From the NCBI GenBank assembly GCA_965240325.2, contig OZ251224.1, positions 620,001-684,000 on the forward strand: a stretch of 64,000 bases of DNA. The letters run 5' to 3'. Below the pieces are notes generated by a model. The model saw nothing but the letters and a program-made list of their open reading frames with translations, was not told the origin of the DNA and did no database searches. Positions 1-64,000 of this stretch are shown piece by piece (position 1 is the first letter of the stretch; each line of letters begins with the position of its first letter). The position numbers and the translations under genes are program-made. The DNA comes from Rebecca billardiae RCC1528. Taxonomy: Eukaryota; Protista; Haptophyta.

Positions 1-104
1 TGACTCGAGATCGCCCATTCGTGCATGATGATGGTGATGAACTGACAGGGATGGTTTTTCGGCGCTGCCCTCGCATCCATCCCGGCATGCCGCGTTGCGC
101 TGCA

Positions 105-1523
105 ATGTGGCGCTGCCGCCTGCTGGCGGCGGTGCTGGCTGGTGAGGTGGCAGGCGCTGCGGCGCAGCCGTGCCTCGCCGTGCGGGCCGACCAGCTCGCG
201 CGTGGCGCTGACGACGGCGAGCCCTTGCGAGCGTGCATGCCTTCGGGCGTCGACGCGTGCACGCCGCACGTCTCGTTCAAGGCCCTCGCATATGCGCGAA
301 TGGTGCGCGCGGGCGTGCTCATGCCGCCACCCACGGCGAGGTCACCCGGCGGTGGCGCCCGCAGACATACCGCGCCGAGCGCGATAAGGGCGATGGGATG
401 GGGGCTCGACCCGGCCACTCGCGCGCCGATCAACCTGCACTGGCTGCACGTGCTGCACCAAAAAGTGGCACACCACCATTTCGCTCGCACGCTCGGCGTG
501 CGGACGGCGCGCTACTTCGCGTGCGCTCAGGAGAGCCCGGCTGCGCTGCTTCGACAGCTCAGGACGCCACTGCCGTCCAGCTACGTCGCCAAGCTCGCGC
601 AGGGCAGCTACGCGCGGGAGGTGTTTGTCGTGCGCGACGGACGGCTCGCCGACCTCCGCAGCCAGGTGACCACGTTCTCGCGCACGCCTGTGTCGCTCAA
701 GCAGGTGGTGCACAAGCTCAGGCTGGCGGCGGCGGCGCGCGCGGTGCGCGGCGCGCGCAAGCATACCTTCTTGCTCGAGTCATTCCAGCCGTCCGTTAGT
801 GACCCGGGCCGCGCTGTCGACTTTAAACTGTATGCATTTGGCCGGAACGTGCCCGTCGCAGAGTACGACAACGTGATGACCAACCGCCCGGGCTTCTTCG
901 CACTCGCGTGCGACGCGAGCGTGGTGGGCTGCCCGGCGGTGGCCGCGGTGGGCGGCGCGGGTGCGCCGACACCGGTCTTCTACGAGGTGAACACCAACCT
1001 CACGCTCGTTGGCGCAGCTGGCGGGGCGACTGGCACGTGCGGCGCGGCACTGCCGGCTGAGGCGCCCCTCGGCGTGACGACAATGCGTAAGCTCGCGCGC
1101 ACGGTGGCTGGCGCGCTGGGCGCCTTCTTCCGCGTCGACTTTTATGAGACGCACACGGGGCCCGTGCTCAGCGAGCTCACGTTCATCCCCGGCTGGTACG
1201 ACGGTTACGTGCTCCGAGCGCCGTTTCGCGACCAGCTCAGCAGATACCTCGGCGCGCAGTGGCGCGGCGTCGAGGGCGGCGGCACACCTCAGCGCACACC
1301 ATGCTGGTTTCCGAGCGGGTGGGACGCGATGCTCGACACGTGCATAGGCTTCGGCACGTACAACCTCACCGCGCTCATCGACGCTAACTGCAATCTCGAC
1401 GAGCCTGGCGACGCCGCCGACGCACGCAAATGGCGCGCCGCCGCGCGTGAGATTGCCCAGGCGTACGCAGAATTCGAGCGCACGACCGCGACGAGGAGTT
1501 CGAGCAATGGCGTAGTCGGATAG
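105..1523 (+). CDS. TupA-like ATP-grasp protein with N-terminal signal peptide
   Basis: Motifs YVAKLAQGS, DFKLYAFG, FFRVDFY and SELTFIPG match TupA-type ATP-grasp; hydrophobic N-terminus MWRCRLLAAVLAG. Start could also be ATG 87 or 51. No intron seen. Confidence 0.7.
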   Translation: MWRCRLLAAVLAGEVAGAAAQPCLAVRADQLARGADDGEPLRACMPSGVDACTPHVSFKALAYARMVRAGVLMPPPTARSPGGGARRHTAPSAIRAMGWGLDPATRAPINLHWLHVLHQKVAHHHFARTLGVRTARYFACAQESPAALLRQLRTPLPSSYVAKLAQGSYAREVFVVRDGRLADLRSQVTTFSRTPVSLKQVVHKLRLAAAARAVRGARKHTFLLESFQPSVSDPGRAVDFKLYAFGRNVPVAEYDNVMTNRPGFFALACDASVVGCPAVAAVGGAGAPTPVFYEVNTNLTLVGAAGGATGTCGAALPAEAPLGVTTMRKLARTVAGALGAFFRVDFYETHTGPVLSELTFIPGWYDGYVLRAPFRDQLSRYLGAQWRGVEGGGTPQRTPCWFPSGWDAMLDTCIGFGTYNLTALIDANCNLDEPGDAADARKWRAAAREIAQAYAEFERTTATRSSSNGVVG

Positions 1524-1928
1524 CTTCATGCCGCCCTGCATGAGCCTGGGTCATACGTATTCAAGATGTGACGACTTGATATTGATGAATCATACGTGTT
1601 GTTACTATGCCGATTCTCGGCGGTTCGCCACGCGCGCGCGTCATCAGGCCACGTGAATCGTGATCCAGCAGCTTTAATAAGTTTAATTGAATGAAGTCGT
1701 AGTCTGAGGCATTGTCGACGGACTGCCCGGACGGCCAGACAGCCGACCCAGCGGGCGTCGATTGACCTCGGGCTCGATGCTATATCTCGATCGGTCGCTC
1801 TGCTAGGCAAGGCAGGCAAAACAGAGTAGGCGGCGAGCAAAAGTTATCCCACACGCTGACAACGGGCGCGAATAATTAGGCGCGTGCAAACCGTCAAGCT
1901 GAAGCTGTCAAAAATCATCATCACCGAG

Positions 1929-1997
1929 TTATATTATATTATATTATATTATATTATATTATATATTATATTATATTATATAATATTATATATTATT
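1929..1997. repeat. (TATAT)n-type AT microsatellite
   Basis: Directly visible. Confidence 0.9.
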
Positions 1998-2180
1998 GTA
2001 AGCTAGCTATTAACACTCGCAGTAGCTAAGATCGCGATTCATTATTAATTGACATCGATTCAGATGATGGCGGCTGTAGTTAAAGTGTCGTCGTAATTCA
2101 TCATGTCGCACTGCGGCCATACTAGCTCATAACTACAGCTACTGTACTGTAATCTCGCCTACCTGAGCTGTGTGCGTCTC

Positions 2181-2370
2181 TTATGGCGCATGCCCCCCCC
2201 CCCGAAAGGTCTGAGCGTGAGCGAAAGCCGGGGAGGGGGCGGCGCACGTGCTCCGCAAAATCAAAAAGAGGATGCGCGCAGGATTTTGGGGATTTTTCGG
2301 TAGGTGGCCACCGCGTATGAGTGGATATCGCTGCCGCAATGATTGCGTTTGTAGTAGATGCTAATTTTAA
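2181..2370. repeat. Dispersed repeat family A, copy 1 (probable TE terminus)
   Basis: Shares cgaaaggtctgagcgtgagc and gcacgtgctccgcaaaatcaaaaagaggatgcgcgcagga with 56748-56988; short inverted copy at 9125-9158. Confidence 0.85.
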
Positions 2371-2930
2371 CGATAGTAACACTTAGGGGAATGCAGGGTG
2401 GAATAGCACATAACACCAGCCGTGTGTTAGAACATTCCGTCATAGTAAGATGCCTGAATTGTAAGAGCCTGAAAGAGCTCGCCAACCATAGAAACGATAG
2501 GTTGGGTCGTCAGCTTTGATTCACGCGCTTCTGAAAAACAGCGTTTTAGATTAGACGCATCCCTCTTCTCTTAAGAGAACTGCGCTTCAAAAACACCGTT
2601 TCAACGAAAGACGATCGCCCGCCATTCAACTGAAACGAGATTCTGCATAAAGCGAACCAAAGATGTTATTGCGCGGGTAGTCCGAACCGACGTTCCCGCG
2701 CGCTCTCATATCATACAGCTATCGAGCTACTGACTTGCTCATGCGGGTGGGATTCGACATCTCTATCTGCGAGGATTAACAGCTCTCTGAAAACGATTGT
2801 GTCCTGGACAACTTGAAAGGGCAGCGATCGGCTTTGATTCTGCCTATTGTAGGGAAAGTTTTATGGTACGAGTTAACGAACCGTCACTTCTGGGCTCTGG
2901 TCGCGAACAGTCGCCAACTGCCGGCACTAC

Positions 2931-4039
2931 GTGCGCGATCGCGTGGGGCGATCGCGTGGGGCGCGACTCCGGCGTGCAGCGGAAGCGCCCGAAGCGGAGG
3001 CGTCGGGGGCGGCGGCTGAAGGGAGCGAGGGCGGTGGTGGCGGCACCGAGGACGAGGGAGGCGCGCCGAACGGCATGTCCGTCCTCACCCTCGCCATCGG
3101 CGGCCGCCCGCGCGTCACCGCCGCCGGCTCTCAGCCGACGACAACGCCCGCGAGTGCCGCCCACGGCGCGCGGCGGGCGCGTCACGGCAGGCGGCGGGGG
3201 CGGCGACTGCAGGGAGCGAGGGCGATGGTGGCGGCGCAGTCGAGGGAGGTGCGCCATCCGGACAGCGCGGCGGCGCGGCGCGCGGCCGAGCGCGGGAGCC
3301 TGGGCGGCGGCGGGCGCGCGGCGGGGCATGTGGCTGTGCTCACTCAGTGCTGCCCGAGAGGCTGGCGCACTCGCCCAGCGCCGCCGCGCACACCGCCGCC
3401 GACCTCGCGCGCACGACCTCCGTCAACTCCTCCGTCAGCGGCGGAGAGCGCGTCGCCTCGCCGCCCACGCTGCCGCCCAGCCGGTTCGTCATCCGAGCGC
3501 TCGCCGGGCGCGCGCGGCGTGACGCGCCGGGCCGCGGTCGCCGCCTACTAGTACTAACTAAGTGGTGGGACCGCCGCTGGGGGGCGGGGCGGGCGGAGGA
3601 GATGGCGGTGGCGAAGGAGGACGCGGTGGTGGACGTGGACGTCACGCAGTCCGGGCTGCACTGGCTCATCCACCTCCTCTCTGCACTCGACCCACCGCCG
3701 TCACCGACGGCGCAGCAGCTGGCGGCGGCGCGACGTCATGGTGGCGGGCGCGGCGGCGCGGCCTCGGCCGAGGCGGGCGCGCGCCGCGCGCGCCGCTGCG
3801 GCGGCGTGGAGCGGCGGGAGCTGAGCGGCGCGCTGCTGCACACGCAGTCACGCTGCGCACGTGCTGCAGACGCTGTACGAGCGCGCCACCGCCGACGCCG
3901 CTGCAGACGCTGTACGACTACGAGCGCGCCACCGCCGACGCCGTCGCGCCGCCGCTGCCCCCGCCGCACCGGCACCGTCCGACCGTCCGACCGTGTCGTC
4001 ACAAGCCGCGGCTGCTGCTCACATTCACAAGCTCACTAG
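2931..4039 (+). pseudogene. Decayed GC-rich coding sequence of unknown family
   Basis: Coding-like segments lie in shifting frames; an 11-nt insertion (3549-3559) interrupts AVAAY|KWWDRRW; LQTLYERATADA is tandemly duplicated at about 3863-3943. Confidence 0.5.
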
Positions 4040-4354
4040 CTGCGTGATGGTGACTAGCCACTAGGGCCGTGCGCCCTCAACTTCGTTGTTCACTACCCGA
4101 AGATCGGCGTAGCCGATCATTCTTATATAGTAATAAACTGTAACGTTAGTGAGTTAACTGCAAAAAACGACTAAGTAGTCTCTGCTATCAAATGAGTCAA
4201 ATGACGCCATTACCAATTATACCAAACGTAGTAAGTAAGTTATTAGATCCGCGGCATGATCCGGACTGTAATAATCCTGACAGTCAAGGAGGACCCCGTC
4301 GTCCATCGACCAGCCTCACTTGCCAGCGGCCCTTGAATCATGCTGGCACCAAGA

Positions 4355-5521
4355 TCACTGCGGACGGCGCCGGCGCGGAGCCGCAGCCTGCTTGGCCTGC
4401 TTGCCATGCTGCGAGGTGACGCGCGCCCGCGACGATGGCGGAGCCTGCACCACGGGCGCGGGTCGCTTGCGCGGGGCGGTGGCCTGCTGGCTTGGCGCCA
4501 TCCGGCCATTGATGCTCGGCATGCGCGACGCCAGGGTTGCCGGGAACGGCATGGGCGGCAGCATAATGTTCGCCATATTCGCAATGGCAGCCCACGCGGC
4601 CACCCCACCCGGGTTCGCAAATTGCATGGAAGTGGGGACGGGTGGCAGACCGCGCTGCGCGATCATGGACGCGAGCCCGCTGGACTGCAGGACGCGGTCC
4701 GCCGTGCCGAGGAGCGTGAGCACCGCGATGGGGATGTGATGCCCTGGGCGGTGGCACACGAGCACGCCCGGCGTGTTGTGCTTGCGCAGGCCCGCCTGGT
4801 CCATCAGCACAGCAAACACGAGCAGCTTGCGCCCGCCCTTGCAGTACGGCAGCGAGATGAGCACGTCTTCGGCGAAGTACTCGCCCCGCCCGAGAGCCTG
4901 CCCGTTTGTGCCCCGCTTGCGCGGATCCAGCGACGAGCGGCAGATGTTGTCCACGTTCGCCTCGTCGGTGCCGTGGAAGACGAGGCGGATCGACTTCTCG
5001 CCGCTCTTCTTGTACGCAGCGAGGAAGCGCTTGTACAGCGGCTGGCCGGGCTGCGAGTGCGGGTTGTGGAAGACCTCCTTCACGCGTAGGCAGGCCGCAC
5101 GCTCGCTCAGGAATCGGTCGATGCTGTTCCGGTAGGGCAGGAGCACGTCGTCATCCGAGCGGTCGTGTGCGGTGAGGTCCACGCTGTCAAACGCGCGCTG
5201 CATCTGGCGGGCGAGCGTCTGGTCGTCCGCAGTCAGGTCGATCGGCTCCGCGGCAGGATCGACGGCATCGTCGGTCGACGACAGGTCGATCACGAGCCCA
5301 TCCTCCCTCGCGTCGCCTGCGCTGCCCCCCGCCTGCGCGCCACTTGCACCTGCTCGCGAAGGGCCGTCGCCGGACTCCACGGGGTCCGCCTCGTCAGCGA
5401 CAAGGTCGATGGTGGGCAGCTGTGAGGTGGGTCGAGGAGCGATTCGTGGTGGAGGCTGCCGTTGAACATCCTCATCGGAGTCGTCGAGCACGATCACTTC
5501 CTGCGCCGCAGTTCGGCGCAT
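4355..5521 (-). CDS. PARP-like ADP-ribosyltransferase domain protein with N-terminal array of SUMO-interacting motifs
   Basis: VFHGT, GRGEYFA and SLPY form the PARP catalytic core; VIVLDDSDED, TIDLVADE, VIDLSSTDD, PIDLTADD and SVDLTAHD match the SIM consensus; ATG at 5521. Confidence 0.8.
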   Translation of the reverse strand: MRRTAAQEVIVLDDSDEDVQRQPPPRIAPRPTSQLPTIDLVADEADPVESGDGPSRAGASGAQAGGSAGDAREDGLVIDLSSTDDAVDPAAEPIDLTADDQTLARQMQRAFDSVDLTAHDRSDDDVLLPYRNSIDRFLSERAACLRVKEVFHNPHSQPGQPLYKRFLAAYKKSGEKSIRLVFHGTDEANVDNICRSSLDPRKRGTNGQALGRGEYFAEDVLISLPYCKGGRKLLVFAVLMDQAGLRKHNTPGVLVCHRPGHHIPIAVLTLLGTADRVLQSSGLASMIAQRGLPPVPTSMQFANPGGVAAWAAIANMANIMLPPMPFPATLASRMPSINGRMAPSQQATAPRKRPAPVVQAPPSSRARVTSQHGKQAKQAAAPRRRRPQ

Positions 5522-5784
5522 GGCAACTGATGGCCACGCCCCCGGCTTTGTCCTGTCCCCCCTGCTCACTCGGTTGAGTCCGCCGCTGCTTGCTCGGAGC
5601 GATGACTGAGTAAACGCGGGTGCAGCCGTCCAGGCCTCCCGCAGCAGTGGCACTCCCTTGCTCCAGCAGTGGCAGCAGCCCGCCAATCACAAGAGTGGCG
5701 TTGTAGGACAAACGCGGGGGTCCGGTTCAGAAGCGGGTGAGCACCGGTCGCTGCGGCGGTCGCGCATCCAGCACGTGCTGATTC

Positions 5785-6276
5785 ATGGCCATGATTGCCA
5801 CGACGGCTGACGCGGTCGCGCTCAACTGCACAAAGATCGCAGACTCCCTCCGAGGTGTGCTCGAGAAGCCTGTGGACTTTGAGAAGCTCGATGCTGATGC
5901 ACTTGATGAGGTCATTGTCCTCCTCAGTAAGCAGCTCGAGGTGGCCCAGGATGTGCTGAGCAAGAAGGGGATCAAGCCGTTCAAGCATGTTGACTCGGTG
6001 AGCGTGATGCACCGGCGCGAGTCAAAGTCTGCGACACCGCGGAAGACCTCGGATAAGGTGGACGTGGGTCTCCGCCATGTGGATTCTATCCAGCTGAGCC
6101 GCTCGCGCCTCTCCTCCCAGGGCAATGTGCAGGTCGACCATCTGCACAACGGCTCGTCCTTCCCGGAGAAGATGCGCGAAAAGATCAAGGCGGCTCCGGC
6201 ACCCGCGGCCGCAGCGGCAGTGGTGGTCGGGGCGTTGCTGGTTGGGCTTGCGTTCAGGCTCGCACGCAGAAAGTGA
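5785..6276 (+). CDS. Hypothetical tail-anchored membrane protein (163 aa)
   Basis: Coding-like composition; C-terminal TM segment VVVGALLVGLAF followed by RLARRK*. Confidence 0.65.
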   Translation: MAMIATTADAVALNCTKIADSLRGVLEKPVDFEKLDADALDEVIVLLSKQLEVAQDVLSKKGIKPFKHVDSVSVMHRRESKSATPRKTSDKVDVGLRHVDSIQLSRSRLSSQGNVQVDHLHNGSSFPEKMREKIKAAPAPAAAAAVVVGALLVGLAFRLARRK

Positions 6277-7740
6277 TGCGTCCCGCGCAGCTCTTGCCGT
6301 GGGTGACAAGACCACGGCTCCCGTCTGGCATGAGCTCACAGTCATGTCCTTGGAGTCTCACCTCGTGGCTTGAGCTCACAGTGCTCAACTCAGCTCAAAC
6401 AGGTTGCACGGCGTCCCCGTTGTCCCATATCTGCATCAACTTTCAATATCGCGGCCGAAGCCAAAGTGAGCCATGCGACCTCGGGATCAGAGTGCCGGTC
6501 TGTGCCGCCTCCGGGCCCGAGGCGGACGGCGCAGGCAGCCGCACGCAGCACGGCTCAGCACCGGCACGCGCGATGCGGCGGACCGTGCGGACCTGCGGAG
6601 CGGAGCAGAATGCATGAATGATACTCTGTCTAAGTATACCTAGCAGTAAACTCTATAGATTATGACTCTATACTACTGCTATGATATTGATTGACTGATG
6701 ATATCTACGACGACTGTCGCCCGGCCAGTCCGGCCGCGCCGCACTCAGGCGACTCTGCCCGGCGTGACTCCGTGAGTCCGACCGGCTGAGCGACGAGGCC
6801 CGTGCCGTATACGGCGTATACTACTACTGTTTTGTGACGATGATGACTGTTTAGCAGTGATGGCGGACGGGCGAGGCAGTCCGAGGCGGGACAATCACAA
6901 GTGAGCTTACCGCGGGCGCGGGCTACTCGCACTCACTCAGTGTCACACTCACAGATAACACCGCCGCTGAGACAAGCAATATTAGTATTATTAAGAAGCC
7001 AGCAACATACTACTTCATTGAAGACCGGATATGTGTCGTAATAACTCTCTGCACTGTGATCAGATTGATGAGCGGTGTAGTGACGCCGTCACTTGGGGGC
7101 AACTTGGGCGGGGCGGTTCCGCTACTCAAAGCAGTCAAAGCGGACCGGCGGCGGCATCAGCCGCCTTGCCCGCCTATGAGCGCAGTGATGCGTAGTTGAT
7201 TCAGCGTCGCGCGGCTCAGTCAGACCAGTACTCAGTAGTCTGCAGGCTCTGGAGTCAGTGAGTCAGTCGGGCGCGGCCAGGGACGGTCGTCATAGTCGTC
7301 ATGCCAATCAGTGCATCAGCATGCATAACCATTGACCGACTGCCGCCACTACCGGTGACGACTGACGACGTAGCACTACTAGTAGCAGCTAGCGCTGGTA
7401 GTGCCGTACACGTTATAATGATATTTCTACTTATTATTAGTCGTAGAGCTCTCGGCGGAATAGATCATATAGTAATAACCGTCGATGTACTATTCTGATG
7501 TCTGTGTGTACGTACGGTCGTATGCCTACTCCGTACTCGTGAGTACTCGTCCGATCACCATGAGTGCCCTTATATTAGACAACTTGAACTTTGATCGCCT
7601 GATCGGAGTAGAATATATCAACTTATGCTCTCCGAGCGCCCATGCCGATCGATGCGGTGGATGCGGCGGCGAGACGTGAGTGTACTGACGTACGGCTTCT
7701 TTATTTAGACTCAAGACTGGCAACTGCTGCGCACGGCTCA

Positions 7741-8580
7741 TTAATCAGACTCGCCCGTCCAGAGAGTGAGGTTATCCCGTATGAGTTGCATCAAGAGGGT
7801 CGAGTCCTTGAAGTCGTGTTCGCCCAGCTTGTCGAGCACAAGCAAGGCGTCATCGAACGCCTCCTTGGCCAGCTTGCATGCGCCTACGGTATCGTGAAGG
7901 GTCTCATACTTGAACACGGCGTAGTTCAGGGCGACGCCCAGCCGGACCGGATGTGTAGGGACGAGCCCGCCATTGGTTGCCTGCTCGAATGCGCTCTCAT
8001 ACGCAGCATCTGCCTGCGTGGCAGCTGCTTTCGCCTCCTGGCTGCCAGGCTCGAGCTCTGCGATGTAGCGGTAGCAGTCCCCCTTCAGCTTGAGGAAGAA
8101 GATCTTGCCCTCGCTCCCGAATGTCTCGTTGGGCAGCACGAACTTGTCGAGCAGCTCGATCAGCTCGGTGCACGTGGAGCGCAGCTCGCCACCGATTCGG
8201 GTGACAAATGCTTGCTTGCGTGCAGACTCGAGTGGGGCGAGGGCAGACAAGGCATGGCGAGATTCGAGGGTGAGTGCCTTGTAACCGCGAGAGAGCAGGT
8301 CGCGCTCGTGCTTATCTGATGCAGACGATGTCGCAGCCCCAGCCGCGTACTTACGTTCGACGTATTTCTTCATGAAGCTCGCCATCTCGGTGTATCGCTC
8401 TGCAGTTCCCGCCAGCTCCGCATCCTGAAGTAGGTCGTCCAAGCCTTCAGGTGCTGCCGTCTCGTGCTGCGGTCCGACCGGCTGTGTAATGCCCCCGCTA
8501 GCCGCGAGCACAACCGCCGCGATCACAGCGAGACCAAGAGCCATCGAACCGATGAGATGCCGCTTCGTAAAGGCCACCAT
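7741..8580 (-). CDS. Divergent 14-3-3 protein with N-terminal signal peptide/anchor
   Basis: AERYTEM, ERDLLSRGYK, KGDCYRYIAE, THPVRLGVALN and DSTLLMQLIRDNLTLWT; N-terminus MVAFTKRHLIGSMALGLAVIAAVVLAA; intronless. Confidence 0.9.
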   Translation of the reverse strand: MVAFTKRHLIGSMALGLAVIAAVVLAASGGITQPVGPQHETAAPEGLDDLLQDAELAGTAERYTEMASFMKKYVERKYAAGAATSSASDKHERDLLSRGYKALTLESRHALSALAPLESARKQAFVTRIGGELRSTCTELIELLDKFVLPNETFGSEGKIFFLKLKGDCYRYIAELEPGSQEAKAAATQADAAYESAFEQATNGGLVPTHPVRLGVALNYAVFKYETLHDTVGACKLAKEAFDDALLVLDKLGEHDFKDSTLLMQLIRDNLTLWTGESD

Positions 8581-9124
8581 TCTTCGTTTGCTGCGTTGAA
8601 GAGACGCAGAGACCGAGTGTTGCGGACCCTGCTCGCAAGGTGCAAGGGCGAGCAACCTCCTCCCCTCCCGCTCGGACGGTAGCCCGACGTTCGTTTGCGA
8701 GCGCCCCCGCCGCCCCGCGGCGCCGGCGCTTTCCACTATCTACGGCGTACGGGTAGGGATCGCTACGACACTCGATACTAGTGTAGTGATATCATAGTCG
8801 CTACGGCTCGCCAGTCGCTACCCACCTGTCCCAGGATGTACGGGCCGCTGATCATTAATTCATTATTGGTCGGCGCGGACCAGCCCGTAGGCCGTAATGT
8901 AGCCACACAGGCTCCACAAAGCACAGGCCAAGCTACACCATCCGCGGATCGAACTACCGCACGTCAGGTAGTTCATCTGATCAGAGCATAACAGTGCAGC
9001 AGCGCAGCACTTGGAGGCAGTGCCATCAGGCGGCACCACGCCCATGCGATGCAGGCACCTGAGGCACCATGACCATGCCCGATGGCGAGTGCCGCATGCG
9101 GCCCGCGACACTGCGGCAGTGCGG

Positions 9125-9158
9125 CGCTCAGACCTTTCGGGGGGGCCGTGCGCCATTA
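9125..9158. repeat. Short fragment of repeat family A, inverted relative to 2181-2217
   Basis: cgctcagacctttcggggggg...tgcgccatta is the near reverse complement of the family A end. Confidence 0.7.
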
Positions 9159-9367
9159 TGGGGCGGGTACGTACGCAGTATTATAAGGCGTTCATGTGCT
9201 GCTGCCTGCTTGGACAGTCGGAGCACCCGCGTTTGCTCGCTGACATCACTATATATATATACGGCTCGTGCCGTCACGCGCCGCCTGCGTCTCCATCGGC
9301 GGCTGCCACGAGCACGCGCCGGCCGGTTGCGACTTGGCTCCGCGCCACCGTGCACCGAGTCCGAGTG

Positions 9368-11200
9368 CTACGCACCCCGGCGCCGCAGCGGTAGCAGCTG
9401 CGCGATTCGCGCAGGAGAGGTGAGGTTGGCCATCCGATCGGCAGCGCTCATGCCGTGGCCGAGCGCTGCAGTCTGCCAGCCACACGAGTACGCGCCGCCG
9501 TCTGACGTGATCCAAAGCGCTTGGCCGTACTCGAGAAAGCAGTCCACCAGCTGGCCATGCGCTGGGGCGTGCACGCGCACCGGAAGCAGCTGATTCCCAC
9601 CAGCTGAGCCGATGCCGAGCAAGCCGTGCTTGTTGGCGCCAAAGGTGTACACGCTGCCGTCCGCGCCCATCACCGCGCTGCAATCACTGCCCGCGCTGGC
9701 GCGCACGATGCGCACGCCCTGCAGCGCCTCGATGCGCCTGGGCACGAGTACGTTGGATTTGTCACCATGGCCAAGGCAACCAGAATCCCCACACCCGAAC
9801 GAGTGCACGCCGCCAGTGGCATCCACCACCAGGCTGTGACCATCGCCCGCACTCACGTGCACGGCGCGCACGCCCTTCAGCGCCTCGATGCGCTGAGGCG
9901 TGCGCAGAGTCTTCTGGTCGCCATGCCCGAGGCAGCCTGCTTCGCCGCCACCGCACGAGTACACGGCACCACCCATAGACAGTATCAGCGTGTGCCCGTA
10001 ACCAGCGGACATGCCGCCCATGCGCACACCGTCCAGCGCCTCGATGCGCACAGGCTCCAGCCGGTTCTCAGTGTCGCCGTGGCCAAGCTGGCCGTGCTCG
10101 TTCCATCCCCAGCTGTACATACCGCCCGCTGCGGTAAGCGCGAGGCCGTGAAGCTGACCAGCGGCGATGCCCACGACGAGCCCCATGCTGATCATGCCCA
10201 GCGCGGTGAAGACTCGGCGCGTCTCCTTGTCGCCCAGGCCCAGCTGGCCGCAATCATTCTGACCGCACGCGTACACGGCGCCACAGTCGCTGAGCGCGAG
10301 CAGGTGTCGAAGCCCAGCCGCCACCGCACGCACGCATACCGCCGAGAGCGATGCCACGCGCGTCGGCACGAGAACCGCCGAGTCGCGCAGCTCCGGATGG
10401 CCCAGTGCAGCGGGCACATCTAGCTCATCCTCGTCTTGCTCCTCCTCACCGCACGTGTGCAGCCCGCCCGATGCGTCCACGAACGCGCTGAACGTCGCGA
10501 CTTCATCCTCCGAGGTGCCACACCCAACCACGCACGCGTGCGCATCGGCATGCTCCAGCACTCGCTCGCGCGCGAACAGCTCCGCCCGCCACGAGCACGC
10601 GCCCGCGGGGAGAGCCGCCGGCAGCGCGCCCTCGTGCCCGCGCTGACGCGCGCGCTCGCGCAGCGCGTGCTCCACCGGCGAGCGTTCGCCGGGCGCGACG
10701 CGGAAGAGGCGCGACGTGGCGTTGGCACTCGCCAGATCATGCGCGCACTCGAGCCAGCCGAGGATGCGCGTGACCACGTCCGTCGGCAGGTCGCACAGCG
10801 TGAGGCCAGCCGTCTCCGTCGGCGCTGCCGCCGTGTCGCTGGGAGGTGGCTCGCGCTGCACGGCTGTCGACCCATCCGGCGCGGCGCAGCCTGTGCACGT
10901 CGCGACGGCGACATGGCGCAGAGTGCCTAGCTCGTGAATGCCGTCGTACTGCGTCCTCGCCGACGCCGCCTTCGTCACGCGCTTGCACCCCGGCCGGCCG
11001 CACCGCACGACGCAGCGCTCGGACGCGAGCGCGCGCTGGAAGAGGCACACGTTGTGCGCGACGTGCTCGTCGCCGCACGCGAGCTGCGCCCACGGCTGGC
11101 TCCCAATACGATCGCCGCACAGCGCGCACGGCACCTCGAAGACCTGGGACGCGGCGGCGGCGCCGTCGTCCACGAGCGAGCGTTTGCGCGAGGGCTCCAT
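9368..11200 (-). CDS. RING-like zinc finger + F-box + RCC1-repeat protein
   Basis: CALC...C-GDE-H-VA-H-NV-C...C-GRPG-C; F-box LCDLPTDVVTRILGWL...DLASANATSRLFR; multiple RCC1 repeats (e.g. YSWGWNEHGQLGHGD, VSAGDGHSL). Confidence 0.85.
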   Translation of the reverse strand: MEPSRKRSLVDDGAAAASQVFEVPCALCGDRIGSQPWAQLACGDEHVAHNVCLFQRALASERCVVRCGRPGCKRVTKAASARTQYDGIHELGTLRHVAVATCTGCAAPDGSTAVQREPPPSDTAAAPTETAGLTLCDLPTDVVTRILGWLECAHDLASANATSRLFRVAPGERSPVEHALRERARQRGHEGALPAALPAGACSWRAELFARERVLEHADAHACVVGCGTSEDEVATFSAFVDASGGLHTCGEEEQDEDELDVPAALGHPELRDSAVLVPTRVASLSAVCVRAVAAGLRHLLALSDCGAVYACGQNDCGQLGLGDKETRRVFTALGMISMGLVVGIAAGQLHGLALTAAGGMYSWGWNEHGQLGHGDTENRLEPVRIEALDGVRMGGMSAGYGHTLILSMGGAVYSCGGGEAGCLGHGDQKTLRTPQRIEALKGVRAVHVSAGDGHSLVVDATGGVHSFGCGDSGCLGHGDKSNVLVPRRIEALQGVRIVRASAGSDCSAVMGADGSVYTFGANKHGLLGIGSAGGNQLLPVRVHAPAHGQLVDCFLEYGQALWITSDGGAYSCGWQTAALGHGMSAADRMANLTSPARIAQLLPLRRRGA

Positions 11201-11399
11201 ATGTCGTGGGTGTGAGGCTCACTCCTCGCGTCGTCATCGCGATGACCCCGGTTGGGCAGCGGATTGCCTGCTCATCGATTGTACAGTACACGTAAGCTGT
11301 GTGCGCAGTCTCGGTCGTATTCTTAGTAGTAAACGGTACTGTCTGTACGACTGTATCGCGGCCGCCCTCTTGTCAGATACTCATACTGTATGAGGGTAC

Positions 11400-11728
11400 T
11401 AAGGCGTTCATGTCATTGTCATGTGCTGTTGCCTGCTCGTCGGACAGCCGGAGCACCCGCGTTTGCTCACTGACATCACTACACGGCTCACGTGCCGTCA
11501 CGCGCCGCCTGCGTCTCCATCGGCAGCTGCCACGAGCACGCGCCGGCCGGTTGCAACTTGGCTCCGCGCCACCGGCACCGCGCACCGAGTCCGCTACGCA
11601 CCCCGGCGCCGCAGGGGTGGCAGCAGCGCGATTCGCGCTGGAGAAATGAGGTCGTCCATCCCGTCGTCAAAGCTCAGACCGTGGCCGAGCGCGGCCGACT
11701 GCATGCCACACGAGTACGCGCCGCCGCC
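11400..11728 (-). pseudogene. 5'-truncated paralogous copy of the RCC1 gene 3' end plus downstream sequence
   Basis: Aligns to 9184-9500; encodes GGAYSCGMQSAALGHGLSFDDGMDDLISPARIALLPPLRRRGA* versus GGAYSCGWQTAALGHGMSAADRMANLTSPARIAQLLPLRRRGA*. Confidence 0.85.
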
Positions 11729-11958
11729 TGCACAGTAAACATCGCGCTATGAGCTCGCGCTCTGCGTCACTATAATCACACAGTGGCCAGTGGGCCCACC
11801 TACAGTGCCGGCAGTGGCCGTGGCCGGCCGCCGTGCCATTACACAGCAGCAGAATGAGATTGAGAACTCGAACGAGTCGAACGTTCACGTTGCCAGACAC
11901 TCAGACAGGCGAACGCGCGGACCCGACGCTATGGAACTGCCTAACGTTGGGCTGAGTT

Positions 11959-12012
11959 TATATATATATAATTATATATAATTATATAATTATATATAAT
12001 TATATATATATA
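11959..12012. repeat. Imperfect (TA)n microsatellite
   Basis: Directly visible. Confidence 0.9.
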
Positions 12013-12016
12013 GCTG

Positions 12017-12109
12017 CCGCTTGCCGGAGCTGCTCGCCGCTAGGTCGGCGGGCGGCGACATCGACTACGACCTCACCCTCATCCAAGTGCTCCGGAAGGC
12101 GCTCGGCCG
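12017..12109 (+). repeat. Dispersed repeat family B, copy 1
   Basis: Near-identical to the reverse complement of 57370-57469; both translate as ...AARSAGGDIDYDLTL(I/T)QVLRKALGR. Confidence 0.85.
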
Positions 12110-12291
12110 CGGCGGCATCTGCCGTCGCCGCCGCGTGCGGCCAGGCCGAGGCCGTGCTCCATCCCGGCCCCGCTCCCGTAGGGGGGCAGGGCTGCGGGTG
12201 GCGCACTGTCTGACCTGGACGGAAGGCGCGGACGCATTCTATGTGTCTGTTGCACTCTGAGCCTGACGCTTGTCCGATGCTGCCACGTCGT

Positions 12292-12404
<113 letters not shown>

Positions 12405-12652
12405 CCGCGTTCCGCGGTCCTTTTCTGCATAGAATCAACGCAGTTGGGGGCCCGCGGTGGCCGTGCAATCGCGGCTCTCCGCCGTAGTGGCAGTTCGCCA
12501 GTTGAAGTCGGTTCTGAGATGACTGAAGCTATATTCGTCCGACCGTCGCCCTGCCTGCGCGACCGCGAGACTCATTCACACTTCACACAATCACAGCAGC
12601 GGACCTGAGACCGCACCCGGCACCGGTCGTCAAATCGGACGTCCGTCTGACA

Positions 12653-12800
12653 ACTAGCTGCCAAATGTCCAACTGGCTGATCAGCTCGGATCCGACCCGT
12701 CCGCGATCGTGCCATCGGCATCGGAATTACTACTAGTAGCTGCCAAACTGTGTCCAACTCTGGCTGATCAGCTCGGATCCGACCCGTCCGCGATCGTGCC
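12653..12800. repeat. Two direct copies of an approximately 60-bp unit
   Basis: tagctgccaaa..tgtccaact..ggctgatcagctcggatccgacccgtccgcgatcgtgcc at about 12655-12712 and 12737-12800. Confidence 0.85.
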
Positions 12801-13822
12801 GAGTGAGTCGTGCCGCGGAGCTCGGAGTACTGAAGGAGTCGGGTGTGACAGCAGGGTGCTTTAGCGCTGCGGCCCGTGCCAGCCAACGACCAGACGTACT
12901 CTGGCCACTTGACCCGTTGCACGGGTGAGTGACCGTACGCCCTGCCTGGTGCCTACCGCGCGCGCCGCGCGACCTGGCGACTCGGGGTGATGGAGAGCGG
13001 ATGGCGACAGCAGCAGCAGTCCTCATGAAGACGATGAAACTGGCGGCACGGGTGCACGAGGTGGCAGGCGAAAGCGTGCCGACGAGACCGCATTTGACAC
13101 ACCTGAGCCGCACGCGCGTGCCGTCGCCGAGCGGCGAGCGCTGCAAACGCGCAACCGTACCGCGCGCGCCACGACGGCGCGGCACTAGCTGATGCAGGCC
13201 GTACTGCCGGCACTGCTTCTGCGATCATGCGCCACGGTCGCAGCTGACTGCGTGAGCAGCAAGCGGGAGGCGGGTCCGGAGGCACGTGCAGGCGCCGTCC
13301 CGCATATCCGCCATCGCCCATCGTGCCGGGGCACGTCACCTCCGACGATCCGGATGCATGGCCCAGTCCGGACGTCACGCGATCCGGGAAGACGAGTACG
13401 ATTCGCTCGTAACGAACCGTTACACTAATGTCACGTCCAGCTGACGTCCAGATCGCACTTTACTTAAGGGAATCAGCTGGGCGCGCTTTTTTTTGGCCTG
13501 ATAGACCTCTCAATGCGATCTCAAAAACTCGAAACTCGGTCTCCGCCAGCCCTAAAAATCGCCCCCCGTCCCTTTTTTTCCGCCGCCCCCCGTCCCTTTT
13601 TTCTTGATCAAAGATCTTTTTGAAACGTGGTTCCGGCACCGTGGTTCGGGCCCGCTGGTGCGGGCTCCACGCTGCGCGCTCCGCCCTGCACCGCGGGCCA
13701 TAATTTTATTATCGGTGACGAGTACGACGACATTCGACAATTTCGACATGCGTCTGACATCCGAGCCCGAGGCCGTCGCAGCTGAGCGCCGCCTCGGGCT
13801 CGCGACAGATGTGCGCGTCCAA

Positions 13823-16800
13823 CTAGGGCACGATCATCGCCGTCGCGGGCAGGGATGATGCCGCAGCAGAGACACGCGCGAGCGCCACACGCGCGGCTAG
13901 TGCCAGTGGCAGCGGCGCTGGCTGCTGCCCATCCCGCGCGTCGGCGAGCTGGGCGAGCGCGGGCGCGAGCTCGGCCGCGGCCTCGCCGAGCGCCCGGCCG
14001 TCGAGAGCGCCGAGGAGGCGGACGGCGTGGTGCACGAGGTCCGAGCGGCGCATGGCACGGGGCGTAGCCGCGGCGCCGCCCTCCTCCTCGGCAGCGCCCA
14101 CGCTCACCTCGCCGACCAGCCCCGTGCAGAGCGCGCCGCAGGCGAGCGTGCTCACCGCCGCGCGCGCGCCGGGCTCGGCGGCCGCGAGCAGCCTGGCGAG
14201 GAGGAGGTGCGCGGCGCGAGGGTGCGCGCCCTGCGTGAGCAGCGCGCAGAGCCCCGCGATGACCACCGCGCCCACGCCCCCGCCCGCGGGCGACGCGGCC
14301 CCGTCCTCGTCTGTGTCCGCCTCGTTCGCATCGTCGGCCGCGTCGACGTCGTCGGCGCGCGCAGCCGCCGCGTCCGCGCTCGCGCGCGCCGCGCCGACCG
14401 AGCGCAGGAGCGCCTCACGCAGCTGCGCGCTGTCGAGCATCGCCTCGACCAGCTCGAGCGCCGCGGCCGCGATGGCGGGCTCGGCCGACGGGGCGAGCCA
14501 CTCCGCGAGCGGCACGCGCGGCGCGCCGGGCTGCGCTCCGCGCCGTCGCTCCGTCGCCAGCGCGCTCAGCAGCGCGCTGGCGCCGAGCGAGGCGCACGGC
14601 TCACACGGCAGGCGCGCGCACGCGCGCGCGCACAGCGCGGCGCAGCGCAGCGCGAGCGCCACAGCGCGCGCGCCGTCGAGCGCAGGCACACGCCACTCCG
14701 CGGGCGCGGGCGGCTCGGCCGAGGCCGACGGCTGCTGCGCGGACGCGCACGCGGGCGGCGGCGAGGCCTCCGCGCCGAGCGCGTGCGCGTTCAGCGCGGC
14801 GCCGATGCCCACCGCCAGCCTGCACTCGACGCAGCACGCGCCGCTCAGCGCGTCCATGTGTTCAGACACGGTCGCCGCCGAGCCGCCCGGCGCGCAGGGC
14901 CACGCGCGAGCGCCGCCGCGCGTGCTCTCGGCGGCGGGCGCGGCCGAGCCGCCGCCCGCTCCGCTGCCACCGCCGCCCTCGGCGGGTGCGCGCACCTCGG
15001 CACTCAGCCGCGGCTGCTGCTGCTCCTCCGCGCCGCGCGCTGTCGGCCGCGCGTCGGCCGAGCACGCTCCGCTCTGCAGAAGCGCGCACGCCAGCCGCAG
15101 CGCGCGCCGCACCGCGCTGGCGCGCGCCTCGAGAGACGAGTGCTCGGCGGCCGGCGGCGCGCGCAGCAGGTGCTCCTCCGCCAGCAGCAGAAGCTGCCGC
15201 GCGCCCTCCGCACCACCGTGCGCGCCGCCCCTGCCCCGCTCTCCCGCCGCCCACAGCCGCTGGAGCGCGCCGCGCAAAGCCGCCTGCTCCGCGCGCGCGC
15301 CCTCGAGCGGCGCGGCGCGGATGCGCGCCGCAAGCGCTGCGGCCGGCGTGACCGGCGCGGCGCGCGCGAGAGCGCGCGCGAGCGCGTCCACGCTGCCGGC
15401 ATCGGCGTGGCTGCCCAGCACCCACTGGCACGCGGCCGCGCGCGCGCGCGCCGCCTCGCCCCTGCCCTCTGCCAGTGCTGTCTCCATCGCGTCCGCGCCC
15501 GCGTCCGCGTCCGCGTCCGCCGCGTCGGCGCGCGCCGGCGGCGCTGCGTGCGGAGGGCGAGGGAGGTCCGCGCTGGGCGGGAGCGTGCACACCTGCACCG
15601 CCGCGTGCGCGCGCGCTGGCGGCGGCGACGGCGGTCGCACGCCGCGCTGGGCAGGCGCGGGGCCGGCCGCGGCGACGATGGCGGCTGCGGCCGCGCTCGC
15701 GCGCGTGTGCGGTGAGCCCTCACACGCGTGCCGCGCGCTCGCCTCGCCGACGGCGGGGCCATCGGGGCCCTCCGGGATCATGTCCGCCGGATCAAAGCTG
15801 TCGGGCGCGCTGCCCGCGTGCGCCGCGCGCGCGTGCTCAGCCGAGCGCAGCGGCGACGTGTCGAGCGCGCGCGCGCGGCCGGGGGTCGAGGCCGCGCCCG
15901 ACAGCCGCCGCTTGCGCGCGCCTGCGCCGAGCGAGGCCGGCTGCTGCTGGCGCGGCGTGCGTTGGAAGAGTGGCGGCGCGGCGGGCGAGGGCGGCGGGTG
16001 GTGCAGCGAGGCGTGCGCGCGCGCGTCCGGAGTCACGCCGAGCGCGCCGCGCGCCACGACGCTCGCCGCGCCGCCGCCGGCCGCCGCGCCGGCTGCAGGC
16101 GTGTCGAGGCTGTGGGCGGCGCCGCCTGCGCTGCCCGGCGGCGGCGGCGGCGCGCGGCGCGCGGCCGCCCCCGCCGCGCCGGCCGCGGGCGTCTCGCCGC
16201 TCGAGCGCGCGCCGCGCGCCGCGCTCCCAGCGCACGCGCCGGCCGGCGCGCGCTGCTGCTCCAGCTGCTCCCGCCGCAGCTGCACGCGCAGCTCGGTCAG
16301 CTCCTTGGCCGCGCTCGAGTGCGCCGCCCGCAGCTGCTGCAGCTCGCGCGCCGCCTGCGCGCGCTCCGCCTCCTTAAACTCGAGGTCGACGCGCAGCTTG
16401 TCGAGCTCTGCGCTGACGCGCGCGTGCTCCGCGGCGCTCGCGGCGGAGGTCGACGCCGCCGCCTCGATCGCGCGCTGCCGCGCGGCCGCGAGCGCGCGCT
16501 CGGTCTCAGCAAGGCGCGCGGCGAGAATGTCAGCGTGCGCTGCTCGGATCTCGACCGGCTGGTGTGCGGGCACCCGGGGCGCGGGCGCGGGCGCCGGCGG
16601 CGGAAGCGACGGTGGCGGCGCGGCGGGCGGGCCTCGCGGTGGGGCCGGCGCCGGCCGTGGCGCGGGGGGCGCGCGCGATACCGGAGGAGGATCGAAGAGA
16701 TCGAACATGTTCGGCCGAGGCGCGTCTGACGGCACCGGCGGCACCGGCGGAGGCGCCGGGGCGTTCTGCACCTGCTGGTCGAGGAGCGCGAAGAGGTCAG

Positions 16801-16840
16801 CGTCGGAGACGCCGTCGATGGCGAAGGGGTCACCCGTCAT
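13823..16840 (-). CDS. Large Ala/Pro-rich coiled-coil protein, possibly ATRIP/Rad26-like
   Basis: N-terminal acidic-hydrophobic motif DGVSDADLFALLD; coiled coil containing ELDKLRVDLEFKEAE resembles the ATRIP ELQFKDAE segment; helical C-terminus. Gene existence is well supported, family is tentative. Confidence 0.5.
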   Translation of the reverse strand: MTGDPFAIDGVSDADLFALLDQQVQNAPAPPPVPPVPSDAPRPNMFDLFDPPPVSRAPPAPRPAPAPPRGPPAAPPPSLPPPAPAPAPRVPAHQPVEIRAAHADILAARLAETERALAAARQRAIEAAASTSAASAAEHARVSAELDKLRVDLEFKEAERAQAARELQQLRAAHSSAAKELTELRVQLRREQLEQQRAPAGACAGSAARGARSSGETPAAGAAGAAARRAPPPPPGSAGGAAHSLDTPAAGAAAGGGAASVVARGALGVTPDARAHASLHHPPPSPAAPPLFQRTPRQQQPASLGAGARKRRLSGAASTPGRARALDTSPLRSAEHARAAHAGSAPDSFDPADMIPEGPDGPAVGEASARHACEGSPHTRASAAAAAIVAAAGPAPAQRGVRPPSPPPARAHAAVQVCTLPPSADLPRPPHAAPPARADAADADADAGADAMETALAEGRGEAARARAAACQWVLGSHADAGSVDALARALARAAPVTPAAALAARIRAAPLEGARAEQAALRGALQRLWAAGERGRGGAHGGAEGARQLLLLAEEHLLRAPPAAEHSSLEARASAVRRALRLACALLQSGACSADARPTARGAEEQQQPRLSAEVRAPAEGGGGSGAGGGSAAPAAESTRGGARAWPCAPGGSAATVSEHMDALSGACCVECRLAVGIGAALNAHALGAEASPPPACASAQQPSASAEPPAPAEWRVPALDGARAVALALRCAALCARACARLPCEPCASLGASALLSALATERRRGAQPGAPRVPLAEWLAPSAEPAIAAAALELVEAMLDSAQLREALLRSVGAARASADAAAARADDVDAADDANEADTDEDGAASPAGGGVGAVVIAGLCALLTQGAHPRAAHLLLARLLAAAEPGARAAVSTLACGALCTGLVGEVSVGAAEEEGGAAATPRAMRRSDLVHHAVRLLGALDGRALGEAAAELAPALAQLADARDGQQPAPLPLALAARVALARVSAAASSLPATAMIVP

Positions 16841-17114
16841 AGCCGCAGCACCCTGAGCCACTCGGCCGACGGGTCGCGGGCCCGCGAGCCGCGGTGGGGT
16901 CGCCCCCCGCTCCCAACGACCGCGTGCGGTGCACTGGTGCCCGGCCGGCGCGAGCAGCCAGCGGGCCACACGGACAAGCCTGCCACTGGCCACTGCCAGA
17001 GGCTGGCGCGCGGGCGGGATTTCTTTTGGTCCCGCGGAAAAAGAAATCGGCCAGCTGTCCACGGCCCGAGTGCGGTTACAAAAAAAGGACCGCGCTTGTC
17101 GGTTGTCATTCAGG

Positions 17115-19857
17115 ATGGTGAGCATGCCGACCTCCAAGCGGCGTGCACTCGCCCTCGTGCTGCCCGAGTCGGGAGCCGAGCCGGCGAGCGCGAAAGTGGA
17201 CGCGATCGTCAACACGCTCCGTGCGAACAATTTCGCGCTGCTCGGCCAGAAGACCATCAGCCTCTCCGTGGCGGAGGCTGAGGCGTTCTACGCCGAGCAC
17301 GACGGCTTGCCCGTGTTCCGCAAGCTGGTGGCCGCGGCGACGAGCGCGCCGATCGTGGCATTCGGCCTCGAGCTGCCGGACGCCGTCGCAGTGCTCGGCA
17401 CTCTGATGGAAAGCGGTACCCTCCCGGCCGATCTCCACGTCTCCAAGCCGGAGGACGTTGACCGCGAGCTCAAGTTCTTCTTCCCAGACGGTACGGACGC
17501 GCAGCGAGCGCACGCATGCTCCCGTGCAGCGCGTCGGCCGCGCGCGCTCACCCTCGACCACGCGCGTGCGCCCGTGCGTGCGCCCGCGCGCAGCCTTCCC
17601 GCGCGAGCCGGCCTTCGCCCTCATCAAGCCGGAGGTGGTCTCGACGAACAGGAAGGAGGAGCTGCTGCGCGAGCTGGAGGCGCGCGGCTACACGGTGGCA
17701 GCCGAGCGGACCGAGCAGCTGAGCGAGGCGCTGGCGCTCACGCTCTTCCCCAAAGCGGATCAGCACACGCTGACGCTGCTCACCTCCAACCCGAGCTGCC
17801 TGGTCGCGCTCGAGAAGCCCTTCGCCATCGCCGACCTGATCGGCGCGCTCGGGCCGCCAAACCCGGCGGTGGCGGCCGAGGTCGCGCCCGACTCCCTGCG
17901 CGGCAAGTTCGGCACGGACGAGGTGAAGAACGCCATCGACGTGTCGATGTCGGCAGAGGAGGCGCAGCAGCAGCTCACCGCCGCCTTCGGCGAGCGCGAC
18001 TTTGTGCGCGCGCCCGACGAGCGCTCGGTCGCCATCCTGCTGCCAGACGCTGTCGGCAAGCTCGAGGTGGCGGTGGCCACGCTGCGGCGCAACGGCTTCC
18101 GGGTGCTGGCGACGAAGCAGACGCCGCTGAGCGCGGACACGGCGACGGCGCTGCTGTCTGGGCTGAACCAGGACCTCATCGAGTACGCGCAGTCCGGCCT
18201 CTCCACCGCCATCTGCGTCACGCGCCCGCACGCCGTGCGCGCGCTGCGCTCGATCGTCGGGCCGGCCGGCGCGGCCGTCGTCTCGACGCTTAGCGCCGCG
18301 CTCGGCTTCGACAACGTGGGCGAGGACCGCTCGCCGGCGATCTGCCCGGACGCGGTGGAGGTGGCGGATGCGAGCTGCCGCGAGCTCTTCCCCGAGCTCT
18401 ACCAGATGCAGACCACGCTCGCCATCATCAAGCCCGACGCGGTCGGCGCGGGCGTGACCGAGCAGATTGTGCAGGCGGCGGTGGACCGCGGCTTTGCCGT
18501 CCGCGCGCGCACGAGCCTGCAGCTGCCCAAGTTCAAGGCGGAGGAGTTCTACGCGGAGCACAAGGGCAAGCCCTTCCTGCCCAACCTGGTCGGCTTCATG
18601 TCCTCCGGCCCCTGCGTCGCCCTCGCCCTCGCGCGCCCCGGCGCGATCGCCGAGTGGCGCGCGCTGATGGGGCCGACGCGCACCGCGGCCGCGCGGGAGG
18701 AGGCGCCCGGCTGCCTGCGTGCGCTCTACGGCACCAACAACACGCTGAACGCGACGCACGGCTCGGACTCGGAGGAGAGCGCGAAGCGCGAGGTGAAGTT
18801 CTTCTTCCCCGCGCTCTCCGTCGAGCCGCTCCCCCGCGCCGAGCAGGTGGCCATCGCCATCAAGGAGCAGCTGGAGCCGACGCTGATTGGCGCGCTCACC
18901 GAGCTGTGCAAGGCCAAGCCAGAGGAGCCTGTGCGCTGGCTGGGCAACTACCTGCTCACGCACAACCCGAACAAGCCCAAGGTGGCGCAAGTGGTGATCC
19001 AGAAGGCGGTGCCGCAGCCGCCGCCGAAGAAGGCCGTGCCGGATCTCAAGGTGCGCGCTCGGCTCACGGGGCAGCGTCGCCAACGCCGCCGCGAGCGCGC
19101 GCGCGCCCCCGCCCGCCCGCACGCTCTGCGGGCTTGCTTGGCTGAGCTCGCGCTGCCCTCGCGCCCCCGCCCGCCCGGCCGCGCCCGCGCGATCGCACGT
19201 GGTGCGGCGCAGGTGATCAACGGCCTGCGCGAGTACTTCGACTCGCTCGACGTGAACAAGAGCGGCTCCCTCAGCCTCTCAGAGTTCCGCGCCGCGCGCG
19301 TCGGGCAGCTCGGCATCACATTGCCAGACATCGACCTGGTGAAGGCCGACCTGTTCGTCCAGCTCGACGCCAACGCGGACGACCGCGTCACGTGGGCCGA
19401 GTTCCGCGCCGGGCTGCTCGAGCGCGCGGCGGACCTGTGCTTCGACTCGCGCGTGTCGCTGTACCGCAAGCTGTTCGGCGAGGGCCAGTACGCCGGGGCG
19501 CGCACACCTGCAGAGCTCGTGTCCAGCCTGCAAGCGAACACGGTGCGCGAGCGCGCAGCCCGCGCGGGGGGGCGCGCCCGCACGGCTTGCCCTGACCACG
19601 GCCGTGCGCTGCCCCGACCGCGCCGCGCGCAGGCCATCCTCAAGGCGCTCTTTGGGGAAGACTTGCCGGCACTCGTCGACGTCTTCAAAGCGCTCGACAA
19701 AGACGGCTCCGGCTCCGTCACATGGGACGAGTTCGTCGAGCGCGTGGAGGGGGCGTTCCGGCCGCGCGCGCCGATCGCGCACCGGGAGCGCATCAAGAAG
19801 CGCGCGCCGCCGCCACTGGAGGCGCCGCCTTCCGCGCCGCCGCCGCCTGCCTTCTGA
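17115..19857 (+). CDS. Multi-NDK-domain (NME5/NME7-like) flagellar protein with Dpy-30 and EF-hands; predicted introns 17491-17593, 19051-19212, 19543-19632
   Basis: FALIKPE, TLAIIKPDA, EEFYAEHKGKPF and NATHGSDS; Dpy-30 LIGALTELCKAKPEEPVRWLGNYLL; EF loops DVNKSGSLSLSE, DANADDRVTWAE, DKDGSGSVTWDE; GT-AG introns restore the frame. Confidence 0.85.
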
Positions 19858-20277
19858 GCCGTGCTGCGCTGAGCTCTCGGCGGTCGCGACGTATCACGTA
19901 TGCGGCGATGGTGAGTCACGCGGCGTGACAGCCCTAGTGCTGGGACGCCGTGCAAACCGGCGCGGTATCCTGACAGTAATGGGCGGCCTTGCCCTTTTTC
20001 GCACTGGCGCTGTCTGGCCCGGCGACCTCGTCAGCCGTCTGTGTCTGTGATGTCTCAGTCTGTCGTCTGATGTCTGTGATGAACGTCGTCTCATCAGCTC
20101 AGCAGCTGTAATGGCTGGCGGTCGTCACTGAGTTCGTCACGTCTTCGTGTCCGTGATGATTACTTCGTCGGGCCGGATGTTGACCTCAGACCTGAGACTG
20201 AGACTGAGTCTGAGAGTGACACTGACTAGTATTACTGACGAGTCTGAGACTCTGACACGTGACAGTCAGACAGAGTA

Positions 20278-20409
<132 letters not shown>

Positions 20410-20675
20410 CTGTAGTCATCGACGACAGCATCAATTAACCACCTGGTGACCGCCAGTACGTTCAGTAGTCTAGTGAGTAGTGCGGTGAGTAGTGGACCAT
20501 CTGTCCATCCGAGGGGCGCCATCTGATGCCATATCAGGCAGGCATCAGGCATATATATCACGGCGGCGGCGCGTTACGGGCTTACGGCGACCGGCGGCAC
20601 CGCCACGCCGCCACGGCGGCGCGGTCCCGCCTCCCGGACCTGAGCGGGCAGCCTCGTCAGACTCAGAGTCGTCAG

Positions 20676-21974
20676 TCACGGTTTCAAGGGCGCGCCGTCC
20701 CGCGCGGTGGGAGAAGACCCGTCGAGGATCGTGTTGCTGGGCGTACGTGATGGGCGCAGCAGATTCGTCGAGAGCACCACGCTCCTGATCGCCTGGCTGA
20801 CACGGCGCTGGCCACCTCCGAGTTTGCTGACGCGCTGCAGCTCATCGTCGGCGGGCGATTGGCTCTGGGTCGAGACATCGCTCTTGAAGAATTTGATCTG
20901 AGGGATGGCGAGGTCGAGCCAGTCGAGCAGCACGGCAAGCTGGGTGAAGAGGTACCTGAAGCGGTTGTACATCTTGTCGGCACCGCGGTAGACGATGAGC
21001 CACACGACGAAGACACACTTGGTGCCGTAGTAGATGTCGTCGTACCGCGAGAGGATCACGTCGGTGAGCCGCTCGAGGACGCTCAGGCAGAACGTGATGA
21101 TCCAGAAGGTGAGCCACTGCTTGTCGTCGTCCTCTGTCACGGTCTCCAGCGCGTGGATCGACGAGATGAACGCGACGAAGATCAGCGCGTACGTGGTCGT
21201 CTCGAAGACGTAGCCGATGCCCTGCGACTTGGTGACGCAGAACTGCGGGTGCGCGCCCGCCTCTCCGCAGAAGGGCCGCGCGGCGACTGCCGACGCCAGC
21301 GCGCCCACGTTCTGGCTGACGATGTTCTTCCACTTCTCCCAATTCGCGAAGCCCGGCAGCAGCTCGCACTTCGGGCGTGGGAACGCGGGCTTCATGTAGC
21401 ACATGTTCGATGGCTCGCACCTCAACGGCATCTTGAGCTCGCACTTGGGCAGCTGGCCAAACTCGTCGAGGTCGGGGCACATGCCAACCGACACGCACGG
21501 ATACCGCGAGCTCTCGGCGAGCGCGGTCACCAGGAGGTTGCACACGGACATGCAGCTTCGAATGTTGAAGGGGCATAGCTCCGAACACTCGATGTCCTCT
21601 GGTGAGTTCTCGTCGAACTTGAGCATCAGCCCGATCACCGTGTCACACAGGTTGCAGCCCGCACCCTCCTTGTGGAGCAGGAACTGCATGGTGAGCTTGG
21701 TGAGCTTCTTGTAGTCCTGGATCGAGCTCGCAAAGCCGAGAACCATCCAGACCATCATCCAAGGCCCCGATGGGACCCAGTCGCCCGTGATGATCTTCGT
21801 GAACACGAATTTGATCGGCTTCAACGCCCATCGTACAGGTGTCGCGGCCGGGTGACGCCACACGACACCAATCGTCGATGTTGCCAGGCGCAAGACACCG
21901 AGGACCGCGTCACGAGCGGCAACCACGGGCTTCAGGATGGGGCTCAGGGCCTTCAGGCCTTCCAGCGGGCGCAT
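20676..21974 (-). CDS. TB2/DP1/HVA22 (REEP-like) protein with upstream saposin-like Cys-rich domain
   Basis: HVA22 motif SIHALET..DDDKQWLTFWI...YYGTKCVFVVWL...GADKMY; CNLC...CSELC...C...PCVSVGMC has saposin-like spacing. Confidence 0.8.
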   Translation of the reverse strand: MRPLEGLKALSPILKPVVAARDAVLGVLRLATSTIGVVWRHPAATPVRWALKPIKFVFTKIITGDWVPSGPWMMVWMVLGFASSIQDYKKLTKLTMQFLLHKEGAGCNLCDTVIGLMLKFDENSPEDIECSELCPFNIRSCMSVCNLLVTALAESSRYPCVSVGMCPDLDEFGQLPKCELKMPLRCEPSNMCYMKPAFPRPKCELLPGFANWEKWKNIVSQNVGALASAVAARPFCGEAGAHPQFCVTKSQGIGYVFETTTYALIFVAFISSIHALETVTEDDDKQWLTFWIITFCLSVLERLTDVILSRYDDIYYGTKCVFVVWLIVYRGADKMYNRFRYLFTQLAVLLDWLDLAIPQIKFFKSDVSTQSQSPADDELQRVSKLGGGQRRVSQAIRSVVLSTNLLRPSRTPSNTILDGSSPTARDGAPLKP

Positions 21975-22348
21975 CGTCCGGCGAGGACTGGCGCCGAAGC
22001 GCCCGCGAGTCCCTCGCGCGGGCCGCCACTCGGGGCCCCGACTTCGGTACAGTAATTCCGAGGCAGTCAGCACTCCCGTTGGTCATTTTGGTCTTCGACT
22101 CTTGGTTTCGTCGTCGGTGATTTATTGGCTGTGTATGTTGAGGGAGAATGCGAGATTCGTGGTTCGGCTCATCGACAGGCACTGCTCACCAGTCGTTCGT
22201 GCGGGTGCGTGCGCTTGTCCGCGGACGCAGTCGGCTTTGAGCTTGTGCGGTGCAACTGCACCGGTTGAAAGTCTATGATAGCGAGAAGCCGAGAATCAAT
22301 CCGGCCCCGGCCGCTCGCGTCTTCGAGCTGTCGATCGCGACGAGCGCG

Positions 22349-23730
22349 ATGATTGTGCTCGTGGTCGCGTGCGCTCTGGCCGGGCCGTGGACTCGCCCTG
22401 CCCTGCGGCCGGCCCCACTCGCTCCGGTGCGCTCGCGCGGGCTTCAGCCTCGAGGCTCGACGCTGGACGTCCCCACACGCGGCCCTCCCTCCGCCGAGGG
22501 CGAGGGCGAAGGTGATCGCCTGGCGAGCGACGAGCCCGGCAGCACGGCCGCGTCGCTTGCGCTGCAAGGTGTCCGCTGGGCGCCCTTGGCAGTGGGCGTA
22601 GGATACCTCATCCACCCATCCACACTCGACGATGCCGTCGCCCGCGTGTGGTCCGCGCTCAGCAGCCTCGACGTCGTGCGCCAGCCCATGTTTGAGGCGG
22701 AGGTTGCCGCGGGCTCGTTCTGGGTGTGGATCGTGCTCTTCCTCTCGCTGCACGTGCTGATGGGGCCGAAGGCGGCGGCGCACCGATTCGACCAGCGCAT
22801 GCCGCACGACCCCTGGTCGTTCACGCGCGTCGAAAACTGGCCCGAGTGGGCGTACCCGTTCTTCACGTATCTCGGCTCGATCCAGCTCTGTGCGCGCCGC
22901 AGGGCGCCGCTGCAGCGCCGCATCACGCTGCGAGCGTGACGTGCGCAGGCATGCCCGCCACCATGACCCTCTCACCGCGCGCGCAAATGCGCACGGTCCC
23001 ACCCCGCCTGCTGCCACTGGCGCCACGCGCAGATCACATGGTCCACCCGAAGGCCGCGCTGGAGCTCACGCCGCCCAGCTTTGGCGTGCTGGGCGCGGAG
23101 GTGCTGTGCGGCATCTTCCTGTACGACCTGGCCTTCTACCCGCTGCACTGGCTGCTGCACAACTGCCCGCTGCGGGGCGTGCGCGCTCTGCACGGGTACC
23201 ACCACCGCGCGGGCGAGCGCGCGCTCACCGCGACGGAGACGGTGCAGCACTCCTTCTGGGACGCGTTCCTGCAGGTGGCCGTCAACATTGCCGTGCAGCA
23301 GGTCTCGCCGTTCGCGCCGTTTGGAGGGAAGCACCCGCTCTCGCGCATCATCCACAACATCGTCGTCACCTACCTGCTCTCCGAGTCGCACTCCGGCTAT
23401 GACCTGCCGTGGATGTCGCACCGGCTGTGGCCCGAGCTCTTTGGCGGCGCTCCGCGGCACGAGCGCCACCACCACAACGGCCGCGTGTACTATCATCAGT
23501 TCTTCAAGTACATCGACGATGCGCTCGGCTACGTGGAGGCGGAGTCGCGGGCACAGGCTCTGTCTCCCGCGGTCGATGGGAGGAGCGCGGCCACTTTGGA
23601 CGATTCCGTGAATTACGTGCCGGGAATCGTGCATCTCGCTGATGACGAGACGCGTATTGATGCTGTCGTGGGGGCTGACGCTGATTCCGCCCAGCGAGCG
23701 ACGGAAAACGAAACGTTGTCGGCGAAGTGA
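22349..23730 (+). CDS. Fatty acid hydroxylase / sterol desaturase superfamily protein; predicted intron 22890-23032
   Basis: His boxes HWLLH, HGYHH, ESHSGYD and HERHH; signal plus transit-like N-terminus MIVLVVACALAGPWTRPALRPAP. Confidence 0.85.
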
Positions 23731-23850
23731 TGATACCTGAGACTGAGACCGTTGACGAGTGGCGCTTATCGGCGGTATCCGGCGGCACTAATGGGCGGTA
23801 GTGGATATATACGATCCCGTATAGATCCCGTACCCGGCTGGATCCGCCAC

Positions 23851-24053
23851 TCGCTCTCTCTCTCTCTCGCTGCTAAGCCTAAGTCGAGCTGTCCGCTGCT
23901 AAGTCTTCCAGTCTTCCTCTATCATCTCTCTGACTCTCACAGTCACTCTCTGACGAGTGACTCTCTCTGCTCTGACTCTCTGAGACTCTCTGATGATCGT
24001 CTCTTTCATCATCTCTATAGCTCTCTCTCTCTATTACGACACTAAATACGCAT
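23851..24053. repeat. Interrupted (CT)n tract flanked by a 14-bp direct repeat
   Basis: gctggatccgccac at 23837-23850 and 24054-24067. Confidence 0.8.
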
Positions 24054-24272
24054 GCTGGATCCGCCACGCCCCGAACCACGACCGGCCGACCGCCCTCCGC
24101 GGTCCGCCGTCGTCGTGCGGACGTCGCGTCACCTCAGCGCTGGCTAGCTGAGTGGCTGTGAGCTGCGCCTGCCCGACTGGCTCGAGGGGCTCCCAGCGGC
24201 GCTGCATCTGGCCACCGTGCCGCGTCGCCGCGGCGTCACGTCGATGGCTGCTGGGCTCGCCGCGTCCTAGCG

Positions 24273-27230
24273 TCATGCGGCGGCCAGCTTGTTCTCCGGG
24301 TCGAGCGCGCGGCACGCGTCGTGCTCGGCGCTGATCAGGCAATCGAGCGGCGCGTGCGGCACGAACGCTGCAGGGCCTGGCGCCGCGCGCTGCGCGCGGC
24401 CGGTGGGCACGCCGCATGCGAATCGCGCGTTCACCGCGTGCGCGCGCAGCGCGAGCTCGAGCACCGCGTCTGAGCCCGGCTGCTCGAAGCGCGCGCCGTA
24501 CTCTCGCACGCGGCCGCTGTGCAGCTTGCCCATGCCGTGCTGCTTCCACGCCACGTGGCGCGCGACGCCGCGCATCTGCGTGGCGGCCGCCCATCCCGCG
24601 CGCCCGCTCTGCGTGCGCGGCATCGCCGCGACCGTGGCAAAGCCCGCCGCCCACAGCCGCGCCTCGAGCTCGCAGTCTACCGCGACCGAGCCCGCCTGGC
24701 CCCGCGCCGCCATCGTCTCGTTGAAGCCGCCCACGTCCACAAACGCCGCCCGCTCGAGCAGCAGCGGGCCCATGTCTGCGCACCGCGCCGCCTCGACCGC
24801 GAGCTCGACGGGCACGTGGGCGGGCGCGGCGGCGGCGGCGCCCGCGCCGCCGGGCGGCTGCACGCGCACCTCCGCCGTCGCGTTGCACCGCGGCTGCAGG
24901 ATGTGCCCCTTGCCGTCGCGCAGCGAGTCGAGGCCAAAGTCGAGGTGCGTGAGGCCGCGCGGCGCCGCCGGGTAGCCAAAGCGATCGTCCGATCGAGCGC
25001 CGCCGCGCGGGCCCGGCAGCGCGCGCGAGAGCACGCCGGCGCGCGCGAGCTGCTCGCGCGAGGGCAGGCGGGCGGCCTCGTGGGGCACGTAGAAGAGCAC
25101 CGCGTTGAAGGAGGCCACCTTGATGGGCACGGGCACATCGGCGCCGCCGTGCGCGCGCAGCAGTGCAAGAGGCCCTGCAAGCCACGCCGCGTCCTGCACA
25201 CCGCGCTCGCGGCCGGCTGGCGGCGAGGCGGTTGGCGCCGCGCGCTGGCGGAGCTGCGCGGCCGCGGCCGCGGCCGCGCCCACCGGCGGGACGGGCGGGT
25301 ACGCGCCGGGCTTGGCGCACGCGCCGGGCACGCCGTCGTCGTCCTGCGCGAAGAGCACGTACTCGCCGCGCGCCATCCACGCCAGACGGTTGTACCCGCG
25401 CAGCTCGTGCACGCTCGGCGAGAGGAGGGCGTAGTCACCGCCGCCGAGCGCTGCGATCCAGCGGGGGGCGTCGCCGAGCGCGTGCGCGCGCGAGTCGACG
25501 TTGACGAGCAGCTCGGCGCGCACGCCCGCCGCGCGCGCGCACTGCGCGTACCCCGCGACGAGCGGCTGTATCGCCAGCTCGTGCGCGCGGCCCGGCGCGT
25601 TGAAGTACTGCAGCACGACGCTCAGCTCGACGGCTTCGGCCGCGGCCGTCCACGGGCTGAGGCAGCTGCCGTCCGCGCACGCGCGCGCGCGGCGCTTGGC
25701 GCTGGCGGCGGGCTCGCGCGCGGCGGCGGCGACGGCGCGCGCGCACGCGCCGCCGAGCGCGGCCGTCACGTTCCCCATCGGCATGCCGCAGTCGACGGGG
25801 CCGAGCGGCGCCCGCGGGTCCCAAGCCAGCTCGGCGCTCGGCGCGCACCGCAGCTCTCGCGCGTTGAACGCGCGCATCGCGCCGAAGATGGCGGCGAAGG
25901 CGTCGGTCGCGGGGTTCTGGTACGCGGCGTCGAAGAAGCGGGCCGCGCGCTTCGTCTGCTGGCACGAGCCGGGCTGCTCCCACGCGAGGTGCGGCTTGAT
26001 CACGCGCACCGACTCGGGCACGTCCGGCGCGGCGATCGCTTTCTCCGCGAGCGGCCGCGTGGCCTCGCCCGGCCGGTGCACCGCGATCTCGAGGAGGAAC
26101 TTCATCGGCCACTGGTTCACGTCGGTCAGGTAGCGCGTGAGGTAGACCGTGGCCCAGCCCGCCAGCCACATCCGCGCCTGGAGCTCGCAGTCGACGTAGA
26201 TCGCGCCGAGCACCCCTTTGGACGCGCCGCGCTCGTCGAAGCCGCGCACGGCGGTAAACGCCTCTCGGCGCACGAGCAGGGGGCCTGCGGGCGAGCACAG
26301 CACGGCCTCCGTGCGCACGCCGACGCGCGGGTCGAAGCAGCGCGGGCGCTCGGACTCGGTGTACGTGGGGCACTGCGTGTGCACCCCCGGGCTCACGTGG
26401 TGGATCGCGTTCTCCTGCAGCCCCACCACGCCCACCTCCTCGCGCAGCCGCAGCACGCGCGTCGCGTTGGCCAGCCAGCCGCACGTGTCGTACCCGTCGT
26501 ACACCGCGACCTGCGGGTTGGGCGCCTCGTCGTCCTGCACGAAGAGGAGGTGCGCGCCGCGCGCCATCCACGCCAGCCGGTTGTACCCGCGCAGCTCGTG
26601 CACGTTCGGCGAGAGCAGCGCGAAGTCCGACTCGCCCAGCACGTCGAGCCACTCGCGCACGTTGCCGTCGGCGTGGTCGCGCGAGTCCACGTTCACGAGC
26701 ACCTCGACCGATAGGCCTGACGAGTTGGCGCACCGGCGGTAGCCCTCGACGAGGGGGCGGATGCCGACGTGGCGGAAGCGGCCGGGCGCGTTGAAGAACT
26801 GCACGATCACCGACAGGTCGACGCGATCTTCTAGCGTGGGTGGGAGCCGTCGCCGAGCTTTGAGCGGCGGGCGCGGAGGCGGTTGCCGGAAGTGCGATGA
26901 AGATCGCTGCGGAGCGGCGATGCTCACGTCGGCAGAGCGCGCGCTGCCACGGCCGGAGGGCTCCGGCTCGCCGGCCAATTCACGCTCGGCGGCGTCTTGC
27001 GCGGCTCCCTCCCACCTGCGAGCCTCGCGCGGCGCAGCGCGAGCATCTGCGACGATCGGTTTGGCCGGCTCGCTCGCGGTGATCGAATGCTGCGAGGTCA
27101 AGCTTAGATGCGCCGAGCGCAGGACCACGGCCAGGCACAGGAGCGCGACTAGGAGGGTGAAGCGCACCGGCAGGGACAGCCCCCGCGAGAGGGGCGCCAA
27201 AGGAGCCTCAACTACACGTCGTGGCGCCAT
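24273..27230 (-). CDS. Type II membrane glycosyltransferase with two tandem GT2-like (GT-A) domains
   Basis: N-terminal TM FTLLVALLCLAVVL; duplicated LSV(I/V)(V/L)Q(F/Y)FN...LVNVDS...VHELRGYNRLAWMARG..L(L)F(V/A)QDD...GF(D/N)E...VDCEL.AR.W.AG. Confidence 0.85.
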   Translation of the reverse strand: MAPRRVVEAPLAPLSRGLSLPVRFTLLVALLCLAVVLRSAHLSLTSQHSITASEPAKPIVADARAAPREARRWEGAAQDAAERELAGEPEPSGRGSARSADVSIAAPQRSSSHFRQPPPRPPLKARRRLPPTLEDRVDLSVIVQFFNAPGRFRHVGIRPLVEGYRRCANSSGLSVEVLVNVDSRDHADGNVREWLDVLGESDFALLSPNVHELRGYNRLAWMARGAHLLFVQDDEAPNPQVAVYDGYDTCGWLANATRVLRLREEVGVVGLQENAIHHVSPGVHTQCPTYTESERPRCFDPRVGVRTEAVLCSPAGPLLVRREAFTAVRGFDERGASKGVLGAIYVDCELQARMWLAGWATVYLTRYLTDVNQWPMKFLLEIAVHRPGEATRPLAEKAIAAPDVPESVRVIKPHLAWEQPGSCQQTKRAARFFDAAYQNPATDAFAAIFGAMRAFNARELRCAPSAELAWDPRAPLGPVDCGMPMGNVTAALGGACARAVAAAAREPAASAKRRARACADGSCLSPWTAAAEAVELSVVLQYFNAPGRAHELAIQPLVAGYAQCARAAGVRAELLVNVDSRAHALGDAPRWIAALGGGDYALLSPSVHELRGYNRLAWMARGEYVLFAQDDDGVPGACAKPGAYPPVPPVGAAAAAAAQLRQRAAPTASPPAGRERGVQDAAWLAGPLALLRAHGGADVPVPIKVASFNAVLFYVPHEAARLPSREQLARAGVLSRALPGPRGGARSDDRFGYPAAPRGLTHLDFGLDSLRDGKGHILQPRCNATAEVRVQPPGGAGAAAAAPAHVPVELAVEAARCADMGPLLLERAAFVDVGGFNETMAARGQAGSVAVDCELEARLWAAGFATVAAMPRTQSGRAGWAAATQMRGVARHVAWKQHGMGKLHSGRVREYGARFEQPGSDAVLELALRAHAVNARFACGVPTGRAQRAAPGPAAFVPHAPLDCLISAEHDACRALDPENKLAAA

Positions 27231-27610
27231 CACGCATCAAGCGGCGACCCCGCCCGCCGCCGGCATCGCAAATGCGCCCGACGCACGATGGCGGGAGTCG
27301 CGGGACATATATCGCACGATGGCGGTGGCAACTCGCAAGCGGGGTGAGGATTCCAGCATGATTCTTGCGCTCTCTCCGGAGGGAGGAGGGCGACTGAGGC
27401 CCAGCTGTTGCTCACTGGCTGGCACTCGGGCACTCTAAAGGGACTGTGGTAGCTCCTCATGCAGCAGCCGCTGTCGCCGTGAGGCCTGGAAGTGTGCAGA
27501 GCCGGTATGCCATGATCCGCGGGCGCAACACCGAGAGAGGTCGTGGAATGCGACACGCGCCGTTCGCTGCTGTGCCTGGTAGCGCTCGGCTATGCTGAAG
27601 CCACTCATAA

Positions 27611-27845
27611 ATGACCCCGTCTGTCAAATGGCCCCACTAGCGAATATCCTTTACAAAGAGGGTGCGGAAAAAGCGCGCTTCATACTCGCTCGAACCCGCG
27701 TTCACTGCTTACGATTGCCGCCTCCTTGGTTGCCGCGCCTGCTTGAAGCGTGCTCTGCGCCTCAGTCTCTCCGCAGTCGTGGAGCGGTCCATTCACTGAA
27801 TCACTGATGATGGCCGTTGAGCAGGTGGCCCATTTGACCGGTCAT
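27611..27845. mobile_element. Possible small degenerate MITE (about 235 bp)
   Basis: Imperfect terminal inverted repeats atgacc..gtcaaatggccccac / gtggcccatttgaccggtcat. Confidence 0.4.
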
Positions 27846-27899
27846 CAGACCTCTAACAACAGCTGCATCTGGCCCTGGGGCGGGACGCAGCCTGGACTA

Positions 27900-27950
27900 A
27901 TTCTATGATTTAAAGACACAGGCACGAGGGCGCAGCTCTCCTGATTCGTC
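27900..27950. repeat. Diverged fragment of repeat family C
   Basis: attctatgatttaaagacacagg...tctcctgattcgtc matches 62237-62290. Confidence 0.75.
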
Positions 27951-29343
27951 TGGGATCGGCGCGGCCTGAGCCCGCCGTGAGTTTGTGGATCATCAGCAGG
28001 CGTGTGCGTTGTCGCCCACTCATCTGATTCTGAAGTCAGGCAACGACGACGATAACATTCAGCACACACTTTTGGCGCACGGCGGACACTTCTAGTGCCA
28101 CTTCTGCGGGCCCCGGAGAATCGGACCATTCAACGGTACGGAGTCAGGCGGGAGAGTATTCCGCCTGCTCAAAAGCATCAGGAACGACTGAATTAAGCTA
28201 GAAACTGTAGAATCTCAATATTAGCAGTATTTTAGGGCAGTCTGTGCAGAATCATACCTGTTATAGCTAATAAGCTATCCAGGTCATCGGACACGGACCA
28301 TATAAGCTAGACGATTCAGTATTTCGCCTGTAGCTAAGCAGACCGTCCGCGGTCCGAACTCACTACAACACCGAAGCCGCCCCACTTCGATGCCGATGGC
28401 TGACAGGCATTCCTTCCTATAGTGGCATAAGAGTAGTAGTAGTCATTCTCTCCGCCGGGCTTAGAGCCATGGTCCAGAAGCCTGATCGTCCTGATCGAGT
28501 GACCGCGTGTCCCGCCACTTCATCATTCAGTCTTCAAGTTCAATCTTGACGAGTGACTGCCGTCGACGGACGGTAGTACGGTGTCACGGTGCGGGTGACC
28601 GCGACGGTGACGGACTAGTGAACGTAGTTAGTGGTCGGGGACTACTCCGGTCTTTATTAAGACTGCGCCAGTCCCGCTGGGACATAAGTCACACTAAATA
28701 AGACCGCGCGGGCGACAGGCCTATTGGCCGATAAAATCTAACGGGTTTTGATTTTAATATAAATTTAATAATATAGTGTAACGCTGCAGCCTAGCTACCC
28801 CAGTACTGTCAATGTACCAATACCATACCCGCGCCGCCGGCGGCGTCCGGCGGTCAGCGACTCAGCGGTGACTGAGTGACTCAGCCAGTACGGCCACCCG
28901 CGGTCCGGCGTCCTGTGACGGTGTGACTGTGACTGTGACTGTGTGACCACTCTCCGGTCGCCGCTGCCGGCCAGCCTGCCGCCGGTCAGCCGGCCCGCGA
29001 ACTTAAAAATTTATTCCGAATTCGGAATTCGGTTCTGACGAATCACTCAATCAGCCGAGCTTCGGCAGCATACTATTACTCGACTGCTGAGCCTACTATG
29101 TTATTGACACATGTTGTCATGCGGACCCGGCGCGTCGCCCGCAGTCTGCGGCCGGCAGGCCGCGCAGGGTCTGACTTAGGAGGCCAATGCCTAATGAGGC
29201 CCGACGCCGTCGGTCATGGCACATAACACATTGACTCAACGAGGCCGGACAAAATGCCCAGCAGCTGTACGCCTGCGCGGCCTTGAAGGTAGGCCCTCGA
29301 CAGATCATGTTCATAGGACGAGCCACTCCTGGCGAGCGCGCAC

Positions 29344-29761
29344 TCACCCTGCGCCGCGACTGCGCAGCGATTCCCGAAACTCGGCCCAGCCCTCCCGGCT
29401 GCACGGTGCGGCGGTGCACAGCAAGAGCTGGGGTGAGAGCTCCCTGTCACGTTGCGGCAAGACACACGGAGAGAAGTCACTTGGGCAACGGTGGAACGAC
29501 AGGGGTTGACGAAGCATCCGCAATTGCCTTCATCTGCGTGATCGACGAGTCCCTCAGGAACAAGGCGACCTTGTCCAAATGCTCCGGGAGGGTGTAAAGC
29601 ACCACCTCGTCCTCGCGGCTGATCGATGCCGTCGTGAAGCGCGGGAAGTACGATGCCACCTTCTTGGTAAGCTGCTCGGCTTCGGTGTACGCCTGGTCGG
29701 ACAGCTGCCGGCGCGTCGGCCGCGCCACCAACATGGCCGCCCTGCGAAGCTGAAGGACCAT
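29344..29761 (-). CDS. NDUFS3/Nad9 N-terminal part with mitochondrial presequence; C-terminal half not found (split gene or pseudogene). Tentative intron 29399-29510
   Basis: KVASYFPRF...EDEVVLYTLPEHLDKVALFLRDSSITQMKAIAD resembles NDUFS3 YVAEILPKY...[32 protein letters not shown]; Arg-rich presequence MVLQLRRAAMLVARPTRRQLS. The 3' end is speculative. Confidence 0.65.
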
Positions 29762-29903
29762 CGCCGATGGCAGCCCTCCAGAAGTCCAGAGCCGTACCGA
29801 GCAACGCGGGCTGCGCGGCTCACGACACAGCCTGTCGCTCGAGTCCGGGAGTCGGGCTGCTCCCACGATGGCGACAAGTGCCCGCGACAACGCGCTAACG
29901 AAC

Positions 29904-30512
29904 TATGGAGCGCTCGTTGGAACTTGACGCCGGTTTGGCGCCCGCGCGGCGAGGGCGACGACGGGCGTACACGGGGCCCGCGGCGGCGGGAAGCGCGCGG
30001 GCGCGGCCGAGAACGGCACGGTCCGGACGCCTCTCGCCAGCCGCGGACGCGCACCGCGCCTCCTCCTCGCACGCTGCTAACTTGATCCGGGTTGAACGGT
30101 GGTTTTGCTGCCGACCAGCTCAAGTTCCACGGCTGGTCAAGGTTCGGCTTGCGACCTCGCCGCTGGTGCTTGCAAGAAGGTACACGAGTTGGTCGAACTC
30201 CCACGCACCCGCTCTGCGCTCGTCGACGCCCTCTGAAGGTGACTCGGGGTGCATGCGGGGCAGTGGAATGCAGTGGTTCGGCGTTGCCTCTCAGTCGTCC
30301 AGCGCGCAGGCCATGTAGCGCGGGTGTGGTGCGCGCATGGCCCGGTAATTCGGTCGCGGCATGTCTGTCTGGGCTGCCCAAGGCCTGCCGCACCGCGAAG
30401 CGAGCGCTCAGGAGCGTGTGCCGACCGTGCCAGCCCCGCCGAGATGGGGCACTTCGCTGGGAAATGCGGTGTCAAGTTCCACCCCCGCTCAAGTTCCAAC
30501 GAGCGCTCCATA
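29904..30512. mobile_element. MITE-like non-autonomous DNA transposon, 22-bp perfect TIR with TA flanks
   Basis: TA-tggagcgctcgttggaacttga (29904-29927) is the exact reverse complement of 30489-30512; internal tcaagttcca copies near 30120 and 30472. Confidence 0.85.
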
Positions 30513-30928
30513 CGCCTGTTCTGCCTCTCACTGTTTCAGTTTGGCTGTTTTTGATGGGGAAAAAACGCCGCATTGCCGGCAGCCCGCAGCCACCCGAATA
30601 CGACACTGATAGCAGCGGCTGATCTGTATCGGCTCGATCAGAAGAATTTGCGGATAGGGGTGAAAATCCCATTTTCTGGCCTGTCCGGGCGGAAAATCCG
30701 GCTGCGCTCAGATCCGCCCCGGACTGGACCCGGACAGCATAGTATCTAGGGACCAGGCAATGTTACAACTTCGTTCTCTTCGGATTTGAGCATGGGGCGG
30801 CGCCCCATTCATACAGTCAAAAGATCGCGGTTGTAACATTGTCCGTGCTCGAGTTCGATGTAGCGGCCTGGGCGAATTAGTGAATTCAAAAACAATTCAT
30901 CATGAATTCACTTACGCCCACGGCCGCG

Positions 30929-31830
30929 ATGGCGTGCCGGTGCATGGCGCCGTCCACCCGCGACGGAGTCGTGGACGGTCATCGCTACACAGCCTACGCG
31001 ACAGGCGTTGTCGTGATCGAGGTGCCCGCACCCGTTGCCAATCGCCAAGCGATTGACACGACGACCTGGCACCACATCCGCGTCAAGCGCGGCGAGGCCG
31101 TGGTCCAGCGCGTGTGCGCCAAGCTGGCCGATGTGCGGACGGCGGCGGGTGGCGCAGGGGCCCCTGCCGATGCTATCAGGCGGCTGCTGCGGGGCCTGCT
31201 GCCGTGGTCGAGCCTGAGGCAGAAAGCGAGTCGACCGTGGAGCAGCTCAACGCTTCCGAGCTCGAGCTGCGCGCGGTCGGACCAGATGACGGCCCGCGGC
31301 CGCCCAAGCGCACACGCAAAGACGCCCGAGCAGACGCGTTCAGTCCGAGCAAAGCCTGGTCGGCGTACGAGCGCGAGCCAGCTCAGACACAGCACGAGCG
31401 CACGCGTGACGGCTCGTACGACGAGCTCGTCGGCTTGGTCATCGGGCTGCTGTCGCTCGTCGCCTCGCTCGTCAAGTCGCAGTCAGCTGAGCACAGACAT
31501 CACTCCCGCCGTTCAGCTGATCGACGAGGACGAGGCGGCCAAGGCGGCGGCGGCCCAAACGCCTGGAGGAGGCGCGCAGGAGGAGGAGGCCTGCGGGGCC
31601 CGCGCCGAGGCCAGGCACCGCGGCCAGCGGCTGCAGCCGCGGGTGGCTGTCGGACAGCAGCTTTCGGCGGCACACGCTCACTCATACGTCGATCCTCATA
31701 GTGAGTCTTGCTCGAGGCGGGGCAAGGGAAAGGCTGCCGCACGCGAGCTTGCTGAGCGTGCGCAGGCCGAGCCGCAGCTGAGTCCCGAGGGTGCTCGGGA
31801 CGCCGCGTACGCAGATCTATATGGTGATTC
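30929..31830 (+). pseudogene. Frameshifted coding-like remnant (gene or TE ORF)
   Basis: Protein-like segments alternate between the ORFs 30902..31999 and 31114..31701; no family recognised. Confidence 0.35.
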
Positions 31831-32283
31831 GCATACTACACCGCCGAAAAAATTTCTTCGCACTGCGTGCGCGCTTATTTCTTTAGTAATAAATGTCTTT
31901 TTATTAGCTTCTTTTCGTATTAAATGGCGCTTTTCCGCCTCCCCAGACAGCCAGTGCGGAAGTCACGCCAGAATAAATGGGAATTCCACCCATGCATAGT
32001 ATCATTCGTCAAGCTCCGGACACTCTGACTGACTCTAGGCAGATCACGCACTGCGGCGCATCGTGACCGCCTGCCAGCTGTTGAGTCGCACCGGCGGACC
32101 GCAGTATCTGGCATCTGCGCACACAGTGTCGTGAACAATCGGCGGGACGGTCTACGTGCGCGAGTGGCCGAGTCCGCCGACGCACCGACACAGAGGGACG
32201 GGCACATCTGTTAGCCGAGCACTGGACCTTGAGAACGGCAGCTACCCGTGAGCAGAACGAACGATACGTCTCATCAGGACGTG

Positions 32284-32919
32284 TCACTGGATGGAGTGTG
32301 CGACAACGGGAGGTTTCTCCACCACCGTCGTGACGAGGTCGACGACGCGCGTGAGCTTGCCCTCAAAGTCAGTTGAGTTGTCAATAATTTGGCGCCGCGG
32401 ATGATTTTGCCAGACCTCGCGAGTGCGGTGGTCGGTCTGCACCGCTTCTTCCACAGTCTCGTGCCGAAAGTCGTGTGCCGAGTAGTGTGCAGGCGCGCCA
32501 TCTGCTGCGCTGACCAGATGAACCACTGTATCGTACCTCCCGCCGCTGACGTCGCTCTCAGAAACGCCCACCCGCTGCAGGACCTGGCCCCATTCATCGT
32601 CGCTCATGTACGCTTTGCCGTCCATACCACCACGGTCGCAGAGAAGAAGCGCCCTCGTGCCATTCGAAACCGCAATCGAGGCGAACGAGTTCTCGAGTTG
32701 CAACTGCAGTCTCATGAGGCCTGTCTGGAAAGTGACGCGTCGATCAGCGTCGCCCAGGTCGGTTGGTGTGCATCCGTTCTCCCAAAACATGGTGGCCGCC
32801 TCGGGCACGAGGTACACGCGGAAGCCCTTCTGGCTGAAGTGGCTGCGCAACCGCGCGAGAGCCGACGTCTTACCCGCGCACGGTCCCCCCGTGAGGCAGA
32901 TGAAATAGACTTCTGACAT
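32284..32919 (-). CDS. AAA_28 / TTD14-like P-loop NTPase
   Basis: ICLTGGPCAGKTS, VPEAAT, LLCDRGGMDGKAY, YDTVVHLVSAADGA and WQNHP..IIDNSTDFEGK. Confidence 0.85.
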   Translation of the reverse strand: MSEVYFICLTGGPCAGKTSALARLRSHFSQKGFRVYLVPEAATMFWENGCTPTDLGDADRRVTFQTGLMRLQLQLENSFASIAVSNGTRALLLCDRGGMDGKAYMSDDEWGQVLQRVGVSESDVSGGRYDTVVHLVSAADGAPAHYSAHDFRHETVEEAVQTDHRTREVWQNHPRRQIIDNSTDFEGKLTRVVDLVTTVVEKPPVVAHSIQ

Positions 32920-33163
32920 GCTGCGAATCCGTCGCCGCCGGCTGACGACGGCTGCACGCCTGCACTCCTCTCCCCTGCCTGCACGCAGCTTTTCAAGCTC
33001 AAAGCGAGGCAGCAAAGGGCCACGCTGTTCCGCTGCGAGCTCGCCACAAGCTGGGGCGAGCCTCGGTGAGCCAAGGGCCGTACACTCGTACAGTAGTAGC
33101 GCCGCCCGGACTTTACAACTGTCTCTGTGCGCGAGTTGGACTCCAGTGGAGTCGTTTCAAGCA

Positions 33164-34309
33164 ATGGCCGCCCCGTCGCTGGACGACCTCAACGCCGAAC
33201 TCCGCGAGCTGCACACCGCCAATGAGGCGCTGCAGGCGGAGAATGATTTGTTCGAGAGCTTTCTGCTCCGCACCAACCCGGGGCTCCTCTCCTCCGTAGA
33301 CGACCACGCGCCCACCGCAAGTCATGGCCGGCAGAAGAAACTGGCGAGCCTGCGAAAGGTGCTGACTGCCGAGCAGAAGCACGACCTCGCCCTGCAGGAG
33401 GTGGAGGAGATGCGCGCGCAAATCGACCGCACCAAGACGAACTCGGAGAAGCTGCTCGACGGGCTGCGCGCCCAGATGGAGGAGTGCGACATGCGGATCG
33501 CAGAGATCAAAAAGGAGGCGTACGAGTTCAAGCGAGACATTGTCGTCGGCGCGGAGAACTTCCGCACAGGCAAGACGGCCGCGGAGAAGGTGGTGAGGTA
33601 CATGGAGGACAAGCAGCGCACGAAGAGCGCGGCCATCGAGAAGCTGCGCCTCAAGAACACCACACTCAAGTCTCAGATCCAGAAGATCGAGCAGCAGCTG
33701 CAGCTGAAGGAGGAGATGGGCGAGGTGCTGCACGTGATCGACTTTGACCAGCTCAAGATCGAGAACCAGCAGTACCTCGAGAAGATCGAGGAGCGGAACT
33801 CCGAGCTGCTGCGGCTGAAGCTGACGACGGGGAACACGGTGCAGACGCTCAACACGCTCAAGCGCAAGCTGCGCAACCTCACCGCCGAGTCGGAGTGGCT
33901 GAGGCACGAGATCGCGCAGCGCGATGAGCTGATCACAAAGGTGTCGGACGAGGTCACCAAGGTGTGCGCACCCGCCCCGTGGGCCCTCGGTGGGCTGGTA
34001 GGCGGGTGGGTGGGCGCTCTGTGCCTTGCACTCGCTCATGTGCTGTACCCATCGCGCGCGCGCCTTGCGCCACGTCGAGCGCAGGTGGAGCTTGAGAAGA
34101 AGCACGCCGAGCAGTTCAACCGCAAGCTGAAGCGAGAGACGGGTGGCGAGAGCAACATGCCGCAGGTGCTCGACTATGTGGCACAGAAAGCGGAGCTCTT
34201 CGAGCTGGAGCGCGAGATTAAGAACTGGGAGAGAAAGGTGGAGATCGCCGAGATCGAGTACACGAGGCATAGGACGATCGCGCGCAAGACAAGAGAAGGG
34301 CTTTTGTAA
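33164..34309 (+). CDS. CCDC113: Cilia/flagella coiled-coil protein CCDC113/CFAP263; predicted intron 33962-34084
   Basis: IKKEAYEFKRDIVVG, IEKLRLKN, KEEMGEVLHVIDFDQLKIENQQYLEKIEERN, PQVLDYV and WERKVEIAE. Confidence 0.85.
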   Translation: MAAPSLDDLNAELRELHTANEALQAENDLFESFLLRTNPGLLSSVDDHAPTASHGRQKKLASLRKVLTAEQKHDLALQEVEEMRAQIDRTKTNSEKLLDGLRAQMEECDMRIAEIKKEAYEFKRDIVVGAENFRTGKTAAEKVVRYMEDKQRTKSAAIEKLRLKNTTLKSQIQKIEQQLQLKEEMGEVLHVIDFDQLKIENQQYLEKIEERNSELLRLKLTTGNTVQTLNTLKRKLRNLTAESEWLRHEIAQRDELITKVSDEVTKVCAPAPWALGGLVGGWVGALCLALAHVLYPSRARLAPRRAQVELEKKHAEQFNRKLKRETGGESNMPQVLDYVAQKAELFELEREIKNWERKVEIAEIEYTRHRTIARKTREGLL

Positions 34310-35211
34310 CTTGTTTGTCTTTCAAGACTTCAAGAGCCTTGACGTCAGATTCGTGAGTCAGTGACAACTCAGACAAGTCACAAGTTTGGATAATGACGAC
34401 TGTTTCTGGACTGAACAGCCGATGACATTCGTCAGTCATTCCGACGAGGCTCAGCCCTCGGACCCGGGCCGCGGCGGGCTCGGACCGTACTACGGCGGCC
34501 GGTACGTAGGCCCGGATCGGGCCGGCGGGGGCGGGCGATGGCGCCATGGCCGATAATGGCGGCGATGCCAGCAGTTATATGATTTATAATGCTGACGAGT
34601 TATATTATTATAAACGAACTGAGCCCGCGTGAAATCTTATTTAGACGATCGATGAAGTTATTCTGCCGCGTGACGATCCGTCATCCGAATCGAGGGACGA
34701 CGACAAGCAGCGCCGATTCTGATTCGGGCCGAGCCGCCGCCGCCGCCGGACGGCGGCAGCCTGCCGCCCGGCCTGCGCCGGCGGACGGCGTCACGCGGGC
34801 ACGGCGGTCACGGCGTCACGCGGCCCGTGGCCGTGGGCCGCGCCCGCGGCCGCGCCCGCGGTCAGCGGCGTCGGCGGTCGGCGTGCCGGGTCACGGCTCA
34901 GTCTGCTCAGTCTGCTGTCACTAGGCTACGCCCGTCCCGCGGGTTCCGGTTAGTAAGTGTTAGTCGGGTTATTAGCTTGTTTTAATATGAAGAATCATAC
35001 GTTCATGGCGGTTTCCAATTCCAAAGGCTGAGCATCGGAATCGGCTGCTCAGTAGTCCGAGTGACAGCTCATGATTCATGAATGACAGTTGTCAGTTGAA
35101 AGTTCCGAGTTCCGGGACAGTTCCGAAAGTACTATAATATATATATATATATATACACGTATAGTTAGTAGTTACGGTCGTCGTCTAATCCCGGACTCTG
35201 AGTCAGACTTA

Positions 35212-35739
35212 TGAGACTACAGGTGAATCGCGGGCAATAAGAAGTCAGAGATCTCACGGACTAGTAGTCTCGGTTTCTTAGCCGTTCGGTAGCCCGACCG
35301 CCTACGGAGTCTCAGTTTCTTAGCTAGGTCCGCCCGCCGCGCAGGCGCGGGGGGCGCAGGGGGGGCTGACTAGTCAGCGGCTGAGCCCCCCGCTGAGTCT
35401 TTAGGCCCGGCCGGCGAGGCCGAAGAAAGCATTTGGGCCATTTTGGAGCAAATCTGGCATGATGTTGCATGGATGCTGCGGTGCACTGGCCAGGAGTCAG
35501 TCATCAGGAGAAGTCGGCAATCCTTGGCCTGTACTCGTAGTCGGGCCGCGCGCCGCCGGTCCCACGGGCACTGCGCCTCGGCGGACCACTCGTCAGCCGC
35601 GACGACATAGTCCCGGTTTCTTATAAGAGTCCAATCGCTAGTCTCAGTTTCTAGGCGCCAGATCCGCAGATAGCAAGCCCCAGTTTCTTAACGTGACAGC
35701 TCCTTATATTGCCCGCGATTGCCTGTGGCTGTAGTCTCA
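35212..35739. mobile_element. MITE-like element with TIRs and internal 16-bp motif repeats
   Basis: Inverted pairs tgagactacag/ctgtagtctca and aatcgcgggcaata/tattgcccgcgatt; agtc(t/c)c(a/g)gtttct repeated about 5 times inside. Confidence 0.75.
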
Positions 35740-36422
35740 GTCGGACAGTCCTCGGACTGAGTCTGACGACGTCGACTGCTGACTCATCCGAATCAGTCGA
35801 TCATCATTCATCACCGCCTGCTCTAGCCTCTAGGTCTGCGAGACAGCGACTGAGCGAGTAGTTAGTGCCAGGGCACCAGTCGGCAGTGCGAGTGCCGGTG
35901 CCGTGCGGCGACCGCTGCGGCGCTGGGCCCGCCAGAGCCCAGAGGCGCCAGACGCGTCGCGGGCGGTCGCGGCCGCGGCGGCCCCGCGAAGTGTGGCAGG
36001 TGAGGCTCAACGACGGACGGTCCGACGGCGGGTGCCGTCTCGGGCTCTGACAGTCTCACGAGACCCGAGTCCCGGGCCACGCGCCGAGCCTTGGGCTTGC
36101 CGAGCCTGCGGCGGGGCCACGGCCACGGGCACGGGCCACGCGGCGCCAGCCACCGTTCGCCATCCAGTCGAATTGGCGGGCCTGGGCCTGATCAGCCGAT
36201 GGGTCTGGCCGGCGCGCGCCGGGGTCCAGCAGCACCAGCTCGGCCCTGCCTGTCCTGACCATCTGCAGCAAAAGGCAATCGGCTCCGGGTCCGACGCCGT
36301 CGACCATAAGATTCGGTGCCCGAATCGACTGTGCAGCCTCATGGCGCAGACTCCATCCAGAACCACTGAGCAGAACGCATGGAGTGCATGGATGGGTGGA
36401 AGTTGTCGTGTCAAGGCTGGGC

Positions 36423-36868
36423 TCACGGTTGAGGTTTGACCTGGGCCTCCAGCTTGTCGACGTCGAGATTTGCCAGTGCAAGCATCTCCACGAGGATGTC
36501 CACCTTCAAGTGCAATAGATTGTTTTCCTCTTTCAACCGAGTGAGCTCAGCTTGCGTCTCTGCTGAGACATCAGCCGGCACAGGTGCCGTGCTGACGTTT
36601 GGCGCCTGTTTGTCTCCTCTCCTCCAGCCGCGAGGCCCGAGTGTGAATGACCCAGCCTCGCCACCGAGGTTGAGTGTGACTGCACTGAGCTGCTTGATCT
36701 CGGGTGGTGGCACGGTCACTGTTTCCGTCGGACCGCCCTGCGGCGCGGGTGCCGGGGCGAGCGAAGCGTGTCAGAGCAAGCTCGTTGTGGACGCGCGCGC
36801 GACGCGGCGTGGCACGGGCAGAAGCGTACCCCTGGCTGCTTCTGGGGCTTCTTCGACCTCCCAAACAT
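36423..36868 (-). CDS. CBY1: Chibby-family basal body protein; predicted intron 36738-36829
   Basis: LKEENNLLHLKVDILVEML matches the Chibby signature EENNLLRLKVDILLDML; upstream TLNLGG...F...GW; exon 1 MFGRSKKPQKQPG. Confidence 0.8.
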
Positions 36869-37198
36869 CGCGCCTGCGGACTTGAGCGCGCGAGGGCGCA
36901 CGCTCTGACGGACACCGCGTTGGCGTCCGCAATCTGCCGGGCGGCCGCCAAAGCCACTGTCACCAGCTTACCCCGTGCGTGAAATTCGAAAGCGGCGAGG
37001 CCTGCTGCGTTTCGTCCCGCAATTTTTTTCGGCCGGCGGTGGAAACTTGGAAAGGCCTGGGCAAAGGGCTGATCCGCCGGCTGGAGGTTGATCGGCTGTA
37101 TTGTACAATACCAGATGCCACTGATTCGGCTGACGACGATCAATCATACCTAATGTCATACGACGACGATGCCGGTCACGAGGGCGCGGCTCAGACTC

Positions 37199-38387
37199 TC
37201 AGTCGGCGTCCTCGGTGTCGATGCCCAGGCAGGGGTCGCTGGACATCGGCTCGTAGCACATGTCTGCGAGAAACGGGAAGAACCACCAGTAGGCCCAGCA
37301 CGCCACGAGCGCGCACACGGCCAAAGCAGTTGCAGCCGATGCGGCGAGTGCGGCGGTGAGTGAGGCTGCGTGTGCGTCGATGTCCTCGATCAGCAGCACA
37401 GGTGTCCGCCGGCTGACGCCAAGCCCGCCGTGCGCCGATTTGAGCGCGTCCACGGCAGGCTGCACGTCTTCGGGCTCCCAACGCGGCTCAAGCGACGTGA
37501 GGGAACGCGGGAGCGTGGCACCCCCGCCGATGACGAGCCCCCCAAGCGGTGGTCGGATGTCGGACACTGCCTTGAGTGCGGCGACGCACGTTGCGCGCCC
37601 CGCTTCGGCACAGCTGCAGGTGGTGGGCGCGGTGGGGGCGTTCGATGCGCGAGGGGTCGTCGATCAGGTAGGGCGCGCACACGGACCGCACGCGCGCACG
37701 CGCAAAGCGGCGGGTAGGGAAGTGCGCAGCGTCCGCGGTGGCTCGACGATGGCCCGATCCGCACCTTCCCCGCGCTGCGCACGCGGCAAGCGCGTCAGCT
37801 CGAGATGGATTGGCTGCGTCGCCGATGGGAGCGACCACGTAGCAGCTCACGATCTCGGCATTGCGCACCGTGTACGACGACTCGGCCGAGCCCACCTGCC
37901 CAAGGCTGATCTTGGCTCCCGCGCTGAACTCGACGGCAGAGGCCGATGGGTGATTGCGAAGCGCGCTCACGCGCGACACAGAAATGCGGCCACTTTGGAA
38001 GCGGGCGAATACGGGCAAGTAGATACCCCAGACCGACCCGATGATGATGGCGCACAGGAGGACGTCGTATATCACGATCGCTTGCAGCACCCACTTCTTT
38101 CCCCGCACTTTCAAAATGAACAGCGCCGTCCCGGCCAGGTTGACGAGAACACTCGCGATGACCATGGTGATGATGTGCGCATCGTTGGAGGCGAGCGCAG
38201 GGAGCACGAAGACGAGAGAAAGTAGCGCTGTCGAGATCACCGCTGCCAGCAATGTCAGCGCGGCGCGCGCCGTCGACGGCTGCTTTTCGGCAGCAGCTGG
38301 CACCACCGCTGGGGGGTCCATGTCATCCATGCTGGCAGCTTGGACGGCCGTTGCGAGCTGGCGGAGCCATCTCGGGCGGAATCTCAT
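37199..38387 (-). CDS. Hypothetical multi-pass membrane protein; predicted intron 37614-37764
   Basis: Three N-terminal hydrophobic helices and one C-terminal helix; a GT-AG intron joins the two ORFs in frame; start may be 38330. Confidence 0.65.
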
Positions 38388-38499
38388 GCAAAATCATGGG
38401 CGCGGAAAAAGTAGAAGTAACGGCTTACGTACTAATAGTAGTACTATGTCTATGACACTTATGACAGTACGGCGCGGAGGTCACGGGCGGACGGCTGAG

Positions 38500-39399
38500 T
38501 CAATGCGCGCTGAGCGACTCCTGCTGCCCATCTGCCCACGCGCACACGCGCGCGTGCACCTCGCCGCAAGACCGCTCGACAGCATCGCGGTGCTCATCGC
38601 TCAGCAGCTCGGCGGAGTCGCCGACTCGCCCCTTCCGGATAAACTCGAAACCGGTGCCCTTGTCCAGCCAGCGCACGGACACCGGCGTGAAGGCGGAGGC
38701 GTGCGCCTTCATGTACTCGAAGCTCACACGTGGCAGCACGCGCTCACGCAGCTCTGCCTCCGAGATGGGCAGTGCCAGGTGCTGCGCGATGCGCCGCAGA
38801 GTGGCGAGCGGCTCGGCGACCATGTGCTCATATCGCACAAGCAGCACCCGCGGGTCTGCGGCGGCGCACTCGAGCCACGCGGATACGTGCGGCTCCCACG
38901 CGCCATACGGCAGCTCGCCTGCGAGCCACGTGCGCACGAAGGCCTCCAGGTCGCCGGTGAAGCCGCCGTCCTCTGGCGCCATGTGTGAGAAGTGGTGCCA
39001 TTCAGATGTCACGACATCCTTGGGCTCGCGGCACACGTAGATCAAGCGCGCAGACTGGCCCGGCGGGAGCATGCTGTGCAGCAGGTGCGTGTTGAATATC
39101 CGCCACCCAAGCCGAGATTGGTGCTCCTGAACGTCGTCAGCAAGCTCCGCCACGGCATCCTGCCAAGAACGATCTGCCTCCAGAAAGGGCGCAAACTTGG
39201 AGATATGTGCCTCGTTCTCGCGCCCGCCCGAAGCGAGCTGGTACACGACGTTCTGCATCCACGTCGTGCCACTCTTCGGGTAAGACGCGACGAACACATC
39301 GCGCCCGGTCACGTCCATCTCCCGGATGCGCTTCAACGTCGCGCTGGAAGTGATAGGTAGAGTGGGGAGATCGGTCCTACTGCTAGTACTGGGCGCCAT
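38500..39399 (-). CDS. Cytosolic-type sulfotransferase (Sulfotransfer_1)
   Basis: PAPS motifs DVFVASYPKSGTTW, YVCREPKDVVTS and FIRKGRVGD. Confidence 0.92.
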   Translation of the reverse strand: MAPSTSSRTDLPTLPITSSATLKRIREMDVTGRDVFVASYPKSGTTWMQNVVYQLASGGRENEAHISKFAPFLEADRSWQDAVAELADDVQEHQSRLGWRIFNTHLLHSMLPPGQSARLIYVCREPKDVVTSEWHHFSHMAPEDGGFTGDLEAFVRTWLAGELPYGAWEPHVSAWLECAAADPRVLLVRYEHMVAEPLATLRRIAQHLALPISEAELRERVLPRVSFEYMKAHASAFTPVSVRWLDKGTGFEFIRKGRVGDSAELLSDEHRDAVERSCGEVHARVCAWADGQQESLSAH

Positions 39400-39584
39400 G
39401 CTGAATGAACACGGCATTCGGCCGACTGCCCGACTCCGCGCGCCACCCGGACCGGACTGTGAGTGTTGGCGGCGGCGGGGGGGAGCGCCGCCGCCGGCGT
39501 TCTGCCGAAGTGCCGAGCGAGCAGCGCATCCGCAGTCAAACGTGTCACGCAGCGGTCAACCGTGGCACGGAAAGCGGCGGCGGG

Positions 39585-40348
39585 ATGTCGCAGCTCGCCT
39601 CCGCCGCGGACGCTACGCCCACGTCGCGGACAAGGTCCGTGAGCAAGCGCGCGGTGTTGGGCGTGGCATGCGCAGCTCTCGTACTCTTCGTTGCTCTCGC
39701 GGCGCTCATGGCTCTGGTCGCCGATCTGGGCGCACCTGCAGATCCGACCCGAGGTGAGCTGGAGAAGCACCGGCGACACAGAACGTCCCACACACCGCGG
39801 CATTCGAGCGTCTTCCCCGAGGTGCCGCCCCCCGACCCATGGCTTATCTGGAAGTCGAACAACCAAACGGTGTGGAAGCCTCCGACGACGTGCAAGCCGT
39901 GCATGGAGAACAGGTGCCATCCGCACTTGGAGGATAAGTGCTCGGCGCAGCGCGGTTTTTTGGATCCGTGGTTCCTGGAGCTCGACCAGTGCATGTGCAG
40001 CTGCTGCAACACGCAGGTGGGTGGCACGTGCGTCTTGTGCACGGGCGCGCGCACGCCGCGCCTTCCCAGCTGGGTGCGTCCGTCCTCCGTGCGCGCACCT
40101 GCTCACGCGCCGCGCTCTTGCATGCTTGGCCGTGCGCCATGCCCGCCCCGCAGTGCAAAATGCCCAACGGCTATAAGGCATGCGACGGCCGTGCTTGGCT
40201 TCGGGAGATCATGGAGGAGCTGACCATCGAGGAGACCGCGCTCGCCAAGTACGCGCCGGATTTCTACGACCTGCAGCAACGGCTAATGGCCAAGCGCGAT
40301 TGGGTGGAGGCACACGTGATCACCAACGCGAGCCAGCTGACCCCCTGA
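39585..40348 (+). CDS. Hypothetical type II membrane protein with small Cys-rich domain; predicted intron 40017-40153
   Basis: TM VLGVACAALVLFVALAALMALV; CKPC..RC..KC..CMCSCCNTQ|CK..AC; the splice joins the two ORFs. Confidence 0.65.
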
Positions 40349-41144
40349 GGCGGACTCAGGGAGGGAGGCGTCACTGAGACCTCTGGGCACTCGTTGGCGG
40401 GCAAGGCCCTCGGGGCACGCGTCGCGCCGGGGTTCTTGGAGCACTCATGCACCGTACCGCCGGGGCTGAGGCCCCGAGGGCGGCGGTGACGACCGCTGGT
40501 GACGGCGGCACTATATCGGCGCTACTGGAAGTGGAACGAGCGACGACAGTCGTCTGTCGACATACGACAGCTCGACTCATCACGACTGCTCACGACAGTG
40601 AATCGCGAGTCGCGCTGAGGCCCGTGCTCACAGAGCTGTACTTGTAGCCTGTACCGTCGTCGTCGTTACTGTACATACGTAGTGGCTGCTGTATTGCTGA
40701 CGTGAGTGACGCCAGATGGCAGATGATTCGATCAGCAGTCTGACAAGTGATGTGAGTAGTGAGTACTGAGTGTATAGAGTAATAGACTATAGTGACAGTC
40801 TCGCATCTCGGACGACCGTACGACTCTAGCTGACACTATAATTTGCATGATGACCTATCAAGTCGTAGAGCTCGGCGAGACAGCGACCAGCGAGGCGCTG
40901 AGCAAGGCCGAGTGCCGGTGCGGACAGGCGGGACAGCGGAGTGGCAGTGCGCGCCTGCGGGCAGTGCCGAGTGCGGCGACGCCGACGCCGACGGTGCGAC
41001 GCCCGACAGGCGACACCGCCGATGCCAGCACACGTGTGCCACGTCAGACACTGCGGCTCCTCTGAAGAACGCCACTGCGGGCCGGGCGGCGGGCGGTCTC
41101 GGATAGAGCGCTGCGATCCACACCCACCACCACAGTGACCACGA

Positions 41145-43171
41145 TCAGCTGGCGGCGACGCCGCTGGACGGGATCGGCACGCTCGCGGCCGCCGGCGAGC
41201 CGTCCGCGGCCGCTGCTCCGCCGAGCAGCGGCGTGAGCGCGCTCGTGAGCGCGGCCACCGTCTCGCGCGCGCACTGGCTGCTGCGCACGAGCTCGAGTGT
41301 CGCGACGAGCGTCGGCGGCGCGTGCGTGTCGGCGCTGGCCGTGCACAGCACGAGGTTGAGGAGGGACTGCTCGACGAGCTCAGCCGCATCGGCGGTGGCT
41401 GCGGCGTCGGCGCCGCCTGCGGAGCCGTGCTTGCGGCGCGCCGCGAGCGCGTCCACTGCGGCGCACAGCGCGCGCACGGCGCCGAGCCACACGGCCGGCT
41501 CTGGCCAGCCGTGGCGCTCGCCGCCGAGCGCGCTGAGCAGCAGCTGCGTGAGCAGCGTCGCGGCGCGCACGAGCAGCTCGGCCGGCTGCGCGGCGCCGCC
41601 GCCGCCGCCGGCGCGCGCGCACGCCTCCGCCTGCTCGCGCACGATGGCGCACAGCGCGCGCACCGCGTCCGTGCCCGGCCCCTGCGCCGGGAGCAGCGCG
41701 CCGTGCGCGGCGCGCAGCGCGTCGAGCAGCGCGTCGGAGCGGGCGCACGGCGCGCGCGCGGCGGTGACGGCGATCGCGGCGCACTGCGCGAGCGCCGCGC
41801 CCGCCGCCGCGGCGTCGGGCCGCGCGGCCGCGGCGCGCGCGCACAGCGCCACCGCGTGCGCGAGCGCGTCCGCCACCGCCGCGCTCGCGCCCTCGTCGCC
41901 CGCGGCCGCGAGCGTCTGCAGCAGCGCGAGCACCTCGGAGGGCGGCGGCTGCGCGGCGGCGGTCGGCGTCGGCGCGGGCGGCGGCGCGGCCGCGCCGCCG
42001 CCCGACCCCGCCGCCGCCGCCGCCGCCTCCGCCGCCTCCGCCGCCGCCGCCGCCGCCTCCGCGGCGCTCGCGAGCGCGAGCGCGAGCGCGCGCGCCACGC
42101 TCGCGCCGTGCGCCTCGAGGTGCCCTGGCGTGAGGCAGAGCAGTGGCTGCAGCGGCAGCAGCGGCACGGCGCGGAGGTCGGGCGCGTGCGCGGAGGGCGC
42201 GGGGCGCGGCCAGTGCAGCAGCGCGCGCAGCGACGTGGCCACGGCGTGCGCGCTCAGCGCCGAGGACGGCGGCAGCTCCGCCGCTGCGTCGCACAACGCG
42301 CACAGTGCCTCGCCGAGCGGCGCCCACAGCGCAGGCGGCGGCGGCGCGCTCGCGGGCGGCTGCGCTGCCGCGCCCTCGGCCGCCCGACCGCTCGCGCGCG
42401 CGCCCGCGCCCGCCGCGCCGTCGGCGCCGTCGGCGCTCGGCGCGGCGGCGGGCGCGCAGAGCAGGAAGAGCGAGCACATCAGCTCGAGGCACGAGCGCGC
42501 GGACACCGTGTCCGGGTCCCTCCGCCCGTCCGCGCACGCGGCGTAGAGCGCAGCCTGCAGCGCGCGCATGAGCGCAAGCTGCGCGCGCGCCGACCAGCGC
42601 GGCGCGTCGCGCAGCCGCAGGGCGCGGTCGAGGCGGACGGCGGGGACGGGCGCGTCGGCGGCGGCGTCGGCGAGCGCGGCGGCGCCGTCAGCGGCGGCGC
42701 CACCGCACGCGTCGGACGCGGCGCGCGCGACGCGCGGGCTCTGGCTGCCGTCCGCCGCCGGCTCGGCGAGCGCCGCGCGCGCGCGCGCGGCGGGGCCGAG
42801 CGGCCGCGCGCGCGCGCCGCCGGGCGAGCGCGCGGCGGCGGCGGCGGCGGCGTGCGGCGTGGCGGGCGCGCTCCCGCCCGCGGCGCCGAGCAGCTGCGCC
42901 GCGCTGGTGAGCGGCGGCGGGAGCAGCCGCAGCCCCGCCGCGCTCGCCACCCCGCCCTCCGCGCCCTCCGCCTCCCTCAGCGCCAGCAGCAGGCCGAGCA
43001 CGTCAACCCACGCGTCGCGCAGCAGCGGCGCGCACGCGCGCGTGAGCCGCACCACCTCGGCGCACATGGGCCGGAGCTTGCGCGCGGCCGGGGCGGCGGC
43101 GGCGGGGCTGGGGCCGGACGCGCTCATCGCGCCGACGCCGAGGGCGCCGCACGACCCGCTGCCCGACACGC

Positions 43172-43205
<34 letters not shown>

Positions 43206-45872
43206 CGCCGCGCCCGCCGCATCCGCGCCGCCGGCCGCGCCGGGCACAATCGCGCGGAGCACGCCCGCGCACTGCGTGCTGAGCGCGAGGACGAGCTTGT
43301 CCAGCCGCTCGCGCAGCGCGTGCGCGAGCGCGGCGTGCGCGAGCAGCCGCAGCCCCGTCAGCGCGAGCTCGATCGACGACGGCTCCGCCGCCGCGTCCAG
43401 CGCGACCGAAAGCGCAGCGAGCGCGCGGTTGTACGCCAGCAGCAGCATGTCCCGCGCGTGCTCGCGCGTGTGCGCCTCGTCGCACGCGTCGTCGGACGGC
43501 GCGGCGGCGGCGGCGCGCGCGGCGGCGGGCGCGCCGTCGGTGGGGCCCGGGCCGGCGTCCGCGTCCGCCTCGCGCTCGCAGCTCGCGCGGCGCGAGCCGC
43601 CGCCCACCTCCGCCGCGGCCGCGCCCCCGCCGGCGCCGGCGCCGCCCCCGCTCGCCGCGGCCGCGCCGCTCGCGGGCGTAAGCTTGATCTCGCGGTCCCG
43701 GATCGACGCGTACAGCGCGCGGAGGAAGTCGGCGTCGAAGTCGGCGCCCGCGTTGATCCCGCGGTTGGCGCGCACGAAGTCCGCCTCGCTCATCTTCTTC
43801 TTCACCGCCGGGTTGTGCAGGTCGGTCTGCAGCATGATGGTCGAGTAGCTCAGCACGTACGCTGCGTCTGCGTCGGCAAACTGAGACGCGTCCGCGCCCA
43901 TGGCCACGTGCTGCGCGGCAAAGGCCTCGAGGATGCGCGAGATCTTCTGCGCCTCGCCGGGGAGTCGGAAGAGGGCGAGCAGCGCGCGCAGGCCCTCCTC
44001 CAGCCGCAGCCCGCCCAGCCCCGCGCCCTTCACGTACGCGCGCAGCACCGCGCCCACCGCCTCGCCCGGCTCGCCCAAGTAGTCGCCGACCGCGCCTTTG
44101 CTCAGGTGCGGCGCCGACAGGAGGAACGCCGCGATGCGCTCGGGCTCGGAGGGGTCGGAGGGGTCGAGGAGGCCGCGCGCGCGGAGCAGCGCGAGGCCCT
44201 TCGACGGCTTCGTGTTGAAGTGGTCCGCCGCGAGCGCGAGCGTGCGCTTCAGCTCGCGCCGCTGCCGCACCGCGTCCGCGCCGCCGCGCGCGCCGCCGTC
44301 CGCCGATGCCCCGAGCGCGCTGAGCGTGCGCGCCGTCTGCCGGTCGTCCGCGTCGTCGTCGTCCGAGTGCGCCGCGGCGCCGTCCTCGCCGACGAGCGAG
44401 CCGGCGCGGCGGATGGCGATGGCCGAGGCGGGCGAGCCCCGCGCCGCGTCGCCCAGCCCGCCGCCGCCCTCCCCCTCGCTGTCGTCGCCGTCGAGGCCGG
44501 CGAGCGCGCCCGCGTCCGCGCCCGCGCCCGCGCCCGCGCCCGCCGCGTCCGCGCCCGCGCCCGCGCCGCCGCCGGCGAGCGCGGCGAGCAGGCTGACGAG
44601 CGCGCGCAGCGCGAGCATGCTCGGCGCGGCGAGCGCGCCGCCGTCCGCGCGCGGCATCGCCTGCACGCACAGGCTCGCCACCGTCTGCTCGAGCAGGTTG
44701 GCGCCGTGCAGCGCGCAGTCAAACGAAACGTACAGGAAGCCTGCGATGCCCGGCAGCTGCAGCCACGCGCCCGCCGCCTCGAGGAGCAGCTCCTGCCGCT
44801 CGGGCGGCGGCTCGTGCTCGAGCAGCACGGAGGCCCAGAACTCGCCCACGCCGCCCACCGCGCGCGAGCGCAGCGTCGCCACGACGCACGCCATCAGCCG
44901 CAGCGCCTGCGCGAGCGCGCTCAGCTCGCGGCTCCGGCCGAGCAGCAGCGCCGCAGAGCAGACGGGGCCGCGCACCGCCTCGACCAGGGCGCCGTGCGTG
45001 CCGAGGGCGCGGCCCGAGCTGCGCAGCGCGACGAGCATCGCCTCGAGCGCGAGTGGACTGCGCGGACCGCGGCGCGCGCGCGCGCGCGCAGAGAGGAGGC
45101 GCGGCCGTGAGCCGCGCAGCGCCGCCGCGAAAACGCAGTGCTCGCCTCCGCGAGGGCCGCACGCGCGCGCGCGCGCGCGCGCGCACTGCGGTGCTCGCTC
45201 CGCAAAGTGGTGGAGCAGCTCGGCGAGGACGTCCACGACGGGTGCCGGAGGCGCGGGCCGCGCACGCACGCGCGCAAACGCCGAGGCCGTGAGCTGCGTG
45301 AGCGCGGCCTCGGCGCCGATGCGACACTGCGTGCTTGCACGCTCCGCGCACGCAGCGCCGAGGGCCGCGCGGATGCAGCCGTCAAGCGAGCTCGCTGAGA
45401 GGCGGCTGCTCGGCAGCAGGATCAGCAGGGACAGCAGCCGCTGTGCCAACGGCTCGAGCACCTCCGGCGTGCCGAGCGCGCCGCCGCCGCCAAGCTCGGC
45501 GCGCGACAGCCGGCCGACCACGGCGTCCGCGACCTCACAGCAGGCGTCGCTGGCGTGGTCCAGGCGCCCGGCGAGAAGGCCGAGGCCGATGAGGTTGGAG
45601 AGCGCAGCTGCTGCGGCGTGGAGCACCGGCGCGTGCGCGTGAGGCGACGAGAGCACGCTGATGAAGGGCGAAGCTACCTCTCGCGCATCGCTCGGCAGCT
45701 GCGCGCGCGCGCTCAGCTCGCGCAGCGCGCGCACGAGAGGCTGCTCGAGCTCGGGCGGCAGCTCGCGCTCGAAACGGAGCTGTGGCATCCATCGACCCGT
45801 GGTGAGCCGCATGGCCGACAGCACCGTTGCCGCCTCGGCCCGCACGACGTCGACCTCCACGTCAGCGTCCAT
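41145..45872 (-). CDS. Large Sec7-domain Arf-GEF, GBF1/GNOM type; predicted intron 45058-45186
   Basis: FRLPGEAQKISRILEAFA, YSTIMLQTDLHNP, RGINAGADF and LYVSFDC; N-terminal EAATVLSAMR...RW. Confidence 0.88.
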
Positions 45873-45953
45873 CTTCAACGCGGCGGTGTCCACCAAGGCC
45901 GGACGTGCCAGGACAACTCGACGCACCGCGGAGTCCGGGCGGGCGTGCCGCCC

Positions 45954-47057
45954 ATGGCGTTGCCGGCGAAGGCGCTCGCGGTGCTCTGTGGGGTGGCCGC
46001 GTGTGCCGCGCTCGCCGCGTGGGTGCGCTCGCCGCGCACGCTCATCAGGCGCGTCTCGCACCGCCTCCCAGGGCCAGTGCCATGCACGTGGGCTCCCGCA
46101 ACCGCCCGCCTCGCCACGCACCGAGCCGAGTCGTCCGCGCGCACCGGCGCCACGCGGCTGTGCGAGCTGCGCGATGACGGCGAGCTCGTGTTCGCGTGCG
46201 CGGGCGGTGGCGAGCTCGTGGACGCGTCGCTGCTCGACGATGGCATATGCGACTGCGCCGACGGCAGCGACGAGGCGCTGCCTTGCGCCGCGGCCGCCAG
46301 GCCGCTCGTCGCCACAGCGGCGTACACGCCTGCCGCTCCGCCGCCGGCGGACGCGTGCGCCGCGCGCGCAGCCCTCGTGGCCACGGCGCAGCAAAGGCTG
46401 GCCGAGATGACGCGCGACGCCGCCTCCCTGGAACACGAAGCCGAGGCCGCCGGCGCGGCCGCCGGCGCGAGCGCCGATGACCCGATGGCGCAGCAGCGCG
46501 CCGGCCACGCGTCGCGGCAGGCTGCGCAGCGCGCGGGGCAGCTCAGGCGCATGCTGGCCATGGACTATGGCGCCGAGGACGCGTACCTCGCGCTCGGCGG
46601 TGAGTGCGTGCGGCTCAAGGGGTGCACCGGGCCGTGCTCCTCGCACAACGCCGACGTGCGCGTGCACGAGCTCTGCTTCTTCGCGCACGCCTCGCAGAGC
46701 GGCAGCGGCGGCGGGCGGCGCACGCACCTCGGCTCCTTTGCCGGCTGGGCGAGTGTGCACGCGCCGACGCGCGTCTCGCCGCTCGCGCCGCCCGGAGTGG
46801 CGCGGCAGGCGCAGGTGTACGCGCACGGCGAGCCATGCTGGCAAGGGCCGGAGCGATCGGCGCTCGTCGAGTTCGCGTGCGCCAACCAGACCCGGCTCGC
46901 GGCGGTGGACGAGGACGGCAAGTGCACCTACGCACTGCTCGTCGAGACACCGGCCGCGTGCGCGCCCTGCGCTCCGGCCGCGCCACCCGCCGAGCGGGAA
47001 AACGCCGGACGAGATTCTGCCGGTGCGCAGCCGAGCAGTCCAGCGCCGAGAGCGTGA
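45954..47057 (+). CDS. Glucosidase II beta subunit-like (PRKCSH) protein
   Basis: Signal/anchor; LDDGICDCADGSDE; DYGAEDAYLAL; MRH domain GEPCWQGPERS..FAC...DEDGKCTY...TPAAC. Confidence 0.85.
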   Translation: MALPAKALAVLCGVAACAALAAWVRSPRTLIRRVSHRLPGPVPCTWAPATARLATHRAESSARTGATRLCELRDDGELVFACAGGGELVDASLLDDGICDCADGSDEALPCAAAARPLVATAAYTPAAPPPADACAARAALVATAQQRLAEMTRDAASLEHEAEAAGAAAGASADDPMAQQRAGHASRQAAQRAGQLRRMLAMDYGAEDAYLALGGECVRLKGCTGPCSSHNADVRVHELCFFAHASQSGSGGGRRTHLGSFAGWASVHAPTRVSPLAPPGVARQAQVYAHGEPCWQGPERSALVEFACANQTRLAAVDEDGKCTYALLVETPAACAPCAPAAPPAERENAGRDSAGAQPSSPAPRA

Positions 47058-47768
47058 GGTGCATGCTGCGAGGCGGGGCGCCTACCCTTCGAGCCCGTGC
47101 TGTGCTGTGCAGCCGCGCGATGACCAGCTTGCTCTGGCTCAGTGACCGCCAGCCAGCGGTGTGCTGTCAGACCGCCTGGCTGAGACGCGGCGTGGCCGCA
47201 CTCGCGGCGCGAGGCGCGCGTGAGTGCGCGTGAGCTCGCACTTGTGCTGCCCGAGCCAGCCGACCATCGGGTGGGTGGTCGCGAGCGAGAGGCGTGAATG
47301 CATCGCGCGCATGGCGTGTGCTGCCGTGGGGTAGCGTCGTCAGCCCGCCGTCGATTGTCGTTACGCTCCGCTTCGTCGGGAGGCGCCCAAATTTTGAACA
47401 GTCGCGGCGGCGGACGGATGACGAAGTCGGGTCGCTTGATGACGCGAGTTCTCGGGCCCCCGAGACTTGGGTGTTTTCGGGGTGCGCCGCTTTCGTCCGA
47501 AGGCTTTCGGATGCGCCGGCCCCGAAGCGGCGGACGGCCGACCGACCGATCTGATGCGGCGCTCGCTGACTCCTTTCTACTGCGCGCGGTATAAATAGCG
47601 CCGTTGGAACGGCGGTGTGGAGTGCACGGTCATGAGTCAGCCTCGCACCTGAGGTGCTGCCTGCCTGAAGGGGGCAACGCGCGCAACGCGCCGACTGCCG
47701 CAGCGCGGTCGCGATGGCCCGGGGCAAGCAAGTTCGCGGCCTGACCCACCAGCTCTCCGCGTGCCGGC

Positions 47769-48840
47769 CTACTTCTTGGGAGATCCCTTCGCCTTCTTCG
47801 CCGCCGGCTTCTTCGCAATCGCCTTCTTCGGCTTGGCCGCCGGCTTCTTTGCCGCCTGTGAGCGGTGCATGCATGCCGCCGGCGTGCGCGTGGCGAGTGA
47901 GCGGTGTGCGCGCGCCCGCGAGGCCGCGCGAACAGCGAGGGCGCGGCGGGCGCACCGTCTTCTTCGCCGCGGGCTTGGCCGTCTTCTTCGCCGCGGGCTT
48001 CTTCTGCGCGGTGGTGTGCGCCGTTGGGGCCGGCGCGCGCGCGTAAGAGCACAGCGCATGCCGCGGTGCCGCGCAGCAAGTCCCCGCGCGCACGCGCGCC
48101 CGTGCGCGTCGTTTGAATGCGCAGTGCCGCCCGCGGACGCGCGCACGGCACGCGCGCACGGCGAGCGCGGCGCGAGTGCACGCATGCATGCGCGCGGCGC
48201 ACCGTGGCCGGCTTCTTCTTCGTCGCGGGCTTCTTCTTCGTCGCGGGCTTCTTCTCGCCCTCGCCGCCCTCGGCGCCCTCGGCCGCCTTCTTGGGCGCGC
48301 GCTTGGTCTTCTTCTTCTTCGTGGCCGTCTTCTTCTTCGCCGGCTTGGCCTTCTTGGGCGGCTTCTTCGCCTCGGCGGAGACCTTGTACGAGGCCTTCAC
48401 CTTGATGAACGTGCCCTTCGACACGGCGAACTTGAGCGCCTGCTTGAGGGCCGCGTCGTTGTTCGCCGCGGGGTAGTGCTCGTGCAGCCACTTCTTGATG
48501 GCCGGGAGCGACGAGCCGTTTCGCTCCTTGAGCGCGAGGATGGCCTGCGTCGAGGCGCGCGGGGAGGCGCGGGTGGGTGCGGGAGCGCGTGTGAGGTCGT
48601 GCGGACGCGCGCCGCGCGCGGTTGCACCGCCGCGGAGCCGGGGGTCGCGGGCCGACGGCGGCGGGGCGGCGGGCGCGAGGCGGGCAACCGACGCCGCGCG
48701 TCGCGCCGCGCGCGCGCGTGCGCACGGTGGCGGCGCGGCGGCGGGCGGGCGGGGAGTCGCGAGCGCGTGCGCACCTCCTTGGCCATCTCGCCGTACTTCG
48801 GGCCCGTGGGCTTCGCGGTCGCTGCTGCCTTCGGCGCCAT
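47769..48840 (-). CDS. Linker histone H1; predicted introns 48545-48774, 48004-48202, 47856-47955
   Basis: PKYGEMAKE|AILALKERNGSSLPAIKKW...KVKASYKV globular domain followed by a K/A/P-rich tail. Confidence 0.93.
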
Positions 48841-49307
48841 CTGCGGTGTGTTCAAGTTGAAAGTGTGGTCGAAGTGCGCACTGGCCTCTTGAGGTTGGGA
48901 TGGGCCGGGCGGCAAGGACGATCGTTGTTGAAGGCCGGGAGGTCACCCACCGGCTTCCTTCACAAACCAGAATGGCCGTCTTGGGCCAATCAGGAGCCAG
49001 ATCGGCCCATTTTTGAAGGACATCGCAGGACTTTTCCCGGAGAAGTCCTGTTGTCGTGTCGGACGGCGTCCGGCGCTCCGGTCGCACCCTTTCCGGACTC
49101 TCGTGGTGGCTCAAGCGCATCGCCAGCGAGCGCCCGCCGATCGGGGCCGCACTCCGCTGCTGGTCGCCAGTGCGCACAGCCTCGCGTCGGTGGGACTCGC
49201 GAGGCCGAGCCGCGGGTCAACGGCGCGCGCGCGGCCGCGGCGTCGCGTGTGGCTCGCGCGGCGCGCTCGTCGGGGCGCGCGGAGGGCGCGGCCCCGCGTT
49301 CGGCGCG

Positions 49308-51927
49308 ATGTGGCTGCCGCCCCCGGCAGCGATCCTCAATGCGGGCAAGTGGCTGCTGCTCCTCGTCGCCAACCCGAACTGGATGCTCTTCTTCAAGAAG
49401 CTCGGGCTGCGCGTCGAGAACCGCGTGCTCATGGTCGACGTCGAGGTGTACAAGAAGAGCACGCTGATGCGCCGCCCACCGGGCCTCGCGCCGCTGCCCA
49501 AGCCCGTGCCGCCCGCCCCGCCCCTCGACCTGGGCGCCGTGCTCAAGCCGATTGCGTATGGCGGGCTCCTCGTCGGCGCGACCGCCGGCGCGATCAAGCA
49601 CCGGGACGCGGTGCCTCAGCTGGTGAGCAAGCTGCCGCGGCCGACGGCGGATACGCTCCCGCGGCTGATCAGCAAGCTGCCGAAGCCGCCCAAGCTGCCC
49701 GCGCCGAAGCCGCGGCCGCCGCCGGTCGTCGCCGCGCCGCCGCCGCCGCCGCCGCCCTCGCCGCCGCCGGTCGTGGCCAAGCCCGCGCCGACATCGGTGC
49801 CGAAGCCGCCGGTCGCGCGCAAGCCCGCCCTCTCCTCCGCCGCCGTCGCCGCGTCCGCCGTCCCGTCGGTGAGCAAGCCGGCCAAGTCGGCCGCGCAGGC
49901 GGTGGCGCGCAAGGCGGCACCGCGCGCCGCGCCGGTGATGGGCGCCGCCGCCACGGCGCTCGCTAGCAAGCCGGCGCCAAAGCCGGCGGCGCCGAAGCCG
50001 TCCGCCGTCCCCGTGCCGTCGACGTCGGTGCCCGCCGCCGTCGCCGCCGCCGCGCCGCTCGCCACCCGCCCGCGCGCGCGCTCCAGCCCGCCCCGCCTGC
50101 CGCAGCTCGACCGCACCTCGATCCGCTCGCTGTACGGCTACCTGAGCATGCTCGCGCTCTCGATCGGGCTGATGAAGCCGCTGTGGGAGCACGTGGGCGG
50201 GCCGGAGCTGCTCGACGGCGCGTCGGATCCGCAGCTCGCCACGCTGCCGCTCATGCTCGGCTCGGTGCTCGCCGGCTCCTTGAGCGACCGGTGCGCGCTC
50301 GCGCGCGCGCGCGGCTCAGCACGACGGCGCGGCGCGGCGCGGCGCGGCGCGCACGAGCGCGCGCCGCGCGCGCGCGCGCGCGCGCGTCCGCCCGCCGTGC
50401 GCCGCCGCCGTCGGCGCTGTCCCACTCGGCTCGGCCGGCGCTCACCCGCGCGCCGCCCCCTGCGCGCGGCTTCCGCGCCGCCCCCTCCGCCGCGCCGCGC
50501 GCGTGCGCGCAGCTACGGCCGCGCGGTCGTGCTGCGCGTGCTCGCGCTCGGCTCGCTCGCCACCCTCGGCGCGTCCGCGGCGACGCTCGCGCACGGCGCG
50601 GCGCGGTGCGCGCGGCTGGTCGAAGGGTACGCGATGCTGGCGCTGCCGGTGGTGCAGGCGGCGGTGGCGGACCGGACGGGGCGGCTGCTCGACCGCGGCG
50701 TGCTCTTCGGCCTGCTCACGGCCAGCTCGGCGCTGTGCATGATCGGCGGCTCGGCCGCGTCGATCGCTCTGCTCAACGCAGCGACCGCGGCCGTGGACGC
50801 GGACGGCGCCGCGCCCGCCGTCGCGCCCTCGCTCGTCAAGGGGCTGGCGAGCGCGGCGGCGGTGGCGTCGACGGGCGCGCTCGCGTGCACGTGGTGGCTC
50901 AAGCCGCCCGCCACGTCCGTCGCCGAGGGCGCGAGCCTCTCCGCGCTAGACGCCGCCGAGTCCGCGGCCGCGCGCGCCGTGGGCGGCGCGGCGGGCGCGG
51001 AGGCGGGCGGCTTTGGCGGCGCGCAGCACAACTACGCGCTGCAGACGGCCGCGTCCGTGGCGGCGGGCCGCGCGCCGCGCCGCGCCGCGCTGCTGAGCGG
51101 GCCGGGGTGGCTCTTCCGCGGGCGCGCGCGCGCGATCACGCCGCTCTCGCCCTCGACGCTCGCGGCGGGCCTGCTCGTCCTCACCACCGTCTCCAACCCC
51201 GGCACTTTCTTCGACGTGTGGGAGGGCGTGTACAATTGGCACAAGCTGGGCGGGGAGAGTCTGCTCGGGCTGGCGGGGGCGTCGCTCGTGCTCGTGTGCG
51301 TGCAGTCGGGGCTGCTGCGCCCGCTGGCGCGCGCGGCGGGCGGGACGCACCGGCTGCTCTGCGCGGCGCACGTCGCGATGGCGCTCACCTTCTCCGCGCT
51401 GATGAACGTCGACGGCAGCTCGGTCCTCTCCTACCCGATGCTCGGCGCGTTCTTCTCCGCACACTCGCTGGTGGACTCGCTCACGGCCACGCTCGTGTCG
51501 GCGTACACCGCGCCCAGCCGGCAGGTGCGCGCGGGGCGGGGCGCGCGCGCGGGTGCCGGAGGGGGGCTCGGCCGCACGCTCTCACGCGCGCGCGCGCGCG
51601 CGTCGCCCGTCCTTCCCTCACGCTCGCCGCGCTCGCAGGGCCTGGCGATGAGCCTGAACCACGCAGCGCACCTCGTGCTGCTGCCGCCGACGATGAGCAC
51701 GCTCGTCATGTGCGCAGCGCGCCGCGTGTGCGGCACGCGGCGCGGGCGTGCCGCGCCGCGCCGGCCGCCGCGCCGGCGCTCACCCCGACCCCGCCCCTGC
51801 CCCCGACCCCGCCCGGCGGCGCAGGCCGTTCATCAACTGCATCGTGCCGATGCTGCTCTTCCCGCCTGCGCTGCGCCAGGTGCGCTCCGCGGTCGGCGAG
51901 CTCGCCGCGGCCATCGCCGAGGGCTGA
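49308..51927 (+). CDS. MFS-type transporter with long Pro/Lys-rich N-terminal extension; predicted introns 50291-50512, 51525-51638, 51710-51824
   Basis: Spliced motif A GSLSDRYGR; QAAVADRT; many TM helices; PSRQ|GLAMSL. Confidence 0.75.
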
Positions 51928-52590
51928 GCACGCGCGCACGGCGCATCAGCGCCGTCGATGGGCAGGCGCGCGCGTGCTCGAGCGCCGACGAGCCGACGGT
52001 GCGCGGCTCGCTCCGCTGGATGCTGTGGGCGAAGATGGCGGCCTCGCCGATGGTGGGCAGTCCACTTCGGCCGTCGGACTGCCGACCGGCGGCCCGGGCA
52101 CGATGACGAGGCGGCCCGGGGCGGTGACCGCTGGCGGCGCTGACGGATGCGGATGCCACTTGCTGCCAGCATCTAGCTATTGTACTGTCATGCGTGTACC
52201 CGCCTCATAAGGAAGTCCTTGGTTGATGATGGTTCCCCGGGGGCGGCTGCCGCCTGCGCAACTACGGTGTGAGCTACTGAAGGTCGAATTGGTTCCACCG
52301 TCCACGCCGTGAAAGTGACGATTCTGGGCTTGACAAAGACTTTTCCGGGTTGATGATGATGATGGTGATGGAATGATGGCGGCCCTCTTTTCTGTTTTCG
52401 GTAACCGAACGCAACAACAACCGGGCCCGCGCTCGCAAATGATGCAGCTGACCGCACGAGACCGAGGCCGGCCCCGATCTGCCTCATCGCGCTCGGACGC
52501 GAGTCCCGCGGCCCCGAGCGACGACACCCGAGACCGCTCCACTCCGTCGGAGCGCCCCCCGACGGCTGGGCGGAGGAGCGCCGTGGCGCG

Positions 52591-55500
52591 ATGGGCGTGC
52601 ACGGCTTGTCAGCTGTGCTCATCCTCGGCGCCGTCTCGTACTCGAGCACGTGGACAGGCATCTTCCGCGACATCGACAAGCAGTGGCACGGCGGCCGCGT
52701 CCGCACGCGCCAACCGCACGCGGAGCAAGCAGAGACACCAAGCGCGCCGGAGGAGGACGCGCCGGTGAGCCCGGCCATCCAAGAGCACAGCAAGCTCTGG
52801 CGCCCGCGCGCCGACCTCACCGACGCCGCCCTCGTGATCGCGGTGCAGCAGCGCATCCTCGAGAAGGCGCTCATCCTCGCGACCGTGCAGCTCACCGCGC
52901 CGTCGCGCGGCGGCGGCGTGGGCGTGGGCGCGGGCACGATGGTGAACGCGACGCCAGCCGACCTGGTCGTCGCGACGGGCGCGTACGAGCGCGACGCCGC
53001 GGACCTCGCCATGCCAGGCGTGTGGCAAGCTTCGGTCTCCGCGCGCTCGGCATTGCCGCCGATAGGCGCCGGCATGCGCGCACCCGCCGTCGGAGCACCG
53101 CCACTGGAGCCGCTCCTCAGCGAAGGGTTCCTGCCTGGCGTGGCGAACGAGCTCATCGAGCACATTCCGGACACCCCCGACGCGCCGCTGGAGGCGCACA
53201 ACGCCACTGACCCCGCGCAGAGCGGCGTCGCCGGCCGCGAGCCGCAGCCTCGTGCTGAGGCGCGCCCGTCAGCGGCAGCGGCAGAGGCGCCATCGGCCCC
53301 GCCAGTGCCCGAGGCCGACTCCACGGACGGGTTGTCGGCGCACGACGCCATCGCTCACGGCGACTCGTCCCTCGCGCGCACGCAGCCGATCGAGATCGAC
53401 GGCACGGCGCTGCGCGCCGCCGCCTCGCTGCGCGCCACCGCCGCCGCGGAGCGCGAGCAGCGGGGCGAGCGCGAGGGCCTGGTGTGGGCGCTTGTGGCGA
53501 TGCTGGCCTGCACGGTCGTCTCGGTCATGCTGCTCGCCATCGCCGTGCTCGGCCTCGCCACCGTGCTGCTCGTCGAGTTCTCGGGCGCGGAGAAGCCGCG
53601 CCAGCTGCTGCGTGCCTTCATGCGCCGTGTCTCATTCGGCGCCTCGGAGACGCCGGTGCCGATGCCCGTGACCCCGGTGAGTCCGGTGTCCGGGCAGCCT
53701 GGCGCGTACGGGCCATCGCTCGACGCGAGGCTCATGAGCTTCCCACGCTCGCCACCGCCGGGCGGCTTCCCGGCCACGCCGCCGGCTGGCTTCCCGGCCG
53801 CGACGACAGCCGACGCGTCTGTGAGCTGCGCGTCGCCCACCGCCGACGCATCGGTAGGCGGCATGGCCACGCCCACGGCGGACGCGTCTGTGAGCTGCTC
53901 CACCGCCGCGCCCACCGCCGACGCATCGGTAGGCGGCATGGCCACGCCCACGGCGGACGCGTCTGTGAGCTGCTCCACCGCCGCGCCCACCGCCGACGCG
54001 TCTGTTGGCGGCGTGGCCGCGCCCACGGCGGACGCGTCTGTGAGCTGCTCGGCCGCGCCCACCGCCGACGCGTCCATCAGCTGCGCGGCGCAGACGGCCG
54101 AGATGTCCGTCGGCGGCAACGCGGCGACGACGGCGGACGTGAGCGTGAGCTGCGCTGCGCCGACCGCGGATGCAGGCGTGGGCGGCGCCAGCGCGCCGAT
54201 GGTCGACGCCTCCGTGGGCAGCCAGGCCAAGCGCACGTCGGACGCGGGCGTCGGCGGTGTCGCCACGCTCACTGCGGACGCTTCTGTCGGCAGCGCGCCC
54301 ACGCGCACGTCCGATGCTCACGTCGGCGGCAGCGCGACGACGACGGCGGATGCGTCCGTGAGCTGCGGCGCGACGACGGCGGATGCTGCCGTCGGCGGCG
54401 TCGCGACGAGCACGGCGGACGCGTCGGTGGGTGGCCTGCGCGCGCGCACGGCGGACGCCTCCGTCGGCTCCGAGGGCGCGCTCACCGCGGACGCATCGGC
54501 GGGCTGCAGCGCGCCGCGCACCTCCGACGCTGCGGTCGGCGGCACGGCCGCGCCGTCCACGGCCGACGCGTGCGTGGGCACGCGCTCCGAGGTCGACCCC
54601 GAGGAGTCGCCGCTCTTCAGCGACCCGTACGCGCAGCCCGGCGGTCTGGAGCACGCCGGGCTCGAGGACTTCTCCTCGTTCGAGCGGCCGATGGCCATCC
54701 ACTCGCGGTACACGGGCTCGGGCAGCCTGACGATGAGCGAGGACGAGGAGCCCGCGATCAACACGCCCACGCCGCGCTGGAGCGTCGGCGGCAGCCGGCG
54801 CATGAGCCTCGAGGAGCTCGCCCCGCAGCTCGCCAGCCTGCGCGGCCGGCTGCGCGAGCAGCTGGCGGAGCACCAGCAGCGGCTGGGCACCCCCGAGCCG
54901 TCCGCGCGCCGCTACTCCTTCATGGACCAGCTCGACGACGACGCGCTGCGCGCCGGCTGGGGCTGCGCGGGCGCGCCCGCCAGCGCGAGCGGCAGCGGCA
55001 AGCGCGCCGCCGCGCACGAGCCGGACGAGTCATCCTTCTCCTCCACGATGCCCTCCGGCCTGCGCGTGGAGGTGAACGAGCTGGTGCAGGTGTGCCGCGG
55101 GCTCGAGGCGGCCGCAAAGATCCGCACGGCAGAGATCCGCTCCAAGGTGCGCGCCGGCTGCGCGCGCCGCGCCACGCGCGCCTGGCTGCCGGCTCGGCTG
55201 CGCCGCCCCGCCGCAGCGCGCCGCGCCACGCGACTGACTGACCGCCGCCGCCGCGCGCCGCGTCGTGCTGCGCGCGCGCCGCAGGCTGCAAAGATCAAGC
55301 GGCTCGAGGCTGAGCTCGCGCGCGCGCAGGGCCGCGACCCGAACGCGCCGCACCACGCGGACGACGAGGGCAGCGCCGGGCCGAGCCCGAAAGCACCGAT
55401 GCGGCAGTGGGGCGCGTGGGCGGCGGCGGGCAGCCCGGCGGCGGCGGCGGCCAAGTTGCCTCGCTCGTCGAGCTCGCCAAGCTTTGACAAGCCGCCCGCC

Positions 55501-56445
55501 TTCCCGCACTCCGCCAAGTCGGGCCGGGCGGCCGCGCCCGCCCCGGAGCGGCCGTCCCCGGACCGCCGCCCAAGCCGCTCGAGCATGCCGGGCGCCGATC
55601 GCTCGGTGGGCAAGCTGGTGCGCCACCACACCGCCATGCTGAGCGCGAAAGGGCGCAAGTCGCTCGGCGCCGCCGGGAGCGCGCCGCGTCCGGAGCATGG
55701 GGACGGCGCGAGGAGCGCTGCCCCCGCCGCCGCGCCGGCGCGCAGCGCCACTAGCCCCAACGCGCGGCCGGCGCCGCCGCTGCGCGCTGGCGTGCCCTCG
55801 CCAGTCACGGGCCCGCCGCCGACTGGCTCGCGCGTGGCCGCGGCGGCAGCGGCGCTCTCGCCGACCCTGCCGCCGGGTATGCGTCGCGATGGCTCGGCAT
55901 CGGAGGCCTCGCCCCCGGCGGTGCCACCGCGCCCGCTCCAGCTGGCGCCGCCGCGCTCGCCCCCCCTGCCGCCACCGCGCTCACCAACAGGGCCGCACTC
56001 GTTCCTGCCCCAGTCACCGGCGAGGGCGCTTCGTGGCAAATCGCCACCGCCAGCGGCGGCGGCTCCCGTGCTGCCGGGGCCGTCGTCGCTGCTGCACAGC
56101 CCGTCACCGGTGCCGCTGTCGGCCTCGGCGCCTCTGGGGATGAAGGCCGCCCACGAGCTCAGCGCGGCGAGCACGCGCGGCGCGCCCACGCCGAGCAGCG
56201 TGCCGGCGGCGCAGTCCCTCGACGAGACGCTCGGCCGCAGCCCCAGGACCTCTGTCTCCTCCTCCACCGGCGGGGTGCGGCACCCGGAGCCTGAGCCGTT
56301 TGTGCGCAAGCGCATCTCCTTCTTTGCCGCCGGCACGGGCGTAGACGGCGCGACGACGGAGACCGCGCCGGGCGGGCATTCTCAGGGCGGCGATCCCGCC
56401 GACCACCCGCGGCATCATCATCATCAGCATCTGCATCAGCAATGA
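52591..56445 (+). CDS. Membrane protein with about 22 TADASV(G/S) repeats, coiled coil and Pro/Ser-rich tail; predicted intron 55147-55284
   Basis: 1284-aa ORF with N-terminal hydrophobic segment, long TM LVWALVAM...VLLVEF, repeat array and His/Gln C-terminus. Confidence 0.75.
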   Translation: MGVHGLSAVLILGAVSYSSTWTGIFRDIDKQWHGGRVRTRQPHAEQAETPSAPEEDAPVSPAIQEHSKLWRPRADLTDAALVIAVQQRILEKALILATVQLTAPSRGGGVGVGAGTMVNATPADLVVATGAYERDAADLAMPGVWQASVSARSALPPIGAGMRAPAVGAPPLEPLLSEGFLPGVANELIEHIPDTPDAPLEAHNATDPAQSGVAGREPQPRAEARPSAAAAEAPSAPPVPEADSTDGLSAHDAIAHGDSSLARTQPIEIDGTALRAAASLRATAAAEREQRGEREGLVWALVAMLACTVVSVMLLAIAVLGLATVLLVEFSGAEKPRQLLRAFMRRVSFGASETPVPMPVTPVSPVSGQPGAYGPSLDARLMSFPRSPPPGGFPATPPAGFPAATTADASVSCASPTADASVGGMATPTADASVSCSTAAPTADASVGGMATPTADASVSCSTAAPTADASVGGVAAPTADASVSCSAAPTADASISCAAQTAEMSVGGNAATTADVSVSCAAPTADAGVGGASAPMVDASVGSQAKRTSDAGVGGVATLTADASVGSAPTRTSDAHVGGSATTTADASVSCGATTADAAVGGVATSTADASVGGLRARTADASVGSEGALTADASAGCSAPRTSDAAVGGTAAPSTADACVGTRSEVDPEESPLFSDPYAQPGGLEHAGLEDFSSFERPMAIHSRYTGSGSLTMSEDEEPAINTPTPRWSVGGSRRMSLEELAPQLASLRGRLREQLAEHQQRLGTPEPSARRYSFMDQLDDDALRAGWGCAGAPASASGSGKRAAAHEPDESSFSSTMPSGLRVEVNELVQVCRGLEAAAKIRTAEIRSKVRAGCARRATRAWLPARLRRPAAARRATRLTDRRRRAPRRAARAPQAAKIKRLEAELARAQGRDPNAPHHADDEGSAGPSPKAPMRQWGAWAAAGSPAAAAAKLPRSSSSPSFDKPPAFPHSAKSGRAAAPAPERPSPDRRPSRSSMPGADRSVGKLVRHHTAMLSAKGRKSLGAAGSAPRPEHGDGARSAAPAAAPARSATSPNARPAPPLRAGVPSPVTGPPPTGSRVAAAAAALSPTLPPGMRRDGSASEASPPAVPPRPLQLAPPRSPPLPPPRSPTGPHSFLPQSPARALRGKSPPPAAAAPVLPGPSSLLHSPSPVPLSASAPLGMKAAHELSAASTRGAPTPSSVPAAQSLDETLGRSPRTSVSSSTGGVRHPEPEPFVRKRISFFAAGTGVDGATTETAPGGHSQGGDPADHPRHHHHQHLHQQ
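53803..54582 (+). repeat. Coding minisatellite (33-39-bp units) including a perfect 75-bp tandem duplication (53836-53910, 53911-53985)
   Basis: Directly visible. Confidence 0.9.
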
Positions 56446-56626
56446 GCCGCACGCTCCCGTCGTGGAGTCGAGCGCCCTCGTCAAATTCAATCCCGATTCA
56501 ATCCATCAGCATGGTCCTGTGGCTGTGGCACTCCTCGGAATCCCAGTGCCCAGCAGCCTCAGGCAGCAGTGACTCAGTGAGTGTGTCGGACACGAACATG
56601 AGTATCAGCATACTACAGCATGCGTG

Positions 56627-56663
56627 CATATATCATATATATATATAATATGAATATGATATA

Positions 56664-56703
<40 letters not shown>
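56627..56703. repeat. Interrupted (TA)n microsatellite
   Basis: Directly visible. Confidence 0.9.
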
Positions 56704-56705
<2 letters not shown>

Positions 56706-56747
56706 AGCTATGCCTGCTATGCGATGATCTTTTAATATTATAATAAT

Positions 56748-56988
56748 TTATGGCGCTGCGCCCCCCCCGAGAGTTAGGCGAAAGGTCTGAGCGTGAGCTA
56801 AAGCCGGAGGGGGGACTAGCGCACGTGCTCCGCAAAATCAAAAAGAGGATGCGCGCAGGATTGGGTTAGTTTTTTGTAGTAGGGCGTAGGCACAGATTTA
56901 CTCATTTAGGTGTGAAAAGCGCATCTGAGATCTACTGAGAGCATATCGCTGCCAATGATTGCGTCTCTAGTGGACGTTATTGTTAATC
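56748..56988. repeat. Dispersed repeat family A, copy 2
   Basis: Aligns with 2181-2370 in the same orientation. Confidence 0.85.
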
Positions 56989-57369
56989 GTAGGATATAGT
57001 AAGTAATCAGTGAGAAGAAATCGAAATCAAATAGGACAAAGGCGTCTGCACCCTTCTGATATGGTGGGCCGTTTACGTGATTATCTCCTGCGCTGATATA
57101 TTCTTTTGGTTAGTGCTGATTCCATTCTTCAACTACTGAGAAGTGATTCCGCCTCAATATTGTCAACAGTATTATGGCACGACGTTCGTCAAGACGTCAT
57201 CGCGGCTCGTTTGTCTATTGGTACCCGCGAAATGTCAAATGAACCCGCCTGCCTGAGTGAGATATCGTCATAGTAATAACGGCGTATATCCTTTCTGAGA
57301 TTAGATACGAGCAAGGAGAGCGGCAGAATCAGGCTAAAGTTGGCAAGTATTATCATACTAAGCCCCTGC

Positions 57370-57469
57370 CGGCCGAGCGCCTTCCGGAGCACTTGGGTGA
57401 GGGTGAGGTCGTAGTCGATGTCGCCGCCCGCCGACCTAGCGGCAGGCAGCTCCGGCATTCGGCAAGCGG
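57370..57469 (-). repeat. Dispersed repeat family B, copy 2
   Basis: Reverse complement of 12017-12109 with a 7-nt insertion. Confidence 0.85.
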
Positions 57470-57488
57470 TCCCAGCCGCGGAGCCTGT

Positions 57489-57549
57489 CAACACACACAC
57501 ACACACACGTGTACACACACACACACACACACACTGACACACACACACA
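57489..57549. repeat. Interrupted (CA)n microsatellite
   Basis: Directly visible. Confidence 0.9.
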
Positions 57550-57551
57550 TA

Positions 57552-58251
57552 TGTGGCTGAGTCAGTTTAAATTCCCCTTCGGCGAAGGGAAACTTTTTCC
57601 GCGCAAAGCCCGGTCAAAGAAAGTCGAAACCCGCTGACTCACCCGCAAGCTCAGAGTGGGCCGCCCGTGCGGTTGCCAGCATGCCTGCGGTCGGCCGTCC
57701 TGGGCGAGCCGCGGTGATCGGAGCCAACTGGATGGGCTCGGTCGCAGCCGAGCCAGCAGGGAGGTGATCGTAGCGAGCAGCACCGCCGACATGCGGCATG
57801 TTCAAGGACGAGGTGCTGAGTCATGCAGCAGCTCGGCTCACGGCACGGAGCGGCTCACGTCGGATGGCGGCGTGGAGTGATGCCGGCCTCGACAAGCGCC
57901 AGACACGCTGCCTACAGGCCTGACAGGATGCACTGAGCAAGCTGCGCCAGTGGGTGCGGCAGCGACATGCGTCTCTAGCTGCGCCGTGACCTCTTGACGC
58001 GCTGGCCGCCGCCCGGCGCCCAGCGCGCGCGCTGCCGCGCGGCGCGCGGCTCAGGCTGGCAGCAGTCTCAGATCCAATCTGACTCACACTTCTCAGAAAT
58101 TCAAAAAAATGGATTTTCTCGCCCAATTTTGGTCCTTCGTCGACGTTCTTGGGCTCTACGTGCTCCTCTCGACGAGGCGCTTCGGGTAGGCTAGCTAACT
58201 CGGATCGCGACCCCTGCACTAAAAAGGGGATTTTAAACTGACTCAGCCACA
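57552..58251. mobile_element. 700-bp MITE-like element with about 28-bp TIRs and TA flanks, between microsatellites
   Basis: tgtggctgagtcagtttaaattcccctt versus aaggggattttaaactgactcagccaca (1 mismatch). Confidence 0.88.
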
Positions 58252-58400
58252 TATATATATATATATTATAATCGTCGTCATATCGTCATTCAACAGTCTG
58301 CGGCACCTAAAAACGCCGCGCGGATCAGAAGCCATCGGGCATCATCAGCATCAGCATGCACTATCTACGCCCGCCCTCCGGCCAGGTGGCGCACACGCGC

Positions 58401-59400
58401 TTAGTAGAGGTACGGGAAGCCGTGGCCGGTGAGCACAGCCTGCGTGACCATGCCGCTGAAGGCCAGCATAGCGAGGCGGCCGTTCTTCACCTCGTTCAGC
58501 TGAAGCTTCTTGGCCGCGGCCGCGTCCTTGCTGAAGTTAAGCGGGTCTGCGCGAGATGCGGATAGCACACAGGCAGGGAGCGGGTGAGTGCCAGCGCATG
58601 CAGCGCGGTGCCGCGACTGCGCACAGCGCATGGCCGAGCATGCACGCGCGTGTGGGCGCAGTCGCACGCACCGAAGCTGAAGTCCCCAGGCGCGCGGTCC
58701 GAGCCCTTCATCATCTGCTCCACCGCCGGCACGCCGGCGCACACCTCGATGACCGAGGCCGCGAAGAGGAGGACGAACATGGCGCCCTTGTCCACCGCCA
58801 CGTCGTGCGCGGCCACGCTGCTCAGGCCCGTCGGCGCGCCCGGCGCCGTGATGCCAAAGTCCGTCGCCAGGAAGCCGACCACCGCAAGCCTGCAAATCAG
58901 CGGCCGGGGCGCAACGCGGGGCGGGCACGGCAATGGGCTTGGGCGCCGCGGCCGCCAGTGCGGCACGGGTGCAGCGAAGGCGTGCGTGGGCCCAATCATG
59001 CCCGGCACCGCGCCGGCGTGCGCACGCACATGGAGAGGCGGCCGTGCTTCAGCTCAGCCTCGCGCATGTACTTGAGGTCGAAGCTCGACGCGAGGTTGAG
59101 GGGGTCCTGCGGGTGGTTGGAGCACGGATCGGGGGGCACGGGTCGCGTAAGCACGCTTCGGGACGCACACATACGCTCCCGCACGCCGGGCAAGCAGCGG
59201 CAACGACCGTCGCACATGGGTGGCACGCATGCGCGTACAAAGCCCACGTCGCCGGCCATCGAGCCGTCGAGGCCCTCCGGCTGCGGGAGGAAGGGCACCG
59301 ACGCCGACTTGCCGGCCGCCATCGACACGCTCGAGCGGCCAGCCGGGCGCGCGAGCGGCGCGTTGAACGCAAGGGCCGAGACAAGGATCTGCGCGAACAT
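58401..59400 (-). CDS. Light-harvesting complex protein, Lhcr type; predicted introns 59107-59238, 58890-59029, 58547-58671
   Basis: [47 protein letters not shown] and [14 protein letters not shown]; bipartite presequence with ALA-FNAP. Confidence 0.95.
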
Positions 59401-59973
59401 GGTGTGACGACTGTGCGCGTGCACACAGGGGGCGCACGAGCGCGTGTCAGGACGGAAGGGTTCGGTGGTATGTTCGCAGGCCGCGTAGAGGCGGCCGAGG
59501 GCACACACGAAGCGCAGCCCGTCCCCTGCACCGCGTCGAGCCGGCGCGAGCACGCGTGCGCCGTCGCGCGCACCTCGGGTGGATCGGGCGGGTGCGGACT
59601 GAAAGATTCAGGCCAGAATACGATTGGGCCAAATTAAACGCGCCTCTCCTAGTGCACTTGTCCCGTATCCACGACCGCTTCTGGATTACAGATTCCCCAG
59701 GCCGCGCGCCTGCCCAAGACGTGCCCGTCTACCAAGCAACGGCCCTTGCCATGCCTTTACCCATCTCCTAAAAAGTACGTGGAAGCCGGAAAGGTGGCGG
59801 CACCGGGATGAACCAATAAAAAGCCGCGCCCGACCCGCGAGGCTCTCCGCCAGCCGGGCGCGCGGCGGGCGCGTCGCGGCCCCGGTCCGGTCGTGATACG
59901 CTGTGATTTTCCTTTTCTTTTTGGGGGTTGACCGTTGGTCAACAGGCCAGGTTGACCGGTGGCCGCCGAGATC

Positions 59974-61706
59974 ATGGAGCTCGGGGCGCGCGAGGCGTCG
60001 TCGCTGGCGAGGTCGATGCTGCATCGCGAGCTCGGGGCCTCACGTGCGCGCGGCACGCGCTCTGCGCATCCCACGCGCGCGCCATGTGCGCCCTTGCATC
60101 GGCGCCGACCCCTCGCAACCCCCTTCCGCACGCGCGTCGCGCGCGGCCATCTCGTGCACGCCGCGCGGCGTTCTCGCGCTTCGCAGGCGGCAAGCTGGTG
60201 GTTTCACATGGGGGCGCGTACGCGCAGCGGCTCTTGTTCGACGCGTACAGCGCCTTGGGTCACCAGACGATCCCATTCACGCTCAAGTTCGCGCGCGAGC
60301 CCGCGCAGAGCGATCTGCTCGCCGTCGCGGACGAGGAGGGCTCTATGACGCTCCTGCGCGTCACGGCTGGCGAGCACGGGGCGGACGCCGTGTCCCAGCG
60401 TTGGGAGGCGCACCACAACGCGATCTTTGACCTGGCATGGGTCGCGTCTGACGCGCGGCTCATCACCGCCGGCGGCGACCAGCAGTGCCACGTGTGGGAC
60501 GTGGAGCGCCGGCTGAGCACTGCGAGCGCGCGCGGGCACGTCGGCTCCGTCAAGTCCGTCTCCGCCAAGCCGGGGCAGCCCGAGGTCTTCGCATCGGGTT
60601 CGCGCGACGGGAGCGTGATGGTGTGGGACTGCCGCAGCGCACGCGCCGACGGCACGCTGGCGGCCGTCTCCGTGATGCGCAACGCGCACGCGGCGCCCGC
60701 CGCATCGGGCCGCAAGCGCAAGCGGCTGACTGGCCATCAGAGCGTCACCTCCGTGCAGTTCCTGCGCTGGGAGAACATGCTGGCGACGGGGGGCGCCGCG
60801 GACGGGTGCGCGCCGCGCTCGCACGGCGCCATGCGCGCCGGCCCTCCGCCCGCGCCTCGCTCGGCACCCTCTCCCCGCCCTCCGCCGCGCCGTGACGAGG
60901 CCGCCCCCCACCGGCGCGCGCCCGCGCCTGCGCCTGCGCGCCCCTCTGCGCGCGACCGCCCGTCCCGCAGCGCGGTCAAGCTGTGGGACCTGCGCCAGCT
61001 GGCGGAGCCGAGGGAGCTGCTGAGCGTCGACCTGCAGCCACAGGGCCCGGGCCCTGACGGCAGGCCGTCCCGCGCGCGCGGCGTGTGCAACCTCGACCTC
61101 GACGAGAGCGGCCTGCAGCTGCTGTGCGCCACGACCGGCGGGCGCGCCCACGTGCTCGACCTGCTGCGGCCTGAGCGCAGCGCCGTCGCCACTTTCAGCG
61201 GCCACGCGTCCGAGACGTTCTACGTGAAGGCGTGCTTCAGCCCGGACGGGCAGTACGTGTGCAGCGGCTCGAGTGACAAGAACGCCTACGTCTGGCACGC
61301 CGCGCAGCCCGCGTCGCCCGCGCTGCAGCTGGTGGGCCACGGCGGCGAGGTCACCGCTGTCGACTGGTGCCGCTCCGTGCCGTGCGCGCACGCGCGCATG
61401 GTGGCCACGTGCTCGGACGACGGCACAGTGCGCGTGTGGGGGCGCGAAGGGCACGGCCCGCGGACCTTTGTCACGCCGGCGCGTGCGCGCTCGCGACAGG
61501 TACCGCGTGCCGAGGCCGCTGACGACGCGCACGCAGCGAGCACGCCACCAGCACGGACGGCCGGCGCCACGCCGCCAGAGGCGGCCGCGTCCGCGGCGCG
61601 TACGGGCCTCGCTCCACTCGCGCGCACTCGCACCATCGAGGACTTCTGGCCCGGAGAGTCGCGCGAGCAGGACGCCGGGTCGGCCGGGCCACGCGAGATC
61701 CAATGA
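59974..61706 (+). CDS. DTL: Denticleless/CDT2-like WD40 protein; predicted introns 60044-60186, 60806-60970
   Basis: LAVADEEG, WEAHHNAIFDLAW, TAGGDQ, GHVGSVKSV, SGSRDG, FYVKACFSPDG, SGSSD and GHGGEVTAVDW. Confidence 0.88.
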
Positions 61707-62231
61707 TCCCGCAAGATCAAGTGCCACCCCACGGCCGCCGCGGGTCTTAATGATTCAGACTCTGAGCCTCAGCGCAATGTTATTTATTGACCGCTGCAGA
61801 GTGCGGCAGGGCTGGGAATTCGTGATCACGTGCGCGTGGTTACATAGGTGGTTGGGGCGTCGCGCGGTCAGACGGTCGGAGAACCCGTCATATATAGATC
61901 AAAAGCAAACCGAAGCCTGACCGACGAGATCGATGACGACGATATAGCTAGTAGTCGCGTAATACTTCTAAGTACGTCCGGAGCTAGAGATCGAGCGCGT
62001 CAGCACGGCCGTCACGCGCCGCGACAGGATGAGACTCGTCACGGAGAGTAGACGACTCTGAGACTCAGACCTTATTAATATAACGACTAGTCATCAATAT
62101 AGCAGTCAGACGGTAGCTTGATGCAAGTGCAATTTGAATTACGTAACTCACTACGCTCAGCCGCCGACGAATAAGCTTTCCTTTCTGTGATGAGTCGAAG
62201 TGCGGAGACCGAGACGTACTAGTGCGGAGTA

Positions 62232-62376
62232 TACTCATTCTATGACGATTTAACGACACAGGTAGGACGACGCGGGTCTCCTGATTCGTCGGCGGTAGTG
62301 CCCGATCGTCGACACGAAGTCGGCGTTGGTGGCAGAGCATAGCCTGCACCGCGATCGAAAAGCTTGAGCGCGGCCT
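62232..62376 (-). repeat. Repeat family C, left arm of an approximately 150-bp inverted repeat
   Basis: Reverse complement of 63787-63939 with few substitutions and short indels. Confidence 0.88.
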
Positions 62377-63262
62377 GCGCGTACGTCGTCGTCGTCTTTC
62401 AAATTGCGCGCGCGTCGCCGTACGACTACGAACGCCCACAGTCACCCCTAGTGAGGCCCTGACAAGCGGGCAGGCTCCGAAGGGCCGGCACGGGCGGACA
62501 CGCTGCACGCACGCGGCACGTGGAAATGACCTTATTGACCTATTACTCCTTGCGCCGGTTGCGGGGGCACCCACAAGACGACTCGGGCTGATTCCGCTGA
62601 TGATGATGCGATGCACGAGCTGCGGTCATTACTAGTGACGTATGCGCGAAGAGGCTTCATATATATGCATGATATTGTGTAAGCTAGCCAGACCCATGCG
62701 CCGCGAGCAGCTCGGCGCGCGCAAAACGACCAAAAGACAATATCAACAATCAATATCGACGGCTGACGACGCGTGGCACCGCGACCACCGCGGTGGCGCG
62801 CGCGGGCGTCGACGCCAGACGGTGCGCCTGGCTTCCGCTCGGCGATGGAGTGATGGGCGACTACGAGGGGGGGGGGGGACGACGGCGAGGAGCGCTGATC
62901 CTGGTGCTTGTCCCTGCTGCCCGATCTGCTGCTACAGCTTGCTGACTCTGACGCCTGCCCGTTGCATGCGCCATCACGCCGTTAAATATAATAAACAATA
63001 AGGTTAAACAGCCTTGGCAAACATTTTTCTCGTCCGTCTTTGCTCTCAGACGCCGCCCGCAGGTCGGCCGGCCGGCGGGCCTCCACTGAGTCCACGGTCA
63101 TTCGGACAATACGACCAAGGGGACCTCCTAGCAGTTGGCTAATTGCTGCTTGCTGTGTGAATTTAGAATTGCTGATTGTGTAGGCTTCGTGCTCCCCCGC
63201 CGACCGCCCAGCGCGCAGCGCGCAAGCCGGCCCCGCCGGTTCGCCCGCCCGCCGCGCAGGGC

Positions 63263-63685
63263 ATGGACGCTGAGGTGCCGCAGGCAAACGACGAGCAGCA
63301 GCACTCTCAGAAGCGGAAGAAGAAGCCCCGGCGTGGGAAGCGCGGGCAACGGCGCGACGCCGAGGGCCGACGGATTCGTTCTCCATCGAGCCATCGCTCC
63401 TCGGCGAGCCGCGCCGTCAAGGAACGCCAGGCGCGCAAGGCGGCGCGCCTGGCGCCGACCGCTGCACCCAAGCCAGCCCCTGCTGCCCCCCTCCACGATG
63501 ACCGAGACTCGCCCCCGGGCGACGACTTGGACGACGAGGAGGCGTCGCCGCAGCGGGCGAAGCGCACCCTGGACGACGCCGCAGCGCCAGCCGCCGCCAG
63601 CCAGCCAGCTGGCTCGAGCAGCAAGCGCGTACGCGACCGCCCGGGGAGCACGGGGCAGGCTCGACCAGCTGCTACCAGCGGCTGA
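63263..63685 (+). CDS. Basic/acidic low-complexity ORF with NLS-like KRKKKPRR, possibly a TE ORF remnant
   Basis: ATG-initiated coding-like ORF located between the family C inverted repeats; no family recognised. Confidence 0.3.
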   Translation: MDAEVPQANDEQQHSQKRKKKPRRGKRGQRRDAEGRRIRSPSSHRSSASRAVKERQARKAARLAPTAAPKPAPAAPLHDDRDSPPGDDLDDEEASPQRAKRTLDDAAAPAAASQPAGSSSKRVRDRPGSTGQARPAATSG

Positions 63686-63786
63686 GACTGCCAGCTGACA
63701 TCCGGACCTGCACTTTCGCCCTCGCTCGGGGCACAGCAGGTCCATGCGAGCCGCGCAGCGCGGGTGGATCGCGCTTCAGCAGCTCA

Positions 63787-63939
63787 AGGCCGCGCTCAAG
63801 CTTTACGATCGCGGTGCAGGCTATGCTCTGCCACCAACGCCAACTTCGTGTCGACGATCGGGCACTGCCGCCGACGAACGATCAACGAATCAGGAGACCC
63901 GCGTCGTCCTACCTGTGTCGTTAAATCATAGAATGAGTA
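63787..63939 (+). repeat. Repeat family C, right arm
   Basis: See 62232-62376. Confidence 0.88.
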
Positions 63940-64000
63940 GTACGTTGATGATCTCTTCCCGAGCGCCTGCAGAATTTCTTTAGGGGGGTATCCGAGGGGG

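Follow-up and report, generated by a model that had tools for sequence, protein, structure and literature searches.

A complete intronless gene for a 388-residue protein, in which five SIM-like motifs and an MIU-type helix precede a compact PARP catalytic domain, was identified at positions 4355..5521 (minus strand) of the window, the whole stretch of 64,000 nucleotides from Rebecca billardiae RCC1528. The fold, the NAD+ pocket and the motif patterns are conserved, and the motifs are enriched, over a family that comprises at least 147 clusters. With moderate confidence, the protein is considered to be a small, probably nuclear PARP (ARTD) of the mono-ADP-ribosyltransferase (mono-ART) type, which would be targeted by its disordered, acidic SIM/MIU N-terminus and not by a folded domain. 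The layout common to more than 100 marine-protist clusters suggests that SUMO and ubiquitin marks may directly recruit ADP-ribosylation.

The gene and its PARP catalytic domain

The open reading frame, as established from the ORF listing and the sequence, extends on the minus strand from ATG at 5519-5521 to TGA at 4355-4357, and codes for an acidic, disordered N-terminus that is followed by a compact PARP domain (residues 123-272) and then by a basic tail rich in Pro. The GC content at the three codon positions was 0.71/0.51/0.83, and the high level at the third position was maintained throughout all three parts of the protein. Since the in-frame extension upstream of ATG (5522-5686) was devoid of codon-position periodicity in GC, the start was placed at the Met at 5521; the alignment indicated the same start point in the orthologues, which range from 347 to 405 residues and are collinear with the 388-residue protein. 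The identical protein was called on an independent Logan contig, which also carries the same arrangement of neighbors. The SIM array and the PARP domain are encoded by one exon within one ORF. Three relatives (P0009, P0052, and P0116) are MMETSP ORFs of "type:complete", and thus indirect transcript support is available from relatives only.

A spacer of 263 bp (5522..5784) separates the gene from a divergently transcribed ORF of 163 residues (5785-6276, plus strand), and is presumed to be the shared promoter region of the PARP gene and this ORF. In the synteny comparison, the neighbors of the Diacronema lutheri orthologue differed from those observed here, and therefore the gene order gives no functional clue.

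The central part of the protein (residues 123-272; 4706..5155, minus strand) was assigned to the PARP/ARTD catalytic domains by Pfam, AF2, Foldseek, and VIA. It matched Pfam PF00644 (E 2e-10; 40.9 bits vs the cut-off of 26.7), covering positions 46-105 of the 199-position profile, and the profile matches in the PDB were PARP12, ZC3HAV1, PARP10, PARP15, and PARP14 (E 2e-6 to 5e-9). The AF2 model of this region, with pLDDT of about 68-96 by 10-residue block, retrieved PARP catalytic domains as all of the top 50 Foldseek matches (E about 1e-6), and the comparison by VIA gave a Z score of 15.1 with an rmsd of 2.6-3.1 Å over 134-138 residues (Z about 15 for the AlphaFold model against PARP14/12/15/10). 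A preliminary description, made from the sequence alone, had proposed a compact PARP-fold domain on the basis of the strings HGT, GxGxYFA, and SxxY, and this proposal was confirmed by both profile and structure comparison. The assignment to the ART fold of diphtheria-toxin/PARP type, drawn from sequence profiles and a predicted model, is solid.

The NAD+ pocket is intact. His183 (4973..4975, minus strand) of H-G-T (183-185), the NAD+-binding residue at triad position 1, was found in all 151 family domains, and G184 in 144 of them. Tyr215 (4877..4879, minus strand) of GRGEYFA (211-217), which forms triad position 2, was again present in 151/151, and is followed by S223-x-x-Y226 with the PARP1-like Y+8/S+3 spacing (S223 in 138/151 and Y226 in 150/151). 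E214, located immediately ahead of Tyr215, was kept in 150/151 domains and represents a family-specific invariant. Val253 (4763..4765, minus strand) is the residue that most likely corresponds to the catalytic Glu at triad position 3; it lies in the segment PGVLVC (251-256), in which the lack of Glu had been correctly noticed at the outset. Val253 is included in a predicted strand (253-256 in the AF2 model) and aligns with the V of "SVFVIF" in ZC3HAV1, an alignment that is weak alone. The Val253 column across the 151 domains is composed of I77/V33/M9/E6/T4/L3/F3, and the predominance of Ile, Val, or Met (119/151), together with the presence of Glu in six domains, supports the column assignment.

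The H-Y-E triad of poly-ADP-ribose-forming PARPs (PARP1/2 and tankyrases) is not present, and because triad position 3 carries no Glu, the protein was not filed as a polymerase. The combination H183-Y215-V253, together with the best PDB matches to clade-3 PARPs, corresponds to the H-Y-I type of mono-ARTs. PARP10 and PARP12, two examples of this type, are active mono-ADP-ribosyltransferases. Since triad position 3 is Val in this protein and Ile in the majority of its relatives, the triad is H-Y-I/V as in active mono-ARTs, and the missing Glu is not a sign of inactivity. Of the two outcomes that had been offered for a Glu-less PARP, a mono-ART or an inactive enzyme, the former agrees with the triad and the latter is not suggested by it. 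The domain is predicted to be catalytically active, with mono- rather than poly-modification as its probable mode. Its size is about 150 residues vs 170-200 residues in the solved clade-3 domains, and the loop ahead of the last catalytic strand is shortened to about 10 residues.

The remaining part, as defined by sequence, AF2, and alignment, is a low-complexity Pro-rich tail (residues 273-388; 4358..4705, minus strand), in which two basic clusters, RKR (351-353; nt 4463-4471, minus strand) and RRRR (383-386; nt 4364-4375, minus strand), are located. Of the 80 family members whose tail exceeds 40 residues, 48 end in a basic cluster. These clusters might serve as nuclear localization signals.

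SIM-like motifs and an MIU-type helix in the N-terminus

SIMs are defined by a hydrophobic core of psi-psi-x-psi or psi-x-psi-psi, or by the [VILFY][VI]DLT class (PMC3991395). The five motifs quoted in the preliminary description were all present in the N-terminus on the minus strand: SIM1 (VIVLDDSDED, residues 9-18; 5468..5497), SIM2 (TIDLVADEAD, 37-46; 5384..5413), SIM3 (LVIDLSSTDD, 76-85; 5267..5296), SIM4 (PIDLTADD, 93-100; 5222..5245), and SIM5 (SVDLTAHD, 113-120; 5162..5185). SIM1 has a classical hydrophobic core, and its acidic/Ser flank looks like that of a CK2-type phospho-SIM; among 20 homologues, in which VIDL followed by acidic residues is found at this motif, D11 and L12 show almost no variation or none. 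SIM2 was identified by motif match, and its position lacks conservation in alignment A1; the orthologues contain extra xIDL(S/C) elsewhere in the linker, so that the motif count is conserved, each Pavlovales-like orthologue having five to six SIM-like motifs. The core of SIM3, which resembles the high-affinity [VILFY][VI]DLT class quoted in PMC3991395, is kept in 7-9 of the nine Pavlovales-like orthologues, IDLTADD of SIM4 in 8-9 of nine, and DLT of SIM5, located a few residues N-terminal to the PARP domain, in all nine.

The classical three-hydrophobic consensus was found in only three of the five motifs in Rebecca billardiae (VIVL, IDLV, and VIDL). PIDLT and SVDLT contain two hydrophobic residues each, and the orthologues often carry VIDLT, AIDLT, or AVDLT at these positions; VIDLS, PIDLT, and SVDLT come close to the DLT class of SIM.

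The SIM-like motifs are not a product of chance. Within the N-terminal 135 residues, [VI]DL occurs four times, and four or more occurrences were obtained in only one of 20,000 composition-preserving shuffles. The density of SIM-like motifs was 3.3 per 100 residues here vs 0.14 in 13 further long ORFs within the window (about 24-fold), in which [VI]DL[TSCV] was found at 0.02 per 100 residues. Among nine orthologues, the top-residue fraction was 0.80 for the SIM cores vs 0.41 for the linkers. The motifs are thus kept in the orthologues as well as in the large family, and their absence from orthologues, considered beforehand as an argument against the proposed SUMO-chain-targeted enzyme, was not observed. 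Two or more Asp/Glu are present in the seven residues after each SIM core, and Asp/Glu amounts to about 21% of the N-terminus. The AF2 model showed pLDDT below 50 across most of residues 13-88, indicating that the SIM region is predicted to be disordered. By pattern match as short linear motifs, these elements are putative SUMO-interacting motifs. In the sequence search of the PDB with the N-terminus, SIM or MIU proteins were not found, as expected for motifs so short.

Between SIM4 and SIM5, a helix of MIU type, DDQTLARQMQRAFDS (residues 99-113; 5183..5227, minus strand), was recognized with D100(-4), L103(-1), A104(0), M107(+3), and Q108(+4) at the key positions. The helix was predicted by AF2 for residues 100-112 at pLDDT of about 70. 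A104 and Q108 show hardly any variation in alignment A1, and in the MIU alignment (A3) Ala and Gln are invariant and Asp(-4) is conserved at 90% or more. The pattern D(-4)/phi(-1)/A/phi(+3)/Q(+4) agrees with the published key residues of MIUs, such as D175 and the critical Ala of RNF168 (PMC5766498), L672/A673/L676 of RNF169 (PMC5426901), and Leu240/Gln241 of ZUFSP (PMC5824887). The MIU pattern was detected 78 times, in 57 of the 120 family representatives, vs 0.75 expected, and not once in the remaining 27,129 residues of these proteins; in most family members it begins at a near-constant distance of 22-28 residues ahead of the PARP domain. SIM4 overlaps the start of the MIU at residue 99, SIM5 begins at residue 113, and conservation within the N-terminus is highest in the SIM4-MIU-SIM5 block. 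By its pattern, this segment is a canonical MIU, and as such it is predicted to bind ubiquitin.

Some searches with these short motifs gave no match. The Pfam UIM and MIU models did not match the 388-residue protein at E up to 10. In the PDB, a profile of 22 MIU sequences detected only stomatin (E about 0.3) and no MIU proteins, and the triple-MIU segment of relative P0131 detected no SIM or MIU proteins, the motif being very short in both cases. A weak hint of CCDC50_N on relative P0029 (E 0.067) was not relied on. The prymnesiophyte-type relatives carry two MIUs, 29 residues apart, on one predicted continuous helix; in the AF2 model of such a relative, P0018, the PARP domain was poor (mean pLDDT 48.5) and only the long helix was usable.

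Distribution of the architecture within the family

The same short PARP domain was detected by exhaustive search in no fewer than 147 clusters (50% identity), and Pfam PF00644 also matched all of the 115 relatives scanned. The exhaustive search gave about five times as many relatives as a word-indexed search, a warning that such families may look small in quick searches. Beyond Haptophyta, no organism names were obtained for the clusters. This family is marked by the invariant GEYFA, GQA, and VFAVLMD. Among 120 representatives that have an N-terminus, 88 contain one or more SIM-like motifs, 67 two or more, and 42 three or more; 237 motifs were counted in all vs 44.3 +/- 6.2 in shuffles, and SIM-bearing members are located on both halves of the domain tree. 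The architecture of SIM array plus PARP, for which a search of algal proteomes had been proposed, is therefore not one-off. In some sub-clades (for instance P0019, P0021, and P0067), an MIU is present without any SIM. Besides these motifs, NZF-type zinc fingers with the C-T-F-x-N signature were found in four representatives, and UIM, UBA, UQ_con (E2), RING, IBR, and Deltex-C were each found by Pfam in single family members. The conserved partners of the minimal PARP domain are short linear motifs predicted to bind SUMO and ubiquitin, and not folded domains. The family is of sizeable extent in ecologically important marine protists, and is mostly invisible to domain databases.

Proposed mode of action and comparison with known systems

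In the mechanism that we favor, the five SIMs would bind SUMO by beta-strand addition, and their multivalency would favor poly- or multi-SUMOylated targets, while the MIU helix between SIM4 and SIM5 would bind the Ile44 patch of ubiquitin. Since the SIM4-MIU-SIM5 block is compact and its MIU is expected to bind ubiquitin, the best fit may be mixed SUMO-ubiquitin signals such as those made by STUbLs, in the manner of RAP80 with its tandem SIM-UBD arrangement. The H-Y-V PARP domain, being tethered, would then bind NAD+ and transfer one ADP-ribose unit to the marked protein or its neighbor, presumably in the nucleus. Such an enzyme might act as a "SUMO-to-ADP-ribose relay". PAR-dependent ubiquitin ligases read ADP-ribose, and the crosstalk between Ubl modification and ADP-ribosylation has so far been known in one direction and in part, as represented by these ligases and by the UIMs of PARP10. 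As a compact intronless protein of 388 residues, the candidate should be easily expressed, and because both the reader (five SIMs and the MIU) and the writer (the H-Y-V PARP) can each be disabled by point mutation, the idea is directly testable in vitro.

SUMO or ubiquitin might be the acceptor itself. As a chain-editing ART, the protein would hold a SUMO-ubiquitin hybrid chain by its SIM-MIU segment at a short, fixed distance from the active site and present the bound modifier for ADP-ribosylation, leading to editing, capping, or re-coding of the chain, and the invariant Glu of GEYFA may replace the catalytic Glu. DTX3L/PARP9 and the bacterial SidE and CteC are known to ADP-ribosylate ubiquitin, and this precedent, the near-constant spacing of the MIU and the close position of SIM5 ahead of the PARP domain, and the fusions with Deltex-C and E2 (UQ_con) among family members all point in this direction; the fixed tether, however, fits plain recruitment equally well, and chain editing is considered unlikely. 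If true, it would provide a eukaryote-encoded means of PARP type for capping, re-coding, or passing on Ubl chains. It is also doubtful that the protein is a pseudo-enzyme, in which the trimmed PARP-like domain would work as an NAD+/ADP-ribose sensor or a protein-binding module as in ZC3HAV1/PARP13, leaving only a multivalent SUMO/ubiquitin adaptor. The catalytic Glu is absent, the domain is 30-50 residues shorter than the solved catalytic domains, and the inactive ZC3HAV1 is among the best matches in both sequence and structure. ZC3HAV1, however, lacks the His, whereas H183, G184, Y215, S223, and Y226 are kept in 91-100% of the 151 divergent domains, as would be expected if selection maintained NAD+ binding and catalysis, and H-Y-I PARPs (e.g., PARP10 and PARP12) are active.

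The [VI]DL-acidic repeats could alternatively be unrelated to SUMO and mediate beta-augmentation onto another partner, recruitment of a PxDLS corepressor, binding of histones or basic proteins, or formation of acidic-IDR condensates, with the MIU or nothing reading a modifier, as in a ubiquitin-guided ART like PARP10. Such a role would suit the shortness of the SIM-like strings, the likeness of PIDLT to PxDLS, and the sub-clades with MIU alone. The PxDLS/CtBP reading was nevertheless rejected because Pro is not conserved at PIDLT (A, T, V, or P), as were the LIR/AIM reading, for which the required aromatic residue is missing, and the EAR reading, for which LxLxL is missing. The motifs instead fit the classical and [VI]DLT classes of SIM with acidic flanks, recur as arrays in 67/120 representatives, and adjoin bona fide ubiquitin-binding elements, and thus a function apart from SUMO is judged improbable.

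The preferred reading, a mono-ART guided by SUMO and ubiquitin marks, was compared with known systems. An architecture of SIM array plus PARP-type mono-ART was not described in the searchable literature (which does not include subscription-only papers), in line with the preliminary description, whose author knew of no such enzyme class; a SUMO reader and an ADP-ribose writer in one enzyme are offered here as a candidate from sequence. Two phylogenomic surveys of PARPs mention neither haptophytes nor SIM-bearing PARPs. One of the closest known systems is PARP10/ARTD10, in which short ubiquitin-binding helices, the UIMs, are located ahead of a C-terminal ART domain of H-Y-I type (PMC4245714), and the structural matches to PARP10 catalytic domains (Z about 14) rank with the best. 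PARP10 differs in having UIMs instead of MIUs, RRM and Gly-rich regions, no described SIM array, and a catalytic domain of about 190 residues vs about 150 here; being restricted to vertebrates according to the PARP surveys, it is not an orthologue of the haptophyte protein. PARP12, ZC3HAV1, PARP14, and PARP15 share the HGT...G-x-YFA...S-x-x-Y signature and the structure (Z 14-15), but carry CCCH fingers, WWE, or macro domains that are absent here, and GEYFA, GQA, VFAVLMD, and the shortened loop are the family's own.

With respect to the N-terminus, RNF4 and other STUbLs are similar in that tandem SIMs of [VI]DLT type within a short N-terminus read poly-SUMO and deliver a C-terminal modifying enzyme (PMC3991395). 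Their effector is a RING, whereas here it is a PARP-type ART and an MIU is embedded in the SIM array; since PARP is the only Pfam match of the 388-residue protein and no RING was found, it does not belong to the STUbL family. The RNF4-like reader put forward in the preliminary description accordingly holds for the conserved SIM array and not for a pure reader of poly-SUMO, because the MIU had been overlooked, and the arrangement is more of the RAP80 type. RAP80 represents the tandem SIM-UBD receptors for hybrid SUMO-ubiquitin chains, with a SIM directly beside a helical ubiquitin-binding motif (PMC3646854), and the two MIUs on one predicted helix in the prymnesiophyte-type relatives are similar to tandem UIMs. 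RAP80 is, however, a non-enzymatic adaptor with UIMs, and is different from the haptophyte proteins, in which MIUs and up to five or six SIMs are fused to an enzyme.

Gene structure and PARP domain

The gene forms one unbroken ORF of 388 codons on the minus strand (4355-5521; ATG at 5519-5521, TGA at 4355-4357), with GC contents of 0.71, 0.51 and 0.83 at the three codon positions and a third-position GC of 0.74 in the N-terminal part, 0.91 in the PARP part and 0.83 in the tail. The in-frame extension upstream of the ATG lacks codon-position GC periodicity, and therefore the Met at 5521 was taken as the start; the start Met is located at the same point in all orthologues. An identical protein is also predicted on an independent Logan contig, where its neighbours are again a 163-aa ORF and a 14-3-3 gene. 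The Diacronema lutheri orthologue is also encoded by a single exon, with different neighbours. The single exon and the complete MMETSP ORFs from relatives provide indirect evidence that the region of SUMO-interacting motifs (SIMs) is transcribed.

The divergent 163-aa ORF (5785-6276, plus strand) is separated by 263 bp from the start of the PARP gene and gave no match in a Pfam scan; with a C-terminal hydrophobic segment followed by RRK, it looks like a tail-anchored protein. GC content changes sharply upstream of the 3' end of the PARP gene, being 0.46-0.53 at 1501-3000 and 0.77-0.79 at 3001-4000. Elsewhere in the window, the long ORF at 17458-19854 (plus) matched nucleoside diphosphate kinase (E 2.5e-66), Dpy-30 motif (2.5e-11) and EF-hands (5e-14) in Pfam and looks flagellar or radial-spoke-like, and a CCDC113/CCDC96 coiled-coil gene is located at 32918-34306 (plus). 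A 610-aa protein with RCC1 repeats (9371-11200, minus; Pfam RCC1, E 1.5e-63) is rich in Cys/His at its N-terminus, which has no Pfam match. Among very long minus-strand ORFs at 13826-17257 (1144 aa), 24276-27233 (986 aa) and 41148-46844 (1899 aa), the former two had no Pfam match; given the high GC, some may be spurious or lie opposite real genes.

The PARP domain claimed in the preliminary description was borne out by several independent results and placed at residues 123-272. Pfam matched PF00644 (E 2e-10; 40.9 bits against a cut-off of 26.7), covering profile positions 46-105 only. The closest solved sequences in the PDB search were ZC3HAV1, PARP12, PARP14, PARP15 and PARP10, and the match improved to E 5e-9 with the profile of the family of relatives. 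In the AlphaFold2 model of the 388-aa protein, built from a 20-sequence alignment, the core 123-272 was mostly confident (pLDDT about 68-96 per 10-residue block) with seven strands, and confidence was low in the N-terminus (1-95) and the tail. The best 50 Foldseek matches of this model were all PARP catalytic domains, and VIA-align (Z 15.1; rmsd 2.6-3.1 A; 134-138 residues aligned) spanned the whole domains of PARP14, PARP12, PARP15, PARP10 and ZC3HAV1. The domain is about 150 aa long, compared with 170-200 aa in solved domains; as judged by eye, about ten residues make up the loop ahead of its last catalytic strand.

The NAD+-site residues are present with PARP1-like spacing: H183-G184-T, Y215 (in GEYFA), S223 and Y226. 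Alignment of 151 near-full domains of the family to its HMM showed H183 and Y215 to be invariant (151/151), with Y226 in 150, G184 in 144 and S223 in 138 of them. The column expected to hold the catalytic Glu is occupied by V253, and across the 151 domains by I (77), V (33), M (9), E (6), T (4), L (3) and F (3). Support for V253 as the probable catalytic-Glu position comes from the six members with Glu and from the weak alignment of 'givvvh' to 'SVFVIF' of ZC3HAV1. A different Glu, E214 (4880-4882, minus), directly ahead of the stacking Tyr in GEYFA, was found in 150 of the 151 domains; at this position, solved PARPs carry Ser, Ile or Thr. This family-specific Glu might represent an acidic catalytic residue that has been relocated, or it might form a structural salt bridge.

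SIM array and MIU-type helix

All five SIM strings quoted in the preliminary description were found in the protein (SIM1, aa 9-18; SIM2, 37-46; SIM3, 76-85; SIM4, 93-100; SIM5, 113-120). Asp/Glu residues follow every core, joined in SIM1 by a CK2-like Ser. The presence of four [VI]DL in 135 residues was equalled in only 1 of 20,000 composition-preserving shuffles. SIM-like motifs occur at 3.3 per 100 aa, compared with 0.14 in 13 other long ORFs of the window, in which [VI]DL[TSCV] occurs at 0.02 per 100 aa. Conservation in orthologues also held: among nine Pavlovales-like orthologues, the top-residue fraction was 0.80 in SIM cores, 0.79 in the inter-SIM helix and 0.41 in linkers, and each orthologue carries 5-6 motifs. 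SIM2 varies in position, but the number of motifs per orthologue is conserved.

The SIM array proposed as the reader module is supported at the sequence level; the preliminary description overlooked a predicted motif interacting with ubiquitin (MIU) between SIM4 and SIM5. This MIU-type helix, DDQTLARQMQRAFDS (aa 99-113), was recognized by pattern and by the AlphaFold2 helix at 100-112. In an alignment of 22 segments from the family, Ala and Gln were invariant, Asp was at least 90% conserved at -4 from Ala, and hydrophobic residues were located at -1 and +3. In RNF168 MIU1, D175A abolishes binding and the critical Ala touches ubiquitin L8/I44/V70 (PMC5766498), and the RNF169 MIU uses L672/A673/L676 (PMC5426901); the conserved positions of the predicted family helix are these published key positions.

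A family in protist sequences

Named relatives are all haptophytes (Pavlovales sp. CCMP2436, Diacronema lutheri and Prymnesium parvum), and Atlas clusters also point to haptophytes; the family sequences come chiefly from marine metagenomes and MMETSP transcriptomes, with Haptophyta as the only taxon named. The word-indexed protein search scored at most 8000 candidates and therefore returned only about 33 relatives. Run exhaustively, a profile search based on the PARP-domain alignment gave 147 representatives (50% clusters) at E ≤ 1e-30, 620 at E ≤ 1e-10 and 2436 at E ≤ 1e-3, indicating that the former search alone badly underestimates the family size.

The combination of SIM array and PARP domain recurs in relatives. 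Among 120 representatives having at least 30 residues ahead of the PARP domain, SIM-like motifs with acidic flanks were found at least once in 88, at least twice in 67 and at least three times in 42, with a total of 237 compared with 44.3 +/- 6.2 in shuffles. The MIU pattern occurred 78 times in 57 representatives (expected, 0.75 +/- 0.85), usually starting 22-28 residues ahead of the PARP domain, and appeared nowhere else in the same proteins (27,129 further residues). Both SIM and MIU were present in 47, and neither in 22. On a FastTree of the PARP domain with a weak backbone, SIM-bearing members are located in both halves, and motif-less members, some of which look like fragments, are scattered.

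Tandem MIU pairs were seen in prymnesiophyte-type relatives, with 29-residue spacing in 14 of 21. In the model of one such representative (P0018), both MIUs lie on one 53-residue helix (165-217; block pLDDT about 65-92) and the remainder is poor; this helix recalls RAP80 with its tandem UIMs, or RNF168 UDM1, and the arrangement may encode ubiquitin-linkage specificity. A RanBP2/NZF zinc finger with C-T-F-x-N, a signature typical of ubiquitin-binding NZFs, opens four representatives (P0072, P0085, P0099 and P0101), in some followed by SIMs, MIU and a short PARP domain. UIM, UBA, UQ_con, RING, IBR, Deltex-C, WWE and macro domains appeared sporadically in single other members (Pfam). From these counts, the recurring partners of the minimal PARP domain are predicted SUMO- and ubiquitin-system elements, most of them short motifs invisible to domain databases.

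Proposed action and relation to known systems

Up to five SIMs in the acidic disordered N-terminus would dock onto SUMO moieties and the MIU onto ubiquitin, after which the marked protein or a neighbour would receive a single ADP-ribose from the tethered H-Y-V PARP domain. The tail carries basic clusters (RKR 351-353, RRRR 383-386) that suggest nuclear import, and such a cluster also closes 48 of 80 tails in the family.

Three alternatives were considered. The acceptor could be the modifier itself. The [VI]DL repeats could serve a partner other than SUMO; VIVL, IDLV and VIDL, three of the five motifs, fit the classical SIM consensus, and VIDLS, PIDLT and SVDLT come close to the [VILFY][VI]DLT class of high affinity (both defined in PMC3991395). 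The PARP domain could be an inactive scaffold, and activity of the trimmed domain of about 150 aa is unproven. The preliminary description was correct that Glu is missing, but inactivity, which it also allowed, is less in line with the H-Y-I triad: this triad is that of PARP10 and PARP12, both active mono-ARTs, so that the missing Glu argues for mono- over poly-modification. PARP10 was characterized as a mono(ADP-ribosyl)transferase (PMC4245714).

Altogether, the preliminary reading is partly supported: its sequence- and structure-level claims hold, with the MIU and the assignment to the H-Y-I class as refinements. The protein is a putative mono-ART of the PARP family; its undescribed module of linear motifs, predicted to read SUMO and ubiquitin, would define a sizeable protist family. 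No such class is known from the 2010 and 2014 PARP phylogenomic surveys, in which ubiquitin-related fusions are numerous but neither SIM-bearing PARPs nor haptophytes are listed, and full-text searches for SIM with mono-ART or PARP-domain gave nothing relevant.

STUbLs carry a RING; the protein has none in Pfam and is therefore not a STUbL. Its motifs, domain size and lineage differ from those of PARP10, and it is therefore not a PARP10 orthologue. The SIM4-MIU-SIM5 block is tightly conserved and recalls the tandem SIM-UBD proteins, with RAP80 as the prototype, that have been proposed as receptors for hybrid SUMO-ubiquitin chains (PMC3646854). By analogy, the protein would act like an RNF4-type reader fused to a PARP10-type writer.
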